From assembly GCA_965249725.1 (NCBI GenBank), contig CBDFMQ010000001.1, forward strand, positions 32,001 through 96,000: a DNA stretch of 64,000 nucleotides, given 5' to 3'. A program made the translations under genes and the position numbers. The notes under the pieces were generated by a model, which worked only from the letters and a program-made list of their open reading frames with translations, was not told the DNA's origin and ran no database searches. The stretch is from Longimicrobiales bacterium (GTDB lineage: Bacteria; Gemmatimonadota; Gemmatimonadetes; Longimicrobiales; Gaopeijiaceae). Positions 1 through 64,000 of this stretch are shown here, piece by piece. Position 1 is the stretch's first letter. Each line of letters opens with the position of its first letter.

Positions 1-258
1 GGCTACGTCACCACCTATACCGGCGCTCTGATGGGCACCGGCTCCTCCGACCCCGCCGAGCTCGGGCTGTGGGTCGTCGTCCTGCTCCCGCTCGTCGTCT
101 CCGGCCTGATGGCCGGCATGAAGGTGGGCGAGCTCGCCGCGATGCTCGTCTCAGGTTCCGGATCCGTCGGGTCGGGCATGATGGCGCTCGTGGTCCGTGG
201 CGGCGGGCGCCTCACCGCTGCCGCGAACCCGGCCCGCCCCCCAATTCCCGGAGGCTGA
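1..258 (+). CDS. C-terminus of VirB6/TrbL-like T4SS membrane protein (5' partial)
   Basis: Hydrophobic, Gly/Ala/Ser-rich tail directly upstream of the VirB8-like gene. Confidence 0.55.
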   Translation, partial: GYVTTYTGALMGTGSSDPAELGLWVVVLLPLVVSGLMAGMKVGELAAMLVSGSGSVGSGMMALVVRGGGRLTAAANPARPPIPGG

Positions 259-269
259 AGGAGACGTCC

Positions 270-938
270 ATGAACCGAGAACACGATGCCGGCCGCGAGT
301 ACGCGGAGATCTGGGGTGAGACCGTGCAAGCGAACCGGAAGCTCAGGACGCTGGCGACCATCCTCGCCACCGCGTGCCTCGCGCTCGGCGTGCTCCTGCT
401 CCGGGTCGCGACCGTCGAGCCGCCCAGGCCCATCGTCGTGCGGGTCGACGAGGTCGGCCGCGCCGAGGCCGTGGCCTACGAGGCCGCAACGGCGCAGGCG
501 GATCCGCTCGATCCCACGACCAAGTACTTCCTGAACCGGTTCATCGCCGACTTCTATTCGCGGCGCCGGGCGACGGTCGAGGAGCACTGGACCCGGAGCC
601 TCCGCTTCCTCTCGACCGAGCTGGCGAACGCCGCGTTCACGCGTGACGGCGCCGAGGTCGCCGCGATGGCGGCCGGCACCTCCGACACCGAGCTCCAGGT
701 CGAGCAGGTCGTGCTCCGCATCCACCCCGCACCGGAGGCACCCCACGGCGCGACCGCCGACTTCGACCTGGTCCACCTCCGGCAAGGGCAGGAGACGCTG
801 AGGGAGCGGTGGTCGATCACGCTCCGGTTCACCTTCCTCACCGTCATCCCCTCCCAGCTCGTCGTCTACAACCCGATGGGCATCCTGATCACTTACCTCC
901 AGGCCGACCGGGCCCTGGTCACGGAGCCGCCCAGGTGA
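270..938 (+). CDS. VirB8/TrbF family T4SS protein
   Basis: GGAG RBS, ATG at 270; N-terminal TM, PIVVRVDEVGRAEAV, C-terminal NPMGILIT. Confidence 0.85.
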   Translation: MNREHDAGREYAEIWGETVQANRKLRTLATILATACLALGVLLLRVATVEPPRPIVVRVDEVGRAEAVAYEAATAQADPLDPTTKYFLNRFIADFYSRRRATVEEHWTRSLRFLSTELANAAFTRDGAEVAAMAAGTSDTELQVEQVVLRIHPAPEAPHGATADFDLVHLRQGQETLRERWSITLRFTFLTVIPSQLVVYNPMGILITYLQADRALVTEPPR

Positions 939-1870
939 TCGCGCATCTGCGGGGACGGGAAGCGGCGCTCGAAGCGTTCGGCTGGACGGACCGCGAGGCG
1001 GAGTGGGTCGCCCTGGTCTGTCTCCACAGCGGCGTGTTCACCCGAGACCAGATCTCCGACTGGCTCGGGATCCACCGCCGCACCGCGCGCCGGTTCATCC
1101 GGGACATTTTGGACCAGAGGCTGGCGGCCATGGACAGGCTTGCGGGCCGGAGGGTCTGCCGGATCTCCGCGCGCGCAGTCTACCGGGCGCTCGGAGCCGA
1201 GGATGTCCGCCACCGCCGGATCGCCTCGGCCGAGGTGCTCCTGCGCCGCCTGCTCTCGCTCGACTACGTGATCGGGCACACCGGCCTGCCGTGGCTGCCC
1301 ACCGAACCGGAGAAGGTCGGCGCGTTCGAGGCGCTCGGGCTAGAGCGCAGCATCCTGCCCGTCCGGGTGTACCGGGGCGCCGCAGGCGAGACGCGGCGCT
1401 ACTTCCCCCTCAAACTGCCCGTCGCGCTTGACGGCCAGGGCGCGGTGTTCGTCTACGCCGATCCGGGCCACGAGACCGCCGCGGGGCTCCGCTCCTGGGG
1501 CCGCGCCCACCGGGAACTCTGGGGTGCGCTCAGGGAGCGGGGCCGACCGGTAGAGTCCGTCGCGGTCGTCCTGGGCGGCAGGGAGTTCGAGCGGGCGGAG
1601 AAGGTCCTCGGCAACTGGACCGCGCCGGCCCGGTCCCCCGGCCGGTCCAAAGCATCCGCGACCGGCCGTCGGATCCGCCGCGAAATCGACCGGATCGAAC
1701 AGGCCATCCGCGGCATGGACGAGAGCGTGATCCAAGCGTACGGCAGTCTCCAGGGCTGCCTGGCGCGGATCGTCGAACTCAGGGCCGCGCTCCCGACCGC
1801 GCCCTCGGAAACGATGATCGACGGCTTCACGGTCTGGCGTTCCCCCCGGCTTTCCGGGGGCCTGTTTTGA
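935..1870 (+). CDS. ICE hypothetical protein, possibly HTH/replication-relaxation type
   Basis: GTGA overlap with the virB8 stop; HTH-like N-terminus. Confidence 0.55.
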   Translation: MIAHLRGREAALEAFGWTDREAEWVALVCLHSGVFTRDQISDWLGIHRRTARRFIRDILDQRLAAMDRLAGRRVCRISARAVYRALGAEDVRHRRIASAEVLLRRLLSLDYVIGHTGLPWLPTEPEKVGAFEALGLERSILPVRVYRGAAGETRRYFPLKLPVALDGQGAVFVYADPGHETAAGLRSWGRAHRELWGALRERGRPVESVAVVLGGREFERAEKVLGNWTAPARSPGRSKASATGRRIRREIDRIEQAIRGMDESVIQAYGSLQGCLARIVELRAALPTAPSETMIDGFTVWRSPRLSGGLF

Positions 1871-2174
1871 GCGCCGCACGCGGGCGGCGATGCCGATCCG
1901 TGCGTGTCCGGTTCACTTCGCGGGTGACCGGACACGAAATCGCCGGTCGGACGGACACGGCATCGGCCGTCCAGGTCGCTGGCGCTCTTGCGGTTGCGCC
2001 ACGGCCAGCGGGGCGGCGTTGCCGATCCGCGTGCCTTGGCCGTGGCTGGGAGCGACCCCCCATCTCGGCATGCCTCGATCGGCATCGGGGAGGATGGCGA
2101 TGGGCATCCCCATCGTCCCCTCCGCTGCGGGGTCGCTCCCAGCCAGCAGTCCCTCCGGGAAGGGTGTCGGACCG

Positions 2175-4211
2175 ATGAGGCCCTGGACGCTGGTCATCAT
2201 CGGGGTGGCCCTGACGGCGGCCACGGTCCGCGCGTTCCTGGCGCCGTTTCCGGGCATCGGCGGGAACCCCGTGCTGGACCTGATCGCCTACCACGATCCG
2301 GGCCTACACACGGCGATCCACGTCTGGTACTACGCGGCGCCGGGCATCGCGTTGCTGCTCGCCGGCAGCGTCTGCCTCTCGGTCACGAGGGTCTGGCTCG
2401 AGCCGCGTACCCGGCGCGGCGCTCGCGGGAAGCTGCCCGCCTGGCCCACCTCGCCCGGCGACGAGGCGCCCTCGCTCGTCGTCGGCGAACTGCATCATCC
2501 GACCGTGCCGCGCGAGAGCGAGCGGCCCTCCTGGCTCGTCGTCCCCGAGAAGGGGCTCTACACCGGCGTCCTCATCGTGGGTGCCGTCGGCACCGGCAAG
2601 ACCACCGCCTGCATGTACCCCTTCGCCCAGCAACTGCTCTCCTGGCGGGCCGACGATCCTGGCCGCAGGGCGGGCGCGCTGGTGCTCGAAGTCAAGGGGG
2701 ATTTCTGCCACCAGGTCCGCGGCATCCTCGAGGACGCCGGCCGCGGGGACGACTACCTCGAAATCGGGCTCGACGGCTCCTGGCAGTGGAACCCGCTCGA
2801 CGATCCGCTGCTCGATTCCTACTCGCTGGCCTACGGCGTCGCGTCGCTCATCAACCAGCTCTTCGGCAAGAGTAGAGAACCGTTCTGGCAACAGGCGTAC
2901 ACGAACCTCGTGCGCTGGATCGTGGAGCTGCACCGGCTCCTGCCGGGGGGCTGGGTCACGCTCCGGGACATCTACCGCTGCACCGTGGACGCGGAGTTGT
3001 TCGCGGGGAAGATCGGCGAGGCCCGCGAGATGGCCGACAGGATCTCTCCGGTGGACGCCGTCATCTCCAGCGACGACATGATCGCCCATCCCAAGGCCCT
3101 CAAGAAGTGGGCATGGCGGCAGGTGCCCGGCACGGAGAGCGTGAGCTGCCGGCTCGATGCGGAGCTCGGAGCGCGGCTCGCCAAACTCGAGGTCGCGTAC
3201 GAAACGGAGCGGATGGGTGGCGCCGCGGGGATCGAACTCCGCGAGCAGGTCGAGGCCGTCGAACGATGGTACCTGCACGACTGGATGGCGCTCGACGCCA
3301 AGCTCCGCACCTCGATCGTCGAGGGCATCAGCGTCTTCCTCTCGCTCTTCGACCAGCCGGAGGTCGCCGGCGTGTTCTGTCCGCCGCCGCCGGCTGAGGA
3401 GCCGCCGACTGAAGCTACGCCGGCCGAGAACGACGACCCCGAAAGCGCTGGCCATCCCGTGCCCGGGCTGCGCCGCCGGATGCCGCCGCTCGCCGATCTG
3501 ATCGAAGACGGACGGGTCCTCGCGCTCCACATGCCCGCGGGCGCGAACCCGGCCTTGGCCCGCGCCATCGGCGTGCTGCTCAAGAACGCGTGGATGCAGG
3601 CGCTGCTCCGGCGGCCCGCCGAGGCCGCGCGCCGGCCCGAACGCTACCTGCGGCCCGCCGTGTTCATCTGCGACGAATACCAGGCGTTCGCCACCGTCGG
3701 GCAGGACGATCCGTCCGGCGACGAGAAGGCGTTCGCGCTCACGCGCCAGTGCCGCTGCATACCGATCGTGGCCACGCAGTCGATCTCCTCGCTCCGCTCC
3801 GTGCTGCCCTCGGGCGAGGCCTGGCGCACGCTCGTCCAGACGCTCCGCACCCGGATCTTCCTGTCGCTCTCCGATGAGGCGTCGGCACGGGTCGCGTCCG
3901 AGATGTGCGGCACCGTCATGAAGACGCAGGCCTCCTACACGTTCACCGAGAACACGGGCCGGCCCGAGTTCTCGCTCCTCTCCGGACGCGCCGGAGGCGG
4001 ACGCGGCACGATCGGCGCGAGCAAGTCGTTCCGCCAATCGAGGGAGCCGGTGTTCACGCCCCGCGAGTTCTCGCTGCTCGCCAACTACCAGGCGATCTGC
4101 CTGCCGTATGACGGGGTCGTGTCGCTCCCCGCACGGCGCGTCTACCTCAAGCCCCATTACCTGCCGAGGGAGACCGGCTACTGGCGGCTCCGCGAGGAGG
4201 GCCGGATATGA
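2175..4211 (+). CDS. VirD4/TraD-like type IV coupling protein
   Basis: N-terminal TMs, Walker A GAVGTGKT, Walker B FICDEYQ, IVATQS. Confidence 0.85.
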   Translation: MRPWTLVIIGVALTAATVRAFLAPFPGIGGNPVLDLIAYHDPGLHTAIHVWYYAAPGIALLLAGSVCLSVTRVWLEPRTRRGARGKLPAWPTSPGDEAPSLVVGELHHPTVPRESERPSWLVVPEKGLYTGVLIVGAVGTGKTTACMYPFAQQLLSWRADDPGRRAGALVLEVKGDFCHQVRGILEDAGRGDDYLEIGLDGSWQWNPLDDPLLDSYSLAYGVASLINQLFGKSREPFWQQAYTNLVRWIVELHRLLPGGWVTLRDIYRCTVDAELFAGKIGEAREMADRISPVDAVISSDDMIAHPKALKKWAWRQVPGTESVSCRLDAELGARLAKLEVAYETERMGGAAGIELREQVEAVERWYLHDWMALDAKLRTSIVEGISVFLSLFDQPEVAGVFCPPPPAEEPPTEATPAENDDPESAGHPVPGLRRRMPPLADLIEDGRVLALHMPAGANPALARAIGVLLKNAWMQALLRRPAEAARRPERYLRPAVFICDEYQAFATVGQDDPSGDEKAFALTRQCRCIPIVATQSISSLRSVLPSGEAWRTLVQTLRTRIFLSLSDEASARVASEMCGTVMKTQASYTFTENTGRPEFSLLSGRAGGGRGTIGASKSFRQSREPVFTPREFSLLANYQAICLPYDGVVSLPARRVYLKPHYLPRETGYWRLREEGRI

Positions 4212-5191
4212 AGCGCGCGAGCGGCGTCGGCCACCTCACTCCGTTCCTCCCGGGCCTTGGAGCCCTGCTCGATGACCCCGAAGTCTCCGAGATCATGATC
4301 AACGGACCCGCGAACGTCTGGGTCGAGCGGGCGGGGAAGCTCGAGCCCCACGAGGCACCCGGACTCACCGCCGCCTGGCTCCACCGCGCCGCGATCCACA
4401 TCGCCCGGCCGCTCGGGCTCGATCCCGCCGCGAGGCCCATCCTCGACGCCCGGCTCAGCGACGGATCCCGGGTCGCCATCTGCACCCCGCCCGCGGCGCC
4501 CGAGGTCGCCATCACCATCCGCCGGTTCGGGGGCCGGGCGTTCTCGCCCGAGGACTTGGTGCGCATGGGCTCGCTGCCGGAGGCGGTCCTCCGGTCCGCC
4601 CGCACCACGCTTGCGGCCCGCAGGAACATCCTCGTCTCCGGGGGGACGGGGTCGGGCAAGACCACGCTGCTGAACGCGCTGATCGAACTGCTCCCCGAGG
4701 ACGAGCGGATCGTCGCGATCGAGGACACGCTCGAGCTCAGGATCGACCGCGCGAACTGCGTCCGTTTCGAGGCCGGGGCCATCGGCTCGGAAGCACCCGT
4801 ATCGATCCGGGACCTGGTGCGCCACGCGCTCCGCCACCGGCCCGACCACATCGTCGTCGGCGAGGTGCGCGGCGCCGAGGCCGCCGATCTGCTCCAGGCG
4901 CTCAACACCGGCCACGGCGGCTCGCTCACCACCGTGCACGCCAACAACGCCCGCTCCGCGCTCTCGCGCCTCGCGAGCTGCGCCATGCAGGCCGAGGGCG
5001 CGCTCCCCTGGGAGGTCACCTGCCGGGGCGTCGTGGACGGGATCTCGCTCGTTGTCCACATGACCCGGCGAGGGGGCCGACGGTTCGTCGAGGAAGCGCT
5101 CCGTGTGAAGGGCTACGAGGCGGCCGCCAACCGCTGGCTCACCGAACCCGTCTGGAGGAAGGACGATGAAGAACCAACAGCCAAGGAGTGA
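4208..5191 (+). CDS. VirB11/TrbB/CpaF secretion ATPase
   Basis: GGTGSGKTT, IEDTLEL, LRHRPDHIVVGEVRG, NTGHGGSLTTVHAN. Confidence 0.93.
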   Translation: MKRASGVGHLTPFLPGLGALLDDPEVSEIMINGPANVWVERAGKLEPHEAPGLTAAWLHRAAIHIARPLGLDPAARPILDARLSDGSRVAICTPPAAPEVAITIRRFGGRAFSPEDLVRMGSLPEAVLRSARTTLAARRNILVSGGTGSGKTTLLNALIELLPEDERIVAIEDTLELRIDRANCVRFEAGAIGSEAPVSIRDLVRHALRHRPDHIVVGEVRGAEAADLLQALNTGHGGSLTTVHANNARSALSRLASCAMQAEGALPWEVTCRGVVDGISLVVHMTRRGGRRFVEEALRVKGYEAAANRWLTEPVWRKDDEEPTAKE

Positions 5192-5195
5192 CGAC

Positions 5196-5396
5196 ATGGA
5201 AAGCGACGAGAAGATCGTCCGCGTCGAGACGCTCGACGACTTCGACCGGGAGCTCGGACGGGACGGGGGCGAGACCCTCCAGGTCCCGGCCTCATTGGCA
5301 GAAGAGTACGGCCTCTTCCCCGAGGACGTGGGGAGCGAGGGGGAGATCCGGGACGCCTCGGAGGATCCGCACGACCCCGAGGAGGAAGAGCTATGA
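5196..5396 (+). CDS. Small highly acidic protein (66 aa)
   Basis: AAGGAG RBS; stop overlaps the ardC start; about 24 D/E residues. Confidence 0.6.
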   Translation: MESDEKIVRVETLDDFDRELGRDGGETLQVPASLAEEYGLFPEDVGSEGEIRDASEDPHDPEEEEL

Positions 5397-6202
5397 AACA
5401 CGACGAATACCACCGCCAGTTCGCCGATGCGATCATCGAGCAGATCCGCCAGGGCACCGCGCCGTGGCAGAAGCCCTGGGGGCCGGGCGAGCGCGTGCTC
5501 CCCACGAACGTCGATACCGGACGCTCCTACTCGGGAGGGAACAGCCTGCACCTTGCCGCCGTCCAGCAGGAGCGCGGCTACGGCGACGTGTGCTGGGGCA
5601 CCTACCGTCAGATCCAGGCCCGGGGCGGCCAAGTCAGAAAAGGCGAGCAGGGCACCCGCATCCTCTCATTCCAGGACCACCGGAGGATCGCCGTCACCGA
5701 CGAGCGCGGCCGGCCCGTCAGGGACAACGAAGGCAATCGCGTCTACCGCCACGAGCGGATGCGCGCGCCTGTCGTCCGGCAGTACAACGTCTTCAACGCC
5801 GAGCAGGCCGACGGGTTGCCCGCGCGGCCCGCGCCCGCTGCCGAACCGCTCTGGAGAGTCCACCAGCACGCCGAGAGGGTGCTGGAGGACAGCGGGGTCC
5901 CCGTCCGTCACGTGGCCGGCGACCGCGCGTTCTACTCGCTGAACAACGACGAGATCGTGCTCCCGGAGCGGGGACAGTTCCCCTCGGCCAACCACTACTA
6001 CCAGACCGCCCTGCACGAGCTGGGGCACAGCACCGGCCATCCCGAGCGGATGAACCGCGCAACGCTCACCCAAGGGATGAACGACGGGTTCGGCTCGCCG
6101 GCCTATGCGAAAGAGGAGCTACGCGCGGAGATCAGCGCCATGATGACCATTATCCGGAGGATCGCTCGCGTGGTGTTGAGTTGGATCCTCAAGAAGATCT
6201 GA
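5393..6202 (+). pseudogene. ardC: ArdC-like ssDNA-binding/zincin antirestriction protein, C-terminally truncated
   Basis: APWQKPW, YSGGN, HELGHSTGH, YAKEELRAE; similarity stops after AMMT (~6148). Confidence 0.8.
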
Positions 6203-6255
6203 CGACGGCCCGTCTCCACCTGCCACCTCGCGCGTCCCGCTATCGCTTTCCGATC

Positions 6256-6579
6256 CTAGGCCCTGCGGATCGCGGCTCCCACCACCGCGGCGGTCGAAGC
6301 CAAGACGGCGGGGAACAGCAGGGTCGCGAGCAGTAGTGCTCGGCCCGGCAATCCCATGATGGCACCCAGGGACACCGAGAGCTCCGATACGGGTCCTGCC
6401 CACCAATTCCACGCCATCAGGGCGCCCCACGCCAACAGTGCACTGATTCCGGCGGTGGCCGCAGCGGTACGGTCCGCCGAACGCCAGGCTCCATAGGCCA
6501 GTCCCAAAGCGGGAACGGCCCACCACCCAAGCGCCGCGGTACCCACGGCCATCGCGCCGGCCAGGACTAGCAGCGTCAC
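6256..6579 (-). CDS. Small multi-pass membrane protein
   Basis: Hydrophobic 107-aa ORF downstream of the acylase. Confidence 0.6.
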   Translation of the reverse strand: MTLLVLAGAMAVGTAALGWWAVPALGLAYGAWRSADRTAAATAGISALLAWGALMAWNWWAGPVSELSVSLGAIMGLPGRALLLATLLFPAVLASTAAVVGAAIRRA

Positions 6580-6601
6580 CGTTCGCCCCTCAATCGAAGG
6601 G

Positions 6602-9085
6602 TCACTGTTCGCCCCCCGGTCGGAGGATTGCGCGTGACCGGGCTAGACCCGAGAGCTCCTCCGCACCCCTCGGGAACCGCAGAGGCTGGAGTTCGCCCTC
6701 GACCCAATCGTCGATCCGATCCAGGTAGGCGGGGCTGAGGGGATGGCCCGACTGTCCGCCGGGATACGTGCCGCGTCCCTCCACCTCTTCGCCCAGCTCC
6801 ACGACCATGCGCCAGCTCGCACCGTTTCTGCCGTTGCCCGAATTGGGATTCAACGTCTCCGGTCCTCCGCGGATTGGGAGATTCAACGCCGAGAACGGCG
6901 AAAGCCCCAGGAAGTGCACGACGTTCGCCGTCGCTACGCGATTCCACACCCAGCCGTCCTCCGACTCGGGACCGTAGGCCTCGCGGGCCGCTACGAGGGC
7001 GGCGTCCAGTGACGAAGTGAGAATGTCGTCGCGACCCTCGGTGACCCCAGGAGTCGAACGGTCGTCCCACCAGGCGTTTGCCGGATCCGAGAGAAGCGCC
7101 GCGAGGATGGCGGTCCTGGGAGTCGCGACCCGCCGACCATCGGGGCCGATCAGTTCGTCCCAGGTGCGGTCCGCGAGTTCGTCCATCGCCAGCTCGAACA
7201 GTGCGGCTCGGGTGTTGTCCGTAGTGTACCTTCGGTCCCACTCGGCCAGCAGCCTGCCGGCCTCCGACGGTCCGCTTCCATCGTCTGCTGCCTCGAGGAA
7301 CGCCTCCACGAACACGTCGGCGCGTGGGCTGCCCGGGTCGGTCTGGAATCGAGACAGATCCGTCGCGGTAAAAACCGAGTCGGCCCGGAGCAATTGATTG
7401 ATCCGCATGGCGCGCCATGGTGATGGCCAGTTCGCCCCGAGATACCGATCGTCGTATCCGGGGTCCACCGGTTGCTGGTTGCTCGACGTGAGGTAGCCCT
7501 GAGCAGGGTTCGTCGACCCCGGGTAGCTGGACACCGGACGCCAGCCCTGCCAATCGCTGCTCGACGTCGTCCCGTCGAAGACCCAGTCGCCACCGGTCCC
7601 GGGCGGGCGTATCGGATAGCGACCCGTCGAGCGGACGGCGATGTTCCCCTGTCGGTCGGCAACGAGCCCGTTCTGGGTCGGTGCCACCCACGTCTCCATG
7701 GCCGACATCCACTCGTCCACCGAGCGAGCTTGGTTGACGCCCAGAAGCGCCGAGAGCTCACCCTGGTCCTCCAGCACGGTCCAACGGAGCGACACGTACT
7801 GGCCGGAGTCGTGGCTCACGGGTCCTCGGTGCGTATGCAGAATGGTGTCAACCGTGATCACCGAGCCGTTCTGTGCCCTGTATGTCTCGACGCGCTCCTC
7901 GAAGGGGTGCCACTCCCCGTCCAGCCGGTAGTTACGGGGGTGGTCGGTGTCATCGACAGTCTCCCGGTACAGGTCCATGACGTCGGACCCGGTGTTGGTG
8001 AAGCTCCACGCGATGTCGCGGTTGAAGCCGATCGTAATGGTCGGAGTCCCGGGGATCGTCACACCGTAGACGTCCAGCTCTCCGTCGACGACCAGGTGTG
8101 CCTCGTACCAGATGCTGGGCAAGGTGAAGTCGAGGTGTGGGTCACCGGCGAGGATGGCGTGTCCCTCGGCCGATCGCGACGGTCCGATGGCCCAGTTGTT
8201 CGAGCCGAGAACCGTCTCACCCCCGTCGTTGCCGCTGAAGTCCATGGGGCCGAGGAACGTCTGCAGAGCCGCGACCTGAGCCATCATCTCGGGGGCGGGC
8301 TCGCCCGGGGGTGGCAGCGTCACCCGCTCAAAGCGGGCGTCGCGCAAACCGTTGGGTTGGATGGGCTCCTGGATGGGGGCGTTCACCGGAAATAGTCCGT
8401 CAGCCGCCTCGCGCCCCGCCAGTGCAGCCACCGCGTTCTTGCGGCGCTCGGTGTTGATCATCGCGAGCGTCCAGCCCATCCGCTTGAGCAGGTACAGCGA
8501 ATGCTGAGGCTTCCAGGGGCTAGGTGTCCGGCTCAGAAGCCGATACTCCAGCGGGACGTCCGCGGGGGACATCGCGCTGATCCAGGCGTTGACGCCGTCT
8601 GAATACGCCTCGAGATAGGTCATGAGCTCAGAGCCGGACTCCATCTTTGCGTAGTCCCGCTCGGCCGACCACGCGAGGGCCAACCGCCTCGATTGTCGAT
8701 CGGCCTCGATCGCCGCCTCTCCGACGAGTTCCGTCAGCGTGCCGGCTGTAGCTCGGGTCTGAAGCTCCAGTTGGAACAGACGATCGCGGGCGACGGCGTA
8801 CCCGAGGCCGCGCATCACGTCTTCTACGCTCTCGGCGAAGATGTGAGGGACACGTCGGTCGTCGTAGACGATTTGGACCTCGCCCGAGAGCCCGGGTACC
8901 TCTAGCCTCACCTCGTCGGGCAGGGTGGCGCTGCGGGCACTGGACCACACCCCGCTCGCAGGATCGAGAAAGGCGCCGAGGGCAGGGATGGGCCCCAGAG
9001 GTCGGGCCCCAACGTAGAGGCCGACGGAGAGCAAGACGGCGCTCGCCACCGTCAGGACCAGGGACCTCAAGCTGTGCTCACTCAC
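6602..9085 (-). CDS. Penicillin acylase family (peptidase S45, Ntn hydrolase)
   Basis: VPHIFA, DRLFQLEL, GSNNW nucleophile, DPHL, GGQSG; GTG start overlapping yjbQ. Confidence 0.92.
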   Translation of the reverse strand: MSEHSLRSLVLTVASAVLLSVGLYVGARPLGPIPALGAFLDPASGVWSSARSATLPDEVRLEVPGLSGEVQIVYDDRRVPHIFAESVEDVMRGLGYAVARDRLFQLELQTRATAGTLTELVGEAAIEADRQSRRLALAWSAERDYAKMESGSELMTYLEAYSDGVNAWISAMSPADVPLEYRLLSRTPSPWKPQHSLYLLKRMGWTLAMINTERRKNAVAALAGREAADGLFPVNAPIQEPIQPNGLRDARFERVTLPPPGEPAPEMMAQVAALQTFLGPMDFSGNDGGETVLGSNNWAIGPSRSAEGHAILAGDPHLDFTLPSIWYEAHLVVDGELDVYGVTIPGTPTITIGFNRDIAWSFTNTGSDVMDLYRETVDDTDHPRNYRLDGEWHPFEERVETYRAQNGSVITVDTILHTHRGPVSHDSGQYVSLRWTVLEDQGELSALLGVNQARSVDEWMSAMETWVAPTQNGLVADRQGNIAVRSTGRYPIRPPGTGGDWVFDGTTSSSDWQGWRPVSSYPGSTNPAQGYLTSSNQQPVDPGYDDRYLGANWPSPWRAMRINQLLRADSVFTATDLSRFQTDPGSPRADVFVEAFLEAADDGSGPSEAGRLLAEWDRRYTTDNTRAALFELAMDELADRTWDELIGPDGRRVATPRTAILAALLSDPANAWWDDRSTPGVTEGRDDILTSSLDAALVAAREAYGPESEDGWVWNRVATANVVHFLGLSPFSALNLPIRGGPETLNPNSGNGRNGASWRMVVELGEEVEGRGTYPGGQSGHPLSPAYLDRIDDWVEGELQPLRFPRGAEELSGLARSRAILRPGGEQ

Positions 9086-9500
9086 CCACGAGGTTGACCA
9101 CGATTTGTCGCTGCCGGGGCCGGGTGTCCAGATCCACCAGGACCACCTGCTGCCAGGTGCCGAGGGGCAGTGCGCCCCCGACGATCGGTAGGGCCAGGGA
9201 CGGTCCGATGAGACTCGCCCGCACGTGGCTGTGACCATTGTCGTCGTGCCACATCTTCTCGTGCTCGTAGTGGCCGTCTCGGGGAGCGAGTCGCTCCAGC
9301 GCTGCGGCGATGTCGTGGCGCACGAGTCCCGGCTCGTACTCGATGGTCGTGAGGGCTGCCGTCGAACCCACGACCATCGCGGTGAGCTGTCCGGTCGTGA
9401 TTCCACTGCCGCCGACCAAGGCCTGAAGGTCGGCGGTCACGTCGAGGATCTGATCGTTCCCTTCGGTCGACAATCCCAACTCGTGGGTGAGGGCTGTCAT
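9078..9500 (-). CDS. yjbQ: YjbQ/UPF0047 family protein
   Basis: GSTAALTTIEYEPG, NGHSH, LGTWQQV. Confidence 0.9.
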   Translation of the reverse strand: MTALTHELGLSTEGNDQILDVTADLQALVGGSGITTGQLTAMVVGSTAALTTIEYEPGLVRHDIAAALERLAPRDGHYEHEKMWHDDNGHSHVRASLIGPSLALPIVGGALPLGTWQQVVLVDLDTRPRQRQIVVNLVGE

Positions 9501-9529
9501 TCCCTAGATGTCACGGCGGTGGCGGAACA

Positions 9530-9736
9530 CTACCGAGCCTCGGCTTGGTAGCCGGCGGCCTCGACTGCAGCGACCAGGTCGGCGTCTGCCACGTCGGTCG
9601 AAAGGGTGACTTGCGCCTGACTCTCCTCTAGCGAGACATCGGCCTCGGTCACACCCTCCAGCCCTTCCAGGGCCGATTTCACATGGCTCACGCAATGTCC
9701 GCAGGACATTCCGGTAACTGCGATTGTCTTGGTCAT
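9530..9736 (-). CDS. Heavy-metal (HMA) chaperone, CopZ-like
   Basis: GMSCGHC motif; AVEAAGY end. Confidence 0.9.
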   Translation of the reverse strand: MTKTIAVTGMSCGHCVSHVKSALEGLEGVTEADVSLEESQAQVTLSTDVADADLVAAVEAAGYQAEAR

Positions 9737-9868
9737 GGAATTCCTACTCGGTTGTCGTTTCGGCTCCAGCGGTGGGGAGCTAGTGTGTGGAGATCGGAGA
9801 GCCCCGCTGCTCTCGAGCCCCGTATTCACACTACCCCCCAGTCTAGTCGATAGCGCCAGATCAGTCAC

Positions 9869-10567
9869 ATGACGTCACTCTTGAGGTGGACCCTGACGGG
9901 TGCAGGCGGCCTCTGCCTCCTGCTGGCGCTGAAGGTGGTGTTCGTCGACTTCAGGGCTGCGCGCCAACGTTTTCAGCTCGCGCTCGGTGCCGCTGCGGTG
10001 ATGGCCGCGGCGTATGTGTTCGTGGCGTTGGCGGTCTACCGGTCGGGCACGATCGAAGATTACGCCTCGGCCGTCCGGATGCAGGTGGCGCTCGCACCCT
10101 TGGCGTATCTGGCCCTCGTCTGGTTCTCGGCGTTCAGGACGCGGGTCGTGCCCGATTGGCTACTGTGGACGATGACCGGCGCCTCGGTCGGGGTCGTCGC
10201 GTGGAACCTCCTCTCCCCGCAGTCCCTCCTGTTCAGCTCAGTGATCGAGGTCCAGGGTGTTCTGCTCCCGTGGGGTGAGGTGATCGTGCAGGGCGTTGCG
10301 ATTCCGTCGGCCTGGTCGCACGTGGTGGAGTTTCTGACGTTCACGCTCTACGGGGTGTGCGCCTATGCGTGGTGGGGTTTCTCGGAGGTCGGCGAACCCG
10401 AGGTGGCTCTTCCGGTCGCGACCGGTATGGCGCTGCTCTTGGCGACGATGGTGGTGGAGGCAGCCGATCCGCGGGTCGTCCCGATGTTACCTGCTGACGA
10501 GTTGGGGCTCGTCGTTCTGCTCCTTGTCCTGTCCTTCGCTACCCGCGCAGGACCCACCAGGCAATAA
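9869..10567 (+). CDS. Polytopic membrane protein resembling a 7TM sensor input domain
   Basis: About 7 hydrophobic segments, no catalytic domain. Confidence 0.55.
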   Translation: MTSLLRWTLTGAGGLCLLLALKVVFVDFRAARQRFQLALGAAAVMAAAYVFVALAVYRSGTIEDYASAVRMQVALAPLAYLALVWFSAFRTRVVPDWLLWTMTGASVGVVAWNLLSPQSLLFSSVIEVQGVLLPWGEVIVQGVAIPSAWSHVVEFLTFTLYGVCAYAWWGFSEVGEPEVALPVATGMALLLATMVVEAADPRVVPMLPADELGLVVLLLVLSFATRAGPTRQ

Positions 10568-11810
10568 GGGCGGAGAGGATCAGAGCGGACCCGAGGAAGG
10601 TGGCCTGCAAGGCCAGCATCTTGGCCCTCTCACCCTTGGGGAGCACAGACTCCGTGCGCCGCACGCCTTTGCTGGTGATGTCGAACATCCAGGCGATCAC
10701 TAGTGCCAGCGGGAAGCCGCCCAGAGCCAAGGCAACCAGGACCGTATGTGTGTTCTCCGGAACGGGAAGTGACTCGATCGTCAGGTCCGCCGCACCCAGG
10801 ACACCGCCCGCCACCAGGACGTAGAACACCGCCACGTTGTAGACATGCCGTCGTCGAAGCTCGCCCAGGAAGCTCTGGAGGGCGGGGATGCTCTCGACGG
10901 CCGAGGGGCGTCCGTCGTCGCCGTGTGATCCGGCCCGCCCACCCACCTGAGGCTTCTCCGTCAACTGCTCCAGGGCCTTCGCCACCTCCGTCGCCCGAGG
11001 CCGGTGGTTGGGCTTCTTCGCGAGACAGCGCAGTAGCAGCTCCTCGAGGCGCGGGTCGGCATCGGGACGCAGTTGGCGCAGCGGAATGGGGTCCTTCTCG
11101 AGATGGGCCGTGGCGACCTGCACCTTCGTGGTGGCCCCGTAAGCGTGCTCCAGCGTGAGGACCTCGTAGGCGAGGATGCCCAGGCCGTACACATCCGACT
11201 CGTCGGTCAGGGGTTCGCCCAGCAGTTGCTCCGGACTCATGTACCGGGGATTCCCGAGGAGCTGCCCCTGCTGGGTGATCCGGGTGACGCTATCGGCACC
11301 GGTATCCAGTATACCCGCGATGCCGAAATCGGTGAGCACCACGCGGTCGGAGTCTCGCTCTCTAAGCACGTTCCCGGGCCTCACGTCGCGGTGAACGATT
11401 CCTTTCTCGTGAGCGGCGGCCAAAGCGGATGCCACTTGGCTAAGAACCTGGCAGGCCTGCTCGATCCCCATCGCCCCCTCGGCTTGGAGGGCGTCGTCGA
11501 GATTCCGTCCCTCGATGTGCTCCATGACGATGAAGGGTGTCTCGTCCTCCATGGCGCCGACTCGGTGTACCGTGGCCACGTTTCGATGGTGGATCTTGGC
11601 GGCCGAGCGAGCCTCGCGCTCGAAGCGCTTCCGCGCGATCTCGTCTCCCGCCAGCTCGGGCTTCATCACCTTGATGGCGACCATCCGGGACAGGGCCGTC
11701 TCCCGGGCGAGACATACTTTCGCCATAGAGCCGTCTCCCAGCAGACGCACGATCTCGAAGTCGGGCGCCAGCTCGGACTGAAGCTGAGTTTGTGTTTCTG
11801 AGTCGCTCAT
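10539..11810 (-). CDS. Hanks-type Ser/Thr protein kinase with C-terminal TMs
   Basis: VAIK, HRDVRPGN, DFG, YMSPEQ. Confidence 0.92.
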   Translation of the reverse strand: MSDSETQTQLQSELAPDFEIVRLLGDGSMAKVCLARETALSRMVAIKVMKPELAGDEIARKRFEREARSAAKIHHRNVATVHRVGAMEDETPFIVMEHIEGRNLDDALQAEGAMGIEQACQVLSQVASALAAAHEKGIVHRDVRPGNVLRERDSDRVVLTDFGIAGILDTGADSVTRITQQGQLLGNPRYMSPEQLLGEPLTDESDVYGLGILAYEVLTLEHAYGATTKVQVATAHLEKDPIPLRQLRPDADPRLEELLLRCLAKKPNHRPRATEVAKALEQLTEKPQVGGRAGSHGDDGRPSAVESIPALQSFLGELRRRHVYNVAVFYVLVAGGVLGAADLTIESLPVPENTHTVLVALALGGFPLALVIAWMFDITSKGVRRTESVLPKGERAKMLALQATFLGSALILSALIAWWVLRG

Positions 11811-12150
11811 CGCGTACGGTGGGTCGGCACTTGAGGTCGGGTCGCAGCGGAATGTGCCTACGACTGCCCGTCTGAGGCAATGATCCAGATAGCCGACGGG
11901 CCAATATGGCCCGGAAAATCAGGTGAGATCTTCGGCTTCAGCCCGCTGCCGTGCGTCTCTCAGGAACCACACGACGACGACGACCAACACGACCACGGTA
12001 CCGATGAGCACGCTGGTGGCCAGCATCATGTTGGCGTGACCGTCAGGAAATGCCCCACGCCTATTGCGGCCCATCTCCGACAGCCCTGGAACATTGGATG
12101 GGGCCATCGTATAAACGGTAGTCAAGTTCTTTCTGGTGAGGAGAGATCTC

Positions 12151-12621
12151 ATGCTCAAGAAGAGAATCACGGCTTTGGCTGGAGGGGGCGGCTTCGCGCT
12201 GATCATCGCCGCACTTCTCTCGTGGTATACACCGGCCACTGCTACGGCCGGTACCGTGACGGTCTACAAGAACCCGTCCTGCGGTTGCTGCGGGGACTGG
12301 GTCGAGCATATGCGAGCCGCAGGGTTCGAGCTCGATGTACGCGATGTCAACGATCTGCAGTCGATCAAGAACGAGAATGGTGTCTCGGCCCGGCTCGGGT
12401 CGTGCCATACGGCGCTGGTGGATGGATATGTGGTCGAGGGGCACGTGCCGGCCGATCTCGTGCAGAAGATGTTGGACGAGAAGCCGGACATCGTCGGCTT
12501 GTCGGTTCCGGGAATGGTCGTCGGCAGCCCAGGCATGGAAGTTCCGGGCCAGCCGGCTCAGCCCTACGACGTCATAGCGTTCGACGCCAACGGCAATACG
12601 GCCGTCTACGCCGAGCGATGA
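12151..12621 (+). CDS. DUF411 (CopG-like) periplasmic metal-binding protein
   Basis: Signal peptide, CGCC, SCHTA, EGHVPA, GSPGME. Confidence 0.9.
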   Translation: MLKKRITALAGGGGFALIIAALLSWYTPATATAGTVTVYKNPSCGCCGDWVEHMRAAGFELDVRDVNDLQSIKNENGVSARLGSCHTALVDGYVVEGHVPADLVQKMLDEKPDIVGLSVPGMVVGSPGMEVPGQPAQPYDVIAFDANGNTAVYAER

Positions 12622-12653
12622 GCGTGGCCCGGGTCCCCGAGAGGGCCCGGGAT

Positions 12654-12707
12654 ACCGTTCCCCCCACCGCGTTCCCCCCACCGTTCCCCCTACCGTTCCC
12701 CTACCGT
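12654..12707. repeat. Imperfect tandem ACCGTTCCCC(C) repeats between convergent genes
   Basis: Four C-run units seen directly. Confidence 0.7.
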
Positions 12708-12718
12708 AGTCCTGCGCC

Positions 12719-13411
12719 TCAGTGGCGCGTTGCCTTCCTAGATAGCGCTTCGCTCAGCGCGTTCACGCGCTGCATGATTCCTGATGCGTCGCCGTCCTCC
12801 GCCAACAGCACGGCGTAGGCAGCCAGTTCGGCCAATTCCATACGTTGGAGAGCCGATTCGACCGCCGGGCCGACCGTCACCGCCCCATGGTTGCGCAGGA
12901 GTAGGACGCCGACGTCCGACTGATCCGGCCGCTCGGCACTAAGCGCGGTGTCACCGGCGCCCCGGCGCACCGCGGAGCCTACCGCCAGAGCGAGTTCATG
13001 GCTGCCGCTTGGGAGCAGCTCGATGGTGGCCCAAACGCCCGTAGCCGACCTCAATTCCGGAAGACGCTCAATAACGGGCAGGTCGTTCAGGCCCGCGGCG
13101 GTCAGCGCTGGGGCGTGAGTGTGGATCACTGCCCCGATGGACGCGTCGGCCGCATAGCACGCGCGATGCAGGGGCAACTCGCTGGAGGCGCCATCGCTCG
13201 GGTCGTCTTCGCCTCCGTCCACGGTGACGAGGTCAGACGCAGCGAGTCGACCTTTGTGAGTGCCCGCCCGCGTGATGAGGATTCGGCCGGGCTCCAACCG
13301 GGCGGATAGATTGCCGGCCAGGCCGGCGATCAGGCCCTGCCGATAGAGATCCCGCCCCGCACTGCAGAGCCGATCCTGCACGTCGTCGCTCGTCTGTACG
13401 TCGTCCATCAC
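12719..13411 (-). CDS. Class II aldolase/adducin family (FucA/MtnB/Ald2-like)
   Basis: GNLSAR, SSELPLH, HTH motif, LRNHG; coupled to mtnA. Confidence 0.85.
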   Translation of the reverse strand: MMDDVQTSDDVQDRLCSAGRDLYRQGLIAGLAGNLSARLEPGRILITRAGTHKGRLAASDLVTVDGGEDDPSDGASSELPLHRACYAADASIGAVIHTHAPALTAAGLNDLPVIERLPELRSATGVWATIELLPSGSHELALAVGSAVRRGAGDTALSAERPDQSDVGVLLLRNHGAVTVGPAVESALQRMELAELAAYAVLLAEDGDASGIMQRVNALSEALSRKATRH

Positions 13412-14586
13412 AGGCTGCCTCCGATGCGTCCCGGAGTGCGTTCGGCTTCGGCCCGACCCACGGCTTCGGACAGCGCCTCTGGCAGCGGGGGCGAGTGCAC
13501 TCCTTGCTCGGTTACGATCCCGGTGAGCAAGTCCGCCGGTGTCACATCGAAGGCCGGGCTCCAGACCGGGATCCCGGTCGGCGCGGTCGGTGACCCAAAG
13601 CCTGCGGTAACCTCCTCGGCCCCCCTGAATTCGATCGGTATGTCGTCGCCGGACGGGGTCGACAGATCGACGGTGGACGTGGGCGCCAGCACGTAGAAGG
13701 GGACATCGTGGTGCCGGGCCAGGACGGCTAGCGCATAGGTCCCCACCTTGTTGGCGACGTCGCCGTTGGCTGCGATCCGGTCGGCTCCCACGAGCACGAG
13801 GTCCGGGGGGCTCTGCTTGAAGAGCGCGCCCGCCATGTTGTCTGTGATGACTGTCACGTCGACTCCTGCGCGGTCCAGCTCCCACGCGGTCAGTCGGCTT
13901 CCCTGGAGGAGTGGCCGCGTCTCTCCGGAGAACACACGGACATGCCGGCCTTCCTCTCGCGCCAGGTAGAGGGGAGCCAGTGCCGTGCCGATGCCTCCGG
14001 TAGCCAAGGCGCCTGCGTTGCAGTGCGTGAGGACGGAGGCCCCGTGATCGATCAACGGAAGGGCGTGCTGGCCGATCCGCCGACACATGATCCGGTCCTC
14101 GTCCAAGATGTGGCAGGCCTCCTCGTGGAGCGCCCCTGCCAACTCGGTCGCATCGTCCCACGGCGTTCCGAGCGCCACCGACCGCATGCGCTCGAGGGCC
14201 CAGGCGAGGTTCACGGCCGTCGGGCGAGCCAGTGCGAGCTCACGGCACCACTCGGTCACTTCCGTAGCCGTTACGCCGACCGCGGTCCGCCCCTCGGCGG
14301 TCCCCTCGGCGGTCTCCTCGGTCGTCCCCTCGGCGGTCCCCTCGGTCGTCCTCGCGGCGGCCAACGCGGCCACGCCCATCGCCGCGGTGACTCCGATGAG
14401 GGGGGCTCCCCGAACCCTCAGGGTGGTGATGGCCTCGTACACGTCCTCCAGTGTACGGAGTTCTCGGTACACCTCGGCTTCGGGGAGCTGCGTCTGATCC
14501 AGAACGATCAGCCCCTCTCCGTCGTCTGCCCAGCGGACCGATTCGGGCGGTCCGGGAGACGTGTCCATGTGCGTGCGCGTGTTCAT
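13408..14586 (-). CDS. mtnA: S-methyl-5-thioribose-1-phosphate isomerase
   Basis: LDQT, VRGAP, RPTAVNL, THCNAGALAT, ETRP, GADRI, NKVGTY. Confidence 0.95.
   Translation of the reverse strand: MNTRTHMDTSPGPPESVRWADDGEGLIVLDQTQLPEAEVYRELRTLEDVYEAITTLRVRGAPLIGVTAAMGVAALAAARTTEGTAEGTTEETAEGTAEGRTAVGVTATEVTEWCRELALARPTAVNLAWALERMRSVALGTPWDDATELAGALHEEACHILDEDRIMCRRIGQHALPLIDHGASVLTHCNAGALATGGIGTALAPLYLAREEGRHVRVFSGETRPLLQGSRLTAWELDRAGVDVTVITDNMAGALFKQSPPDLVLVGADRIAANGDVANKVGTYALAVLARHHDVPFYVLAPTSTVDLSTPSGDDIPIEFRGAEEVTAGFGSPTAPTGIPVWSPAFDVTPADLLTGIVTEQGVHSPPLPEALSEAVGRAEAERTPGRIGGSL
14291..14350. repeat. In-frame 12-bp tandem repeat x5 in mtnA (T-T/A-E-G/E)
   Basis: ccctcggcggtc-like units encoding TTEGTAEGTTEETAEGTAEG. 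Confidence 0.8.
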
Positions 14587-14713
14587 CGTGGCTAACATAC
14601 TCCCGAAACCCGATCCTCGCGGTTTTCGTCGTGAAGAGTGTGTCGGGCGTCATCGATGTCGCTGGCCCGGCTCACCAGCTGAGTTCCAGCGACCCTCAGG
14701 TACCGGAGTGACC

Positions 14714-15076
14714 GTGAGAAACTTCGCGATCCGCCTCATCATCAACGCCTTCGCGCTAACCGGGGCGGCCTATTTCGTAGACGGTATCAGCCTGAGTGGG
14801 GGGTATCTCGACGTCTTGTTCGTGGCCCTCGTCTTCGGGCTCGTCAACGCCCTGGTCAAGCCGATCGTGTTCTTCTTTTCGCTGCCATTCCTGTTTTTCA
14901 CCCTGGGGCTTTTCTATCTGGTGATCAACGGGGGGATGCTGCTCCTGACGGCCCAGTTGGCCGACAACTTTTCCGTGGCGGGGTTCTGGCCCGCGGTGGT
15001 GGGCAGCGTGATCATCTCGATCATATCGATGCTGCTGTCGGTGCTTCTGAAGGACGAGAAAAAGAAAAAGAAGTGA
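14714..15076 (+). CDS. 4-TM 'phage holin family' (YvlD-like) chromosomal membrane protein
   Basis: GLVNALVKP, TLGLF..VIN motifs. Confidence 0.85.
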   Translation: MRNFAIRLIINAFALTGAAYFVDGISLSGGYLDVLFVALVFGLVNALVKPIVFFFSLPFLFFTLGLFYLVINGGMLLLTAQLADNFSVAGFWPAVVGSVIISIISMLLSVLLKDEKKKKK

Positions 15077-15104
15077 CGCGCGGAAGGGTGGAACACCCTT
15101 CGCG

Positions 15105-18100
15105 TCACTCCCCGCAGGTCTGGATCACGTAGTCTTCCGACAGCACCCGATCCATCACCTCGACCACGCGGTCGGCGTCACCCTCCGTGAACACGAGGGG
15201 AGGCTTGATCTTGATGACGTTGTGATCGGGTCCGTCCGTACTCAGTAGGATGCCGTGGTCCTTCATCCTCTCGACCACATAGGTGGCCACGCCGGCGTGA
15301 GGCGTGCGTCGCTCGGCGTCCGATACGATCTCGATTCCGAGGAACAGACCGAGGCCCCGTGCATCTCCCACTGATGCGTGTCGCTGCGCGAGTCCGTTGA
15401 GTCCGTCTCTCAGGCGAGTGCCCACGCGATGGGCATGCTCTTGTAGGCCCTCGGCCTCGATCACGTCGAGGACCGCCAGGCCGACGGCGCACGAGACGGG
15501 ATTGCCACCGAAGGTGTTGAAGTACTCCATGCCATTCGCGAAGCTCTTGGCGATCGCCGGCGTGGTGACGACGGCGCCCAGCGGGTGTCCGTTCCCGATC
15601 GGCTTACCCATGGTCACGATGTCGGGTACGACGCCCTGGGTCTCGAAGCCCCAGAAGTGACTTCCCACACGGCCGAAGCCCACTTGGACCTCGTCGCAGA
15701 TGCAGACTCCACCGTCTTCGCGCACCAGGGCGTACGCCGCCTCGAGGTATCCGGGCGGAAGTTCGATCTGGCCTCCGCAGCTCAACAGGCTCTCGCAAAT
15801 GAACGCAGCGGGACCGAAGGACCGGCGGTGCGCCTCTGCCGCCGCCTCTCGCTGGTCGGCGAAGCGCTGGCCTCGATCGGGGAGGGGTCGCCGGTACTGT
15901 CCGCGGTAGTCATCGGGCATGGTGACCGCATGGATATGCGGGGCGGCCCCCTCTCCGCCCGGCCCCTCGAACTTGTAGGGGCTGATGGCCACGGTAGCTC
16001 CCGTATTGCCGTGGTACGCACCCTCCACCACGAGAAAGTCATCCCGGTGGGTGTGGGCGTGGGCCAGCCGCAGCGCCAACTCGTTGGCCTCGCTGCCTGA
16101 ATTGACCAGGAAGCAGACGGAGAGCGGGTCGGGCAAGGTCGAGGTCAGGCGTTCGCAATAGCGCCCGATGAGTTCGTGGAGATACCGAGTATTGGTGTTG
16201 AGAACGCCCATCTGCCCGCGGGCGGCCGCGACAACGCGGGGGTGACAATGTCCCACGTGACAGACGTTGTTCACGCCGTCGAGGTAGGCTTGGCCCTCTG
16301 CGTCGATGAGGTGCTGCTTCCATCCACGGACGATTAGGAGCGGATCGCGGTACGAGAGGCTCAAGGCCGATGACAGGTGGGCACGGCGGAGATCGCGGAT
16401 CTCTTTCACGGGAGGCGGCGCGTACGTCGAGCCCTCGGGCAGGGTGAGCATGACGCCCGGGTCGGGGGAAATGCTGAGCCACAGGTTCTGTTGGCTGGGC
16501 AGGGCGACGCCGGGGAAGTTCCCATCTGCTTCCAGGAGATCGGTGATCAACTGGAAGTGCAGATGTGGCGGCCAGTCTCCGTTCTCGGGGTAGTCGCCGA
16601 GCCGTGCGATCTCCTGTCCGCCGGCGACGGGACTCCCGACCTCGAGGCCCTCTAGCGATTGGGCGTCCAGGTGCCCGTACAGCGTGTAGAACTTCGGCCC
16701 GTCCTCGGGCGAATGCTCGAGAATGATCGTGGGTCCGTAGTCCAGACGCTCCGAGTTGTTCTTCAGACTCTTGATGTGGCCGGCGAGAGGGGCCAAGACG
16801 CTGCTTCCGGCCGGGAGGAAGATGTCGATGGCCGTGTGCACCGTCCTCCGCTCCGGGAACTCCCCCGCGACCCGTCCGTAGTTTTCCGAGGCGTACCAAA
16901 CTCGGGGCTCGGCATATCGGCCGATGCCCACCGTGACACCGTGGTCCTCCAGTTGGCGCATAAGGTGCCGGTCGAACGCTGCGGGATCGAGGACCCGATC
17001 CAGGTCGTCGATGTCCGGACTGGCCGCGCTCAGGTCGAAGACCACAGCATCGCCCAGGTCCTCGCGCACCACGGGCCCCATCTCCTCCCGGTGTGACTCG
17101 ATCCAGTCGATCACCTCGTGATGTCGGGGGCAGGGCTCGAGGCTACAAGCATCCCGGAAGAGGTTGCGGGCCAAACGAGGATGAACGGAGGCCAGATGAT
17201 CCAGCGCCTCCCACGCCGGGACCTCACTGATCGTGAGGTAACCGTCGTCCGCGTCGGTCCGGTCGTCTGAGGCGGAGACGCTGACGCTGATACCCAGTCG
17301 GGCCTGGACGAGGGGGAGGAGCACCTCGATCTCGCCCTCGGTGAGGGGCCGATGGCGCTGGTAGCCACGGACCACCGAGACCATCGCGGCCACAGGATCG
17401 GCCATGCCCATGATGGCGTACGCCGCGCCAATGGCGAGGTCGCATACGGTGGCGCTCTCCAGTACGTCCCCGAAGTCCAGGAGTCCGACGACCTTCCGTC
17501 CGAGCGGCGAAGCGGGGCCCACCAAGACGTTGTAGTCGTTGGCGTCATTGTGGATGACGCTCCTCGGAACGTCGGCCAGGATCGGGGCCACGGTCGTTTC
17601 AAACGTCCGGCTCACGGCTTCGACCTGGGCGCTGCGCTGCGCGTCGGTGATTCCTGATATGTTCTGAGCGATGACCTCGGGAGCCCGGGTTAGATCCCAC
17701 TGAAAGTCCTCCCGAACCGCCGCCGGATGGTCGAATCCGGCGAGTGCTGCATCGAGGCGACCCATCGCCTCACCGAAGGACTCCAGTAGAGCCGTCGTCC
17801 GGGGTCGGATCGTTCCGAGTACGTCGCCCTGCACGTAGGTAAGGAGACGCACCCAGTGGGCCTCCCCGTCGGGACCGGTGGCGGTGAGACCTCGGTCTCC
17901 CGTTGTGGTCGGCACCGTCCTCGGGAGGTCGATTCCGATGTTCCGGTCGGCTAAGAATGCCAGGGTGTCCGTCTGGAGATCCAGCAGTGCCTTCGGCTCG
18001 TCGGCGTTGGCGATCTTCAGGATGAACCGTTCACCGCCGTCGGTAACCACACGGAAGTTCTGGTCCCGCCAACTGGGCAACGACTCGACGTCGCCGACGA

Positions 18101-18179
18101 GTCCGAAGCTGGACCCGAGCAGCTCGAGAGCCTGCACGTTCGTGAGGCAAGGAGGCTGGTTCGGTGTTGGGGTTTTCAC
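15105..18179 (-). CDS. APH-type kinase + M23-like + class III PLP aminotransferase/phospho-lyase fusion
   Basis: [41 protein letters not shown]. Confidence 0.9.
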
Positions 18180-18279
18180 GATCGCAAGGTACCCGCGTCG
18201 CGACCGCTCTGCCATCCGGAACCGGGCGGTTCTTACGGGTTCGAGGAGGCCCCGGAATCAGACCGTTGCTGGAACGACG

Positions 18280-18648
18280 TCAGGCCGGAGAGGGCCAGGG
18301 GTTCGGCTCGGGTCGCACGCCTTTGCGGGGCGGAGCCTCGAGATTGGCCATGCGCTCCATGAATGCGCGCTCGTCGCGACTCAGGGTGTCGACACCGGCT
18401 CCGTCAATCTGGCGGAGGAGGCGCTCGACGTATTCCCGATTGACCTCATGAAGCCGATCGAGCTTGATGTGGCGCCACCACTCCTCGTCCTCTTGGTCTC
18501 GGACACCCTTGGAGGCGTAGTAGGAGTTCGGGCGCTCCACCACGCGCTGTGTGGCGATCAACTTTTGCTTGTGGCTCACCCATGCTCTCCGGAGGCTGAA
18601 GCCTCCGAGAACAACGGCCAGTATCAAAGTCGGCAACCAAGTAAGCAT
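18280..18648 (-). CDS. Hypothetical membrane-anchored protein
   Basis: N-terminal TM; C-terminal GVDTLSRDERAF. Confidence 0.6.
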   Translation of the reverse strand: MLTWLPTLILAVVLGGFSLRRAWVSHKQKLIATQRVVERPNSYYASKGVRDQEDEEWWRHIKLDRLHEVNREYVERLLRQIDGAGVDTLSRDERAFMERMANLEAPPRKGVRPEPNPWPSPA

Positions 18649-18940
18649 CTAGTCCACCACCCTGCGGGCTCCACCAACTACTCTACGTACTGTTCGACGC
18701 CCCATGTGTTCCGAGGGTTGCGAGTCCCCCGGTGATTCTAGTACGCGTGGACCTACCCGAAAGGTTTCAGGGTGGACCCGCCTGGCGGTCCGGGGCGTGG
18801 GCGCGCTGGAGGGTCCGGGCGATCTCGCGGTCGTATTGAAGTAGGAGCCCGGTCGCGTACATACGACCGTTTGACCACTGCTCGCAACCAGCAGCAGATA
18901 ATTCCCTTATCTCACTTGTTTATTTCTGGCTATCAGCTAA

Positions 18941-18960
18941 ATTCATACGAACGTTTGAAT
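18941..18960. promoter_or_regulatory. Probable TetR operator ATTCATACG-AA-CGTTTGAAT; weaker copy at 18860-18874
   Basis: Imperfect palindrome just upstream of tetR. Confidence 0.65.
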
Positions 18961-18976
18961 CATCCTGGGAGATCAT

Positions 18977-19603
18977 ATGAACAACGCCTCCGTGGCTACG
19001 GATACCTCCGCTCGACTCAGGGCAGCGGGGCGACAGATCTTCGCGCGCCAGGGTTATGAGGGGGCCTCGGTACGGACGATCACGCGAGAGGCGCGGGCCA
19101 ACCTCGGGGCCGTGACGTACCACTTCGGCAGTAAGGAAGGACTTTACGAGGCTGTCGTCGACGGCGCGCTCGCGCCGTTGAGAGACCGGGTCACGGAGGC
19201 CGCCTCGGTCCCCGGCCCGCCGCTCGAGAGAATCCGGGGCGTGGTCCGAGCCTTCTTTGCTCACCTGAGCGACAATCCGGACATGCCTCACTTCATGCTC
19301 CAGCAGGTGACATCCGGCGTCGAGCCCATCGAGCCCGTGCAGCAGACGATGCAGCACGTGATCGGAACACTCTCGACCCTTCTCCTCGAGGGACAGAAGG
19401 ATGGAAGCATCCATCCGTCAGACACGTTGCCCACGGTGATCGGGATCATCGCCCTCCCGGTGCACCTGACCCTGGTGGGTCAGCTGTTGTCCAGGGCGGG
19501 CGGCCTCCCCGGCGGACTTCTCGGGGGCGTGGCCGCGGACCGAGCGGAGGAGCACGCAGTGCAATTCGTCACACGGGCGCTCGGCGTCGAGGGGGGATCA
19601 TGA
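18977..19603 (+). CDS. TetR/AcrR family regulator
   Basis: N-terminal HTH GYEGASVRTI...YHFGSKEGLY. Confidence 0.92.
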   Translation: MNNASVATDTSARLRAAGRQIFARQGYEGASVRTITREARANLGAVTYHFGSKEGLYEAVVDGALAPLRDRVTEAASVPGPPLERIRGVVRAFFAHLSDNPDMPHFMLQQVTSGVEPIEPVQQTMQHVIGTLSTLLLEGQKDGSIHPSDTLPTVIGIIALPVHLTLVGQLLSRAGGLPGGLLGGVAADRAEEHAVQFVTRALGVEGGS

Positions 19604-21012
19604 ACGTTCGTGCGAGTATCCATCGGGTTGTGCCACGCATCGTGACGCTCGCCGGGCCGCTCGCCGTGACGCTCGCCGTGGCCGTTGCCGCGACGTCGCC
19701 GCAACTCGCAGTGGCTCAGGTGGCAGGTGCTTCAATCGCCGATGCCACCCTGACGCTGTCCCAAGCCGTGTAGATGACCCTGGAAAGCCACCCGTTCCTA
19801 CTGGGTGGCGTGGCCCGACAGAGAGCGGCCGAGGAGGCGCACCGGGTCAGCTCGGGAGAGCGCTTTCCCTCCTTGAGCCTGCAAGGGACCGCCACCCAGT
19901 TCGAGGAGCCGATGGTCGTCACGCCCATCCATGGCTTCGAGCCATCCCTTATCCCGCCCTTCGACGAGACGCTCTTCCGGGCCGGAGCCGTAGTCGGGTA
20001 CACGGTCTTCGATGGCGGCGGGCGAGGGGCTCGGATCTCGGCATCGGCGGCGCGGGCCACGGCAGCACAGTCAGATCTCGCCGCGGCCCGGCAAGAACTC
20101 ATCGGCCAGGTGGCCGTGAGCTATCTCGGCGTGCTTCTGGCTCGAGATCAGCTGGCGGCTCATGACCAACGGATCGCCGCGCTCGAGTCCGAGCTCGACA
20201 GAGCACAAGACCTCCTGGCCGTGGGCCGGGCTCCGCAGGTCGAGGTCCTCCGTGTGGAAGCTGCATTGGCCGACGCGCGGGCGGACCGTATCAGGACGAC
20301 CACGATGCGACGGGTAGCCGAGGGGGACCTGGGCCGGTTGGTGGGCTTGCCGGACGGCTTGTTGCGCGACTGGACGTTGAGGGAGGTCACGCTCTTGGAC
20401 GATGCCGATCCCGATCGCTCGGAGCTGTTCTCCCAATCCGTAGCTGCCAATCCGAGCGTACAGCGCGCCAGGGACGATCTAACGGCGTCCGAAGCCGCGG
20501 TGAGCATCGCACGGGGAGCACGTAGACCCAACATCGACCTTCAGGCAGCCTATGTGGATCAGGGCAGCCTTGAAGGGCATTTCACCGCCGAGTGGAACGT
20601 CGGACTCGCCGTCTCCGTGCCCCTCTTTACCGGTGGGCGCCTCAGCCACGGCGTCTCCCAGGCCGAGGCCCTCCGCGAGGCTTCGCGGGAGGGTGTACGT
20701 CTCGCCGAGCTGAAGGCGGCATCCGGGGTCGACCGGGCACTGGCAGCGTGGGAGGAGGCCGAAGCCCGTAGCACGAGCCTTCGAGTCGCGGTGGATCGCT
20801 CCAGTGAGGTGGCCCGCATCGAACGACTCCGTGTCGATACCGGTGTCGGGGTCCAGACGGACTATCTACAGGCCGAGGCGACTCTCCTCTCGCTCCGCGT
20901 GGCCCTCAGTGAAGCCGAGCACGGTGCCGTGCTCGCGCGCATCCAACTAGCCAAGGCCGTGGGCGGGCTCGATGAGAGCTGGCTCGCAGAGAATCTGGGA
21001 GACGCATCATGA
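19600..21012 (+). pseudogene. TolC-family outer-membrane efflux protein with in-frame TAG at 19771-19773
   Basis: ATG 19600 and signal peptide in frame with the TolC body; LTLSQAV*MTLESHP. Confidence 0.75.
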
Positions 21013-22050
21013 GTGGACGTAGACCCCCGAGACCCGTTCTGGCTGTCATCGTACTAGCGCTCGCAGGTGCTGTCCTTTTGGTTCGGATTCCTCCGGGACG
21101 GCCCGGCCGGCGACGGCCTATTGGTTTCCGGCACGGTAGAGGCTACGGAGGGCCAACTCGCCTTCCAGTCGGCAGGTCGAATTCTGGAGGTGAACGCGAG
21201 CGAGGGCGATCGGGTGACCGCCGGCCAGCAGTTGGCCACCCTCGACCGGTCCGAACTGGATGCCCGCCGAGCCCAGCTTCTCGCTCAGCTCGCTGCGGCT
21301 CGCGCCGGTCTGGCGGAGCTTCGGAGCGGATTCCGCGAGGAGGAGGTGGCTCAAGGGCGTGCCGGCCTCCGGGCTTCCGAGGCGCAGGTAGCCGACGCCG
21401 AGCGTGATCTGGCCCGCGCCCGGCTCCTGCACGACGGTGGGGCCGTGAGCGAGGAGGCGTTGGAGAAGAGCGAGCTCAAGTTGAGCCTGGCTCGTATCCA
21501 AGCCGACGAACGCGGGGAGGCGGTTCGCCTTCTCGAGTCAGGGCCCCGTCCGGAGAGGGTCGAGGCTCAGGCCGCCCAGGTGGCCGCGGCAGAGGCCGGG
21601 ATTCGCGTCGTGGACGCCGCCCTGTCCTTTGCGGCGATCACGGCTCCCTTCGACGGCGTGGTGACCGTGAAGCACCGAGAGCCGGGTGAGACCGCTCCGC
21701 CGGGGGCACCCGTCCTGACTCTTATGAATCCGGACGATCGTTGGGTACGCATCTACGTGCCGGAAGACCGGATCGGTCGGGTGAGCCTGGGGCAGGCGGC
21801 CACCATCACCTCCGACAGCTATCCGGACCGAAGCCACGAGGGGCGGGTGACCTTCATCGCTTCCGAAGCGGAATTCACCCCGAAGAATGTCCAGACGCCT
21901 GAGGAGCGGGTGAAGCTCGTCTATGCCGTGAAGGTCCAGGTGGTGGGCGACGGGGGGTACGAACTCAAGCCGGGGATGCCTGCCGACGTGCGACTGGACG
22001 ACGGCCAACTGGCCGAAGGGCAGCCTGGCGACCCGGGCGCGACTCCGTGA
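21009..22050 (+). pseudogene. HlyD/efflux RND periplasmic adaptor, frameshifted at ~21076-21079
   Basis: Coupled ATG and TM in one frame; SGTVEA...AEFTPKNVQT body in the +1 frame; removing one T joins them. Confidence 0.75.
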
Positions 22051-23021
22051 ACGATGAAACCGGTCCGGCGGTCCGGACCGACGGGCTGACCCGATCGTTC
22101 GGGCCCCTGGTCGCTGTCGACGGCCTATCCCTCGAGGTAGCGAGGGGAGAGCTGTTTGGCCTCGTTGGCCCCGATGGCGCGGGAAAGACGACCACGCTGC
22201 GCATGCTGGCCGGCGTCCTGCCCCCGACGAGCGGGCGGGCATGGGTCTTCGAAACGGACGTCGGTGAGGACCCGGAGGCCGCTAAGGCCAAGACCGCCTA
22301 TATGTCGCAGCGCTTCGGCCTGTACCATGACCTGACGGTGAGCGAGAACCTGGACTTCTACGCCGATCTGTTCGGTGTTCCCCGATCGCAGCGACCGGAG
22401 AGGCTCGCTCGACTGTACGAATTCTCGGGCCTCGCTCCCTTCCGGGACCGCCGCGCCGAGGCTCTCTCCGGTGGCATGAAGCAGAAGCTCGGTCTCTCCT
22501 GTGCCCTGATCCATCGCCCGAGTCTGCTTCTCCTGGACGAGCCGACCTTCGGGGTGGACCCGATCTCACGACGCGATCTCTGGCTGATCATCCACGAGAT
22601 GGTCGACGAGGGCGTGACGGTGGTGGTGAGCACGGCCTACATGGACGAGGCCGAGCGATTCGATCGGCTGGCGTTTCTCGAGGCGGGCAAGACCCTCTCC
22701 GTGGATACACCCGATGCACTGCGAAAGGGCTTGTCAGGGCGGCTGCTTTCAGTGTGGGCAGGTGATCGCTCGCGGGCGGCCCGTGACGTGTTGAGAGCGA
22801 CCCCGTCCGTCGCCAGTGCCTCTGTGTTCGGAGACCGCCTGCACGTAGTGGTCGACGACGCGGAAGCGGGTATGGATGTCGTCCGGGCCGCCCTCGGCGC
22901 GGAGGGGTTCTCCGAGGTGGACGTAGACACCATCGCGGAGCCCTCGCTCGAGGACGTGTTCATGGATCAGGTGGAAGGAACCGGCGGAGGAAGCGGCGGA
23001 GATGGCGATGACATCGTCTGA
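22047..23021 (+). CDS. ABC transporter ATP-binding protein
   Basis: GPDGAGKTT, LSGGMKQK, LLLDEP. Confidence 0.92.
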   Translation: MNDETGPAVRTDGLTRSFGPLVAVDGLSLEVARGELFGLVGPDGAGKTTTLRMLAGVLPPTSGRAWVFETDVGEDPEAAKAKTAYMSQRFGLYHDLTVSENLDFYADLFGVPRSQRPERLARLYEFSGLAPFRDRRAEALSGGMKQKLGLSCALIHRPSLLLLDEPTFGVDPISRRDLWLIIHEMVDEGVTVVVSTAYMDEAERFDRLAFLEAGKTLSVDTPDALRKGLSGRLLSVWAGDRSRAARDVLRATPSVASASVFGDRLHVVVDDAEAGMDVVRAALGAEGFSEVDVDTIAEPSLEDVFMDQVEGTGGGSGGDGDDIV

Positions 23022-23350
23022 CGACTCCCCGCGAGGCGGAGGGCCGGTCACCGACGAGCACGCCGTCACGGCGAATGGTCTGACCTGTCGTTTCGGCGAT
23101 TTCGTGGCCGTGGACCGAGTCTCTTTCGAGGTGAGACCCGGCGAGATCTTCGGGTTCTTGGGACCGAATGGGGCCGGAAAGACGACCACGATCAAGATGC
23201 TCACCGGGCTCATTCCTCCCACCTCCGGCGAGGGTCGTGTCGCGGGTCTCGACGTGGGAACGCAGCGCCCGGCCATCAAACGCCGCATCGGATATATGTC
23301 CCAGCTGTTCTCTCTCTACGCCGACCTGACGGTGGATGAGAACATCCGCA
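23008..23350 (+). pseudogene. Second ABC ATP-binding protein truncated at the prophage boundary
   Basis: Walker A and Q-loop present; signature and Walker B missing after DLTVDENIR. Confidence 0.8.
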
Positions 23351-23415
23351 TCTACTACAATCGAGCGAATACAACACTCTGTGGCTTGGCATATGGCAAA
23401 CCGTTGTTTTCGCTG

Positions 23416-24666
23416 TCACCCCTGAATCCTCCTTTCGATGTACTGAACGGCGGCCCGGTAGGTGTCAGGAATAAGGTGGGCGTAGGTCTCCTCGACGACC
23501 TTGGTCGTGTCACCTAGCAGGGTGGCGATCACATTGAGCGGAACGCCGTCCTGGGCCAGCCATGAGGCATAGGTGTGACGGCCACTGTGTAAGGTGAGCC
23601 CGTCGCCTTCCCTTCCGTACTTGATCCCGGCCAGCTCGAAGGCGTCCTGGGTCCAGCGAGCCGAGGTGCCGGCCGCCACAGGCTGGTCCCCGCGATGAGG
23701 GCTCAGAATCAAGTACCGCTCCCCGGCATACCCTCTGCGGATGTGATCTTCGATGATCGTGACGAGGCTCTCGGTGATCGGTACGTCCCTTTCACCACGC
23801 CGCGTCTTCGGCCTCCAGGAGTAAACATCCTTTCGGGACTGTACCCGGATCAGTGGTTCGCTGCCATCTAGAAGGACATCAACGCCAGTCCTTAGATGTA
23901 GTATCTCGCCTTGGCGCAGGCCCGCGAGGAACGCAATCGCGATCATGGCGCGGTGTGGGGTCCCAATCATGCTACGATCCAGGTCCGCCCACTCCGGCGG
24001 AGTCAGGAACACGGCCCGCGTGGGCCGGATCTCGGGCATGTCGATGCCCTTCCAGGGGTTGCTACGGATCGCGGGCTGTACGTTGCGGCGAGCGAGCAGA
24101 TCGGCCTCCTCGTCCATGACCATGCTCCAGAGTGCCCCGCACACGACCTGGCAAGCCCCTTGGCTGGCAGGTGCCCACGGACGCCCCGCTGTGCTTGCTT
24201 TCGGGCCGTGCAGGTACGCGCGCGCCTCGTCGACCGTCAGCTCTTCCATAGGGAAGTCCGGGCCGACGTCTCTCTCAAGGTGCCCGAGAACGGTCCGATA
24301 CTTCTTGATGGTGGCCCTGCCGCGTGTGGCCTCTTTGAGCCTCAGGAACCTCTCGACGGCCGGCCCGAGCCTAGGCGAATCAGAGCCCATGCGCCGCAGC
24401 TTGGTGGCGTCGCCGTTACGTAGCGCGGCCTGAGCGTCGGTGATGTGCATGTCGCCACGGCGGATCGCCTCAAGCACGTTCCAGTCGCCACGATCCATGA
24501 GCTGAGTCAAAACGGTATGGCGCTCGGTGGCCACATCCCGATCGCCGGTCCTGAGCGAGATCGCCAGGCGGCCGCCGTTGAACCGCGAGTGCCTACGGTC
24601 GAAGTAGGCGCGGCCAGCTCGCCATACGAGGCCCTTGGGGGCACGTGAGCGCTTTCTAGGACTCAC
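23416..24666 (-). CDS. int: Tyrosine recombinase (integrase)
   Basis: GLRQGE, LHSGRHTYAS, TYAH. Confidence 0.93.
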   Translation of the reverse strand: MSPRKRSRAPKGLVWRAGRAYFDRRHSRFNGGRLAISLRTGDRDVATERHTVLTQLMDRGDWNVLEAIRRGDMHITDAQAALRNGDATKLRRMGSDSPRLGPAVERFLRLKEATRGRATIKKYRTVLGHLERDVGPDFPMEELTVDEARAYLHGPKASTAGRPWAPASQGACQVVCGALWSMVMDEEADLLARRNVQPAIRSNPWKGIDMPEIRPTRAVFLTPPEWADLDRSMIGTPHRAMIAIAFLAGLRQGEILHLRTGVDVLLDGSEPLIRVQSRKDVYSWRPKTRRGERDVPITESLVTIIEDHIRRGYAGERYLILSPHRGDQPVAAGTSARWTQDAFELAGIKYGREGDGLTLHSGRHTYASWLAQDGVPLNVIATLLGDTTKVVEETYAHLIPDTYRAAVQYIERRIQG

Positions 24667-24901
24667 TGCCCACCAGCTCCTCACACTCTTGGACGAAGCG
24701 ATCGACAGCCTTCGGCGAGATTCGGTAGCGTGCCTTGCTAGAGCGCGACACGTTCAGCACCCCCGGAGACTTCAGGTGGCCTTCGTGGATCATCTTGAGG
24801 ACGAAGCCGGTGGACATTCCGCCGATGCGCTCTGCCGCCTGTTTCGGGGAGAGCCAGTTGTACTCGGCCTCGTACTGCTCTGGGGTTTTCGTTCTGCTCA
24901 C
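24656..24901 (-). CDS. Excisionase-like HTH protein
   Basis: WLSPKQAAERIG...YRIS..AVDRF; abuts int. Confidence 0.75.
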   Translation of the reverse strand: MSRTKTPEQYEAEYNWLSPKQAAERIGGMSTGFVLKMIHEGHLKSPGVLNVSRSSKARYRISPKAVDRFVQECEELVGSES

Positions 24902-24902
24902 C

Positions 24903-25823
24903 TCACCACGCCTCTACGGCTTCAGTGGCCCAGGGAGTTCGGGCGCACGACCCGCTGCCCCGCTCCACCATCCGCCGGAACAAAAGGACCGCGCTGTCTT
25001 GCAGTGCGCGTTTCGTGGGCTCCAGCGCGGCCCCGGCAGCGGCCCCGGCAGCGTCCCAGGCAGCGTCCCCGGCGGCGGCCCTGGCGACGGCCCAGGCAGC
25101 GGCCCCGGCAGCGGCCCAGGCAGCGTCCCAGGCAGCGTCCCAGGCAGCGGCCCAGGCGGCGGCCCCGGCGGCCCCGGCGGCGGCCCCGGCGGCGGCCCTG
25201 GTGGCGTCCACGGCGGCGGCCCTGGCGGCGGCCCAGGCAGCGGCCCCGGCAGCGTCCCAGGCAGCGGCCCCGGCGGCGGCCCTGGTGGCGGCCCAGGCAG
25301 CGTCCCCGGCAGCGTCCCAGGCAGCGGCCCAGGCGGCGGCCCTGGTGGCGGCCCAGGCGGCGACCCCGTCCGATCTGCGAACAGCTCCTAACCTCCCTCG
25401 CGCAGCATCGAGCGTTTCCATGTTTACGATCTCGGGGAGCGACTCCAGTCCCTCAGCGTCCGTGTCCAGGCGGGCCAGCCGCAGCCATGCGGGCGTATAG
25501 GTACGGACGATCCAATCCATCGCCATGAAGCCGCGAGCCTCGGCCTGGCCATCGCTCGCCGTGCCGACGAGCGCCGGGATGAGTGGCTTCAGCCGCCCTC
25601 GTCGCTCGACGTCCAGACGGTCGTTGAGGTCGCGCCCGAACGCGCCGAGCACCGGGCAGACGCATTTCGGTTCATCGCTGTGCGGCTCGCGCGCCAGCCA
25701 GGCGACGGCCTCCATGAGGCACACGCCTTCGTCCGGGCCCTGGTGCGATCCATTTTCCAGCCTCAGGCGCCCGAACTCCTCCGCGCTCCGCCAGAACCAC
25801 GGTTCGCTACGTGTCTCTTCCAT
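24903..25823 (-). CDS. Phage protein with long Ala-rich tetrapeptide (AAW/G-A/D) repeat
   Basis: Globular N-terminus (CLMEAVAW..CVCPV) followed by 12-bp degenerate repeats. Confidence 0.75.
   Translation of the reverse strand: MEETRSEPWFWRSAEEFGRLRLENGSHQGPDEGVCLMEAVAWLAREPHSDEPKCVCPVLGAFGRDLNDRLDVERRGRLKPLIPALVGTASDGQAEARGFMAMDWIVRTYTPAWLRLARLDTDAEGLESLPEIVNMETLDAARGRLGAVRRSDGVAAWAATRAAAWAAAWDAAGDAAWAATRAAAGAAAWDAAGAAAWAAARAAAVDATRAAAGAAAGAAGAAAWAAAWDAAWDAAWAAAGAAAWAVARAAAGDAAWDAAGAAAGAALEPTKRALQDSAVLLFRRMVERGSGSCARTPWATEAVEAW
25025..25362. repeat. Degenerate 12-bp tandem array, roughly 28 units
   Basis: gcagcggcccag/gcagcgtcccag/gcggccccggcg units. Confidence 0.9.
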
Positions 25824-25826
25824 GAC

Positions 25827-25952
25827 TTAAGCTCCCTTTGTGTCTTGTTCGTCGTCGTCCCAATCGAACGGGTCCACGCTTTTCATCGCCCAGTGCGCTG
25901 CGACCAGCAGAGCGAAACCGAGGACCACCACAGCGAGCCCGAGCCAATCCAT
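25827..25952 (-). CDS. 41-aa single-TM peptide with acidic tail
   Basis: MDWLGLAVVVLGFALLVAAHW...; read manually. Confidence 0.5.
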   Translation of the reverse strand: MDWLGLAVVVLGFALLVAAHWAMKSVDPFDWDDDEQDTKGA

Positions 25953-26032
25953 CTATCGGTTGTCCTCTTCCACGCTCGGGATTCCGAGTGCCCCGGTAAG
26001 ATCGCGCCGCTTCGACTCCAGCCCTTCGAGCC

Positions 26033-26191
26033 TCACGAGCGAGTGTCGATGCACGTGCGGGCGAGCTCGCCGAAGCCCGTGGCCGCGTCGGCCAACCGCG
26101 CGTTGTGCGCCTCGGCCCTCCACCAGCCGACGGCCGTGAAGAGCAGACCCAAGAGCAGCAGGAACCGTTTCAGCGCTTCGACGTCGATCAT
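26033..26191 (-). CDS. 52-aa single-TM peptide
   Basis: MIDVEALKRFLLLLGLLFTAVGWW; ATGA coupling. Confidence 0.5.
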   Translation of the reverse strand: MIDVEALKRFLLLLGLLFTAVGWWRAEAHNARLADAATGFGELARTCIDTRS

Positions 26192-26316
26192 CGGTGGTGA
26201 GCCTCCTGGCTCTCGGACTCCTCGGCTTCTTCGCTGGCCTCGAACCACGCGAGCCCGGCGAGCAGCGCAAGGCACGGCACCACCACGTCGAGCGCTATCC
26301 ACTGGGCGGCGGTCAT
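26188..26316 (-). CDS. 42-aa single-TM peptide with acidic tail
   Basis: MTAAQWIALDVVVPCLALLAGLAWF...; ATGA coupling at both ends. Confidence 0.5.
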   Translation of the reverse strand: MTAAQWIALDVVVPCLALLAGLAWFEASEEAEESESQEAHHR

Positions 26317-26663
26317 TGGCCTGTCCTCACGACCCAGACGGCGCACCGCCGTCCGGTATGCGGAGAATTTCTACGGTGCCCGGAGTCGCGGATCATGCCG
26401 AGCTTCACGAGCTCGTTACGGCGGGCGCATACGCTCTGGCGCAGCATCGACAGGCCGCCTTCTATCTCCGCGTCGGTGGCCCCAGCGTCGCCCCGTGCCA
26501 GGATGTAGCCGTAGACCTCGGCCCGCTTGGTCGGCGCACATTCAGCTGCGCTCCGTGCCGCCTCGCGCGACGTGTCGGAGCCCTTCTGGTGCGGGGGCAG
26601 CCCTCCGTAGGGCTGCCGCTCATCGAGGAAGAGCGGCAGGCCCGTCAGTTCGGCCGGCCTCAC
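26313..26663 (-). CDS. Winged-helix phage protein
   Basis: GATDAEIE...SVCARRNELVKLG.IRDSG. Confidence 0.7.
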   Translation of the reverse strand: MRPAELTGLPLFLDERQPYGGLPPHQKGSDTSREAARSAAECAPTKRAEVYGYILARGDAGATDAEIEGGLSMLRQSVCARRNELVKLGMIRDSGHRRNSPHTGRRCAVWVVRTGQ

Positions 26664-27796
26664 ACCGGCCTCGGGATGGAGTGTTCTGCCCGCAGAGGTA
26701 CTGCCACAAAGACCACCGGGTCGCCGTCTACGGGTTCGATGCGTATCGGCCTAGTGGCTTCGCTCAATTTTTCGCTCAATCTCAGGATCATGCGTCCACT
26801 GACACTGCGCGCGATCTGGCGCAGATACACAGCGTTGACAGCGAACGTGATGTCTCCCTGAACGTCGGCGGCGAGCGTCTCCTCGTATCCGCCCCTGTCT
26901 GTGGAGTCCGAGCGGAAGAGCGCCCTACCGTCGTAGAGATCGACCTGAAGCCGGAAGAAATCCTCGCGCATGACGGAAACAGCCAGCCCACAGGCTCTGG
27001 CAACGGATGTCGCTTCCAGCTCGGCGCTGACCGGGCAATCGGCGGCGTCAGGGGTCACACGATCGAGGTCGGGATACTTCCCTTCCTTTTGCGATACCCG
27101 AAGCGTCTCGTACCCAGCGGCGAAATCGGCCCAGCGGCGATCCCAGCGAAAGCGTACATCCTTATCGCCCGCGCGCTTGGCCAATGCCGCCAGCAGAGGT
27201 GCGTCCTGTCGCGCAATCATCAGGGACAGCCCGGCGGGCGCCTCGATCCGTGAGTCGTACCGGCCGAGCACGTGGCCGCTCGTGGCTTCGACTGTGAGGT
27301 GCCCTTCGCGCTCCCGAAAATGCACACAGGCGAGGAGCGGGCGGGCGACGTCCTCGGTGGACGCGGCCCAGGTGGTCCGGTCCAGCGCGTCGCGTAGTAC
27401 GGATGCCGGCACCTCCACCTCTCCCGCCGACTCGATGTCCCCGAACAGAGGCCAGTCGCTAACCGATAGCGTGGGCAGGGTCACCGAGGCGGAACCGCCG
27501 CGCGCCGTGCGTGGCCCTTCACCGTTTCCAGACAACTCGATCGTCTCGCCGGATGCGTGCTCGGCGAGCGCCAACAGGCCGTCGGGCCGGATCAACATCC
27601 GGCCTTCCTCGCACACGTCGCACTCGACCTGCACAGAGCCCCAACGCTGCAGGTCCGTGGCCTGGAGCTCCAACCCGTCCTCGCGGGCCGCAACATGGAT
27701 CATGTCCAGCACCGGCAAAACGGAGCGGGACGCCTGGACCTTGGAAACAGTGGCCAGTGCGGTGCGTAACGCCTTGGCTTCGACGGTTGCTTTCAC
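26660..27796 (-). CDS. dnaN: Phage-encoded DNA polymerase III beta sliding clamp
   Basis: LPVL, ATDL, ATSGHVL, GKYPD, N..YL; 378 aa. Confidence 0.85.
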   Translation of the reverse strand: MKATVEAKALRTALATVSKVQASRSVLPVLDMIHVAAREDGLELQATDLQRWGSVQVECDVCEEGRMLIRPDGLLALAEHASGETIELSGNGEGPRTARGGSASVTLPTLSVSDWPLFGDIESAGEVEVPASVLRDALDRTTWAASTEDVARPLLACVHFREREGHLTVEATSGHVLGRYDSRIEAPAGLSLMIARQDAPLLAALAKRAGDKDVRFRWDRRWADFAAGYETLRVSQKEGKYPDLDRVTPDAADCPVSAELEATSVARACGLAVSVMREDFFRLQVDLYDGRALFRSDSTDRGGYEETLAADVQGDITFAVNAVYLRQIARSVSGRMILRLSEKLSEATRPIRIEPVDGDPVVFVAVPLRAEHSIPRPV

Positions 27797-28059
27797 GTGG
27801 CCAGCTCCTCTTCATGGATCGCCAGCGCGAGGCGTTCCAGCTTGGCAAGCTCGGCGACCATACTCTCGATGTCGGCGCCCAGCCGGAACCGCTCGTCCTC
27901 GTCGTCATTCGCCCTGCGTCTTTTGGCCTCAAGCCGAGCAATTGTGCTCCGACACGAACGCAGCTCGCCGAACACCCGCGCTCGCCCCTCGCCGGGCGGC
28001 GGGATCTTGGGCGCCGCGCCTGTGCCAGCCTGTGTCTCCGTGGACGGCTCCATGCTCAT
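27793..28059 (-). CDS. Hypothetical phage protein
   Basis: Translationally coupled to neighbours. Confidence 0.5.
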   Translation of the reverse strand: MSMEPSTETQAGTGAAPKIPPPGEGRARVFGELRSCRSTIARLEAKRRRANDDEDERFRLGADIESMVAELAKLERLALAIHEEELAT

Positions 28060-28166
28060 CGCCGGGCGAGTGCGTTGGCGTGCTGGATGGCGCTGTGGTC
28101 CCAGTCGAGCCGGGCCTCGATCGCCCAGTACTCGTGACGGGCCAGCTCGCGCTCCTCGTTCTGCAT

Positions 28167-28904
28167 CTAGTGGCCCTCCACCTGGGCGGTCGGCCGGGTG
28201 TGGTGATCCCCGAGCGGCAGTTCGCCGTCGTCGGTAGGCTCGGGCTCGGCTTGTTCCAACTCTTCGGCCTCGATCACCTCCGGTGGATCGCCACCGTCGA
28301 GCTGCTCGGCGAGCGCGGCCTTCCGGTCGGCGATCGAGGGGCCGATGTCCTCGGCTTCCTCGGCTGTGTGAAGCCCTACCGCGAGTTCCGGGCAGTGCGT
28401 CCGGGACCAGAATGCGGCGGCACGGTAACGCAGCATCTGCTCCGGCATCGTCTTCCACTTCGAGCCGTTCTTCGTCGCCCAGCCCTCCGCCTTCGCCATC
28501 CCGACCGTGACCAGTGTTCCGATCAGCTCCTCGCCATCCCCTAGGTCCACCGCCACGGCTCGGCAGCCCCATGAGTCCTCGCCCTCCGTGCCCTCGAAGC
28601 GGAAGCGCAGGGGAGAGAAGCGCCCCGAACGGTTCACGGCAGCGATCAGGAACTGAGCGCTCCAGCTCGGACGGCCGTTGATGATGTGAAGGTTCTGCAT
28701 CACGGCCAGGACCGGGACCTGAGTGCGCTGGGCCATCTCCATCGCCACAAGCACGTTCGAGGCATTGTCCCGGTAGTCGCTCGGGATGATCGAACTCTCC
28801 GATAGCGCCTTGGCCTTGCGAGCTACCAGATCCCAGCCCTCTTCCGTGTCGGTCGATAGGATTCCGGGCTCGGTGCGAGTCAGCGCAGTTCCGTTGCTAG
28901 ACAT
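28167..28904 (-). CDS. RecT/Bet-like ssDNA annealing protein
   Basis: VMQNLHIINGRPSWS, KWKTMPEQMLRYRAA; next to the exonuclease. Confidence 0.75.
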   Translation of the reverse strand: MSSNGTALTRTEPGILSTDTEEGWDLVARKAKALSESSIIPSDYRDNASNVLVAMEMAQRTQVPVLAVMQNLHIINGRPSWSAQFLIAAVNRSGRFSPLRFRFEGTEGEDSWGCRAVAVDLGDGEELIGTLVTVGMAKAEGWATKNGSKWKTMPEQMLRYRAAAFWSRTHCPELAVGLHTAEEAEDIGPSIADRKAALAEQLDGGDPPEVIEAEELEQAEPEPTDDGELPLGDHHTRPTAQVEGH

Positions 28905-29793
28905 CGGTGTCCTCCTCGTTGCGGGTGGCCCATCCAGGTAGGCGCAGCGTCAGGAACTCGTCGCCGTAGCCCGGCCAGTAGTCCTCGGCTTCGCAGTACT
29001 TGAAGTGATCGAGAAGCCGCGTGACCTCGTCGCTCGTGATGCGCAGATCATCCTCGTCGATGAGGTAGCAGGCCACCGAGTAGGGTGGAGCCGATTCGAC
29101 GGTGACCAGCGCGGACGCCGTGCACTCGGTGCCGAGAGCCGCCAGTCCACGCCGATAGAATGCCTCCCTGCGGTGGTAGCCACGCCGCGCGGCATCCGAG
29201 CCGAATACCCACGGTGAAGCGTCGCGCGTGCTCTTGAGGTTCACCGACAGGTTGGCACGCTCGACCAACCGATCGGGCCGGATCTTGCAAAGCACCCCGG
29301 TCTCGGGGTCCTCAAAGACGCCCGTGACCTCCAATTCGCCACGGCCCTCGAACAGGCTGCCGGATCGTGGGTGCCTTAGCACCGCATCTCGCATGCCGAG
29401 CACCGATGCGTAGTCGGCCTCCGCGAGCACCGCGATCGTCGGATCATCCGGCGCTTCGCCCTTGCCTGGGTCGTGGGACTTGCAGAAGCTCTGGCCGTCC
29501 CGGTAGACCGAGCCCTGGTATGCGCAGCGCTCTCCGTCCTTCCTCTTCCCCTCGCACCGGCCCAGCGTCACGTAACGGCCCTCGAACGTCTCGGGCTCCA
29601 GGATCGCCAGGTGTAGCGCTGTGCCCCGCTCTAGCGCCGGGGTCGCGCTGCGTGGCGCCTGGAGCGTGTAGCGGTAATGCTCGGGGCACCGCCTGAATTC
29701 TTCCAGCAACGACGCGCTCATCGCCGGGAGCGCCAAGTAGTCGGACAGCGCTAGGTCGCGCGTCCATCCTGGGTTAAGGGTTGCCGTTGTCAT
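28897..29793 (-). CDS. RecE/exonuclease VIII-like PD-(D/E)XK nuclease (DUF3799-like)
   Basis: GTALHLAILEP, CKIRPD, NLKST. Confidence 0.8.
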   Translation of the reverse strand: MTTATLNPGWTRDLALSDYLALPAMSASLLEEFRRCPEHYRYTLQAPRSATPALERGTALHLAILEPETFEGRYVTLGRCEGKRKDGERCAYQGSVYRDGQSFCKSHDPGKGEAPDDPTIAVLAEADYASVLGMRDAVLRHPRSGSLFEGRGELEVTGVFEDPETGVLCKIRPDRLVERANLSVNLKSTRDASPWVFGSDAARRGYHRREAFYRRGLAALGTECTASALVTVESAPPYSVACYLIDEDDLRITSDEVTRLLDHFKYCEAEDYWPGYGDEFLTLRLPGWATRNEEDTDV

Positions 29794-29928
29794 CGTTTCC
29801 CTCCTATCTTCCGGTTGTGGGTTGTTGGATCGAACGCCCCGGGACTGGTTTGGTCGCCTGCCCGGGGCGTTTCGTTTTATTCCCGCGTCCGCTCATGACC
29901 ACACCTTGCGGGTACAATCAGACATCGG

Positions 29929-30159
29929 ATGACGACCTTTCGGATTCGTGACATGGATGATCGCCTGCTTGAGTATTCAATGGCGACCATGAAAGACGGC
30001 CTCGCAGAATTTGCCTTACTGAGATTTCGGACCCCTCACGGATGGCAAACTTTCGTGGCCACTGAAACACACCTGAGAGAATTGGCTGCGGCTCTGCTGA
30101 AGCTGGCATCTGTCATGACTCCTGATGATCTGGAGCCGCCAAGCTCCCTAGATCCCTAG
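29929..30159 (+). CDS. Counter-oriented small moron protein
   Basis: Lower-GC ORF antisense to the early operon. Confidence 0.45.
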   Translation: MTTFRIRDMDDRLLEYSMATMKDGLAEFALLRFRTPHGWQTFVATETHLRELAAALLKLASVMTPDDLEPPSSLDP

Positions 30160-30711
30160 GGGGCCGGCGGCAGGTTCGCGGACCTTCATTTCGGTACTGC
30201 CCTCCCACACCTTGCGGACCGCACTCACGGGGCTGGCCGCCCGGTAGTAGCTGTCCTGACGATGAGCGTACTCTGCTGCGAGCTCTGCCCCGGACTTGCC
30301 GGTGGGGTCGACTTGCGTCCCGTCCCGCACCATCCACTCGAAATCGCACAGGTAGCACGTGTGCTCGGTGTGGCCGTCCTCGTAGTCCTCGTAGAGCACG
30401 GGCAGGCAGAGCTTCGAGCACTCGCGGCACTCGCGCAGGCCCTTGCGGTCGGTGAAGTCCCGGGCGAGATCGGCGCGCATGGTCTCCGGCCGCTCCTCGC
30501 CCTGCCGGTCGATGTAGACGACATCGACGCACGTCTCACACGCCGGCAGATCGTCCGGCACACGCCCGTTCATGCCGCCCGCAGGCACCAGGCCTATCCG
30601 CTTGCGAAGCGAATGCGCGTCCTCGCCGAGCATCTCCGCTCGTGCTTCCTCGCCATCGTCCCACGCCATCTCCGACGCCGCCTCCAATTCCCTGAGTTCC
30701 TTGACGCTCAT
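30148..30711 (-). CDS. Cys-rich (three CxxC) hypothetical phage protein
   Basis: GAGGAGG RBS; CETC, CREC, CYLC. Confidence 0.55.
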   Translation of the reverse strand: MSVKELRELEAASEMAWDDGEEARAEMLGEDAHSLRKRIGLVPAGGMNGRVPDDLPACETCVDVVYIDRQGEERPETMRADLARDFTDRKGLRECRECSKLCLPVLYEDYEDGHTEHTCYLCDFEWMVRDGTQVDPTGKSGAELAAEYAHRQDSYYRAASPVSAVRKVWEGSTEMKVREPAAGPLGI

Positions 30712-30845
30712 CTGCCTTACCTCCTCGCTTCTGGTGCATGAACCTCGGTGCGCTTCACCCCGCCACCTCCTCGGCTCCCTCACCCGCCGTGACATTAATC
30801 CTCGGCGTTGAAGGCCTCCATTCGGTCTAGCCTGCTGCTGCTCGC

Positions 30846-31046
30846 TCATCGCCGACCTCTCTCTGGCTTCTCCTCACCCGCCAGCACCCGCTCCTCCAGC
30901 GGACTAGCCAAACGCTCGGCCTCTGCTAGTTTGGCCACGCCATCGGCGAACTCCAGGAAGTCCTCGGTGCTGATCTCGAAACTCAATCTCCGCTCGTCGG
31001 CCCGGTTGAAACCCCGGTAGGCCGTCACGAAGTAGCCCTCGCCCAT
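30846..31046 (-). CDS. Hypothetical phage protein
   Basis: Short ORF in the early operon; start uncertain. Confidence 0.4.
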   Translation of the reverse strand: MGEGYFVTAYRGFNRADERRLSFEISTEDFLEFADGVAKLAEAERLASPLEERVLAGEEKPERGRR

Positions 31047-31107
31047 GCGACTGACGTTGAGGCCGACAGAGAGCCGAGCGAGGGCGGACAGCGAAACGGA
31101 GGTAGGC

Positions 31108-31395
31108 ATGTCAACGCTAGAAAGCATTCTGAGTCTCCTGGACAAGTGGCCTGCGTGGAAGCGGATCAGGAGTTCCCCAGAGCGGCTGGACGATCTCGAA
31201 AAACGTGTCAACGAACTGGCCGAACGGTTGAATCGCGCACCCGGCGACGCGTGCCCGTTCTGTGGGGCCCTGGAATACCGCGTAAAGACATCCGCGCCCA
31301 TCGCCGGCCATCTCGGGAGGTTGGGCGTCATCCGGCGTAAGATGCTCTGCGGAGAATGCGGGAAGGGCGAGACCAAGACCGTTACCCCGGAGTAG
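31108..31395 (+). CDS. Counter-oriented coiled-coil plus zinc-ribbon protein
   Basis: GGAGG RBS; CPFC...CGEC. Confidence 0.65.
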   Translation: MSTLESILSLLDKWPAWKRIRSSPERLDDLEKRVNELAERLNRAPGDACPFCGALEYRVKTSAPIAGHLGRLGVIRRKMLCGECGKGETKTVTPE

Positions 31396-31468
31396 GGGGG
31401 TCACGAGATGGCCTCGGTGGGGGCCTCGCTGGGCTCTTCACCTCCCGCCATCACCCGCTCGCGGGCCA

Positions 31469-31930
31469 TCAGCCTCTCACCTCGTCTTCGGTGATGCCCC
31501 TCGCAGCGAATTCACGCTCGATCGCTGCTTTCTCCGCGTTGATCGCCGAGTCGCGCTCGCTCGCCCGCGCCCTGTTCAGCCAGCAAGCCCCCACGCTCAC
31601 ATCGAGCGTCCGGTCGTCGCTCTCTACCTGCGGCTCTGTTTGCAGCGTTTCGTGATAGAGCGCGATGAGATCGGCCTTCGTAAGACCTTTGATGTCCATT
31701 TGGATCATCCGGGACTCGAAGTGGGCTTGGACGCGGAAACGATCCGGCGCGCCCTCGAAGTACTTCACGAAAGCATTGACGAGACCGCCGTTTCTCTTGT
31801 ACCGATTGGCGCTGTACCGAGTGATCCCGAGCACCAGCGCGCACTTCTTGTCGTTCGGGTAGGTATCCGCGTGCGCATGCCCGCTGCTCGCTTCCATCAC
31901 GGCGCGACGCCTCGGGTCCTTGAGAGACAT
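31469..31930 (-). CDS. Phage early regulatory protein (cII position)
   Basis: Downstream of cro; HTH-like segment. Confidence 0.5.
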   Translation of the reverse strand: MSLKDPRRRAVMEASSGHAHADTYPNDKKCALVLGITRYSANRYKRNGGLVNAFVKYFEGAPDRFRVQAHFESRMIQMDIKGLTKADLIALYHETLQTEPQVESDDRTLDVSVGACWLNRARASERDSAINAEKAAIEREFAARGITEDEVRG

Positions 31931-32082
31931 GTTCACATCCCCCCGTTTGTAACGTGATTTGTCGGCGTGCAGGACCCACCGTTCGGGATGGTCGAACACG
32001 TATCGACAATCGTGAGCCGGGTCATGGACGAGATCATGTCAGGCTGCGCCTTCGTCCGTGGCGAAGAGTCCGAGTTGGTGCA

Positions 32083-32331
32083 TCACCCCGCCGCCTCCGT
32101 CTCGGCCAACACCCGCTCCCGAGCCTCGTCAGCCGCCTTCTCGGCGGCCTCGAGCTTGTCCAGCGTCGCGTTGAGCCGAGCCTCGAAGTCCTCGGGGGGC
32201 TTACGGAGTCCGCGCAGGTAGCGGCTGAAAAGGGAGCGGTCGATCCCCATCTCCAGGGCTACGCGCTCCTGGGGAATGCCGAGAAGGGCTAGGCGAACTC
32301 TGATCTTCTGTGAACTGGTTTCAATATCCAC
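32083..32331 (-). CDS. Cro-like XRE HTH
   Basis: QERVALEMGIDRSLFSRYLRG; divergent from cI. Confidence 0.8.
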   Translation of the reverse strand: MDIETSSQKIRVRLALLGIPQERVALEMGIDRSLFSRYLRGLRKPPEDFEARLNATLDKLEAAEKAADEARERVLAETEAAG

Positions 32332-32394
32332 AGAGAGGAGCTATGTGTACTCAGTTCAAGTGTCAACCCTTATGGTGCCCTATACTTTTAGGTC
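32332..32394. promoter_or_regulatory. Divergent cro/cI promoter region
   Basis: Minus-strand TTGACA (32361-32366)-17-TAGCTC; plus-strand TATACT near 32382. Confidence 0.6.
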
Positions 32395-33183
32395 ATGCTT
32401 GGCACACGGTTAGCGAAATTGCGGAAGCGGGCCGGGTTGTCCCAACACCGGCTAGCGATGGAACTCGGCGAGAGATACGATCACTCGGTCATATCCCACG
32501 TCGAGCATGGCCGCTCCAACCTCTTGTTCGATGGCGTGGTCCGGGCCGCCCGTGTCCTCGGCACCTCGGTCGACTACCTGGCTGGCCTAACCGATGACCC
32601 AGCCCCGGTGGACGACCGGGTGGAGGAGGAGAGGCGGAGCCGTGCGAAGCTGGAAGCCGCGCTACGGAGCGCCGAGGAGGAGCGCGACCGCCTGCGGGTG
32701 CAGGCCGCCGCTACGGCCGAGCTCCCGGACCCCGACGTGTCCCCGATCCAGTCAGCGCCGGGATGGCATGACGAAGACTATGAGTCTGTCAGACGCTACG
32801 AGTCCGAGGATGTAGCGCTCGCGGCGGGAACCGGAACGTTCGCTGACCAAGAACCCGTCGCAGGTGAGGTCAAATTCCGCACAAGCTGGCTGCGCAAGCG
32901 AAGGCTGAGGGCCAAGGGCCTCTTCCTGGTCGATGTATCAGGCGATAGTATGGAGCCCACGATCTTCGACGGAGACGCGGCGCTTGTCGATGAGACCCAC
33001 AGATCACCACGCAGCGGTAAGATCTACGCACTTCAGGCGGGAGACGGTCCACTGGTCAAGCGTGTTCGCAAACGCGACCACCGCTGGTGGGCCGACAGCG
33101 ACAACGAAGAGTACGAGCCGCAGCCGCTCGACGATCGAGCCCGAATCATGGGCCGCGTCGTCTGGTGGGCGCACACGGACTGA
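32395..33183 (+). CDS. CI-like repressor (XRE HTH + S24 peptidase)
   Basis: N-terminal HTH; AAG cleavage site, GDSMEP, VKR. Confidence 0.92.
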   Translation: MLGTRLAKLRKRAGLSQHRLAMELGERYDHSVISHVEHGRSNLLFDGVVRAARVLGTSVDYLAGLTDDPAPVDDRVEEERRSRAKLEAALRSAEEERDRLRVQAAATAELPDPDVSPIQSAPGWHDEDYESVRRYESEDVALAAGTGTFADQEPVAGEVKFRTSWLRKRRLRAKGLFLVDVSGDSMEPTIFDGDAALVDETHRSPRSGKIYALQAGDGPLVKRVRKRDHRWWADSDNEEYEPQPLDDRARIMGRVVWWAHTD

Positions 33184-33194
33184 GGGGTGAGGTG

Positions 33195-33647
33195 ATGAAT
33201 GCACGAGAGGAGCAGGAGCCGAGGATGCCGATCTGGAAGGTCCTGGCAATCATGGCCGTGGTCATGGCTGTCGCACCCCCCCTCCTTACTGTGGTGGCGT
33301 CACTCCCTGAGTCCGCATCGAGCGGTCCGTCCTCGCTATCAAGCGAAGCGGCCCCTACCGCTGTTACGTCGGAGTCACCTTCCACAGATGCAGACCGCTT
33401 GCTTCAGGCTGACATCGGCGTCTGGCGGCAGGCTACGAGCACGGACCAAATGTTGGCGGCAGCTGCCCTCGCTTATGGGGTGCTGGAATCTCGTGGGGAG
33501 TTAGAAGCCGTCGGAGGCGCGGACGGCCTCCGTCCATACGCTGATGACCTCGTGTACTGTATCGACGGAGTGGGTGACGTAGAGCAGGAAGTACGTGAGA
33601 TCGCCGCGCTCTGCATCGGTATGCTGGGTGATGCATGGGGTATGTGA
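33195..33647 (+). CDS. Membrane-anchored exported protein co-transcribed with cI
   Basis: N-terminal TM, Ser-rich linker, two Cys. Confidence 0.6.
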   Translation: MNAREEQEPRMPIWKVLAIMAVVMAVAPPLLTVVASLPESASSGPSSLSSEAAPTAVTSESPSTDADRLLQADIGVWRQATSTDQMLAAAALAYGVLESRGELEAVGGADGLRPYADDLVYCIDGVGDVEQEVREIAALCIGMLGDAWGM

Positions 33648-33714
33648 AGGGTTGAGGCTGTAGGTGTTCCGCGCACGCGTTGGAGGGGGTGAGTGTTGGA
33701 AAACAGATCCCGAG

Positions 33715-33901
33715 AAGGACCTTAAGGACCTTCATGTCGAAGACACCGGCACCCGCGCCCTTGGTGTTGGACAGGTTGCCCTGCTCCATCCCGGACCACC
33801 GCCGTCGCCACCTTGGCTGCGGCCTGAGAGCTCAGTCGATTGAACCATTTGGCGAAGGGGCTGTGGCCTTCGGTATCGAGGTATTCCCTGATCTCAATCA
33901 C
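33715..33901 (-). pseudogene. RelE/HigB-like toxin remnant
   Basis: IREYLDTEGHSPFAKWF...VVR, extra G at 33790, MEQGNLSNTKGAGAGVF, then truncated. Confidence 0.75.
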
Positions 33902-33910
33902 CAAGTACAA

Positions 33911-33944
33911 GGTAACTCGTACGTTACCATATGTTCGAGTTACC
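33911..33944. promoter_or_regulatory. Inverted repeat GGTAACTCG...CGAGTTACC, likely TA operator
   Basis: 9-bp perfect arms just upstream of the toxin remnant. Confidence 0.55.
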
Positions 33945-34092
33945 GAGACAAACACGGACACCCGCAGGAAAGCCGAATGTGGTGCCGAGCCTTGACGTGA
34001 GGCAACGCTCGCCGGATAGTGGGTGTATCTACTGAGCGGGATTAGTTGTTCCTTGTGGGAGGGGTCCCCATGCTTCGGCAAGAAAGAACGCC

Positions 34093-34308
34093 ATGAGTTC
34101 TGACTTCCTATTTGTCGTACCGTCGTTTGCAGGCGGCTTGGGGGCTGTTCTGGATCTAGGCGGGACAGCCGAAGCGGGGAATTACAACATCTCCCTAACG
34201 CCCAAAGAGGCAGACCTAAGAGCGCTCGCTGCCGATTGGTTGATAGTCGGAGGAGACATCCATGAGGCGATCTATGAGGCCAAGGCTGATGAGGTGGCTC
34301 CAGAGTAG
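34093..34308 (+). CDS. Small acidic protein preceding a DUF2335-like gene
   Basis: SDFLF..PSF..G...LDLGG...AD..AL..DW..VG.DI. Confidence 0.7.
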   Translation: MSSDFLFVVPSFAGGLGAVLDLGGTAEAGNYNISLTPKEADLRALAADWLIVGGDIHEAIYEAKADEVAPE

Positions 34309-34779
34309 ATGAGCAGCAAGAAGAACCGGCAACGCCGCAAGGAAGTTCAGCGTGCCGAAGCCCGTCAGCAGGATCAAATCCAAGCGCAGATCGTTGCCTC
34401 GCAGCTCTCCTATTGGTCAGGGCCCACCCCGTCTCCCGAAGTTCTCAGAGAGTACGACACGATTGTGCCAGGTGCCGCTGAGCGAATTATCGCTATGGCG
34501 GAGAGGCAATCCGCACATCGGCAGAATCTCGAAAACAAAGCGGTAGACGGTGGCAACTTTCGTGCAATCCTGGGATCGGTGTTTGGGTTCGTCATAGGCA
34601 TGGCGGCCGTGGGCGGTGGGATTTACCTGGCTGTCAATGGACAGGAAACAGGTGGGTATGCGGTTATGCTCGCTACCGTCAGCACCCTCGCTGCCGTGTT
34701 CGTGTACGGAAGGCGGTCTGCAAGACGGGAGTTGGCGAACAAGTCCCCCGGCCAACAGGTCGGACGCATTAGCCCCTGA
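34309..34779 (+). CDS. DUF2335-like 2-TM membrane protein
   Basis: SGP.PSPEVL.EY..IVPGAAERII.MAE.Q..HR plus two TMs. Confidence 0.85.
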   Translation: MSSKKNRQRRKEVQRAEARQQDQIQAQIVASQLSYWSGPTPSPEVLREYDTIVPGAAERIIAMAERQSAHRQNLENKAVDGGNFRAILGSVFGFVIGMAAVGGGIYLAVNGQETGGYAVMLATVSTLAAVFVYGRRSARRELANKSPGQQVGRISP

Positions 34780-35097
34780 TCAGGCGATCGCTTCCAGTCC
34801 TTTTTCCCGAACCAGCACCAGAAGTTTGAGAGAGGCACCGGAAGGATGCTTCTTGCCGCGTTCCCATTGGCTGATAAGGCCGGTAGAAACATTCAGATGC
34901 AGAGCAAAGACGGCCTGACTCACGCGCTCGCGTTCACGGAGTGCGAGAATCTCATCGGGTAGCATCGGACGCACCGGCGTCAGGCAGAGGCCGTCGAACC
35001 TGCGTAGCGTCTGCTTGTCCATAAGGCCAGCGTCATGCAGATCGGACGCAGTCTCGTGGATCGCCCCCAAGGCGTCACTTCGATATGTCTTACTCAT
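34780..35097 (-). CDS. Orphan HigA-2-like XRE antitoxin
   Basis: AIHETASDLH..G, SQAVFA..LNVS...SQWERG.K.PSG. Confidence 0.85.
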   Translation of the reverse strand: MSKTYRSDALGAIHETASDLHDAGLMDKQTLRRFDGLCLTPVRPMLPDEILALRERERVSQAVFALHLNVSTGLISQWERGKKHPSGASLKLLVLVREKGLEAIA

Positions 35098-35122
35098 CGC
35101 ACTTTCGGTAACCGATTCCAAT

Positions 35123-35437
35123 TCACACCGTCGGCTGAATCGGCGCGATCTTCTCCAAAGCCCTCTTTGTCTTCTTGTCCCGCTGGGCACCCCATAGGTC
35201 GTAGGCGCGCTGCAAGTTAAGCCAGAATTCCGGTTCGATGTCGAACAGCCGTCCCAGGCGCAGCGCAGTGTCGGTCGTCACCCCGCGCTTCCCGTTGACG
35301 AGTTCGTTCACACGCACATAGGACATGCCCACGGCGTTGGCCAGCGCTTTTTGGGGCATTCCCAGCGGCTCAAGGAACTCCGTCAGAAGGATTTGCCCCG
35401 GGTGTGTCGGTTTCCGCGCTTTCGGTAGCCTAACCAT
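35123..35437 (-). CDS. higA: HigA (VapI) antitoxin
   Basis: PTHPGQIL..EFL, TALRL..F..WLNLQ. Confidence 0.92.
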   Translation of the reverse strand: MVRLPKARKPTHPGQILLTEFLEPLGMPQKALANAVGMSYVRVNELVNGKRGVTTDTALRLGRLFDIEPEFWLNLQRAYDLWGAQRDKKTKRALEKIAPIQPTV

Positions 35438-35466
35438 CTTGGAACTCCCGTCGCTGTTGGTGGTCC

Positions 35467-35760
35467 TCAGTGGTAATCGGTGATCTCAACGTCCGCCGGA
35501 CCCTCTGCGGTCCAGCGGAAGCAGATCCTGTACTGGTCATTGATCCTGATGCTGTGCTGTCCCCGGCGGTCGCCTTCCAGCTTCTCCAGCCGGTTTGCCG
35601 GAACCTTGCCGACACTTCTCAAGGACACCGATGCGTTCAAGACCTCCATCTTCTTTGTGGCGTTCGAGTGTAGCTGCTGCGGCAGGAGCCGCCGCGTAGC
35701 CTTCGTATCTTCGCCGTCGAATATGGATTGTGTGCTCTTACATTTAAACGATACGATCAT
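35467..35760 (-). CDS. higB: HigB toxin (plasmid maintenance killer type)
   Basis: MIVSF, NRLEKL.GDR.GQHSIRINDQYRICF.W, DYH. Confidence 0.92.
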   Translation of the reverse strand: MIVSFKCKSTQSIFDGEDTKATRRLLPQQLHSNATKKMEVLNASVSLRSVGKVPANRLEKLEGDRRGQHSIRINDQYRICFRWTAEGPADVEITDYH

Positions 35761-35764
35761 TGTG

Positions 35765-35798
35765 CATTATATATAACGCATAACGTTGATCGTGTCAA
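35765..35798 (-). promoter_or_regulatory. sigma70 promoter of higBA
   Basis: TTGACA-17-TATATA/TATAAT. Confidence 0.7.
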
Positions 35799-35868
35799 TA
35801 GAAACCGCCACAAAGCGAGCGAAGTTGAGTCGCCAGCTAGAGATGGGGGGGGTACTGCCTCTAGGGCC

Positions 35869-36777
35869 TCAGACGTTGCAGCCGCCGGCCGGGCCCTGTG
35901 CTCCCGTATCGCCTTTCAGTCCAGGCGCCCCAGTATCGCCCTTCGTACCCGTATCACCTTTGGGGCCGACGATTCCCACGCCCGGTGGGCCGTCATCCCC
36001 GGTATCGCCCTGGGACCCCGTGTCGCCTTTGGAGCCTGTCGGTCCGCGCGGCCCGGGGTTCCCCTGGGGGCCGGGCATGGAGGTGACCAGATCGAGCGCG
36101 GCCTGTAGGCCAGCTGGCGTGACGGCCCGCCCGGCGTCGGTGCCCGTGGTGGTCTCGTCGTTCGTTGCGAGTTCGACGATCCCGCGCGCTTCGGCGGACG
36201 CTGCTGGCGGGCTGTAGCCGACCGGTAAGTAGTCGGCGTCGTGGTTGTGGTTGAGTAGCGGGTATCGATCATCGTGGTTGTGGCCGATCAGGGCGTAGCG
36301 CGCGTCGCCGGCGGCTCTCGCCCCAGCTGGCGTGACGGCCCGCTCGGTGTCGGCGCCTCTTGTGGTCTCGTCGTTCGTCGCGAGTTCGACGATCCCACGC
36401 ACTTCGGTGGACGCCTGCATGAGCAGGGGTTTCCAGTAGGTCCGCGCGGCATCTGTCGCCGGATCTTGGCTTGCGGTCGCTACGTCGGCGGACACCGAAG
36501 CGTATATCTGGCTGTCGGAGCCGACGACGAACGCGGGGTGCTCGTAGGTGATGGAGGTGTCCCAGATGAGCAGCCCGTGTTCGTTGATCTCGACGAGCGC
36601 GGCTGTGATCTCGCGCACGATCTGGTTGAACACTTCGAGCTTGGGCACGTCGCCCATGGCCGCCGAGTAGCTATCCGGCCAGCCTTCGGAGCGTACCAGC
36701 CCCTGGGACTCGGGCGTAGCCACGCGCCCCGAGGCCGCCCACTTCCTGATCCTTAGCGCATCGCTGTCACGTGCCAT
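35869..36777 (-). CDS. Tail fibre protein 2 with collagen (GXY) C-terminus
   Basis: Two GIVELATNDETT..RAVTPAG repeats, HxHD motifs, GXY run. Confidence 0.8.
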   Translation of the reverse strand: MARDSDALRIRKWAASGRVATPESQGLVRSEGWPDSYSAAMGDVPKLEVFNQIVREITAALVEINEHGLLIWDTSITYEHPAFVVGSDSQIYASVSADVATASQDPATDAARTYWKPLLMQASTEVRGIVELATNDETTRGADTERAVTPAGARAAGDARYALIGHNHDDRYPLLNHNHDADYLPVGYSPPAASAEARGIVELATNDETTTGTDAGRAVTPAGLQAALDLVTSMPGPQGNPGPRGPTGSKGDTGSQGDTGDDGPPGVGIVGPKGDTGTKGDTGAPGLKGDTGAQGPAGGCNV

Positions 36778-36795
36778 CTTCTAAGCCTAACCCCC

Positions 36796-37947
36796 TCATG
36801 TCAGGTCGATGTAGGGTATGACCGGGAAGTTTCCACTGGAGGTTCCGCTACCCCACGAGCCGCCCGATCTCGTATGACTGACGCTGAACGAACGCTCTTG
36901 GTAGTCGCGGAAAGGGCTGCCCGTGTCGTCGTCAACTTTAATTGCTTGGGTGAAGCTACCGGAGACGACGAATTTGTCGCCGTCACGGCCACCGCTGGGC
37001 GGCGTGAGGCTGTAGCTCGCAAAGCTGGTATTATCGGTGGTTCCCAAATGGCCGAGCTGACGGCGGTACTTCGTCTTTCCCACCGGTCCCGCATCGCCGG
37101 TCTCTCCCTTAGCGCCCGTGTCCCCGGTGGGTCCCTTGTCGCCGGTCGCACCCTTAGTCCCCACTTGCGACGGGCCGCCCGATCCCATGAGCCCGGTGAG
37201 ACCCCGATCTCCGACGGGTCCCTTCCGGCCCCGTCGCCCCTGTGGGCCGCGCGGTCCCTTGCCACTCACCTTATCGCCCACCGGCCCTGAAGCCGCGTGC
37301 GGAGTGACGGCGCGTTCGGTGTCCGTACCCGCGGCGACTTCCACAGCCGTCGCGAGTTCGACGCCGCCCACCACCGTAGTGCTCGCTACCGGAAGCGTAT
37401 GGGGGGAAGGTTCATATTGAGTGTCGTGGTCGTGGCCGGGCGCTGCATAGTCGGCGTCGTGTGTGTGGCCGAGCAGGCTGTGGCGCTGATCCCACAACGC
37501 CCTGAGCCCGGCGGCGGTGATGAGCAGCTGACCCGACGTGCCTGTAGTGGCTTCGCTGGCCGTCGCGAGTTCGGCGGCACCCCTCCGTGTGGTAGTCGAT
37601 GCGTGCACGAGCGGCGTCCAACTCTCGGGGCTCGCGGGTGGCGGACTGCCCTGGCTGGTCATACGCGAGAGGTACCAATCCACACCGCAGGCGACGACTG
37701 CCGGATGCACATAGACGACCCGGGAGTCCCACTCAAGCAGGCCGCCCCGGCCTACCTCGTCCAACATGGAGGTGATTTCGTGGAGCAGCTGCTGGACGAG
37801 ACCGCGCATGAACGTCTGCCCGGTCGGCAGCGCGAACCGAATGTCGAGACCGACATCGCGGCTCACGCCCACGTCTTCGGGCAACTCGCGCAGCCCTGCA
37901 CGGGCCCAAGGCTCGATCAGGAGCGCGTCGGCGTCACGGGGGCTCAT
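36796..37947 (-). CDS. Tail fibre protein 1 with collagen repeat and C-terminal globular domain
   Basis: Paralogous N-terminus, ELAT repeats, HTHD/HDHD, GXY run. Confidence 0.8.
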   Translation of the reverse strand: MSPRDADALLIEPWARAGLRELPEDVGVSRDVGLDIRFALPTGQTFMRGLVQQLLHEITSMLDEVGRGGLLEWDSRVVYVHPAVVACGVDWYLSRMTSQGSPPPASPESWTPLVHASTTTRRGAAELATASEATTGTSGQLLITAAGLRALWDQRHSLLGHTHDADYAAPGHDHDTQYEPSPHTLPVASTTVVGGVELATAVEVAAGTDTERAVTPHAASGPVGDKVSGKGPRGPQGRRGRKGPVGDRGLTGLMGSGGPSQVGTKGATGDKGPTGDTGAKGETGDAGPVGKTKYRRQLGHLGTTDNTSFASYSLTPPSGGRDGDKFVVSGSFTQAIKVDDDTGSPFRDYQERSFSVSHTRSGGSWGSGTSSGNFPVIPYIDLT

Positions 37948-38534
37948 GACATGGCCCTCGTCAGCGTGAGGCCCACCCCGGCGGGACGCGGGATGAGCTG
38001 CGCGGCGTGTTCGAGCGTTGCCGCCCAGACCGTGTTACGTGGCTCGACCGCTACGATCGATACCGAGAAATTGCCCTCCGTCACGGTGCCACCACCCGTG
38101 AACAGCAGATCAACGGCGCGCTGTATCTCCGCCGCCGTACCCGTTGAGCGCACGAACCATGCACGCGCTAGCAACATCCGCGCATAGGCCGAGTCCGCGA
38201 TCCCGACCGTAACGACGAGCTGAGGGTCGGTGGATTTGATCGGCCCCTGGTCATAGCCGACGTTCGAGTCGTCCGGCGTATCGAACCCGAAATACTTCTG
38301 GTCCAGGTTCTCGGTCTGCGGACGTATGAACCCGAGCCGGTCGCCGATGAAGTCCAGCCAGCGTCCTGGCGCGATGTTCGGGTCCAGGTAGGTAGCGACC
38401 CGGTTCAGCGGATCGACGATCTGGCCGTCGAGCAGCGTCGTCAGGTTCTCGATCCATGCGCGCAGCCTGGAGGACTCGCCGTACTGCTGGACGAGTGGAG
38501 GTCGCCAGTCGTCGAGCGCTAGGGGGGTAGCCAT
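37944..38534 (-). CDS. DUF2612-like baseplate wedge protein
   Basis: QY..S..L, G.WLD.IG...G, YFGF, PRPAGV. Confidence 0.8.
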   Translation of the reverse strand: MATPLALDDWRPPLVQQYGESSRLRAWIENLTTLLDGQIVDPLNRVATYLDPNIAPGRWLDFIGDRLGFIRPQTENLDQKYFGFDTPDDSNVGYDQGPIKSTDPQLVVTVGIADSAYARMLLARAWFVRSTGTAAEIQRAVDLLFTGGGTVTEGNFSVSIVAVEPRNTVWAATLEHAAQLIPRPAGVGLTLTRAMS

Positions 38535-39982
38535 CAGGTCACCGTCACGGAAAAGGCCAACGCCGAGGTGTCGCCATCGAGATCGGTCACCGTGTAGGTG
38601 AACTCGGTCTCCGCGAGCGCCTCGGTGGCGGAGCCGGAGATCGTGCGGGCGTCAGCATCGAAGTTGAGCCCCGCCGGCAGGTCCGGCGCGAGGCTGTAGG
38701 TGAGCGGCGCGTTGCCGTCGAGCGCTTCCGGCAGCGTAAGGCTCACGTCCGTGTTCTGGGCCCACGCCTGAGCCGTCACCTCGTCCGCGAAGCTGGGCAC
38801 GGCGGCCAGGTTCAGCACGACGTCCTCCGCCGCGATACTGAGCCGCTGGTTCAGCCCGATCGAGCCGGGCACATCCGCATCATCCGACTTGAGGGCGGCC
38901 CGGAAGTAGGTAACACGATGTCCCGGCACGGACGATATAGGCGACAGCACCCGCCGCTCGTCCAACGACTCGCCAATATCGAGCCCTCCGAGATCGAAGT
39001 CGCCCGCACCGCTCGACCATAGACCTTCCGCCCAGGCCACCACACGGCGCGGTACCAGTTCGAGCCCGTCAGCCGGGAACGTCTCGATGTCGATCGCGAT
39101 GATGAGCTCCAGGCGCACGGCGAGCACCTCGACCCGCTCGAACCGGTAGAGCGTCCCATCGACGGTGACCGACTGGGTGCCCGTCGTCGGGATGCCGGCC
39201 GGCTTGGTGTCGCGGATCGCCTGGCCGATGTCCGTGTCCGCGCCACCTTCCGCGATCACGAGCAGGGAGCGCGCTGGAATCGTCACGTCCTGAAGGGTTA
39301 CGGACTCCGCCGTCGCGTTGTCGTGCACCGCTGCGCGGCTCACGCCGTCCACCTGAAGCACACGCGCGGCGGTCGCCTCTAGGCCCGATCCGCTACGATG
39401 CGCCACTGTCGAGCGGTACCGCGCCCGGTAGTCGGCGTCGCTTTCGTCCGCACGCCCTAGCGCTGCATCCTCCGCGTTCGTCACGCCCGTCCACCCCGAG
39501 AAAATGTCCACGAGCCGGGTGAGCGTTCCCGCCCCGGCGACGATCGGTCCGGCCTCGGCGGAGCGCATGAGCGCCGCGACGGAGCCCGACGCCCCGATCA
39601 CCACGTCCGTGTCCACCCTGAAGATTGCGCCCTGGGTGGTCTCGGCCCGCGAGCCTGCCGGCACCACGGTTCCGGGCGCACCCGATAGCGTCGCCGTCAC
39701 CGTCGATCTCTCCCCGGTGATGCGTGGGATACCGAGCAGGCTCCCCCAGTCGTCCAGCTGGGAGCCCGCCGCCGTGTGGTGCGACATCCCGTTCGCCACG
39801 TTGACGAGCCCCTCGTCGATCTCGGCGAGCAGCAGTCCGAACAATCCCGCGAGTTGACCCTGCGGGGTCTCCGGTGCTAAGTCGAGGTCCGCGCCCAACG
39901 CATCGCGCAGCAGCGCCTCCAGCCGCTCGACGTAGCCCGCTAGGTCCCTGGGCGAGATGCCCGCTTGATCGACTACAGCCAT
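38534..39982 (-). CDS. Baseplate J-like protein with C-terminal Ig-like domain
   Basis: TPQGQL, A.G.QLD, G...ESD..YR.R; tail LPAGLNFD..RTISG. Confidence 0.85.
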   Translation of the reverse strand: MAVVDQAGISPRDLAGYVERLEALLRDALGADLDLAPETPQGQLAGLFGLLLAEIDEGLVNVANGMSHHTAAGSQLDDWGSLLGIPRITGERSTVTATLSGAPGTVVPAGSRAETTQGAIFRVDTDVVIGASGSVAALMRSAEAGPIVAGAGTLTRLVDIFSGWTGVTNAEDAALGRADESDADYRARYRSTVAHRSGSGLEATAARVLQVDGVSRAAVHDNATAESVTLQDVTIPARSLLVIAEGGADTDIGQAIRDTKPAGIPTTGTQSVTVDGTLYRFERVEVLAVRLELIIAIDIETFPADGLELVPRRVVAWAEGLWSSGAGDFDLGGLDIGESLDERRVLSPISSVPGHRVTYFRAALKSDDADVPGSIGLNQRLSIAAEDVVLNLAAVPSFADEVTAQAWAQNTDVSLTLPEALDGNAPLTYSLAPDLPAGLNFDADARTISGSATEALAETEFTYTVTDLDGDTSALAFSVTVT

Positions 39983-40341
39983 CAGATTGTCACCTCGAAG
40001 CTGCCCTCCGCGGTGCTCACCCGCGCCTGGAGCGAATAGAGGCGAGTCGCCGGATCGAAGCTCGACGTGACGCCCGGGACGCCCGTCACCCCGTCCACGG
40101 CCCGGATACGCGACGAGATCGCCGAGGATATGAGGCCAGAGACGGCGGGCCGCCGGAAGATTTTATCGGCGTACGGCACACCGCGCGCGGTGTCCAGGAA
40201 CCATTCGCCGCGCCAGAGCTTGAGCGTCTCGATCACGCGCTGCCGCACGTCTTCGAGCCCCGTGGCCACGCCCAAGCTAGAGCGCGAATCGAGATGAACG
40301 TCCTGTTGGTCGCCGAGAAACGCCGAGATTGTGCGTGCCAT
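39982..40341 (-). CDS. Baseplate wedge/gp25-like protein
   Basis: LKLWRGEWFLD...GVPY. Confidence 0.8.
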   Translation of the reverse strand: MARTISAFLGDQQDVHLDSRSSLGVATGLEDVRQRVIETLKLWRGEWFLDTARGVPYADKIFRRPAVSGLISSAISSRIRAVDGVTGVPGVTSSFDPATRLYSLQARVSTAEGSFEVTI

Positions 40342-40345
40342 CGTG

Positions 40346-40558
40346 CTATGTGATCCTCCCGGAAGTGAGCGGGCCGCCGTTCGGCGGACACGTGCCGGTT
40401 ACCACCGCGTCCGAGGTGAGGCGCGTGACGATCGCAGCTGCGAGCGCCTTGGCGAATTTCCGCCGGTTCGCGGTGTCTATGTCGCGATCCCCGACCGGGA
40501 ACTCGGTATCGAGTTCATCCCGAATCGCCGTCGCGAGAGTGGAAGCGTCTAACGCCAT
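40346..40558 (-). CDS. Small baseplate-region protein
   Basis: GGAG RBS; position after the spike. Confidence 0.55.
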   Translation of the reverse strand: MALDASTLATAIRDELDTEFPVGDRDIDTANRRKFAKALAAAIVTRLTSDAVVTGTCPPNGGPLTSGRIT

Positions 40559-40571
40559 GAGTTCTCCGTGC

Positions 40572-41273
40572 CTACTCCGCCAGGGTCTCTTTCGTGACGT
40601 CCGCCCCTGGCGTGAGCGGCGCAGCCGTGACGGGCGGCCCGGAGGGGCCTGCCGGTGTCGCGTGGACATGCGTGTTGTAGAGCCGCTCGACGAACTGTTT
40701 GGTCGCCAGTTCCTGCGCCACGGCTTCGCCACCGATATACACCTTCTGGTCGCTGGGCACGTCGAGCGTGATCCGGTCCCCTGTGATCCGTATGGACGCG
40801 CTCCCGTCCTCGCGCTGCAGGCTGACGCCTTCCTCCACCGCCGGGCTCACAGCCAGCTCACCCGCGCGTCCGCCCCAGCCGGGGATGAGCACCGCGTCCG
40901 TAGCCGAGATGATCCGGCCCGGCGACGGCGGCGAGGTGGCGAGCGACTGCTTGAACTCGCTCAGCCCACGGTGCGTGAAGAAGATCTGGACCGGATCTCC
41001 GGGCATGAGGCTGAAGAGCATCGTATAGCCGCCGCCGCTCGGGAAGAGGACCGGCACATCGAGAAGCGGCGCTTGGCTTAGTAGCTCGCCGCTCGATAAC
41101 CGCATCTGGAGCGCGGGCTGTACCCGCGCACGCCGGGTCGCGGCGTCGAACTGCTCGACGATCCCCGGAACCGAGGTGAGGAGCGTCTTCCTGAACTCGT
41201 CCAGCACCGACCTCAACGCGGTCGTCAGTGATCCGAAATCCGTCTCGCGGTCGATATTGCTCATCGGCTCCAC
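40572..41273 (-). CDS. Baseplate central spike (Gp138/gpV-like)
   Basis: PGIV..FD, VPV.FP.GGG, C-terminal HVH. Confidence 0.8.
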   Translation of the reverse strand: MEPMSNIDRETDFGSLTTALRSVLDEFRKTLLTSVPGIVEQFDAATRRARVQPALQMRLSSGELLSQAPLLDVPVLFPSGGGYTMLFSLMPGDPVQIFFTHRGLSEFKQSLATSPPSPGRIISATDAVLIPGWGGRAGELAVSPAVEEGVSLQREDGSASIRITGDRITLDVPSDQKVYIGGEAVAQELATKQFVERLYNTHVHATPAGPSGPPVTAAPLTPGADVTKETLAE

Positions 41274-42118
41274 TACGCTACCGGGCGGCCCTCAAGTTCT
41301 GTGTAAAAGCTCTCGCGGCGGTTGTCGCCTTCATGCGTGAGCACGACCACCTTGTGCGGTCCCGCATCCTCGGTCGCGAGCGCACGCACGTCGACCAGAT
41401 CGTCTAGCTGGACACGAGGATCGAGCAGCGTGCGTACCCGTAGCCCGTCGTCGGTCACGGTCGGCGTCTCGATCATGCCCGTCTGCTCGCTGATCTCCCA
41501 GGTGCTCGCGCCAGCCGTACGCGCACCCGAGCGTGTGAACCGGATCTGGCCGTTGTTCTCGTACATCCGCACGTTCAGCGGCGCCAGGAGTTCGCGAAGC
41601 ACGTCCGTCGTGTTGCCTGCCGCCCGATAATCGGTCTGCGTCGCGCTCTCGGGGATCGCGTCCAGTGGCCCGAACGTCAGTTCCGGTAGCGGCGGGTCGT
41701 CCTCAGAGCGGACGTTGTACGTCTCCAGCGCGTCGGCCACGATCTCGCGCACGGGTACCGAGCGCGAGTAGGTGTGGTTGAAGATCGCGGGCACGCGACG
41801 CGCCAGAAAACCGCCGACGTGGATGCGGGTGATGCGGTCGAGCTTGTCGCGCTCACGGGTCACGCGCCTTATGTCGCCGTCGAAAATGAGCGATAGGTCC
41901 ACGGACCGGGCTCCGTAGCCGACGCGAAGTTGCACGCGGCGCGCACGGTCGCGGATCTGGCGTTCGTTCGATTCGATCAGGTTGTGGATCGCTACCTCGC
42001 CCTCGGCGGGCGTGACCGTCGATTCGCGCCGAATCCTGAACTTGACGAACAGATCACGGACCTGAAGCGCGTCCCGCTCGTCGCCCACGATGACCTCAAC
42101 CTGCCGCAGGAATCTCAT
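41273..42118 (-). CDS. Baseplate hub protein
   Basis: I.NL, L.VGY, IFDG.I, TGMI.TP, H.GDNR. Confidence 0.75.
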   Translation of the reverse strand: MRFLRQVEVIVGDERDALQVRDLFVKFRIRRESTVTPAEGEVAIHNLIESNERQIRDRARRVQLRVGYGARSVDLSLIFDGDIRRVTRERDKLDRITRIHVGGFLARRVPAIFNHTYSRSVPVREIVADALETYNVRSEDDPPLPELTFGPLDAIPESATQTDYRAAGNTTDVLRELLAPLNVRMYENNGQIRFTRSGARTAGASTWEISEQTGMIETPTVTDDGLRVRTLLDPRVQLDDLVDVRALATEDAGPHKVVVLTHEGDNRRESFYTELEGRPVA

Positions 42119-42438
42119 GGGATGGCCGCCTGTTCGAGTTCCGCTTGCGATGCCCAGAACAATCGGTGCGTGCGGGTCCATGCATGGCGGCCAGGCTCGC
42201 CAGGGCCCGAGACGTGCAACTCGCCAGTGCCGGGCAACGTCTTGATGTCGCGAAGCGGCCGGCCGCCGCCGACCAAGCGCCGACCCCGAATGATCGGGAC
42301 GGCGTTCGCGGTCTCAAGGCTCAGGTACCATGCCGCCTCCGGTGGCTGCCACCATGCGCTCACCCGCACGGAGACGCCCGCAAGCCGGGTCAAGAAGCTC
42401 TGGCGCGCGTCGTCGCCCAGTGGGATGATCTCAGCCAT
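42115..42438 (-). CDS. Baseplate plug-like protein
   Basis: IPL...RQSF...L; synteny. Confidence 0.65.
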   Translation of the reverse strand: MAEIIPLGDDARQSFLTRLAGVSVRVSAWWQPPEAAWYLSLETANAVPIIRGRRLVGGGRPLRDIKTLPGTGELHVSGPGEPGRHAWTRTHRLFWASQAELEQAAIP

Positions 42439-42989
42439 CAGCGGCTGTGCGCTTTCGGTAGCCCGGCCGGCACCGTGGCTTTCGTGCCGCCGTCCACCGT
42501 GCTTGTCCGGTCCGTCGCCGGTCCCGACACGCGGCCCGCGCTGAAGCGTGTCGCCGTCGTGCCGACGTGGATGATCTCGCTGAGCTCTAGCGTCACACGG
42601 AGCCCGCGTGCCGTCGATTCGTTCAGCTCCGTGCGTGCCGACGTGATGATCATGTTCTGGTACGTCTTGAGCAGCGTGACCACCTCCAAGAGCTCACGTT
42701 GCTCCATCAGCGTGACGATCGTCTGCCAGGTCTCCGCTCGACGCTGGTCCGGTGTCGTGGCGTCGTCCGTGCCGGCTGCCGGGAGTCCGTCCGATACCCA
42801 ACCTTCGAGCCGCAGCTTGTCCGGCAGCTTGACCGCGTTGTCCGTCACCGAGCCGCCCGATTCGACCGGATGCTCCGTCGTCTGCAGCGATAGCTGGTGG
42901 TCCTCGGTCGGGTAGCCGTCCAGCTTGCCGACGAGCGGCGCGATCTGCGTCGATTCGACCGCGAACAGCCCGAAATCTTGATCCGCCAT
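42438..42989 (-). CDS. Dit-like/tail tube initiator protein
   Basis: TEHPVE.G..VTD.AV..P, Y.NM.I. Confidence 0.75.
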   Translation of the reverse strand: MADQDFGLFAVESTQIAPLVGKLDGYPTEDHQLSLQTTEHPVESGGSVTDNAVKLPDKLRLEGWVSDGLPAAGTDDATTPDQRRAETWQTIVTLMEQRELLEVVTLLKTYQNMIITSARTELNESTARGLRVTLELSEIIHVGTTATRFSAGRVSGPATDRTSTVDGGTKATVPAGLPKAHSR

Positions 42990-42998
42990 TGCCGTCCG

Positions 42999-45164
42999 CT
43001 ACTCGCTGCGGCCCGAGTCGTTGTCCTCAGCCACGTTCCGCCCCGCGTTCCGCCACGCATCCTCCACCGCGGAGCCGACGGCACCGGCAATCTCGTCCGC
43101 GTCCGCTCCGGTCGTGGCGTGGATAGTGACCGGAGCGTTCAGCGTCACGTTCCGCGCGCTCTGGTCGAGCGTCGTTTCCGAGTAGCTGTTCGCCGCCGCC
43201 TGTTCGGCCGCGAGCCCCGCCCCCGGCGGCAAGATCAGCGGCGGCGTCACCGGATCGCGAAGCATGTCCAGCACGAGTTGTTCACCTGGCGACCACTCCT
43301 CTTCGCCGGCTTCGATACGGCGGAGACGCCTGCGCCGCTCAGTCTTTTCCTGAATCCCTTTCGTATTCAGCTCCGCACGGGTCCCAGCCTCACCCCATCG
43401 GTCCAATACGTCGCCGGCCCCACCGAACAGATCCCCCAGCCAACGACCCAAGGCCGTGCCCGATAGCAAGTCCATAAAGTCGAACCACCAGCCCTTGAGC
43501 ACCTCCAGTACGTAGCCCACCTGCGCAAGCACCCATTTACCCATCCCATTTACGAGCTTCTTGAAACCCTCCGACTTCATGTAGAGCAGCACGAGCGCAG
43601 CGATGAGCGCGAGTATCCAACCCACGAGCGGAATACTGAAAATGGCACCCTTGATCGCGGTCGCGAGGACCCCAAAGGCGGCGCCAAGCCCGGGCAAGGT
43701 TGTTGCCGTCGAGACTGCTGCCGCCTCGAAAAAGAACAAAGACCTCGCGGCCATCATCGTGCGCGGCCCCAGTCCCACCAGTGCGCGCCCGGCACCTGTC
43801 ATGAGATTGCGCCAGGTTGCGCGATTAAACACCTTCATCAACACACGCCCGAACCCCCGAATAAGCCCTCTGACCCTCAGGATTCCGATGCCCAGTAGAG
43901 TGTGCCTAAGCGCCAGGTTACGCGTCGTACCGGATGCCACACGCATGGCCGCTATCGTGCCCCAAAGCCCCAAGCTGAGGCCCTTGAACGGTCCGATCAT
44001 CGTTACGGTCTGGAGTGCGGCGAACGCGATCACGACCCGCTGAATCGTGTCGGGCAGCAGGTTGAACCCACGTAGCAGCGGCTTGATCGCTTTATCGTAG
44101 AACCATATCAGGTCGGTCTTTAGGTTGTTGATCGTCTCTACCCATACGAACCATCCGCTCTTCCTGACCGCTGCCATCGCGCGCGCCAGGTTCTCCGCGT
44201 CTTCGGGCATGTCCGCGAGGATGCCGCGGTACGCGTCCTGGTTCGCTCCCACGTCGAGCACAAACCCAATCGCCTCTTCGGACTCGAAGATCTTCTTGAG
44301 CTTCTCGGTATCGATACGGCCGTCATCCATGCGCAGGCGCTCGGTGACGTGGATCACCGTCTCAAGGAGCCCCTCCTGGTCGGCCATATCACGCAGCTCG
44401 ACCGTAGACATGCCGAGCCCCTCTTCCTCGTCCGCGATGAGTTTCTTGCCTTGCTCGGTCGGTGCCAGGAGCTTGTTCATTGCGGCCTTGATGCCGGTCG
44501 TGACCCTCGGCACGTCGAGGCCCGTGCGCGTATAGCCTGCAATCGCCGCGCCGAGTTCTTTGAATTCGACCCCGAGCTGGCCTGCGGTCGAGAGTAGCTG
44601 CGGCATCTGTTGGGAGAGCGCACCCACGTCTTTGATGTTTCCGGCGCGCACGGTCTCAAGCATCTGCGCGACGGCCTTCTCGGCCGTCAGCGTATCGGAG
44701 CCGAACACGTTCAGTGCGCCACCGGCGAGCAGCGCGATGTCCTGAACGTTCCCGAGTTCGATCGCGCCCCCCTTCGCCGCCGCGCCCATCGCGTCTAGCG
44801 CATCGGCCTGATTGAGCCCCGCCGAGCGCAGCGAGAAGAAGGAGTCGGCCAGCTTGTCCAGCGCGACGCCCGTCTCCCTGGAGAGTTCTCGTGCGCGAGC
44901 CTTACCTTCCTCGATCTCTGCGTTCGATAGTTCGAGCTGGGTCCTGAGCTTGGTGAACGAGCGTTCGGCCTTCATGCCGACACCGACGCTTGCGACGCCG
45001 ACGGCGCCGAGCACGGTCGCCATGCCGCGACCGACGTGGGCCAGATCGGCGCGCAACCGTTTCGATGAGTCCCGGATCTGCTTGAAGCCGCGCTGAACGT
45101 TGCGCACAGCGGCGGGGTCCATGCGCGGCACGTAGCGTGTGATCAGTTCGTCAATGACCGCCAC
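42999..45164 (-). CDS. Tail tape measure protein
   Basis: Helical Ala/Gly-rich with hydrophobic segments; follows the chaperone. Confidence 0.9.
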   Translation of the reverse strand: MAVIDELITRYVPRMDPAAVRNVQRGFKQIRDSSKRLRADLAHVGRGMATVLGAVGVASVGVGMKAERSFTKLRTQLELSNAEIEEGKARARELSRETGVALDKLADSFFSLRSAGLNQADALDAMGAAAKGGAIELGNVQDIALLAGGALNVFGSDTLTAEKAVAQMLETVRAGNIKDVGALSQQMPQLLSTAGQLGVEFKELGAAIAGYTRTGLDVPRVTTGIKAAMNKLLAPTEQGKKLIADEEEGLGMSTVELRDMADQEGLLETVIHVTERLRMDDGRIDTEKLKKIFESEEAIGFVLDVGANQDAYRGILADMPEDAENLARAMAAVRKSGWFVWVETINNLKTDLIWFYDKAIKPLLRGFNLLPDTIQRVVIAFAALQTVTMIGPFKGLSLGLWGTIAAMRVASGTTRNLALRHTLLGIGILRVRGLIRGFGRVLMKVFNRATWRNLMTGAGRALVGLGPRTMMAARSLFFFEAAAVSTATTLPGLGAAFGVLATAIKGAIFSIPLVGWILALIAALVLLYMKSEGFKKLVNGMGKWVLAQVGYVLEVLKGWWFDFMDLLSGTALGRWLGDLFGGAGDVLDRWGEAGTRAELNTKGIQEKTERRRRLRRIEAGEEEWSPGEQLVLDMLRDPVTPPLILPPGAGLAAEQAAANSYSETTLDQSARNVTLNAPVTIHATTGADADEIAGAVGSAVEDAWRNAGRNVAEDNDSGRSE

Positions 45165-45410
45165 GGTGCTTCCTCTTCGCGTCGCGTCTGGCCGCCTTCA
45201 TGGCCCGGTGCTCGTTCTCCGCACGGACCGCCAGTATCTCGTTCATGTTGGCGACCTCGTTCAGGGTCAGAGTCTTGAGTTCGCTGTACCGGCACAGGCC
45301 AGCACCGACGGGCGCGGCGAGGAACGGCGGGATGTTGACCGTAGCTACGCTGTCTGCTCCGTCGCCTCCGGGTCGGGGGCCCCCAAAAGGGAGGCGAGAT
45401 CTTGAAAAAA
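45151..45410 (-). CDS. -1 frame extension of the tail chaperone (gpGT/E+E'-like)
   Basis: Open -1 frame ...ATVNIPPFLAAPVGAGLCRYSELKTLTLNEVANMNEILAVRAENEHRA...; no own upstream start. Confidence 0.7.
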
Positions 45411-45806
45411 GGGGTGGAAATTGATCATGATCGTCTGTGCGAGCACGCGGTAGATCGCGGAAATGCCGAGGTTCTGAAACGCTTGTTCCTCGGAGCCGGA
45501 TAGCGGCTGAAGCGTCTGTGCCGAAGCGTTGCGGTAGGTGACCGTGCGAAACAGGTCGGCCTGGAGCTCGCGCACGAACTGCGGCCTTGCGCCCATCACC
45601 ATCTTGAACAGCGCCGCCGCCTCCGCCGTACCGTCCGTGCCAAGCTGATCAGCCCGGATACTGGCTTCCGTATTGGCGATCTCGTGCCGGATACGCTCCA
45701 GCATCGGATAGGCTTCCCACGCCGAGAGTTCGGCGAACCGGAACAGCGTGGCACCGATGGTCAGTTCGCGCTTGAGCAGCTCGGCTACTTGAATGTTGGG
45801 CAACAT
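45345..45806 (-). CDS. Tail assembly chaperone
   Basis: Between tube and tape measure; INFHPFF over CCCCTTTTTT. Confidence 0.8.
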   Translation of the reverse strand: MLPNIQVAELLKRELTIGATLFRFAELSAWEAYPMLERIRHEIANTEASIRADQLGTDGTAEAAALFKMVMGARPQFVRELQADLFRTVTYRNASAQTLQPLSGSEEQAFQNLGISAIYRVLAQTIMINFHPFFQDLASLLGAPDPEATEQTA

Positions 45807-45814
45807 GGTCTAGG

Positions 45815-46297
45815 TCAACCTCCCGATTCAACCGCTGGGAGTGATTCCTTCACACCGGGCCCGGAGAAGAAGGATACGGAGTCGTAGGTGGCAAGAATCG
45901 ACTCGAAATCGAACACGAATTCACGGGTTGCCGCGGCCGACTTGCCGAGCGTCTGGCCCGCCGGGCCCTTCTTCATGACACCGCGCTCGAAGCGCCCGGA
46001 CGCGCCGGACTGCGAGTTCGACCACGAGCCGTTGAACTCGACGCGCCCGCCCTGGATGATCTGCGCCCACTGCTGCATGAAGAACGCCGTGCTCGGCGAG
46101 TTAGCGAGCAGCTTGATCGTAACCTCGCCGCCGCGTGTCGCGGTGCTGTTCGCCAGCATCTTCCCGTCCGCGCCGCGTGTGGTCTCGTAGAGGTCAATGT
46201 CGGGCAGCGTGAACGCGTCCTCTTCATCGGCCCAGCCCTCCAGCCGGTGCCCGTTGATGCGGACGACCGTATGCTCAAGGTCAAAGAACAGACTCAT
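45815..46297 (-). CDS. Tail tube protein (DUF3277-like)
   Basis: GADG, TIKLL..SPS; follows the sheath. Confidence 0.8.
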   Translation of the reverse strand: MSLFFDLEHTVVRINGHRLEGWADEEDAFTLPDIDLYETTRGADGKMLANSTATRGGEVTIKLLANSPSTAFFMQQWAQIIQGGRVEFNGSWSNSQSGASGRFERGVMKKGPAGQTLGKSAAATREFVFDFESILATYDSVSFFSGPGVKESLPAVESGG

Positions 46298-46310
46298 GTG
46301 ACTTGCCCCC

Positions 46311-48407
46311 TTAGCTCTCGAAAACGAGGCCGATGTTTACGAAGTGGACGGCGCCCGAGCCCTTGAGCCACACGGACACGGGCGGCGCTTTACGTGCCTC
46401 GCGGTCGGCCTGCGGCTGCTCGGCAACCGGCAACACGTGCACCAGGTAGCCGTTGGACAGGAAGCCGGTGAAGTCCGGGTTGCCGGTAGCGAGGCGGATC
46501 GCGTTCGCTTGCGTCTCGGCGAGCGTACCGGGCGCTATGCCGCCGTTTCGCACACCCTGCGCGCAGATGTCCTCGGCCGCTTCCTTGAGCGCCGCGATCC
46601 CGTCATCGGTCTGCGGCACCCGGTTCGCGGAGAGGAGCGCGTTGAACAGGTTCCCCCGGATGCGGGTGACGAGCCAATCGAGGAAGACCTGCATGTCGAT
46701 CCAGCCGCCGAACGACGTGCCCTCCTGAATGATCGGCGTACCGCCGACGGTTGAGTACCAGTTGACGCCGCGCTCGCGCAGCGCCGCAGCCTGGGTTGGC
46801 GTGAGCTCGTCCGGCACCGTCCCGTACAACCGTCTGAACTTGGCCGTGATCAGCGACTGCACGCCCCCGAAGTTGACGGCACTGAACCGGGCCGCGAGCG
46901 ACACGGCTTTGTAGTCGGAGGTCCTGGACCAGATGGCCGAGGCCGACGGGCTCCCAGGGGCTGCCAGCCTGGCAATCACCGAGGTCGTATCGGCCAGCTC
47001 GAGCGCGCGCTCCTCGTGCGAATCGGCTAGAAGGAACCGATCATTGGACGCCGCCCACTCGGCGGCTTCGGCCACATCGTCGGTGTCGACGATACCTTCG
47101 GCCAACGTGACGAAGTAGAAATCGGGATCGATCTGAGCCAGGCGGTCCAGCGCCTGCGTGATCGTCTCGCTGCTCGATCCGTCGAACGTCCGCGCCCCTA
47201 CCTGAGACGACAGGCCCAGCACACGCGACTCGTCCGAGTCGGTGAACCCGGCACCGAGGTCCTGCGGCGGCACCGACACAATCAGCTTGCCATTGCTGGC
47301 GCTCACCGAGAGGCCGCCGCCCGTGATCCGCGTGACGAATGCGCTCTGGATCGCAGCCGCTACGGCTTCCAGCGTCGTGAGTCCCTTCGTGTTGATCACA
47401 AGCGACTCTGTACCGAGGAGCTCCAGCCGGAAGGGCCCATAGAGCGCGGCGACCTCCGTGTCCGTGCCGTCGCTCACCCTCACCGTGTATGCGGCCGAGG
47501 CCGGACCGACGGTGAGGACCACGATGTTCGTGCCATCGTAGAACGCGGCTTGTGAAGCCTCCGTGAGCGTGCCCGTGGCGGCTGTCGCCGCGCCCGACGT
47601 CAGGTTGAGCGTCAGGAGCTTTTGGTCCGCCTCATCGAGCGCGTAGAGCTTGTTCCCGTTGCTCACGAGCGCAACCGGGTTCGTGGCAGCGGCCCCGAGC
47701 CCCGAGCCGACTGCGGTCGCGGCCCGGGTCGTGAGCGCGAGCCTATAGAGCGTCTTGTTCGCCGCGTTGATCAGATAGACCGTGCCCGAATGGACTGCGG
47801 CACCGTCGATCGACCCGGTGACACCCGTGATCTCGCCCACGAGCGTCAACGAGTAGTCCGATGTATCGATCGAGTAGAGCGACGAGTTTGAAGCGTCGAT
47901 GACGTACAGGGTCGTACCGTCCGAGAACAGTGCTCGTGGCCGCGTGAGGCCCATCGCCGCGAGGTAGCGGGCCGCGCCGGTCGAACCGTCGACCGACCAC
48001 AGGGCACCCAGCGTCTCATCGACGAAGTAGCTCACCCCATCGTGGCGCACTGCGCCCGTGGGCGTGTGGGTGAACCCGGATAGCGCTTCGATGTCTTCGA
48101 TACTGCCCGGCTGGCCGCCGAACACGTAGCCCCTTGAGCCCGTGGGGTGGCAGGCACCCACGAGGAAGTCCTTCGGATAGGGCTGCTGCTGGAAGTAGAT
48201 GTTCGCGGCTTTCCGTGGTTCGCCGGACGGCCAGTCGTCCGCCAGGTCCTCGATCCCGGCGTAGGCCCGGATCTGCGCGTCGCGTAGCGCCTGCTCCGTG
48301 GTGTCCGGCAGGCCCGCGCAATGCAGGAAGAGCGTGCGCCCGAAATCCGCTCGGCCTCCGCCTCCCGCCACCTGCACGGCTACATTGACGATGTTTCTAA
48401 GCGACAT
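46311..48407 (-). CDS. Tail sheath (DUF3383-like) with internal beta-propeller insertion
   Basis: IVNV.V N-terminus, TAKF..L.G, DWL, VPQTD.G, GAVHFV. Confidence 0.85.
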   Translation of the reverse strand: MSLRNIVNVAVQVAGGGGRADFGRTLFLHCAGLPDTTEQALRDAQIRAYAGIEDLADDWPSGEPRKAANIYFQQQPYPKDFLVGACHPTGSRGYVFGGQPGSIEDIEALSGFTHTPTGAVRHDGVSYFVDETLGALWSVDGSTGAARYLAAMGLTRPRALFSDGTTLYVIDASNSSLYSIDTSDYSLTLVGEITGVTGSIDGAAVHSGTVYLINAANKTLYRLALTTRAATAVGSGLGAAATNPVALVSNGNKLYALDEADQKLLTLNLTSGAATAATGTLTEASQAAFYDGTNIVVLTVGPASAAYTVRVSDGTDTEVAALYGPFRLELLGTESLVINTKGLTTLEAVAAAIQSAFVTRITGGGLSVSASNGKLIVSVPPQDLGAGFTDSDESRVLGLSSQVGARTFDGSSSETITQALDRLAQIDPDFYFVTLAEGIVDTDDVAEAAEWAASNDRFLLADSHEERALELADTTSVIARLAAPGSPSASAIWSRTSDYKAVSLAARFSAVNFGGVQSLITAKFRRLYGTVPDELTPTQAAALRERGVNWYSTVGGTPIIQEGTSFGGWIDMQVFLDWLVTRIRGNLFNALLSANRVPQTDDGIAALKEAAEDICAQGVRNGGIAPGTLAETQANAIRLATGNPDFTGFLSNGYLVHVLPVAEQPQADREARKAPPVSVWLKGSGAVHFVNIGLVFES

Positions 48408-48942
48408 AGGTAATATCTCCTTGCGGTTCCCCGTTCGTCTCTAACGGGATGCAGTCATACGTGCCGATTTCGGATGCCGGGGCGGCGGTTCGGTAGCGGT
48501 ACGCGATGCTCAAATCGACGCCCGAACGCTCTTCCCAGGCCGCCGAGATCACGGCGTCGATCTGTCGCACCGGCCCGCAGCGGTTGAACGTGAACCCCAG
48601 CTCGTGCGCGTGCCGTATCCCCAGCGGGGTCGAGCACCAGAGCCGGAAGCGGTGCGCCCGCTCGCAGGAGCCCGTGCCCAGCCACTGGACCGAGTAGTCG
48701 GCCAATACGGCACCGAGCGTTGCGTCCTCTTCGCCGTCCGCGCCGTAGCGGCTGTAGGGCGTACCGTCGAGTTCGGAGGAGATCAGGGTCACCGTCGCGT
48801 ACGGCTCGTTATGAGCCGCGTGCGAGTCGTTGCCTGCAATCGCCAGGTTGCGATCCAGCCCGGAGCCCAAGGCCACGTGAGCGCGCACGGCACGCTCCAG
48901 CGTCCTCCGCGTCGGCTCGAAGTTCAACGCTCGATCTCCCAA
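48397..48942 (-). CDS. Tail terminator/neck protein
   Basis: PYATVTLI, WEER..VDL; synteny. Confidence 0.65.
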   Translation of the reverse strand: MGDRALNFEPTRRTLERAVRAHVALGSGLDRNLAIAGNDSHAAHNEPYATVTLISSELDGTPYSRYGADGEEDATLGAVLADYSVQWLGTGSCERAHRFRLWCSTPLGIRHAHELGFTFNRCGPVRQIDAVISAAWEERSGVDLSIAYRYRTAAPASEIGTYDCIPLETNGEPQGDITYVA

Positions 48943-49487
48943 GCGACCGCGGTACTCATCACGCCCTCGTCGACCAGCGGGTTCGAGCTGCCCTTGCGCT
49001 CGGCCGTGGCCGGTGCGTTCGGCGGTGTGCGCAGATCCTCGATCCGTTGCTGGATGATGTTCTTGAAGCGCTCGCCCGCGCGGGGGAGCAGCTGGTCAGC
49101 CGCCCTGTCGGGCCGTGCCGACCTGTTCGCGCGCTTCATTTCCTGTACGGCGAGCTTGCGCAGCTGGGACCGCGCGATGCGGATCGCCTGCCGGAAGAAC
49201 GGACGCTCCGGGGTGCCGGGATGCTGAACAGAGTCCGCGAAGACGGCCTTACCGCCTGAGCCTGTGAAGGCGAGTTTCTTCCCTGACTTCGCAGTGATAG
49301 TGTGCGGCTTCGTCCCGAACTCGTTGAAGTACGCGACCTCCGCCACCGACTGGCCGCCCCGGTGCGCCGGATAGCGCGCAGTACTGAAGAACCCGACCTT
49401 CACGCTTGAGCCACCTCCACGGGCCGCCCGGTCCAGGCCCAACAAGTGCTGCTTGAGCCTCGTGCCGCCCGTCGTCTTGACCGTCAT
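48924..49487 (-). CDS. Tail completion/neck protein
   Basis: VKVGF, NEFGT, PERPF.R, KGSSNPLVD.G. Confidence 0.75.
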   Translation of the reverse strand: MTVKTTGGTRLKQHLLGLDRAARGGGSSVKVGFFSTARYPAHRGGQSVAEVAYFNEFGTKPHTITAKSGKKLAFTGSGGKAVFADSVQHPGTPERPFFRQAIRIARSQLRKLAVQEMKRANRSARPDRAADQLLPRAGERFKNIIQQRIEDLRTPPNAPATAERKGSSNPLVDEGVMSTAVAWEIER

Positions 49488-49864
49488 ATGCCCTGTTCCC
49501 GTACGGCCAGCGCCTCGACGAAGCCGCCGCGTGACCAATCCATCACTTGCAGCACCCGATACTCGGTGCCCGCGTATCTCACGCGGTCGCCGTCCGTCGT
49601 CCCGGCCCGGATCGCCTTGACGGGCTGCCGGAACCAGAATCGGCGCGCATCGCTGAGTCGCGCACCCTCCGGCAACACTTCTCGCGTCTCGGCCGCGTTC
49701 TCGGCCGTCACGGGCGCGACGGTCGCCCGCACGTCCGTTTCCTCGTCCACTCCAGCTACCCACTCGCCGAACTCGTTGCGCCCACCCTCGCCTGCCCGGA
49801 TCAGCGTGACTGGCTCCGAGAAGCTCCGCTCGATGCCGCGTCCCACGTAGGGCGGCGTCCTCAT
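49484..49864 (-). CDS. Head-closure/head-tail adaptor
   Basis: GEWV.G, LPEG.R, DW..GGF. Confidence 0.7.
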   Translation of the reverse strand: MRTPPYVGRGIERSFSEPVTLIRAGEGGRNEFGEWVAGVDEETDVRATVAPVTAENAAETREVLPEGARLSDARRFWFRQPVKAIRAGTTDGDRVRYAGTEYRVLQVMDWSRGGFVEALAVREQGI

Positions 49865-50238
49865 CGGACCATGACCGATGCAAGGCGCACTCGTGGTGTG
49901 CGCGCCTCAAGCACCAGGAACCGCCGGCCGTAGGCGGTCGTCGCGAAGAACGTTTCACGACCACCCCCTTCACGGTCACCCGCCGCCACCGTTCGATACG
50001 TCGCCTGGTACGGACCGACCCGTTCGCTCGCTAGCTCGCCGAGTCCGCCGTCCGGTTGGGCTCCCGGGTCCACAGGCCCGAGCGCGAGCAGATGCGCGGC
50101 GCAGAGGCTCGTGAGCGTCGCCGTGTGATCCGAGAGCGCCCGAGCCTCCGCTAGAGCACCCTCGATCTCAGCGTCACCCCGGTCCCCGAACTCGGGATAC
50201 CGTTCACGGAACCCAACTACCGACATCTCACCGGTCAT
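49861..50238 (-). CDS. DUF4054-like head-tail adaptor
   Basis: FR..YPEF, AAHLL, T.YG..F. Confidence 0.8.
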   Translation of the reverse strand: MTGEMSVVGFRERYPEFGDRGDAEIEGALAEARALSDHTATLTSLCAAHLLALGPVDPGAQPDGGLGELASERVGPYQATYRTVAAGDREGGGRETFFATTAYGRRFLVLEARTPRVRLASVMVR

Positions 50239-50507
50239 CCGTCCGCCCATTTCTTACTGCGCTCTTCCAGCACAGCGATCTTCGTCTTGATCTCGCCGAT
50301 GTCGTGCTCCACGCCTCGGATCGCCGCTAGCACCTTCGTGTCAACCGCCTCGTGGCGGCGCACGCTCTCCTCGATCATCCGCATCCGCGCTTCCATGTCC
50401 TTCTGCCACTCGACGCCCGTCCGAATGAACCGCCAGTAGAAGCCGAACACGGCGGTAAGCAGCCCAACTCCGAACGCGATGTCCGCGAGCGTGATCGCCT
50501 CAGCCAT
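50235..50507 (-). CDS. Single-TM coiled-coil protein
   Basis: N-terminal TM plus heptad tail. Confidence 0.6.
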   Translation of the reverse strand: MAEAITLADIAFGVGLLTAVFGFYWRFIRTGVEWQKDMEARMRMIEESVRRHEAVDTKVLAAIRGVEHDIGEIKTKIAVLEERSKKWADG

Positions 50508-50530
50508 AAGGGAGCCGCCTCAGGGGCGCC

Positions 50531-51628
50531 TCACACACTGTCGATGTAGCGGATCGCGGAGGGCCGCTTCACATTCAGGCCGCTGATCTTGTACTCGATC
50601 GGCGAGCAGACCGTGTAGCCCTTGTTCAGCGTCGTGAGCACCCGCGGTGGGATCGACATCGCCATCTCCATCACTCGCCGATCGTTGACCGCGACGATCA
50701 TCCGGTCCGTGCTCGATGAGCCCGCGCTGTCCAGCTCGGCCAGCCACTTGAGCATCGGCATCTGGCCCGTGTAGCTGTACCAGGCGTTGTGCTTCTCGAA
50801 GTAGCTCCAGACGCTCTCGTTGATGTCCGTGAGCCGCGTGTGCGTCACGGCCGACGCCTGCTCGATCGGCAGGTAGATGCAGAGCCCGGAACGAAGCGTG
50901 CGCCCGAACACTTCCTTCGTGTCCGTGATGATCTTGAGCACCTCCGCCTGGAGGAACTTCACCATCTCGTCCGGCGTGAGCGCGCTGATCGTAGTGGAGG
51001 CATTCGTGCGCGAGACCTTGCCCGCGCCCGTCGTCCCCAGGTTCGTCAGCCCCTTGAACCCGCGCGATGCGTCGCCTTCGAGCCCGACCGTCTCGATATG
51101 GTCCATCGCGCCGCGTATTGCGGCCGTGACCGTCTCGGAGTCGAGCGCAACGCCGGTGAACATCGCGCGCCGCAGGTCCTCGATCGTCCACTCGGGCACG
51201 ATTCCCGCGTACTCCAGCGGATACGGCACGAGCCGCACGCCGGCATTTGCGCTGGGAGCCGAGTCGCCGTCGTTATCGATGAACCGGCCCAGTCCCGCAT
51301 GGTCGACCACCCGGTAGGCGTAGCTCGTCGCGCCTTCAGGCACGTCCGAGATAATCGGAATGAACTCGGGCAGCCGGTGCTCGGTGTACAGGATCTCGTC
51401 AATCGTCGACTGGATGGCCTGTAGGTTGTTCGTCAGGAACCCGAGTACCTGGGCCTCGCCCTCGAATGCACGGTGCGTTACTCCGCCCAGCGCCTGAAAG
51501 CTGTGCGCCTGCCGCCCGACCGCCTGCGCGCCCGCCGTTAGGTACTCGGTCACCGTCGCCTGGCCCGAACGCTGTTCCAGCTCGCGCAGGTGCCTGTAGT
51601 CGTTTTGTTCTCGACCGAAGATGTCCAT
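50531..51628 (-). CDS. Major capsid protein (DUF2184-like)
   Basis: G.G.FI, W...DL..A...G..LD, GL.N, P.AI.Y.D. Confidence 0.85.
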   Translation of the reverse strand: MDIFGREQNDYRHLRELEQRSGQATVTEYLTAGAQAVGRQAHSFQALGGVTHRAFEGEAQVLGFLTNNLQAIQSTIDEILYTEHRLPEFIPIISDVPEGATSYAYRVVDHAGLGRFIDNDGDSAPSANAGVRLVPYPLEYAGIVPEWTIEDLRRAMFTGVALDSETVTAAIRGAMDHIETVGLEGDASRGFKGLTNLGTTGAGKVSRTNASTTISALTPDEMVKFLQAEVLKIITDTKEVFGRTLRSGLCIYLPIEQASAVTHTRLTDINESVWSYFEKHNAWYSYTGQMPMLKWLAELDSAGSSSTDRMIVAVNDRRVMEMAMSIPPRVLTTLNKGYTVCSPIEYKISGLNVKRPSAIRYIDSV

Positions 51629-51642
51629 TTGGATCGCCTTGC

Positions 51643-52299
51643 TTAGTAGTTGAGACCCGCGAACCGAAGCTCGACCAGCCCGCCTTCCGCTGCACTCGAA
51701 ACCGCCACCGCTGGCGACTTCGGGAACGTCTTGGTGGCACCCCGCACGTAGGCGCTCACACCGTCGTTGAGGCCGGTGATCGCGCCCTGCACGTAGGTGC
51801 TCAAGCCCTCCGCATTCACGGTGCCGCTGTAGGCGGCGGGCTCCACCGCATCGAAGTCGGCGATTGCCCGGGCGTGCTTGATCCAGTCCTTGTCGGTGCC
51901 GTGATCGAACACGACCAAGTCGCCGAACTCCAGAGCCTCGCCGGCAACCGCGAAGAACGTCCCGAAGATCCCGATCTTCACGACCCGGCCGTGCTCGTAT
52001 TCGACCAGTGTGTCGGAGTTCGCGTCCGTGCCCGGAGCCGGCTTGGAACCCTGCACCGTGCCCGCGTCGTAGATCACGATCCCCTCGACGAGTAGCGACT
52101 GGTCAAGGCTCGTGGGGACCCGGAAGTCCTTGTTCGTCGTGTTGTAGTAGACGCCGTATCCCGGCTTCGGCTTCGTCCCGTTGGTCGGCACGCCGACCGG
52201 GCCCGTGACGAACTCCATCGGTGCCCCCGGCTTCGCCTTCGAGCCGGGCCAGCCGGCCTGCTGGTGTCTCCCATAGGAACTCTGGATCGGTGCGGCCAT
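51643..52299 (-). CDS. Head decoration/cement protein
   Basis: Position between protease and capsid; Q.SY.....G.PG. Confidence 0.65.
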   Translation of the reverse strand: MAAPIQSSYGRHQQAGWPGSKAKPGAPMEFVTGPVGVPTNGTKPKPGYGVYYNTTNKDFRVPTSLDQSLLVEGIVIYDAGTVQGSKPAPGTDANSDTLVEYEHGRVVKIGIFGTFFAVAGEALEFGDLVVFDHGTDKDWIKHARAIADFDAVEPAAYSGTVNAEGLSTYVQGAITGLNDGVSAYVRGATKTFPKSPAVAVSSAAEGGLVELRFAGLNY

Positions 52300-52306
52300 G
52301 GGTCTT

Positions 52307-53356
52307 CTAGCTCCTCTGTGTCACGCTGTCGCGTTGCGCGATCAGGCTCATGATGGTCGGGCGCTGGTACTGTACCGGACCGCGAGATGCGGATGCGACC
52401 TGCGGCTCATTGCTGGGGGCCTGCGAGCGCGCCGAGATCACCGTGTCCAACACGCCCCGTAGGTAGGACTCGTCGCCGCGGTGGCCTTCGGGTACCCGGT
52501 CGCCGACCGCAGCTTGCAGGATCTCTAGGTCGCTTGCCGTGCTGAAATCCTTGTCCGGTACCAGCCGCTGAGCAGCGACCAACAGTTCGGCCCGCTTCTG
52601 CGCTGCGGCACGTACTTGCTCCACGTCGCTCGACTGGCCGGCCGCGCCAGATGGCGGGTCCGTGGTCCCGATTGGCCCCGCCGGACTTTGTCCGATTGGC
52701 CCCGCCGGGCTTTGCCCGATTGGCCCCGCCGGGCCTCTATGGCCGGTCGACCCGATTGGCCCCGCCGGGCTCGGTTCCTCCTCCTCTAGCAAGGCTTCGC
52801 CCTCACCGAGCGGGGCTGCGTCCCCGCCAAGCACGCCCTCTTCTACGACAATCTTCCCGCTTGGAGCGGCTTGGTGGTTCGCCGCTGGCTGCTGAGACTT
52901 GTAGGACACGGCCTCCTCCTTCAGTAAGTGCTCCAGCATCGCGCCGTGCGAAGCGCGCAGCGCCTCCGGGTCCCTCGGTATGCTCACCAGCGACCATTCC
53001 ATGAGCGTCGGAGTTCCGTCCTTCTCGTACTTCCAGCCAGCCGATGCGGCACCCAGGAACCCTCGGTCCCATGCGTTCTTCACACGGTCCGCTAGATCGT
53101 CGCCGGGTAGGAACTCGAATTCCGCTACCAGGCCTTCCGGGGCCATCTCCAGACGTGCCGTGCGGCCGATCGGGAGACCCTCGTACTGATCGTGCTGCCA
53201 CAGCACCACCGGGTTCGCCAGATAGCGGTCCGTCTTCAGCTGGGCCAGGTCCAGCGCCGGCATCCCCTCGTCGTTGCGCGCCGAGACCACGACCCGGTAG
53301 CCATCGCCTTCTTCGGCCGCCGTCCTGTCCGTTACCAACAGATGGGTGCGATGCAT
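52307..53356 (-). CDS. Prohead protease-scaffold fusion
   Basis: Y..NPVVLWQHD..PIG, G.L...S.G, L.EWSLV.IP. Confidence 0.8.
   Translation of the reverse strand: MHRTHLLVTDRTAAEEGDGYRVVVSARNDEGMPALDLAQLKTDRYLANPVVLWQHDQYEGLPIGRTARLEMAPEGLVAEFEFLPGDDLADRVKNAWDRGFLGAASAGWKYEKDGTPTLMEWSLVSIPRDPEALRASHGAMLEHLLKEEAVSYKSQQPAANHQAAPSGKIVVEEGVLGGDAAPLGEGEALLEEEEPSPAGPIGSTGHRGPAGPIGQSPAGPIGQSPAGPIGTTDPPSGAAGQSSDVEQVRAAAQKRAELLVAAQRLVPDKDFSTASDLEILQAAVGDRVPEGHRGDESYLRGVLDTVISARSQAPSNEPQVASASRGPVQYQRPTIMSLIAQRDSVTQRS
52668..52768. repeat. Four copies of CCGATTGGCCCCGCCGG (PAGPIG) in the protease linker
   Basis: Copies at 52668, 52692, 52716, 52752. Confidence 0.9.
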
Positions 53357-53438
53357 ACTGTATATTGTGGTATGAAACAGATAATGTACAGTCTTAGTAC
53401 TGTATATAGTATGTGGACATGTCAAGAGAGGGAAGGGA
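53357..53438. promoter_or_regulatory. AT-rich divergent control region (head/tail operon vs lysis)
   Basis: TACTGTATAT x2, TACAGT-N6-ACTGTA dyad, minus-strand TTGACA at 53420-53425. Confidence 0.6.
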
Positions 53439-53771
53439 ATGTCCCGGGATTCCAGAGGGTTCTTCCGCGATGAGCGTGGTGCGAGGAGTGCTGCACGGGT
53501 ACTGCTCATGACGGTCGTCGCCTACACGCTGATCCTCATTCTCGGCGATGCGCTGGGCTGGCTGGCCGTCGGCACCGACGCCTACACGCTGCTCGGCGGG
53601 CTCGTGACGATTCTCGGCGCCTGGGCCGGTGGGCCGCGCGCCATGCAGTACCTCGGTCCGCAGGTGGGCGCGGTGCTCTCGCGGGTCGGTGGCAGACGTC
53701 GCGGCTACTCAGGGCCCGAGGTGTCCGTGCGCGTGGGAGACGATCCGGCGACGGACGATGAACGCGGCTGA
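53439..53771 (+). CDS. Holin-like 2-TM protein
   Basis: Two TMs, charged tail, precedes the endolysin. Confidence 0.65.
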   Translation: MSRDSRGFFRDERGARSAARVLLMTVVAYTLILILGDALGWLAVGTDAYTLLGGLVTILGAWAGGPRAMQYLGPQVGAVLSRVGGRRRGYSGPEVSVRVGDDPATDDERG

Positions 53772-54324
53772 ACTCGCGCTCTCCTTCACGCCCAGCGTGA
53801 TCGAGCTCCGTCCCAAGGCCCACGCTTGGAACGATCGGCTCAGGGAAACCCGCCGTGGCGTCATGCTCCACTACGACGCTTCGCGTTCGGACGCCGGAGC
53901 GGTAGCGTGGCTCTCCTCACCCGAGATCAGGGCGTCCTACAACCTCATCGTCTACGACGACGGGTCGTGGGCCACGATTGCGCCGCTTTCCGCCCGTGCG
54001 TGGCATGCCGGGAAGTGCCGGCCGTCGGAGGGCGTCGTGGCCTACGAGGACGCGAACTCCGCGTTCTACGGCGTCGCCATCCTGAACTCCGGGCGCGAGG
54101 ACGTGACACCGCGTCAGATGCTCACGACCGCTTGGCTCACCCACCGCCTCTTCACCAGGCACGGTTGGCCCCTCAGCGAGGCATGGCGTCTGACCACGCA
54201 CTCCGCCGAGGCGTGGCCACGTGGCCGCAAGATCGACCCCGAAGGACCCGATCCAGCGAACCCGATACTCAGCCGGGCCGACATCCTCGATCTGCTGCCC
54301 ATCGTGCACGGGCCGCCGCTGTGA
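53758..54324 (+). CDS. Endolysin, N-acetylmuramoyl-L-alanine amidase (Amidase_2)
   Basis: MLHY, AWHAG, N...GVAI, TTHS..GRKIDP. Confidence 0.85.
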   Translation: MNAAELALSFTPSVIELRPKAHAWNDRLRETRRGVMLHYDASRSDAGAVAWLSSPEIRASYNLIVYDDGSWATIAPLSARAWHAGKCRPSEGVVAYEDANSAFYGVAILNSGREDVTPRQMLTTAWLTHRLFTRHGWPLSEAWRLTTHSAEAWPRGRKIDPEGPDPANPILSRADILDLLPIVHGPPL

Positions 54325-54965
54325 GCCTCTTGCTCCGCTACCCGCGTGAGATCGCCGTCCTCGCGCTCGGCGCGCTGGCCTTCGCCGCGTTCTGGGGCTG
54401 GGTCGGTGAGCGGGAACGGGCGGCGGCTGCTCAGGCACGAGCCGAGATCGTTCAGCAGCGCCTCGACGCCTCCCTGGACTCGCTTGACATCGAACGCGTT
54501 CGCAGGGCCAGCGCCGACTCCCTGGCCGCCCGGAACCTGCGCGAACTGGTTGACGAGCGTGCCGAGAACGAGAGAGCCGAGCGGGCGGCTGAGGATGCTG
54601 TGCGATTGGCCGAACAGAACGTCGCCATTACCCTGGACAGCATCCGGGACAATGCTACGCCCGAAATCCGCGACGTCGTGAACAGGCTTGACGTTCAACT
54701 AGACCAGGAACGGACAGCCAGCCGCACACTCGTCCGGTCGCTACGCTCACAGCTCGCGGTCGCTGATTCCACTGCCTGGCTCTGGCAGACTCGCTACGTC
54801 GCCGCCGAAAGGGTCATCGCCACCCAGGACCAGGTGATCCAGGACTACGAGGCTCGCCTACGGGTCGAGCTACAGCGCAACGACACGAGCTGGTCGGGCC
54901 CTCTCGTCAGTGCGGTGAAGTACGCGGGCGTGTTCGCGGCGGGCTATGCGCTGGCGAGCCGGTGA
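54321..54965 (+). CDS. Spanin-like TM/coiled-coil lysis protein
   Basis: N-terminal TM, long coiled coil, hydrophobic C-terminus. Confidence 0.55.
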   Translation: MSLLLRYPREIAVLALGALAFAAFWGWVGERERAAAAQARAEIVQQRLDASLDSLDIERVRRASADSLAARNLRELVDERAENERAERAAEDAVRLAEQNVAITLDSIRDNATPEIRDVVNRLDVQLDQERTASRTLVRSLRSQLAVADSTAWLWQTRYVAAERVIATQDQVIQDYEARLRVELQRNDTSWSGPLVSAVKYAGVFAAGYALASR

Positions 54966-55009
54966 AGACGTGATCTCGGGCCCTAACTTTCCTCCGGCAA
55001 TGGGGCAGG

Positions 55010-55333
55010 TTATCCAACGATCTCCTTGAGCCGCTTCCCCACGAAGCTGTTCATGGACGTCCTGTGCGCCGCTGCTGCGGTGGCGAGCTGGCGGTGCAGT
55101 AGCGGGTCAACACGAATCTGGAACTGCCCCGAGTAGGGCTTGTCGGGGTCGGTACCGTCTTCCTCGCACATCTCGAAGTAGAGGTCCACGGCCTGGTGCA
55201 TCGAGTCCTCGAGCTCGTCGACCGTTCGACCCTCGAAGCCGATGATGTCACGCAGTCCGACCACTTCCCCGTAGAACATCCGATCCGTGCCGCTGAACTC
55301 AACGACCCCCGTATAGCCCTTGTACTCGATCAT
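55010..55333 (-). CDS. hicB: HicB antitoxin
   Basis: YKGY, F.G..V.EL...AVD.Y..C, PDKPYSG.F..R. Confidence 0.93.
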   Translation of the reverse strand: MIEYKGYTGVVEFSGTDRMFYGEVVGLRDIIGFEGRTVDELEDSMHQAVDLYFEMCEEDGTDPDKPYSGQFQIRVDPLLHRQLATAAAAHRTSMNSFVGKRLKEIVG

Positions 55334-55581
55334 GGTGTCACCTCCTGATCCTCAAGCAATCTGCGCACCCTCTTCACCAAACCCTCGCCTGCGTTGTTCC
55401 GACCATGCGGTCTGTGGTAGGCGAGCTTCTGTCCGCCCATCGAGATTTTCATGCCCTTGCCGCTTGGTGTGATGGTGGCCCCACAGGCCAGAAGAAGAGA
55501 CTCGATGTCCTGCCACTTGATATTGCCGTTGGTCGGCTTTGCGTAGATCGCGGCGAGCGTCTTGAAGTGTTTCTTTTTCAC
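55330..55581 (-). CDS. hicA: HicA toxin
   Basis: NIKW.DIESLL...G, HRPH. Confidence 0.9.
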   Translation of the reverse strand: MKKKHFKTLAAIYAKPTNGNIKWQDIESLLLACGATITPSGKGMKISMGGQKLAYHRPHGRNNAGEGLVKRVRRLLEDQEVTP

Positions 55582-55632
55582 GGTACCAATTTAACTATGT
55601 TATAGTACCATGTCAACCATTTAGTGATACTA
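55582..55632 (-). promoter_or_regulatory. hicAB promoter/operator
   Basis: TTGACA-17-TAAATT with GGTAC(T/C) half-sites. Confidence 0.65.
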
Positions 55633-55708
55633 TTTCCCTCACAGTGTCTTGCCCGTCCACATGACCTGACCGCGTCGCCGGCGCTGTCAGAACACTGCTA
55701 GAGCTTCC

Positions 55709-56434
55709 TCAGTCGAAGACGGCCTCGGCTACGCAGCGGCACATGACATCGTTACCGGGATGTCCGGTATCGGCTGGGGGGCTGTCCCACCGAAAGACGC
55801 GCCCGGAGTTGGACTGATGGGTGGGCCGGACGCGCTCATCGCCGCTCGTGGACCAACGATAGCGCTCGACCCCCATCTCGCGTTGACGCAGCTCGGTAAG
55901 CGCGCCGATCGCCTTGGTGGTCTGGTCGCGTGCGATCACCCGAGCGTTCCAAGCCGCATCCTTCCCGACTCCGCGTACGAGTGCTTCGAGGGCCCGGCGG
56001 TCAAACGGCTCGCGTGCCAGGTGTACGGCATGGATCTTCTTGCGCAGCGACTCGACGGTGCGTGGCGGAAGGCTGCGTATGAGGCGCACGTTTTCGTCGA
56101 TTCGGCTACGCCAGTCCATCGGCGGCAGTTCGGACAACCGTGGGGTCATCCGCGTCGCTGCCCGCCAGGCCCGAAGCGTACGGTTTCGATGCCAGCCATT
56201 CAGGGCCGCGAAGTACTGCTCGATTCGCCGAACGGGCGCGTCGGGGTCCGGCGTCTCGGCTGCGACGTGTAGGGGGCGCTGTGTCTCGGTGATCGCTTCG
56301 GGCCACGAGCCGACCCCACGCATCCGGGCCCTGATCCGCTCCATTAGAGGGTCGGTAACGGATCGACGTATGAGCTTTTCATAGGCCATCATGTCGGCGA
56401 GCCGCGCGTGGATCGGAGCCGGACTACGGGGCAC
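55709..56434 (-). CDS. Minor head protein (Mu gpF/SPP1 gp7-like)
   Basis: IARDQT.K, Y.W.T.GDERVR..H, PG....CRC. Confidence 0.88.
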   Translation of the reverse strand: MPRSPAPIHARLADMMAYEKLIRRSVTDPLMERIRARMRGVGSWPEAITETQRPLHVAAETPDPDAPVRRIEQYFAALNGWHRNRTLRAWRAATRMTPRLSELPPMDWRSRIDENVRLIRSLPPRTVESLRKKIHAVHLAREPFDRRALEALVRGVGKDAAWNARVIARDQTTKAIGALTELRQREMGVERYRWSTSGDERVRPTHQSNSGRVFRWDSPPADTGHPGNDVMCRCVAEAVFD

Positions 56435-56454
56435 CGTCTACCTCTCCGGTCGGT

Positions 56455-57837
56455 TCAACCGAGGGGTTCCGTCTCACGCTCACGCGGCAGCGTGATGTCG
56501 GGCCACTCCTCAAGTTCACCGAACAACTCGTCACCATCGAGCGCGGCCCGAGCCTCGTTCTCGTCGATCACCTGCGCATCGACCGCGACCTTCACCGCCT
56601 CAGCTCGCGCCTTCGATACAACCGCCCGTTCCTCGTCCGAAGCGTCGATGATCGAGGGCCAGGAGTACGGCAGCCGCTCGGCCAACCCTGCGGAACGCGC
56701 CAACACCATGTCGAGCGTACGCAGCGGTTCGGTGAGCAGCCGCTTTTGCTGGGCGGCGACATTGGATGCGTAGTTCTTCATGTCGCTCTCGCCGGTAGCG
56801 TTCATCCCCACCGGTGACTGGCCCCAGAACCGGGTCGCCGGGATGTCGGCCGCAGCCGCTAGGCGACGCGCGAATCGGTCCATGAGATCCGGCAACCCCG
56901 ACCAGGTCACGTTCACACGCTCGAACTCGTCGCCGGAATCGAGGAACATCGTGCGGTAAAGCGACTTGAACGTGTTGATCTCCTCGCCCATCTGGGCGGG
57001 CGTGGGGTCGTCGGGCTCGCCGCCACCCGCCATCGCTTCCCGCAGCCCCATGAGTTTGAGCACCGGGATCGACGCTTCGCTCGTCAGGTGGCTCGCCCCG
57101 GATGCGACGGCCTGATCCTGCAGCAGCGAGAGCAGCACGGGGATCACGCACGAGACGCCCCACTCGCGCTGATAGACGGTGTAGCCGGAAGCGGACAGGG
57201 GCGTCAGGCCATCGAACCGCAGCACCCGCGACGCGTGCACGTGGAACGGACGGCCCAGGGCCGGGGACATGTGGTACTCAAGCGTCTGCCCGTAGGTCGG
57301 CGAGTATGGGTTCTCGTCCCACGCGAAGCGGATCGCGTCGTGGCGGTCGAGCGGCAGCAGGTGGATCAGGTCACCCGGTCGCACTGCCTCCGGATCGAGC
57401 GGTTCCGACAGTTCGGCCTCGCGCGTGACCATGACGAGCAGGCCCGTGCCGTAGAGCCGCCCAGCCTTCATGGCGCGCGTGAGCCTGGGCACGACCTGAT
57501 ACTCGGCCTCAGCCTCCTTCATCGCCTCGACCTGGCCCGCGTCCTCGCCCTCGAAGCTGCGCCAGCGGATCGTCATGTCGTCGATCGGAATGTCGATGAA
57601 CTTCCGGCATGCCCACGACTCCACATAGATCGTTTCCAACTGCTGGCGGCTCTGTAGATACGTCGGCTGAAAGAACCCCGCATCGCTCTTGTCCGTGTGT
57701 CCGCCTGCGCCCGAGAGCGGGTTGCGGTAGCCGCCATGCGTGAGCGCTGGCCCGCTCCCGTAGGTACCGAACCCGGCGGTGCGCGCTGGCTTGCCCTGTG
57801 CATTCAGGATCACTGGTCGTTTCATTTCGCTCTTCAT
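56455..57837 (-). CDS. Portal protein (DUF1073-like)
   Basis: Follows terL; RLYG, HASRVL.F, DIP.TR..G.SP.G.NATG.SD..NY. Confidence 0.88.
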   Translation of the reverse strand: MKSEMKRPVILNAQGKPARTAGFGTYGSGPALTHGGYRNPLSGAGGHTDKSDAGFFQPTYLQSRQQLETIYVESWACRKFIDIPIDDMTIRWRSFEGEDAGQVEAMKEAEAEYQVVPRLTRAMKAGRLYGTGLLVMVTREAELSEPLDPEAVRPGDLIHLLPLDRHDAIRFAWDENPYSPTYGQTLEYHMSPALGRPFHVHASRVLRFDGLTPLSASGYTVYQREWGVSCVIPVLLSLLQDQAVASGASHLTSEASIPVLKLMGLREAMAGGGEPDDPTPAQMGEEINTFKSLYRTMFLDSGDEFERVNVTWSGLPDLMDRFARRLAAAADIPATRFWGQSPVGMNATGESDMKNYASNVAAQQKRLLTEPLRTLDMVLARSAGLAERLPYSWPSIIDASDEERAVVSKARAEAVKVAVDAQVIDENEARAALDGDELFGELEEWPDITLPRERETEPLG

Positions 57838-59192
57838 CTCAACCTCAGTCCGTATCGTGAATCGACCCCAAATGCCAATATCGCAGCATCATAGAGGTCG
57901 GGTGAAGGCGCGCCGTCCGGGCACTTCTCGATCTTCACGCGCCCGCTCGCGTCTTCTTCCCACTCCGGCTGGCCGAGTTCCGCGAGAAAGGATTCCAGCC
58001 TTGGGATCTTCGGATCGATGAACAGGCAGTACTCGGGGTTCACGTCCTCGCCGTCCATGAACCGCCGGGTCATCATCGCCCGCAGCCGGAGCGCCCAAGC
58101 GAGCTGGGCGTTACGCCTGGAGAAGAAGTCGGCGTTGGTCGCGCCTCGCGAGTACTGCGTTTTCTCGCCCGTGACCTTGCCGCCGAAGTTTACCGGCCGC
58201 GCGCTGTACGGCCTCTGCCCCATGTCGCGCAGATGAGAGCGCACGCCCGCACCCACGCCGCCAGCGTCGTAGTGCAGCACCGACGCCCCATGCTCGCGGC
58301 ACCATCGGTCCGCACGACGCGCCGTGTCGCCGAGCGAGCTGCCGTGCCAAGATTCCACATGGAGCATGCACGGGCCTTGGCGAGCGACCAGCGCGTTCAA
58401 GTCCGCGCCGGTATCGGCCACGTCCAGGCCGGCGTGGAGCATCCCCTTCGTATCGCCGCGCCGATCCCATGCGTCCACACAGGCTTGTAGCATCGCGTAG
58501 GGCAGCACCTTCCGGGCGTCACCTTCGTCGTCGCACTCCCCGAGCCAGATATGCGCGTAGCGATCCGGCTCGTCGCGCTGGCAGATGAGCCGTTCGGCCT
58601 CCAGTTCGGCAGGAAACCACGGGTTGTCCGCGTGGTTGACCTTGAGCACGACCGCGTTCTCGAGCCGTCCCGACGACGCGCAGAAGTCACGCCACACCGG
58701 GTCGCTACGGTAGCGCGGGTTGAACGTGAACCACAGCTCTGAGCCGGGCTTGCGAATCGTCGGGTACAGGATCTCCCGGCTCCGCTGGCTCATGCGCTGC
58801 GCCTCCTCGACCCAGACCGCGTCTACCGCCTCCCAGCCGCGAATCGCTTCCTCTGTGCTCGTGCTCATGCCACGGAAGAAAAACAGCGACCCGTTGCGAC
58901 CTCGGATGTAGTCGCGCTGGACCTCGAAGTGGGCCCCTAGCCCCAAGCGCCCGATACTGTCCTCGATCGTGCGCTTCGCCGACTCATGGATCGACTTCTG
59001 GTACTCGCGTACACACGCCACCCGAAGCGGGCGCTCCGCCGCGCGGAGCACCAGCAGCGTCGCGGTCGTCCACGTCTTACCCGACCCGCGTCCGCCGTAG
59101 AGCACCTTGTAGCGCGCCGGCCTAGTGAGCGGCTTCGCCCAGGCGGGCAGCTGCGCCCGGGCTGGCCGGTCGAGGACAGTGGAGAGGGTCAT
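57834..59192 (-). CDS. Terminase large subunit (PBSX-like)
   Basis: GGRGSGKT, WVEEAQ, PTIRKPGSE.W..FNP, GLDVAD, SPDL.DA. Confidence 0.95.
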   Translation of the reverse strand: MTLSTVLDRPARAQLPAWAKPLTRPARYKVLYGGRGSGKTWTTATLLVLRAAERPLRVACVREYQKSIHESAKRTIEDSIGRLGLGAHFEVQRDYIRGRNGSLFFFRGMSTSTEEAIRGWEAVDAVWVEEAQRMSQRSREILYPTIRKPGSELWFTFNPRYRSDPVWRDFCASSGRLENAVVLKVNHADNPWFPAELEAERLICQRDEPDRYAHIWLGECDDEGDARKVLPYAMLQACVDAWDRRGDTKGMLHAGLDVADTGADLNALVARQGPCMLHVESWHGSSLGDTARRADRWCREHGASVLHYDAGGVGAGVRSHLRDMGQRPYSARPVNFGGKVTGEKTQYSRGATNADFFSRRNAQLAWALRLRAMMTRRFMDGEDVNPEYCLFIDPKIPRLESFLAELGQPEWEEDASGRVKIEKCPDGAPSPDLYDAAILAFGVDSRYGLRLR

Positions 59193-59216
59193 GCCTGAGC
59201 GAGGCCGCGCCGGAGC

Positions 59217-59585
59217 TCAGTCCGCATCGTCCCCCCCATCGGCCCCGTGCCACTCAACCTCCAGCTTCACCGGTTCCGATTGCACTGCCCCGCTGTGCTC
59301 CAGCGCCACCTTGTCACCGTAGACTTGGGGCCGGCGGCGTGACAGGAACCAGCGGGCCGTCTGCATGTCGCCCTTGAGACTCGCAGTGATTACCGCCAGC
59401 TCAATGCTGTCCAACGCCGTCTCGATCGCCGTGTTCCACCCTGCGTGGAACGCCTCCGACTCAGCGCGCCGCACGTAGACCGTCGTCCGCCCCACACCGG
59501 CGACTCGGCACGCCTCACTGACGTTCGCGAACTTGGCCAACGAGGCCAGGAACGCTTTTTCCCACTTACGCGCGCGCGTAGGCAT
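59217..59585 (-). CDS. Terminase small subunit
   Basis: FL..L....NVSEAC..AGV.R.TVY; W.L.RR.P..YG. Confidence 0.75.
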   Translation of the reverse strand: MPTRARKWEKAFLASLAKFANVSEACRVAGVGRTTVYVRRAESEAFHAGWNTAIETALDSIELAVITASLKGDMQTARWFLSRRRPQVYGDKVALEHSGAVQSEPVKLEVEWHGADGGDDAD

Positions 59586-59650
59586 TGTTCACATCTGTTC
59601 CGTTTTTCCGCCCGCGTACTGCTCCCAGCGGTTGCGGATGGGTCCATTGC

Positions 59651-60019
59651 TCATGGTGCCGCGTAGTCCACCGAGCCCGACATAGGCCCCTCGCCCGCTT
59701 CGTTGACGGCCCGTATCTGGTAGCGGTACCTGGTGCCGGAGATAATCGCGTCCCTCGTGTGGTCGTAGCTCGTGGTCGTGGCGTCCGAGTCCGGCACGTC
59801 TATCCAGGCGGAGAACGTGGTGAAGCCGCCACCACCGCTCGGCCGGCTCCGGTGCCGGAACTGGTACCTGGTGATCGAAGAGTCGCCGGGGTCGGTCCAG
59901 CTAAGGGCGAGTACCAGGCCGGAGCGGCTGACGCTGAATCCGGTGGACTGCGCTGGCTTGTTGACACGGGCTAAAAGACCGACCTCAACCAACTCCTCCA
60001 CCGGCCCGAGGATGGGCAT
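59651..60019 (-). CDS. Stand-alone fibronectin type III domain protein
   Basis: LSW.DP.D.SITRYQ.R...W, GTRY.YQIRAVN..G.G..S. Confidence 0.85.
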   Translation of the reverse strand: MPILGPVEELVEVGLLARVNKPAQSTGFSVSRSGLVLALSWTDPGDSSITRYQFRHRSRPSGGGGFTTFSAWIDVPDSDATTTSYDHTRDAIISGTRYRYQIRAVNEAGEGPMSGSVDYAAP

Positions 60020-60021
60020 GG

Positions 60022-60282
60022 CTAACTCTCCGTCACGGCGATCCGGCTGCCCTCACCCGCCGTCCACACCCAGATCCCGTCTCTTCCCACGGTCAGCTTC
60101 CACGTGTCGGTCGGCGGGATAATGTGACCGCCGTCGGTTGCAGGTGGCGCGCTGGCCGCCTCGGCCAGGTATACGCTGCTGGACCCGATCGCTTGGATTA
60201 GGTAGGTGGACCCGGACGACAGGGACAGGTCGCTCACGATGTTCGCCGGGGTGTCGGTGATACTCTTGATCTGCGTAGCCAC
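60022..60282 (-). CDS. Small beta-rich hypothetical protein
   Basis: GAGGAGG RBS; precedes the FN3 gene. Confidence 0.6.
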   Translation of the reverse strand: MATQIKSITDTPANIVSDLSLSSGSTYLIQAIGSSSVYLAEAASAPPATDGGHIIPPTDTWKLTVGRDGIWVWTAGEGSRIAVTES

Positions 60283-60320
60283 GGGCTATATGCCTCCTCT
60301 TTCGATTCTTCGAGTTTCGG

Positions 60321-60395
60321 TCACGCCACTTCCCTCACGAGGTTGCGCAGCCATTCGGCGGCATACGGCTCGATCTCGTTGTAGTAGGCTCTCAC
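60321..60395 (-). pseudogene. 24-aa N-terminal stub of a phage C5 cytosine methyltransferase
   Basis: MRAYYNEIEPYAAEWLRNLVREVA*; recalled family start AYYNE.DP.AA.WLRNL. Confidence 0.75.
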
Positions 60396-60411
60396 GTGCT
60401 TTCATGTCCAC

Positions 60412-61230
60412 TCACGCCACGCTTCTCCGGTCATGCCCTTCGACCGTGACGTGCCGGAAGTTCTGAGGGCCCAATCGTGAGGCGAGCCGCTGCCAGCCCT
60501 CAGAAGTGCCGAAGCGCTGAACAAGCCCTTCCGGTGTGTGGTTGCTCGTGATCACGGTCGGATGCCCTTCCCGCGCGTTGACCAGGTCGACCAAGATGCG
60601 GAGCGCGTCGGGCGTCGCCTTCTCTCGGCCGAGGTCGTCGATGACGAGAAGGTGAGCTCGTTCCCTCCGTTCGAGGATCGCTGACGTGCCGCCGGTGCCG
60701 TACGTGTCCTGGATCATCGTGATGAGTCGGTCCGCCCGATCGAAGATCACACGCTTAGCGTCAACTTTTTGATCTAAGAGCACGGCCCGCACGATCGCGG
60801 CGGCGACGTGTGTCTTGCCGGATCCCAACGGACCCATGAGAAGCAACCCGAGCACTGCACCCCATCGTCCAGCTCTCAGCGTCTCGTCGACGAACTGGCC
60901 TGCGGCTTCGAGCGGTTGCGGACCGCAGTCGGTCGCGTCGAAATGCTCGCCCCGGGTCTTGCCCTCGATGAGCAGACAGCGGCCGTGTTTGCGGACGTTC
61001 ACGCCAGCGGCGTTGAGAAGCGGTAGGATCTGCTCTTTGCGGGTTGGCCCAATGGGCGACTGGGGCAGCGCGGTGCCCTCTTTCGCGACGCACTCCCCAC
61101 ACGTCTTCGTTGCGTATGGCGCGGCCCTCCCGTCGATCACCATGCGCTTGCGGGTGAACGACTTATCGCAGTCGAGGCAGGTCGCTTCCTCCTCCACGAA
61201 GTCAACGGAGGTCTTAGAGGAACGATCCAC
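60412..61230 (-). CDS. DnaC/IstB-like AAA+ helicase loader with Zn motifs
   Basis: CxxC x2, GPLGSGKTH, LVIDDLG.E, TVITSN; start may be 61305. Confidence 0.88.
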   Translation of the reverse strand: MDRSSKTSVDFVEEEATCLDCDKSFTRKRMVIDGRAAPYATKTCGECVAKEGTALPQSPIGPTRKEQILPLLNAAGVNVRKHGRCLLIEGKTRGEHFDATDCGPQPLEAAGQFVDETLRAGRWGAVLGLLLMGPLGSGKTHVAAAIVRAVLLDQKVDAKRVIFDRADRLITMIQDTYGTGGTSAILERRERAHLLVIDDLGREKATPDALRILVDLVNAREGHPTVITSNHTPEGLVQRFGTSEGWQRLASRLGPQNFRHVTVEGHDRRSVA

Positions 61231-62086
61231 GCGCTCGGCCCGACGTTGTCGCCTGGTCTCTTGTTGCTCCTGCCTCTCGCTTTCGCTCTGCGTCTCGTTT
61301 GGCATCGGTTATTGATCTCACCTTGTAGCGGATTTTCGATTGGAGGTTTGCAATATCCCCGGGTGGGCCAGGGAAGTATCTCCCGATCTCGTCGCTCTGC
61401 CGAAGCTCGTTGAGGCATCCGGCGATGATCTTGCCCCTGCCTTCGCGGATATGGCTTCCGTCTCTAGCCATCCATAGTCGCTCATCTGATTCCTCGGCGA
61501 TTCCGGCGACGGTATGCACGTAAGCGAGATGCTTTCCGGGGTCGACTTTCTCGGTGACATAATCGATCAACGGCTTGCGCGTATCGACCAGAGATTCTCT
61601 CTCCGAGATGAACTCGCGCGCACGCGCGTCTAGAGGAGGAGGTGGTGGAGGTTTAGAGGTGGTGGAGGTAGGGGCTGTATGGTCCGCACCTGTGCCGGGT
61701 AGAGGGCCCGTATGGTCCGCAAATTCACTTTGCTGGTCCGCACCTGTGCGGTGTAAACCTTTAGACCGCATCTCTGCGGTGTATAATTCGGCCTTTAGTC
61801 CGCAAATATCCGGTGTAGAACGGCTCCCACACCACTCGAAGACTGGTGAGCCACGTCCTCCTGGACTCTTTGTCACGTAACCGTGGACCTCGAGGAGGCG
61901 GACGTGACGGGCAATCGTGTCACCACTCGGAGCGCCGTGGAGGATGCCGGCGAACTCGTCGTAGGGGATGGCTACGGGCTCCTCTTGGGAAGCCGTCGCT
62001 GCAACATGGACACCGATGATACGGGCCGTGTCGGTGAGGCGCGCATCGTAAAGGAGCTCCGCCAAGGTGGGCTGGGCTTCGGTCAA
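61214..62086 (-). CDS. Phage replication initiator (HTH)
   Basis: TTG start overlapping the upstream stop; HTH; internal iterons; upstream of dnaC. Confidence 0.7.
61678..61817. repeat. Iteron-like CCGCA-N4-TGCGG repeats, probable phage origin
   Basis: CCGCA at 61684, 61717, 61738, 61766, 61800. Confidence 0.7.
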
Positions 62087-62172
62087 GGAGCCCCCCTTTT
62101 GCAGCCTTCTGAGACCACAGAACAGCCCACAGTCGGGTTCCACGTCGCGTCGGTCCACTCAATCCTGCTCAC
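62083..62172 (-). pseudogene. 29-aa N-terminal stub of a Gp37/Gp68 (DUF5131) radical-SAM-like protein
   Basis: [37 protein letters not shown]. Confidence 0.8.
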
Positions 62173-62201
62173 GAAACCCTCCGAAAACCTCAAGAAAACA
62201 C

Positions 62202-62230
62202 TTGACTCCATAGGGCATATGCCCTATACT
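62202..62230 (+). promoter_or_regulatory. Strong sigma70 promoter with perfect 18-bp palindromic operator
   Basis: TTGACT-17-TATACT; ATAGGGCATATGCCCTAT at 62210-62227. Confidence 0.85.
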
Positions 62231-62278
62231 CAATGAGTGGCCAGGGCAAGCCAGCCCGACCCGAGAAGGAGAAGGGAC

Positions 62279-62557
62279 ATGACCTTTCGGATCTTCATCG
62301 CGAACGCTTCCCCTCAGAGGATCGCCGAGATCGGCCAGGGCCTGGACATGAAAGGCACGGTGTTCGGTGAGGCCATCGGCTTCGGCTCCTGGGGTATCGA
62401 GCCCACGGTCGTCACCGAGATGACCGACCAGACTCACAGCCGGATTCGGCTCCTCGTGGACGCGATCCTCGCCGAGTACCCCGACGAAGAAGCCGTCCAC
62501 GTGATCGCCGGTCGGAGGAAAGGCAAGGACTGGTACCGGGATGGGCGGGTCATTTGA
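62279..62557 (+). CDS. Putative SAM lyase-like (ferredoxin/PII-fold) protein
   Basis: AAGGAG RBS; G.F...G.E.TVV.E...EY..EEAV.V pattern resembling T3 SAMase. Confidence 0.5.
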   Translation: MTFRIFIANASPQRIAEIGQGLDMKGTVFGEAIGFGSWGIEPTVVTEMTDQTHSRIRLLVDAILAEYPDEEAVHVIAGRRKGKDWYRDGRVI

Positions 62558-62623
62558 CCCGCACCCACCCGGGTGGCGTGCGGCGATGACCACAACAACT
62601 ACCTTAGACAGGAAGGCAGACCA

Positions 62624-62836
62624 ATGACGGAGGCTACGATGGACGTGATCGGGAAAGAGGCTCTGGCGGTAGTGATCGAGGCGATCGCCATCGGCGGCAG
62701 GAACGCGGAGGAGGCGGCCGAGAAACTCTGGCCTGCCTTCAAGGGAGCCGTGGCGGGAGCGCTGGAGGAGCTCGACGACGATCAGGCCGAGGGCATTGCG
62801 AACTGGCGCGAAGAGCGCCACGCCGACAAGGGATGA
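62624..62836 (+). CDS. Small acidic helical protein, anti-defence candidate
   Basis: AGGAAGG RBS; 70 aa, 16 D/E vs 7 K/R. Confidence 0.6.
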   Translation: MTEATMDVIGKEALAVVIEAIAIGGRNAEEAAEKLWPAFKGAVAGALEELDDDQAEGIANWREERHADKG

Positions 62837-63042
62837 GCACCAGCCAGAAGACCCACGCCGAACAAATGGACTTGCTCCGCGTGAGGATCGCCCAGTCGGA
62901 ACTCTCGGCTCGGCGGTTCGCGGTGGACGTGCTCCATCGAGACGAGCGGACGATGAGACGCTGGCTCTCTGGAGAGTCGCCGATCCCAGCCGTTGTGCTC
63001 GACTGGCTCGAGTATCCCGAGAAAGCGCCCTGGCCGTTGTAG
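62833..63042 (+). CDS. Small XRE-type HTH regulator, Aca-like
   Basis: LSARRFA..VL.RDERTMRRWLSGESPIP; last gene, ATGA-coupled. Confidence 0.75.
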   Translation: MSTSQKTHAEQMDLLRVRIAQSELSARRFAVDVLHRDERTMRRWLSGESPIPAVVLDWLEYPEKAPWPL

Positions 63043-63078
63043 TTCTCCGGCCCGTGACCACCTCTCTACCTGGGAACA

Positions 63079-63306
63079 TCACTTCCGCAGTCTCATTCCG
63101 GGCCCCTCGGGCTCCTGCCACTCGCCACTCTCCAGCAGCTCCAGCGCCCGCCCCGCGATCGCCTCGAAATGCCCTGCACGGTGCCCGAGATCCCGCATCG
63201 TCTCTAGCCGCTCCATCAGTTTGTCATACGTCCCGTGCGGACAGCCCGTCAGCGTCTGCCGCGCTATACGCTCCAGCTCGCGTGGCACCAAGGCCGGTTG
63301 CCTCAT
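63079..63306 (-). CDS. Hypothetical phage protein
   Basis: Abuts the upstream ORF. Confidence 0.5.
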   Translation of the reverse strand: MRQPALVPRELERIARQTLTGCPHGTYDKLMERLETMRDLGHRAGHFEAIAGRALELLESGEWQEPEGPGMRLRK

Positions 63307-63816
63307 TCACTCGCTCCCCTTCGGCAGCAACCGCAGCGCACCGCTTCCCGGCTGCAGCGACATCCGACGTGCCACCAGCTCGGCCATCGTGACCACCTCG
63401 TCGGATCCATCGTCCCACACTTCCACGTTCGCCATGAACGCGCCCGCGATGTCGAACAGGCCCGTCTCTACCGCGAGCAGTGCCTGCTCCACGAAGTCCC
63501 TCAGCTGACGCCACGCGATCCGGTACGCCAGTTCCTCCTCAACCCATTTCTTGCACTCATGCTGGTGGCGGTTCATGCGATGATTCCAGGGCTTCTTCTC
63601 TTGGATGATCTCGGCCACTCTCTCCACTCGCGCTTCAAGGCGGACGGGGACCTGGCCCTGTGGCGTCTCGATCGCAAACCGGACACCCCGCAGGCCGTGA
63701 TCTCCCCATATCATCTCGAAGCGGGTCCCTCCATACGCTCTGACGAGCTGCATGATCTCCGCCGCGCTCTGCTCGGGCTCGACCGTGGTGGATTCGTACT
63801 TGATCGCCTGGCTCAT
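63307..63816 (-). CDS. Phage hypothetical protein
   Basis: Y..TTV....S..EI..L...YG; R.AWR.L.D.V. Confidence 0.65.
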   Translation of the reverse strand: MSQAIKYESTTVEPEQSAAEIMQLVRAYGGTRFEMIWGDHGLRGVRFAIETPQGQVPVRLEARVERVAEIIQEKKPWNHRMNRHQHECKKWVEEELAYRIAWRQLRDFVEQALLAVETGLFDIAGAFMANVEVWDDGSDEVVTMAELVARRMSLQPGSGALRLLPKGSE

Positions 63817-63887
63817 GCGGACACCCCCGCGTCGGTGGGGAGCGGCAAACGATCGAGGGCGTCGCCCTGGCGGACCTCCCAGCTCAT
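63813..63887 (-). pseudogene. 24-aa N-terminal stub of an N4/N6 DNA methyltransferase
   Basis: MSWEVRQGDALDRLPLPTDAGVSA*; GGAGG RBS, ATGA overlaps at both ends. Confidence 0.6.
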
Positions 63888-64000
63888 CCGCCCTCCCCCG
63901 CGCTCGCCACCGACGCCTTCGGTTCGTACCCTAGAGCGTCCATCGTCGAGCTCTGCAACGCTCTGTAGTGCGCCAATTGCGCTTCCAACGAATCGAGGGT
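63884..64000 (-). CDS. 3' end of a hypothetical phage gene (partial)
   Basis: Open frame from the window edge to TGA at 63884. Confidence 0.4.
   Translation of the reverse strand, partial: TLDSLEAQLAHYRALQSSTMDALGYEPKASVASAGEGG

Follow-up and report, generated by a model that had tools for sequence, protein, structure and literature searches.

Among "guilt-by-association" routes to anti-CRISPR and other counter-defense genes, none has been more productive than tracking regulators of the Aca type, whose known families are found chiefly in Proteobacteria, Firmicutes and Actinobacteria. The Gemmatimonadota are a common soil phylum, and our literature search for phage counter-defense in this group found nothing. 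Operons governed by Aca1, Aca2, Aca10 and Aca12 share a layout in which a DNA repeat lies in the promoter, transcription starts ∼10–15 nt downstream, and an RNA hairpin follows directly (PMC13551039, in the portion of that study used here). In the same account, the hairpin is built from two stems, lower and upper, separated by a bulge; further RNA motifs lie between genes, and adjacent operons are regulated together (PMC13551039).

Here we describe a three-gene cassette (g1, g2 and g3) that resembles these operons in a window of DNA, by which we mean the whole 64-kb stretch analyzed. We assign a probability of roughly 0.6 to 0.65 to the full statement that the cassette is an autoregulated accessory unit of a temperate Gemmatimonadota phage, organized like acr-aca operons and carrying counter-defense cargo. 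By comparison of related loci, an acr-aca-like regulatory design appears well supported, and an anti-defense role is plausible in view of the cargo of relatives (ArdC, a DNA methyltransferase, LPD29 and DUF932) and the SAM-lyase-like fold predicted for g1.

Promoter, leader and gene order

The sequence-only reading had proposed a promoter of the form TTGACT-17-TATACT with a perfect 18-bp palindrome in its spacer, and both are read directly from the sequence at 62202–62230 (Table 1). The palindrome fills the 17-nt spacer and runs on into the −10 box for three bases. A promoter scan of positions 61800–63400 returned a single sigma-70-like site, with 10/12 matches, compared with a mean of 0.2 in shuffles of the region, and no minus-strand promoter was found in that interval. 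Even when three mismatches are allowed, the palindrome occurs only once in the window (the chance mean is 0.01, and one match was reached in 1 of 100 shuffles), and the 4.16-Mb genome as a whole contains no second copy.

The description of the genes was likewise accurate, in that g1 and g2 each have a ribosome binding site 7 nt before the ATG and g3 is coupled to g2 by an ATGA overlap; the starts given earlier for g1 and g2 differ from ours by one base, which is trivial. Also as described, the cassette runs against the replication operon, since an initiator-like ORF and a DnaC-like helicase loader extend leftward on the minus strand, and on the right side minus-strand genes from 63079 onward converge on g3. 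Counted from the palindrome, which is situated between divergent genes, the annotated GTG start (62158) of the initiator-like ORF is 52 nt away, and an alternative TTG at 62086 with a better ribosome site is 124 nt away. All three cassette genes fit the coding pattern of the genome (GC3 of 0.78–0.83, GC1 > GC2). Among isolated phages, blastn of positions 60400–64000 gave no match, and tblastn of g3 gave only matches with E ≥ 0.02 that fall inside unrelated genes. A joint 61704->63100 in X5 was not trusted, as one 30-nt side has a likeness of 80%.

Table 1. Coordinates of the cassette and of prophage features discussed in the text.
Feature	Position	Strand	Remarks
DnaC-like helicase loader	60412–61305	−	left of cassette; IstB_IS21 E 8.7e-12, phrog_50 E 4.9e-31
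Initiator-like ORF	61214–62158	−	left of cassette; internal iterons
−35 box TTGACT	62202–62207	+	sequence reading and promoter scan
Operator ATAGGGCATATGCCCTAT	62210–62227	none	perfect 18-bp palindrome; putative g3 site
−10 box TATACT	62225–62230	+	sequence reading and promoter scan; overlapped by operator right arm
Leader hairpin	62239–62261	+	RNAalifold and manual structure agree
Ribosome binding site of g1, GAAGGAG	62265–62271	+	7 nt ahead of ATG at 62279
g1	62279–62557	+	92-aa cargo protein
Hairpin GGGCGGGTCA-TT-TGACCCGCAC	62543–62564	+	spans g1 stop codon
g2	62624–62836	+	70-aa acidic cargo protein; AGGAAGG 7 nt ahead of ATG
g3	62833–63042	+	69-aa XRE-type HTH, proposed autorepressor; ATG overlaps g2 stop as ATGA
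CI/Cro-like switch of prophage	32086–33180		
CI-like repressor gene	32395–33180	same as cassette	HTH and Peptidase_S24
HigBA pair of prophage	35123–35760		

Between promoter and g1 lies a hairpin that the sequence-only reading does not mention. Its outer stem, GGCC/GACC, contains one C-A mismatch in the window, and is followed by a bulged A, an inner stem of GGGC/GCCC and the loop AAGCCA. Because the hairpin begins 8 nt past the −10 box, it would lie at or adjoin the transcript start, whose placement derives from that box only. Folded as a single sequence, the window leader is no more stable than its shuffles (z −0.86), and Rfam gave no match at E ≤ 1 for positions 61900–63300. Evidence for the structure comes from related loci, where a covariance model (R1) finds 30 strong matches, all on the strand of the HTH gene; in the genome that carries the window, the same model yields a single strong match, at 62236–62264 (E 6.8e-7). 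Among 28 distinct leader sequences, 95.5% of cells pair, compared with 25–45% after sliding the partners; covariation is seen at two outer pairs, and the four inner pairs never vary.

The operator half-site, TAGGGCA(A/T), resembles the 5′ arm of the hairpin, CAGGGCAA, and thus one protein could read both elements, as Aca1 and Aca2 do. Additional copies of the leader motif are found inside the cassettes of L021, L022 and L061. The bulged base and these internal copies brought an integron-like attC role to mind, which we set aside: no recombinase linked to the cassettes was found, an integrase adjoining only 3/26 of them, and the hairpin is far shorter than attC.

The operator and the HTH protein in related loci

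Searches for g3 homologues yielded 16 genome loci, mostly in Gemmatimonadota MAGs, and 36 loci in IMG/VR. The HTH family comprises 21 clusters, in which the RDERTxRRW recognition helix is invariant. In 40 non-redundant loci related to the window cassette, the operator with at most one mismatch is present upstream of the HTH gene in 14, downstream in one, and in none of the 40 reversed controls; with at most two mismatches, the corresponding counts are 21, 4 and 5 of 40. The operator family has the core TAGGGC-N4-GCCCTA, with an innermost part GGGCA-WW-TGCCC, and it occupies the same promoter position between the −35 and −10 boxes. Related cassettes keep the spacing between the operator and a −35 element of TTGAC or TTGCG, and in most related loci operator and −10 box overlap as GCCCTA-TAnnT. 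This survey of the neighbors of HTH homologues, which the sequence-only reading had suggested as a check for variable small cargo and the same palindrome, supports both, L018 being an exception as to the palindrome.

In L018, the HTH has the RDERTIRRW helix and the leader hairpin is kept, but a different palindrome, GTGA-N5-TCAC, occupies the spacer of all four promoters; here the HTH may act via the leader, or the promoters may be held by another repressor. L010 has the leader with only half an operator. Conversely, the operator is present without a canonical leader in L002, L009, L014, L036 and L040. Both L014 and L018 contain several promoter units, and L014 has five promoters that bear the operator.

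As a probe of IMG/VR, the exact operator 15-mer is poorly specific for the HTH: it occurs on 38 contigs, of which two encode the HTH, and the other 36, many of them low in G+C, were taken as chance or unrelated matches. A DNA-side search with the operator alone is therefore uninformative. The exact leader 17-mer, by comparison, is found on nine contigs, seven of which encode the HTH, and one of the remaining two ends 588 nt after the motif.

The assignment of g3 as an HTH protein rests on its predicted structure, a bundle of four helices (pLDDT 84.9) with an XRE-type fold that matches many XRE proteins. Pfam lends no support, with no HTH family (HTH_3, HTH_31 or others) listed at E ≤ 1 and none above the curated cut-off, and nothing in PHROGs exceeds its cut-off. 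Weak family rows for g1, g2 or g3 (PaREP1, Phenyl_P_gamma and phrog_4583 "transcriptional repressor" at E 0.17) were set aside. When aligned with VIA-align, g3 is closest to HigA2 (Z 8.2, rmsd 2.4, 65 aligned), followed by Aca7 (Z 7.5), Aca2 (Z 7.4, rmsd 2.4, 61 aligned), Aca10 (Z 7.0), Aca1 (Z 6.6–6.8, rmsd 2.5–2.9, 62–64 aligned, 29–31% identity over 62 residues) and the controller proteins C.Esp1396I and C.AhdI (Z 5.7–6.2), all of these Z values being within the range reached by common folds. Of the Aca proteins with solved structures, Aca1 is the one most identical to g3 when structurally aligned.

At the level of sequence, g3 lies outside every solved Aca family. A profile of the g3 family has no significant match in the PDB, where the Aca1 chains score E 0.74–1.2. 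Likewise, g3 has no Pfam match to the Aca2 family DUF1870, and YdiL, a member of DUF1870 along with Aca2, scores a nonsignificant E 0.23. By comparison of loci, the proposal that g3 is a new Aca-like autorepressor is well supported. Co-conservation of the operator, the XRE fold shared with Aca1, Aca2, Aca7 and Aca10, the variable cargo and the leader hairpin all favor it, whereas membership in an Aca family by sequence does not hold. Because such a match is lacking, "Aca-like" describes a mode of working and not membership.

Cargo proteins and their relatives

The genes between promoter and HTH are nearly all unrelated to one another. A comparison across 25 operons left 41 cargo proteins as singletons, and the sole four pairs come from near-duplicate contigs. 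The window's own g1 was found in none of 52 HTH loci and g2 in one, and cassettes hold from one to five cargo genes. One metagenome contig, L104, carries a g1-g2-HTH cassette complete with operator and leader, whose proteins are 44–54% identical to those of the window; a hairpin matching that at the end of g1, GGCCGGGTC-GAAT-GACCCGGCC, lies over the stop codon of its g1 homologue. The genes that flank the cassettes differ from phage to phage, and include terminase, integrase, lysis genes, methylases and RusA. The cassette therefore is a portable unit that stands outside the replication module.

Three of 43 cargo proteins exceed the curated cut-offs of Pfam, and these represent ArdC (ArdcN at 120.5 bits and MPTase-PolyVal at 129.4), LPD29 (63.2) and DUF932 (31); all three are part of the gene sets that conjugative elements use for "establishment". 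PHROGs profiles identify an "anti-restriction protein" (E 2.7e-79) and a "DNA methyltransferase" (E 1e-48) among the cargo of related cassettes, such that by profile matches ArdC and the DNA methyltransferase sit in two related cassettes. For 34/42 cargo proteins there is no PHROGs match at E ≤ 0.001, and none of 45 cassette proteins matches a PADLOC defense model. The cargo slot is exchangeable and, judged by the cargo of relatives, most likely holds counter-defense or establishment genes. The host genome, which is 95.8% complete, has no match to Cas1 or to N6_Mtase (HsdM-type) and has only one PglZ-domain ORF. Given the lack of Cas1 in this genome, an anti-CRISPR function in particular is without support.

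Neither g1 nor g2 has a Pfam, PHROGs or PADLOC match above cut-off, toxin families included, and the searches link neither to a known anti-defense family. For g1 we found six homologues of 48–74% identity, with 32 invariant columns in their alignment, and no relatives in IMG/VR. The g1 profile has no significant match in the PDB, a fold search of BFVD gave only uncharacterized phage proteins at E ≥ 1e-3, and the best score in a protein atlas (0.81) is to unnamed clusters. The model of g1 (pLDDT 75) has a predicted beta-alpha-beta-beta-alpha-beta arrangement, a ferredoxin-like fold of the PII type. In an unbiased scan of 48,161 chains, its best structural match is the phage SAM lyase 6zm9_A (Z 10.0, rmsd 2.5, 87/92 residues aligned), with the next row at Z 8.2. 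By Foldseek, PII-like nucleotide binders such as SbtB match about equally (E 1e-3).

According to the two sources used here, SAM lyases assemble as trimers, with the active site formed between subunits, and act against both restriction and BREX (PMC7877911; 10.1101/2023.02.27.530186). A predicted homotrimer of g1, modeled with our own alignment and with SAM included and unscored, scores 0.93, compared with 0.00 for the best of three controls. The same mark was attained by 20/30 proteins whose solved structure pairs copies of one chain and by 1/23 whose solved structure is a single chain. At least 95% of contacts are shared between runs, with a partner pLDDT of 93 or more. Since trimers of the same fold have already been solved, this result may reflect that likeness. 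The invariant GFGxWG segment is located in the predicted subunit interface. The part of the Svi3-3 study used here names few conserved SAM-lyase residues, namely Gly56, Tyr58, Glu69 and Gln104 (PMC7877911), to which the invariant g1 residues G36-x-W38, E41 and E47 of the homologue alignment might correspond. On the basis of its model, g1 is a possible mini SAM-lyase-like protein.

By manual count of its translation, g2 contains 16 Asp/Glu and 7 Lys/Arg. It has two close homologues in the protein collection and no usable match in the protein atlas, and its relatives lie directly upstream of the HTH gene in L007 (41% identity) and L104 (44%).

Proposed mechanism, competing explanations and comparison with known systems

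These features suggest how the cassette might operate. The strong, host-type promoter would fire once the DNA is inside the cell and drive expression of g1 and g2, along with g3 through its translational coupling to g2. As g3 builds up, it would bind the spacer palindrome that overlaps the −10 box, probably as a dimer, and shut down the promoter. Autorepression by g3 through this operator is likely. A second layer of control could come from the hairpin that opens the mRNA, in which the 5′ arm is like an operator half-site: the HTH might bind it, a mode demonstrated for Aca1 and Aca2, or the hairpin might stabilize the transcript. Whether the window's own g1 and g2 serve an anti-defense function, as the sequence-only reading inferred for both, is close to an even bet.

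A more ambitious model, which we regard as doubtful, would make the cassette a plug-in expression platform for counter-defense genes in Gemmatimonadota phages. In such a platform, the 69-aa HTH would read GGGCA twice, in the double-stranded DNA of the promoter and in the 5′ hairpin of the mRNA, and the internal hairpin copies would serve as joints for cargo exchange. With only 92 residues, g1 would be a pared-down trimeric relative of phage SAM lyases or of PII proteins, and it would destroy or sequester a small molecule needed by host defenses (SAM or a nucleotide signal). If so, g1 would represent a new family of anti-defense enzymes or sponges.

Several other explanations bear on the same observations. 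The cassette might be a lysogenic-conversion "moron" whose expression from the prophage benefits the lysogen, for example by superinfection exclusion or another host trait, while the HTH keeps expression low and steady. A sigma-70-type promoter of its own, a direction against the flanking phage genes, a strand shared with the CI-like repressor gene (as is typical of lysogen-active genes), and cargo that mostly lacks a known function would suit this role. We nonetheless consider it unlikely, because the scan of cassette proteins against defense-system models came back empty, the named cargo is of counter-restriction types, and operons active upon entry combine a strong promoter with a tight autorepressor and a 5′ hairpin in the same way (PMC13551039, as far as its relevant part goes). 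Another proposal is that the HTH targets the leader element, as RNA or DNA, and that the palindrome is bound by some other phage or host factor. It would account for L018, where recognition helix and four leader hairpins persist beside another palindrome, for the half operator of L010, for the superior ability of the leader 17-mer to predict the HTH, and for the four invariant inner pairs, as would be expected of a sequence-specific protein site. However, the operator is enriched upstream of the HTH gene over both the downstream positions and the reversed controls, it is found in five loci without a canonical leader, and the likeness between half-site and hairpin arm would permit one protein to read both, and therefore this proposal seems quite improbable.

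It is very unlikely that g3 is a developmental or replication regulator of the Cro/CI type that controls the replication operon via the palindrome, with g1 and g2 being ordinary early genes. The nearness of the palindrome to the start of the divergent initiator-like ORF and the five operator-bearing promoters of L014, as for a phage-wide regulator, are in keeping with this idea. Against it, the replication side lacks a detectable minus-strand promoter, the prophage has a separate CI/Cro-like switch, the genome contains only one operator, and elsewhere the cassette adjoins genes other than those of replication; it was these varied neighbors in other phages that led us to drop the idea. It is barely credible that the cassette is a toxin-antitoxin or addiction module in which the HTH doubles as antitoxin and autorepressor and an upstream gene encodes the toxin. 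In its favor, an antitoxin is the nearest structural neighbor of g3, the prophage already has a HigBA pair, and HigBA exemplifies operons in which the toxin gene comes first and the operator is palindromic. An antitoxin stays with its cognate toxin, whereas here the partner genes change in nearly every relative, vary in number, include ArdC and a methyltransferase elsewhere, and in the case of g1 and g2 match no toxin family. This explanation was dropped on the cargo survey, with its hypervariable partners and lack of defense or toxin matches.

The reading as an autoregulated, acr-aca-like accessory unit is thus the one that we favor. An HTH, a promoter switch and a leader hairpin are common to ∼40 uncultured phages, and the genes between them differ almost every time. 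Together, the HTH protein, the DNA operator and the RNA/DNA leader model provide a search handle for Gemmatimonadota phages, which points to ∼40 unrelated small proteins annotated without function in the slot that holds ArdC and the methyltransferase in sister cassettes. The cassette would also constitute an independent, phylogenetically distant case of the promoter-repeat and 5′-UTR hairpin design reported for Aca1 and Aca2 in 2024–2026. Such a distant recurrence supports dual DNA/RNA control as a general solution for genes that must be turned on fast and then shut off.

HigA2-type antitoxins and the C (controller) proteins of restriction-modification systems are small XRE HTH proteins that repress their own operon at a promoter palindrome, as proposed for g3, but the cassette has no cognate toxin or restriction-enzyme partner and its partner genes are hypervariable. 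The ArdC- and methyltransferase-type anti-restriction genes of plasmids and phages have counterparts in sister cassettes, where a complete ArdC (ArdcN with a zincin peptidase) or a phage DNA methyltransferase occupies the slot; the window's g1 and g2 are unrelated to these. With phage SAM lyases (Svi3-3 and T3 SAMase), g1 shares the PII-type ferredoxin-like fold and a predicted trimeric state, although it is ∼40 residues shorter and has no detectable sequence similarity.

The acrIF8-aca2 operon of Pectobacterium phage ZF40 has a promoter repeat and conserved 5′-UTR hairpins, and in aca2 one HTH controls two levels (PMC13551039, in the portion consulted). Also comparable, within that portion, are the RNA motifs between genes, which have parallels in L021, L022 and L061, and the motifs common to neighboring operons, as in L014 and L018 (PMC13551039). 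Aca2 itself is larger, with an added dimerization part, in contrast to the 69 residues of g3, for which RNA binding is hypothetical. The acr-aca1 operons of Pseudomonas phages (Aca1 of JBD30; PDB 7C0G, 7VJM and 7VJN) likewise have a small XRE-type HTH gene in last position, an inverted repeat that overlaps the promoter, and varied upstream cargo. The available part of their description adds a hairpin of lower stem, bulge and upper stem that comes directly after the transcript start and ends ∼10–20 nt before the first start codon (PMC13551039). The window differs from acr-aca1 in its DNA and RNA motifs, in its host phylum, Gemmatimonadota, and in having no known anti-CRISPR in its cargo.

A three-gene cassette within a prophage

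The window lies within a 412-kb contig of a three-contig genome of 64% G+C, and the cassette of genes g1, g2 and g3 sits inside a prophage of about 41 kb, whose features are collected in the table. At the left end of the prophage the integrase adjoins a full-length ABC ATPase gene, and a truncated ABC ATPase gene at about 64.5 kb marks the other end. The 222-aa ORF found there covers positions 70-137 of 137 in the ABC ATPase profile and has an ABC-2 permease next to it. The phage seems to have integrated into an ABC transporter gene, duplicating part of it.

Features of the prophage and cassette (window positions; L-numbers denote genome or metagenome loci carrying a g3 relative)
Feature	Position	Strand	Remarks
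ABC ATPase gene, full length	22047-23018		adjoins integrase at left prophage end
Tyrosine integrase	23419-24684		adjoins excisionase-like HTH_17 protein
Beta-clamp-like gene	26663-27796	-	DNA_pol3_beta N-terminal domain, E 2.7e-11
RecT-like and PDDEXK genes			adjoin beta-clamp-like gene
CI-like repressor	32395-33180		HTH + Peptidase_S24; divergent from Cro-like gene
HigBA pair	35123-35760	-	HigB-like toxin gene (PF05015, E 1.1e-12), then HTH_3 antitoxin-like gene
Portal, large terminase, small terminase	56455-59585
DnaC-like loader	60412-61305
Initiator-like ORF	61214-62158
Iteron-like direct repeats, four to five	61676-61820		inside initiator-like ORF; core GGTCCGCAC..TGTGCGG, spacing 28-54 nt
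-35 box TTGACT	62202-62207	+	read from sequence
Operator ATAGGGCATATGCCCTAT	62210-62227		perfect palindrome; occupies spacer and first three -10 bases
Spacer between -35 and -10			17 nt, read from sequence
-10 box TATACT	62225-62230	+	read from sequence
Leader hairpin	62239-62261	+	GGCC-A-GGGC-AAGCCA-GCCC-GACC
g1	62279-62557	+	92 aa; GAAGGAG 7 nt 5' of start
g2	62624-62836	+	70 aa; AGGAAGG 7 nt 5' of start
g3	62833-63042	+	69 aa; ATG overlaps g2 stop
Four small genes right of cassette	to about 64.5 kb	-
222-aa ORF, right prophage end	64730-65398 (L001 6730-7398)		ABC ATPase C-terminal part only

Nearly all other phage genes lie on the minus strand, so that the cassette runs against the grain and is convergent with the genes on its right. 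Its proposed orientation against the phage replication operon is confirmed, the plus-strand cassette diverging from the minus-strand replication genes. The initiator-like ORF, which matches no Pfam or PHROG family, may start at TTG 62086, where the ribosome site is better than that of GTG 62158; the iteron array is probably the phage replication origin, placed within the initiator gene (compare lambda O). The HigBA pair has the CI region on one side and the tail genes on the other.

Reading of the sequence bears out the TTGACT-17-TATACT promoter with a perfect 18-bp palindrome that fills the spacer and overlaps the -10 box, as well as the three-gene operon with RBS or ATGA coupling and a short last gene. 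This promoter-like site (10 of 12 matches) is the single one returned by a consensus scan of 61800-63400, with a shuffle mean of 0.2. The palindrome has one copy in the window, even when three mismatches are allowed, and one copy in the 4.16-Mb genome. In all three genes the codon-position G+C follows the pattern of genuine genes of this genome. Contigs from the metagenomes of three further studies hold the promoter and g1-g3 in one piece with 10-20 differences, which indicates no more than that the phage has close relatives elsewhere. In two runs, contigs (records of 2799 and 2692 nt) align with positions 61680-63096, only 1417 nt of each falling on the stretch; the match ends at 63096, 54 nt past the g3 stop, where the cassette may have a mosaic boundary at its 3' end. 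A hairpin also spans the g1 stop codon (62543-62564). It has a counterpart, its non-coding arm altered in step, at about 440-465 of L104, a metagenome contig with a 48%-identical g1 gene, and may determine how much g1 is expressed relative to g2/g3, or serve as a processing or stability site.

The HTH protein, its proposed operator and a leader hairpin

Nothing above threshold was found for g3 in Pfam or PHROGs. A search of a big protein collection yielded relatives in 21 clusters (55-76 residues), in which L14, R27, F29, A30 and RDERTxRRW are invariant. In genomes, relatives of g3 are almost exclusively from Gemmatimonadota MAGs. The family occurs in five of 401 genomes of the host phylum, the window's own counted, a distribution that looks sporadic, as would be expected of a mobile gene. 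The AlphaFold2 model of g3 has four helices (pLDDT 84.9) and falls among XRE-type HTH proteins with both Foldseek and VIA-align. With Z values in the range common to small folds, which makes them evidence of fold and not of family, the model aligns with HigA2 (Z 8.2, rmsd 2.4, 65 aligned, 20% identity), Aca7 (7.5, 2.9, 64, 16%), Aca2 (7.4, 2.4, 61, 16%), Aca10 (7.0, 2.4, 57, 18%), Aca1 (6.8, 2.7, 62, 29%) and controller proteins (about 6, 2.7-3.3, 59, 5-15%). A g3 profile returned nothing significant from PDB sequences (YdiL, E 0.23; HigA, 0.27; Aca1, 0.74). The sequence-only reading had made this protein a new autorepressor like those of the Aca (anti-CRISPR-associated) type; g3 shares the XRE fold with Aca proteins (Z 6.8-7.5), and the profile search gave no significant match to Aca1 or another Aca protein. 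As modeled, g3 is an XRE-type HTH protein that forms its own family.

Loci with a g3 relative were gathered from genomes (16) and IMG/VR (36), and the 42 with clear matches were kept in addition to the window. Omission of four duplicates (L023, L026, L034 and L047) and addition of L104 gave a non-redundant set of 40. A blind palindrome search of the 1.6 kb 5' of each HTH gene repeatedly returned TAGGGC-N4-GCCCTA, and the sites share one position: a -35 box (TTGAC/TTGCG) is followed after 3-4 nt by a 16-bp palindrome whose last bases begin a TAnnnT -10 box. At 14 of the 40 loci the operator, with at most one mismatch, was located no more than 2 kb upstream of the HTH gene; the corresponding counts are one within 2 kb downstream and none in reversed upstream sequences. 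With up to two mismatches the counts become 21 upstream, four downstream and five in the reversed control. An exact 15-mer of the operator is present on 38 IMG/VR contigs with an HTH gene in only two, as expected by chance in so large a collection.

A second element, absent from the sequence-only reading, lies 8-15 nt past the -10 box and has the consensus (G)GTC-A-GGGC-AATCCC-GCCC-GAC(C). The RNAalifold prediction is identical to the hairpin drawn by hand: an outer and an inner stem of four pairs each, separated by a bulged A, with a loop of six bases. A covariance model built on 19 copies gave a single confident match in the genome to which the window belongs, at the leader described here, and 30 strong matches across related loci totaling 435 kb, without exception on the HTH strand. 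Among 28 distinct copies, 95.5% of cells are paired, versus 25-45% when the partners are slid, in an alignment that was fitted to the model and hence is biased toward the structure; a MAFFT alignment agrees (91.9% paired). Two outer pairs covary (GC 12, UA 5, CG 3, AU 1; and UA 10, CG 8, UG 8), and the inner four pairs are invariant in these 28 copies. An exact 17-mer of the leader occurs on nine IMG/VR contigs, seven of which carry the HTH gene; of the other two, one is cut 588 nt past the motif and one has no HTH gene across 1.4 kb downstream. No Rfam family matches the leader.

The arrangement varies among related loci. L008 carries a pair of HTH genes, and an operator, a promoter and a leader accompany each of them. 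In L021, L022/L023 and L061 an internal gene has another copy of the leader hairpin, with no promoter, 16-20 nt 5' of its ribosome site. Just before this copy, at the joint between two cargo genes, comes a further conserved hairpin (CCGGGGGTGCAATGCCCCCGG; CCGGGGGTGCAA(T/G)GCCCCCGG; L021 813-833, L022/L023 about 3660-3680, L061 about 3435-3455), which may mark the edge of a cassette or be a site of RNA processing.

These loci bear on whether the HTH protein is directed primarily to the promoter palindrome or, alternatively, to the leader. The innermost GGGCA-WW-TGCCC is retained in divergent operators (L028, L035, L037 and L040), which fits the invariant recognition helix of the HTH. Within about 5 kb of L014 (2920-7670), five promoters with a TAGGGC-N4-GCCCT(A/G) operator, mostly followed by a different small hairpin instead of the canonical leader, look like the regulon of one HTH protein. 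The rival and less likely reading, with the leader as primary target, draws on L018 (3250-5980), where four tandem units consist of TTGCGC, GTGA-N5-TCAC, (T/C)ATACC and then the leader hairpin; the spacer palindrome there differs from the TAGGGC operator even though the HTH has the same recognition helix, RDERTIRRW. This locus is the main datum against a model in which the HTH binds the TAGGGC palindrome everywhere. The L018 HTH reading frame is open for about 270 codons upstream, so that the HTH may be joined to an N-terminal part that resembles cargo.

Cargo genes

Six homologues of g1 (92-94 aa, 48-74% identity) with 32 invariant columns establish it as a real protein under constraint. Its model has a beta-alpha-beta-beta-alpha-beta fold (pLDDT 75), for which Foldseek ranked PII-like SbtB at the top (E 1e-3, TM about 0.6) and placed a phage SAM lyase 19th. 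In a Foldseek-independent scan of 48,161 chains, phage SAM lyase 6zm9_A came first (Z 10.0, rmsd 2.5, 87 of 92 residues, 12% identity), followed by ordinary ferredoxin-like domains (Z 8.2 and below), with a SAM-AMP lyase at Z 7.3. A homotrimer predicted with SAM included, unscored, gave 0.93 (best control 0.00), a mark reached by 20 of 30 proteins solved as one-chain pairs and by one of 23 solved single; because the PDB has trimers of this fold, the pass may in part be likeness. At least 95% of contacts are common to the runs, partner pLDDT is at least 93, and in the trimer model the invariant segment 29-40 (GFGxWG) contacts residues 12-31 of the adjacent copy. SAM lyases assemble as trimers in which the site lies between neighboring subunits, require very few conserved positions, and help phages against restriction and BREX (PMC7877911). 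Pfam, PHROGs and PDB profile searches revealed no sequence similarity of g1 to SAM lyases. That g1 might be a SAM lyase or another PII-type small-molecule binder is a tentative and rather doubtful assignment, and a SAM lyase proper is unlikelier still.

The acidic g2 protein has two close relatives and more distant ones in L007 and L104. At no fewer than three other sites g1 and g2 are found as a pair: contigs of 2,552 and 51,958 nt each hold a relative of both, and the third site, L104, carries a complete g1-g2-HTH cassette (48%, 44% and 54% identity), to which operator TAGGACATATGCCCTT, the leader hairpin and a terminator upstream also belong. At L007 the g2 relative (3822-3998, 41% identity) is directly 5' of the HTH gene, and the first gene is not g1 but another of 174 aa; g2 may therefore have a closer tie to the HTH than other cargo does, and modulation of the HTH repressor by g2 is a possibility. 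We infer what g1 and g2 might do from association and one structural lead.

Cargo genes, defined as those between promoter and HTH gene, were called in 25 cassettes with a recognizable operator. There are one to five per cassette (32-317 aa), and the crude caller missed at least one gene (76 aa, L021 884-1111). By tblastn over 52 loci, g1 is found at none and g2 at one (L007). The cargo upstream of HTH homologues is small and variable, as had been anticipated: all-against-all BLAST left 41 singletons and only four pairs, all from near-duplicate contigs. Three of 43 non-redundant proteins exceed the Pfam cut-off, namely a full ArdC in L028 (ArdcN 120.5 bits, MPTase-PolyVal 129.4), LPD29 in L020 (63.2 bits) and DUF932 in L003 (31.0 bits); DUF5710 in L008 is narrowly under it (26.2; cut-off 26.5). 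ArdC-N, polyvalent-protein domains and DUF932 are characteristic of the "establishment" regions that conjugative elements express early. In PHROGs the match is "anti-restriction protein" for that of L028 (E 2.7e-79) and "DNA methyltransferase" for one from L035 (E 1e-48); six other proteins fall in families of unknown function, and 34 of 42 have no match. PADLOC defense models match none of 45 proteins, g1-g3 among them.

Flanking genes include terminase (five loci), integrase (three), lysis genes (three), DNA methylases (four), RusA (two), a portal gene and a transposase. Because these vary among phages, the cassette is portable and has no tie to replication genes. In four phages (L009, L029, L036 and L039) the cassette has, at a distance of no more than 2 kb, DNA methyltransferase genes of the C-5, Dam, N6_N4 and MT-A70 types, which hints at small counter-restriction islands.

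Comparison with Aca operons

Our best reading from these comparisons is that the cassette would be an Aca-like autoregulated accessory unit whose slot most likely holds counter-defense or establishment genes. The proposed regulatory logic has strong comparative support, because HTH protein, DNA site and hairpin travel together while the cargo changes. No Cas1 or HsdM-type methylase was found in the host genome, and one PglZ-domain ORF only, and the cargo is therefore not to be named "anti-CRISPR". A literature search on phage anti-defense or anti-CRISPR in Gemmatimonadota or Gemmatimonas found no paper on the subject, and a 2026 study from the Fineran and Weinberg groups (PMC13551039) makes no mention of Gemmatimonadota, ArdC or DUF932. 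New here are the regulator family, the DNA and RNA motifs, the phylum and about 40 candidate cargo families.

That study describes, for Aca1, Aca2, Aca10 and Aca12 operons, an inverted repeat over the promoter, a transcript start about 10-15 nt past it, and an RNA hairpin directly after the start that ends about 20 nt before the first start codon. The Aca1 hairpin has a lower stem of three conserved pairs, at most two unpaired bases and a covarying upper stem. RNA motifs also occur between genes, and neighboring operons can have the motifs of one regulator in common. Aca1 and Aca2 bind their own RNA motifs in vitro, and Aca2 represses translation through its motif; for the Aca1 motif, titration or mRNA stability is proposed. 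The design that we found independently in this cassette is the one described there for the Aca1, Aca2, Aca10 and Aca12 operons (PMC13551039).
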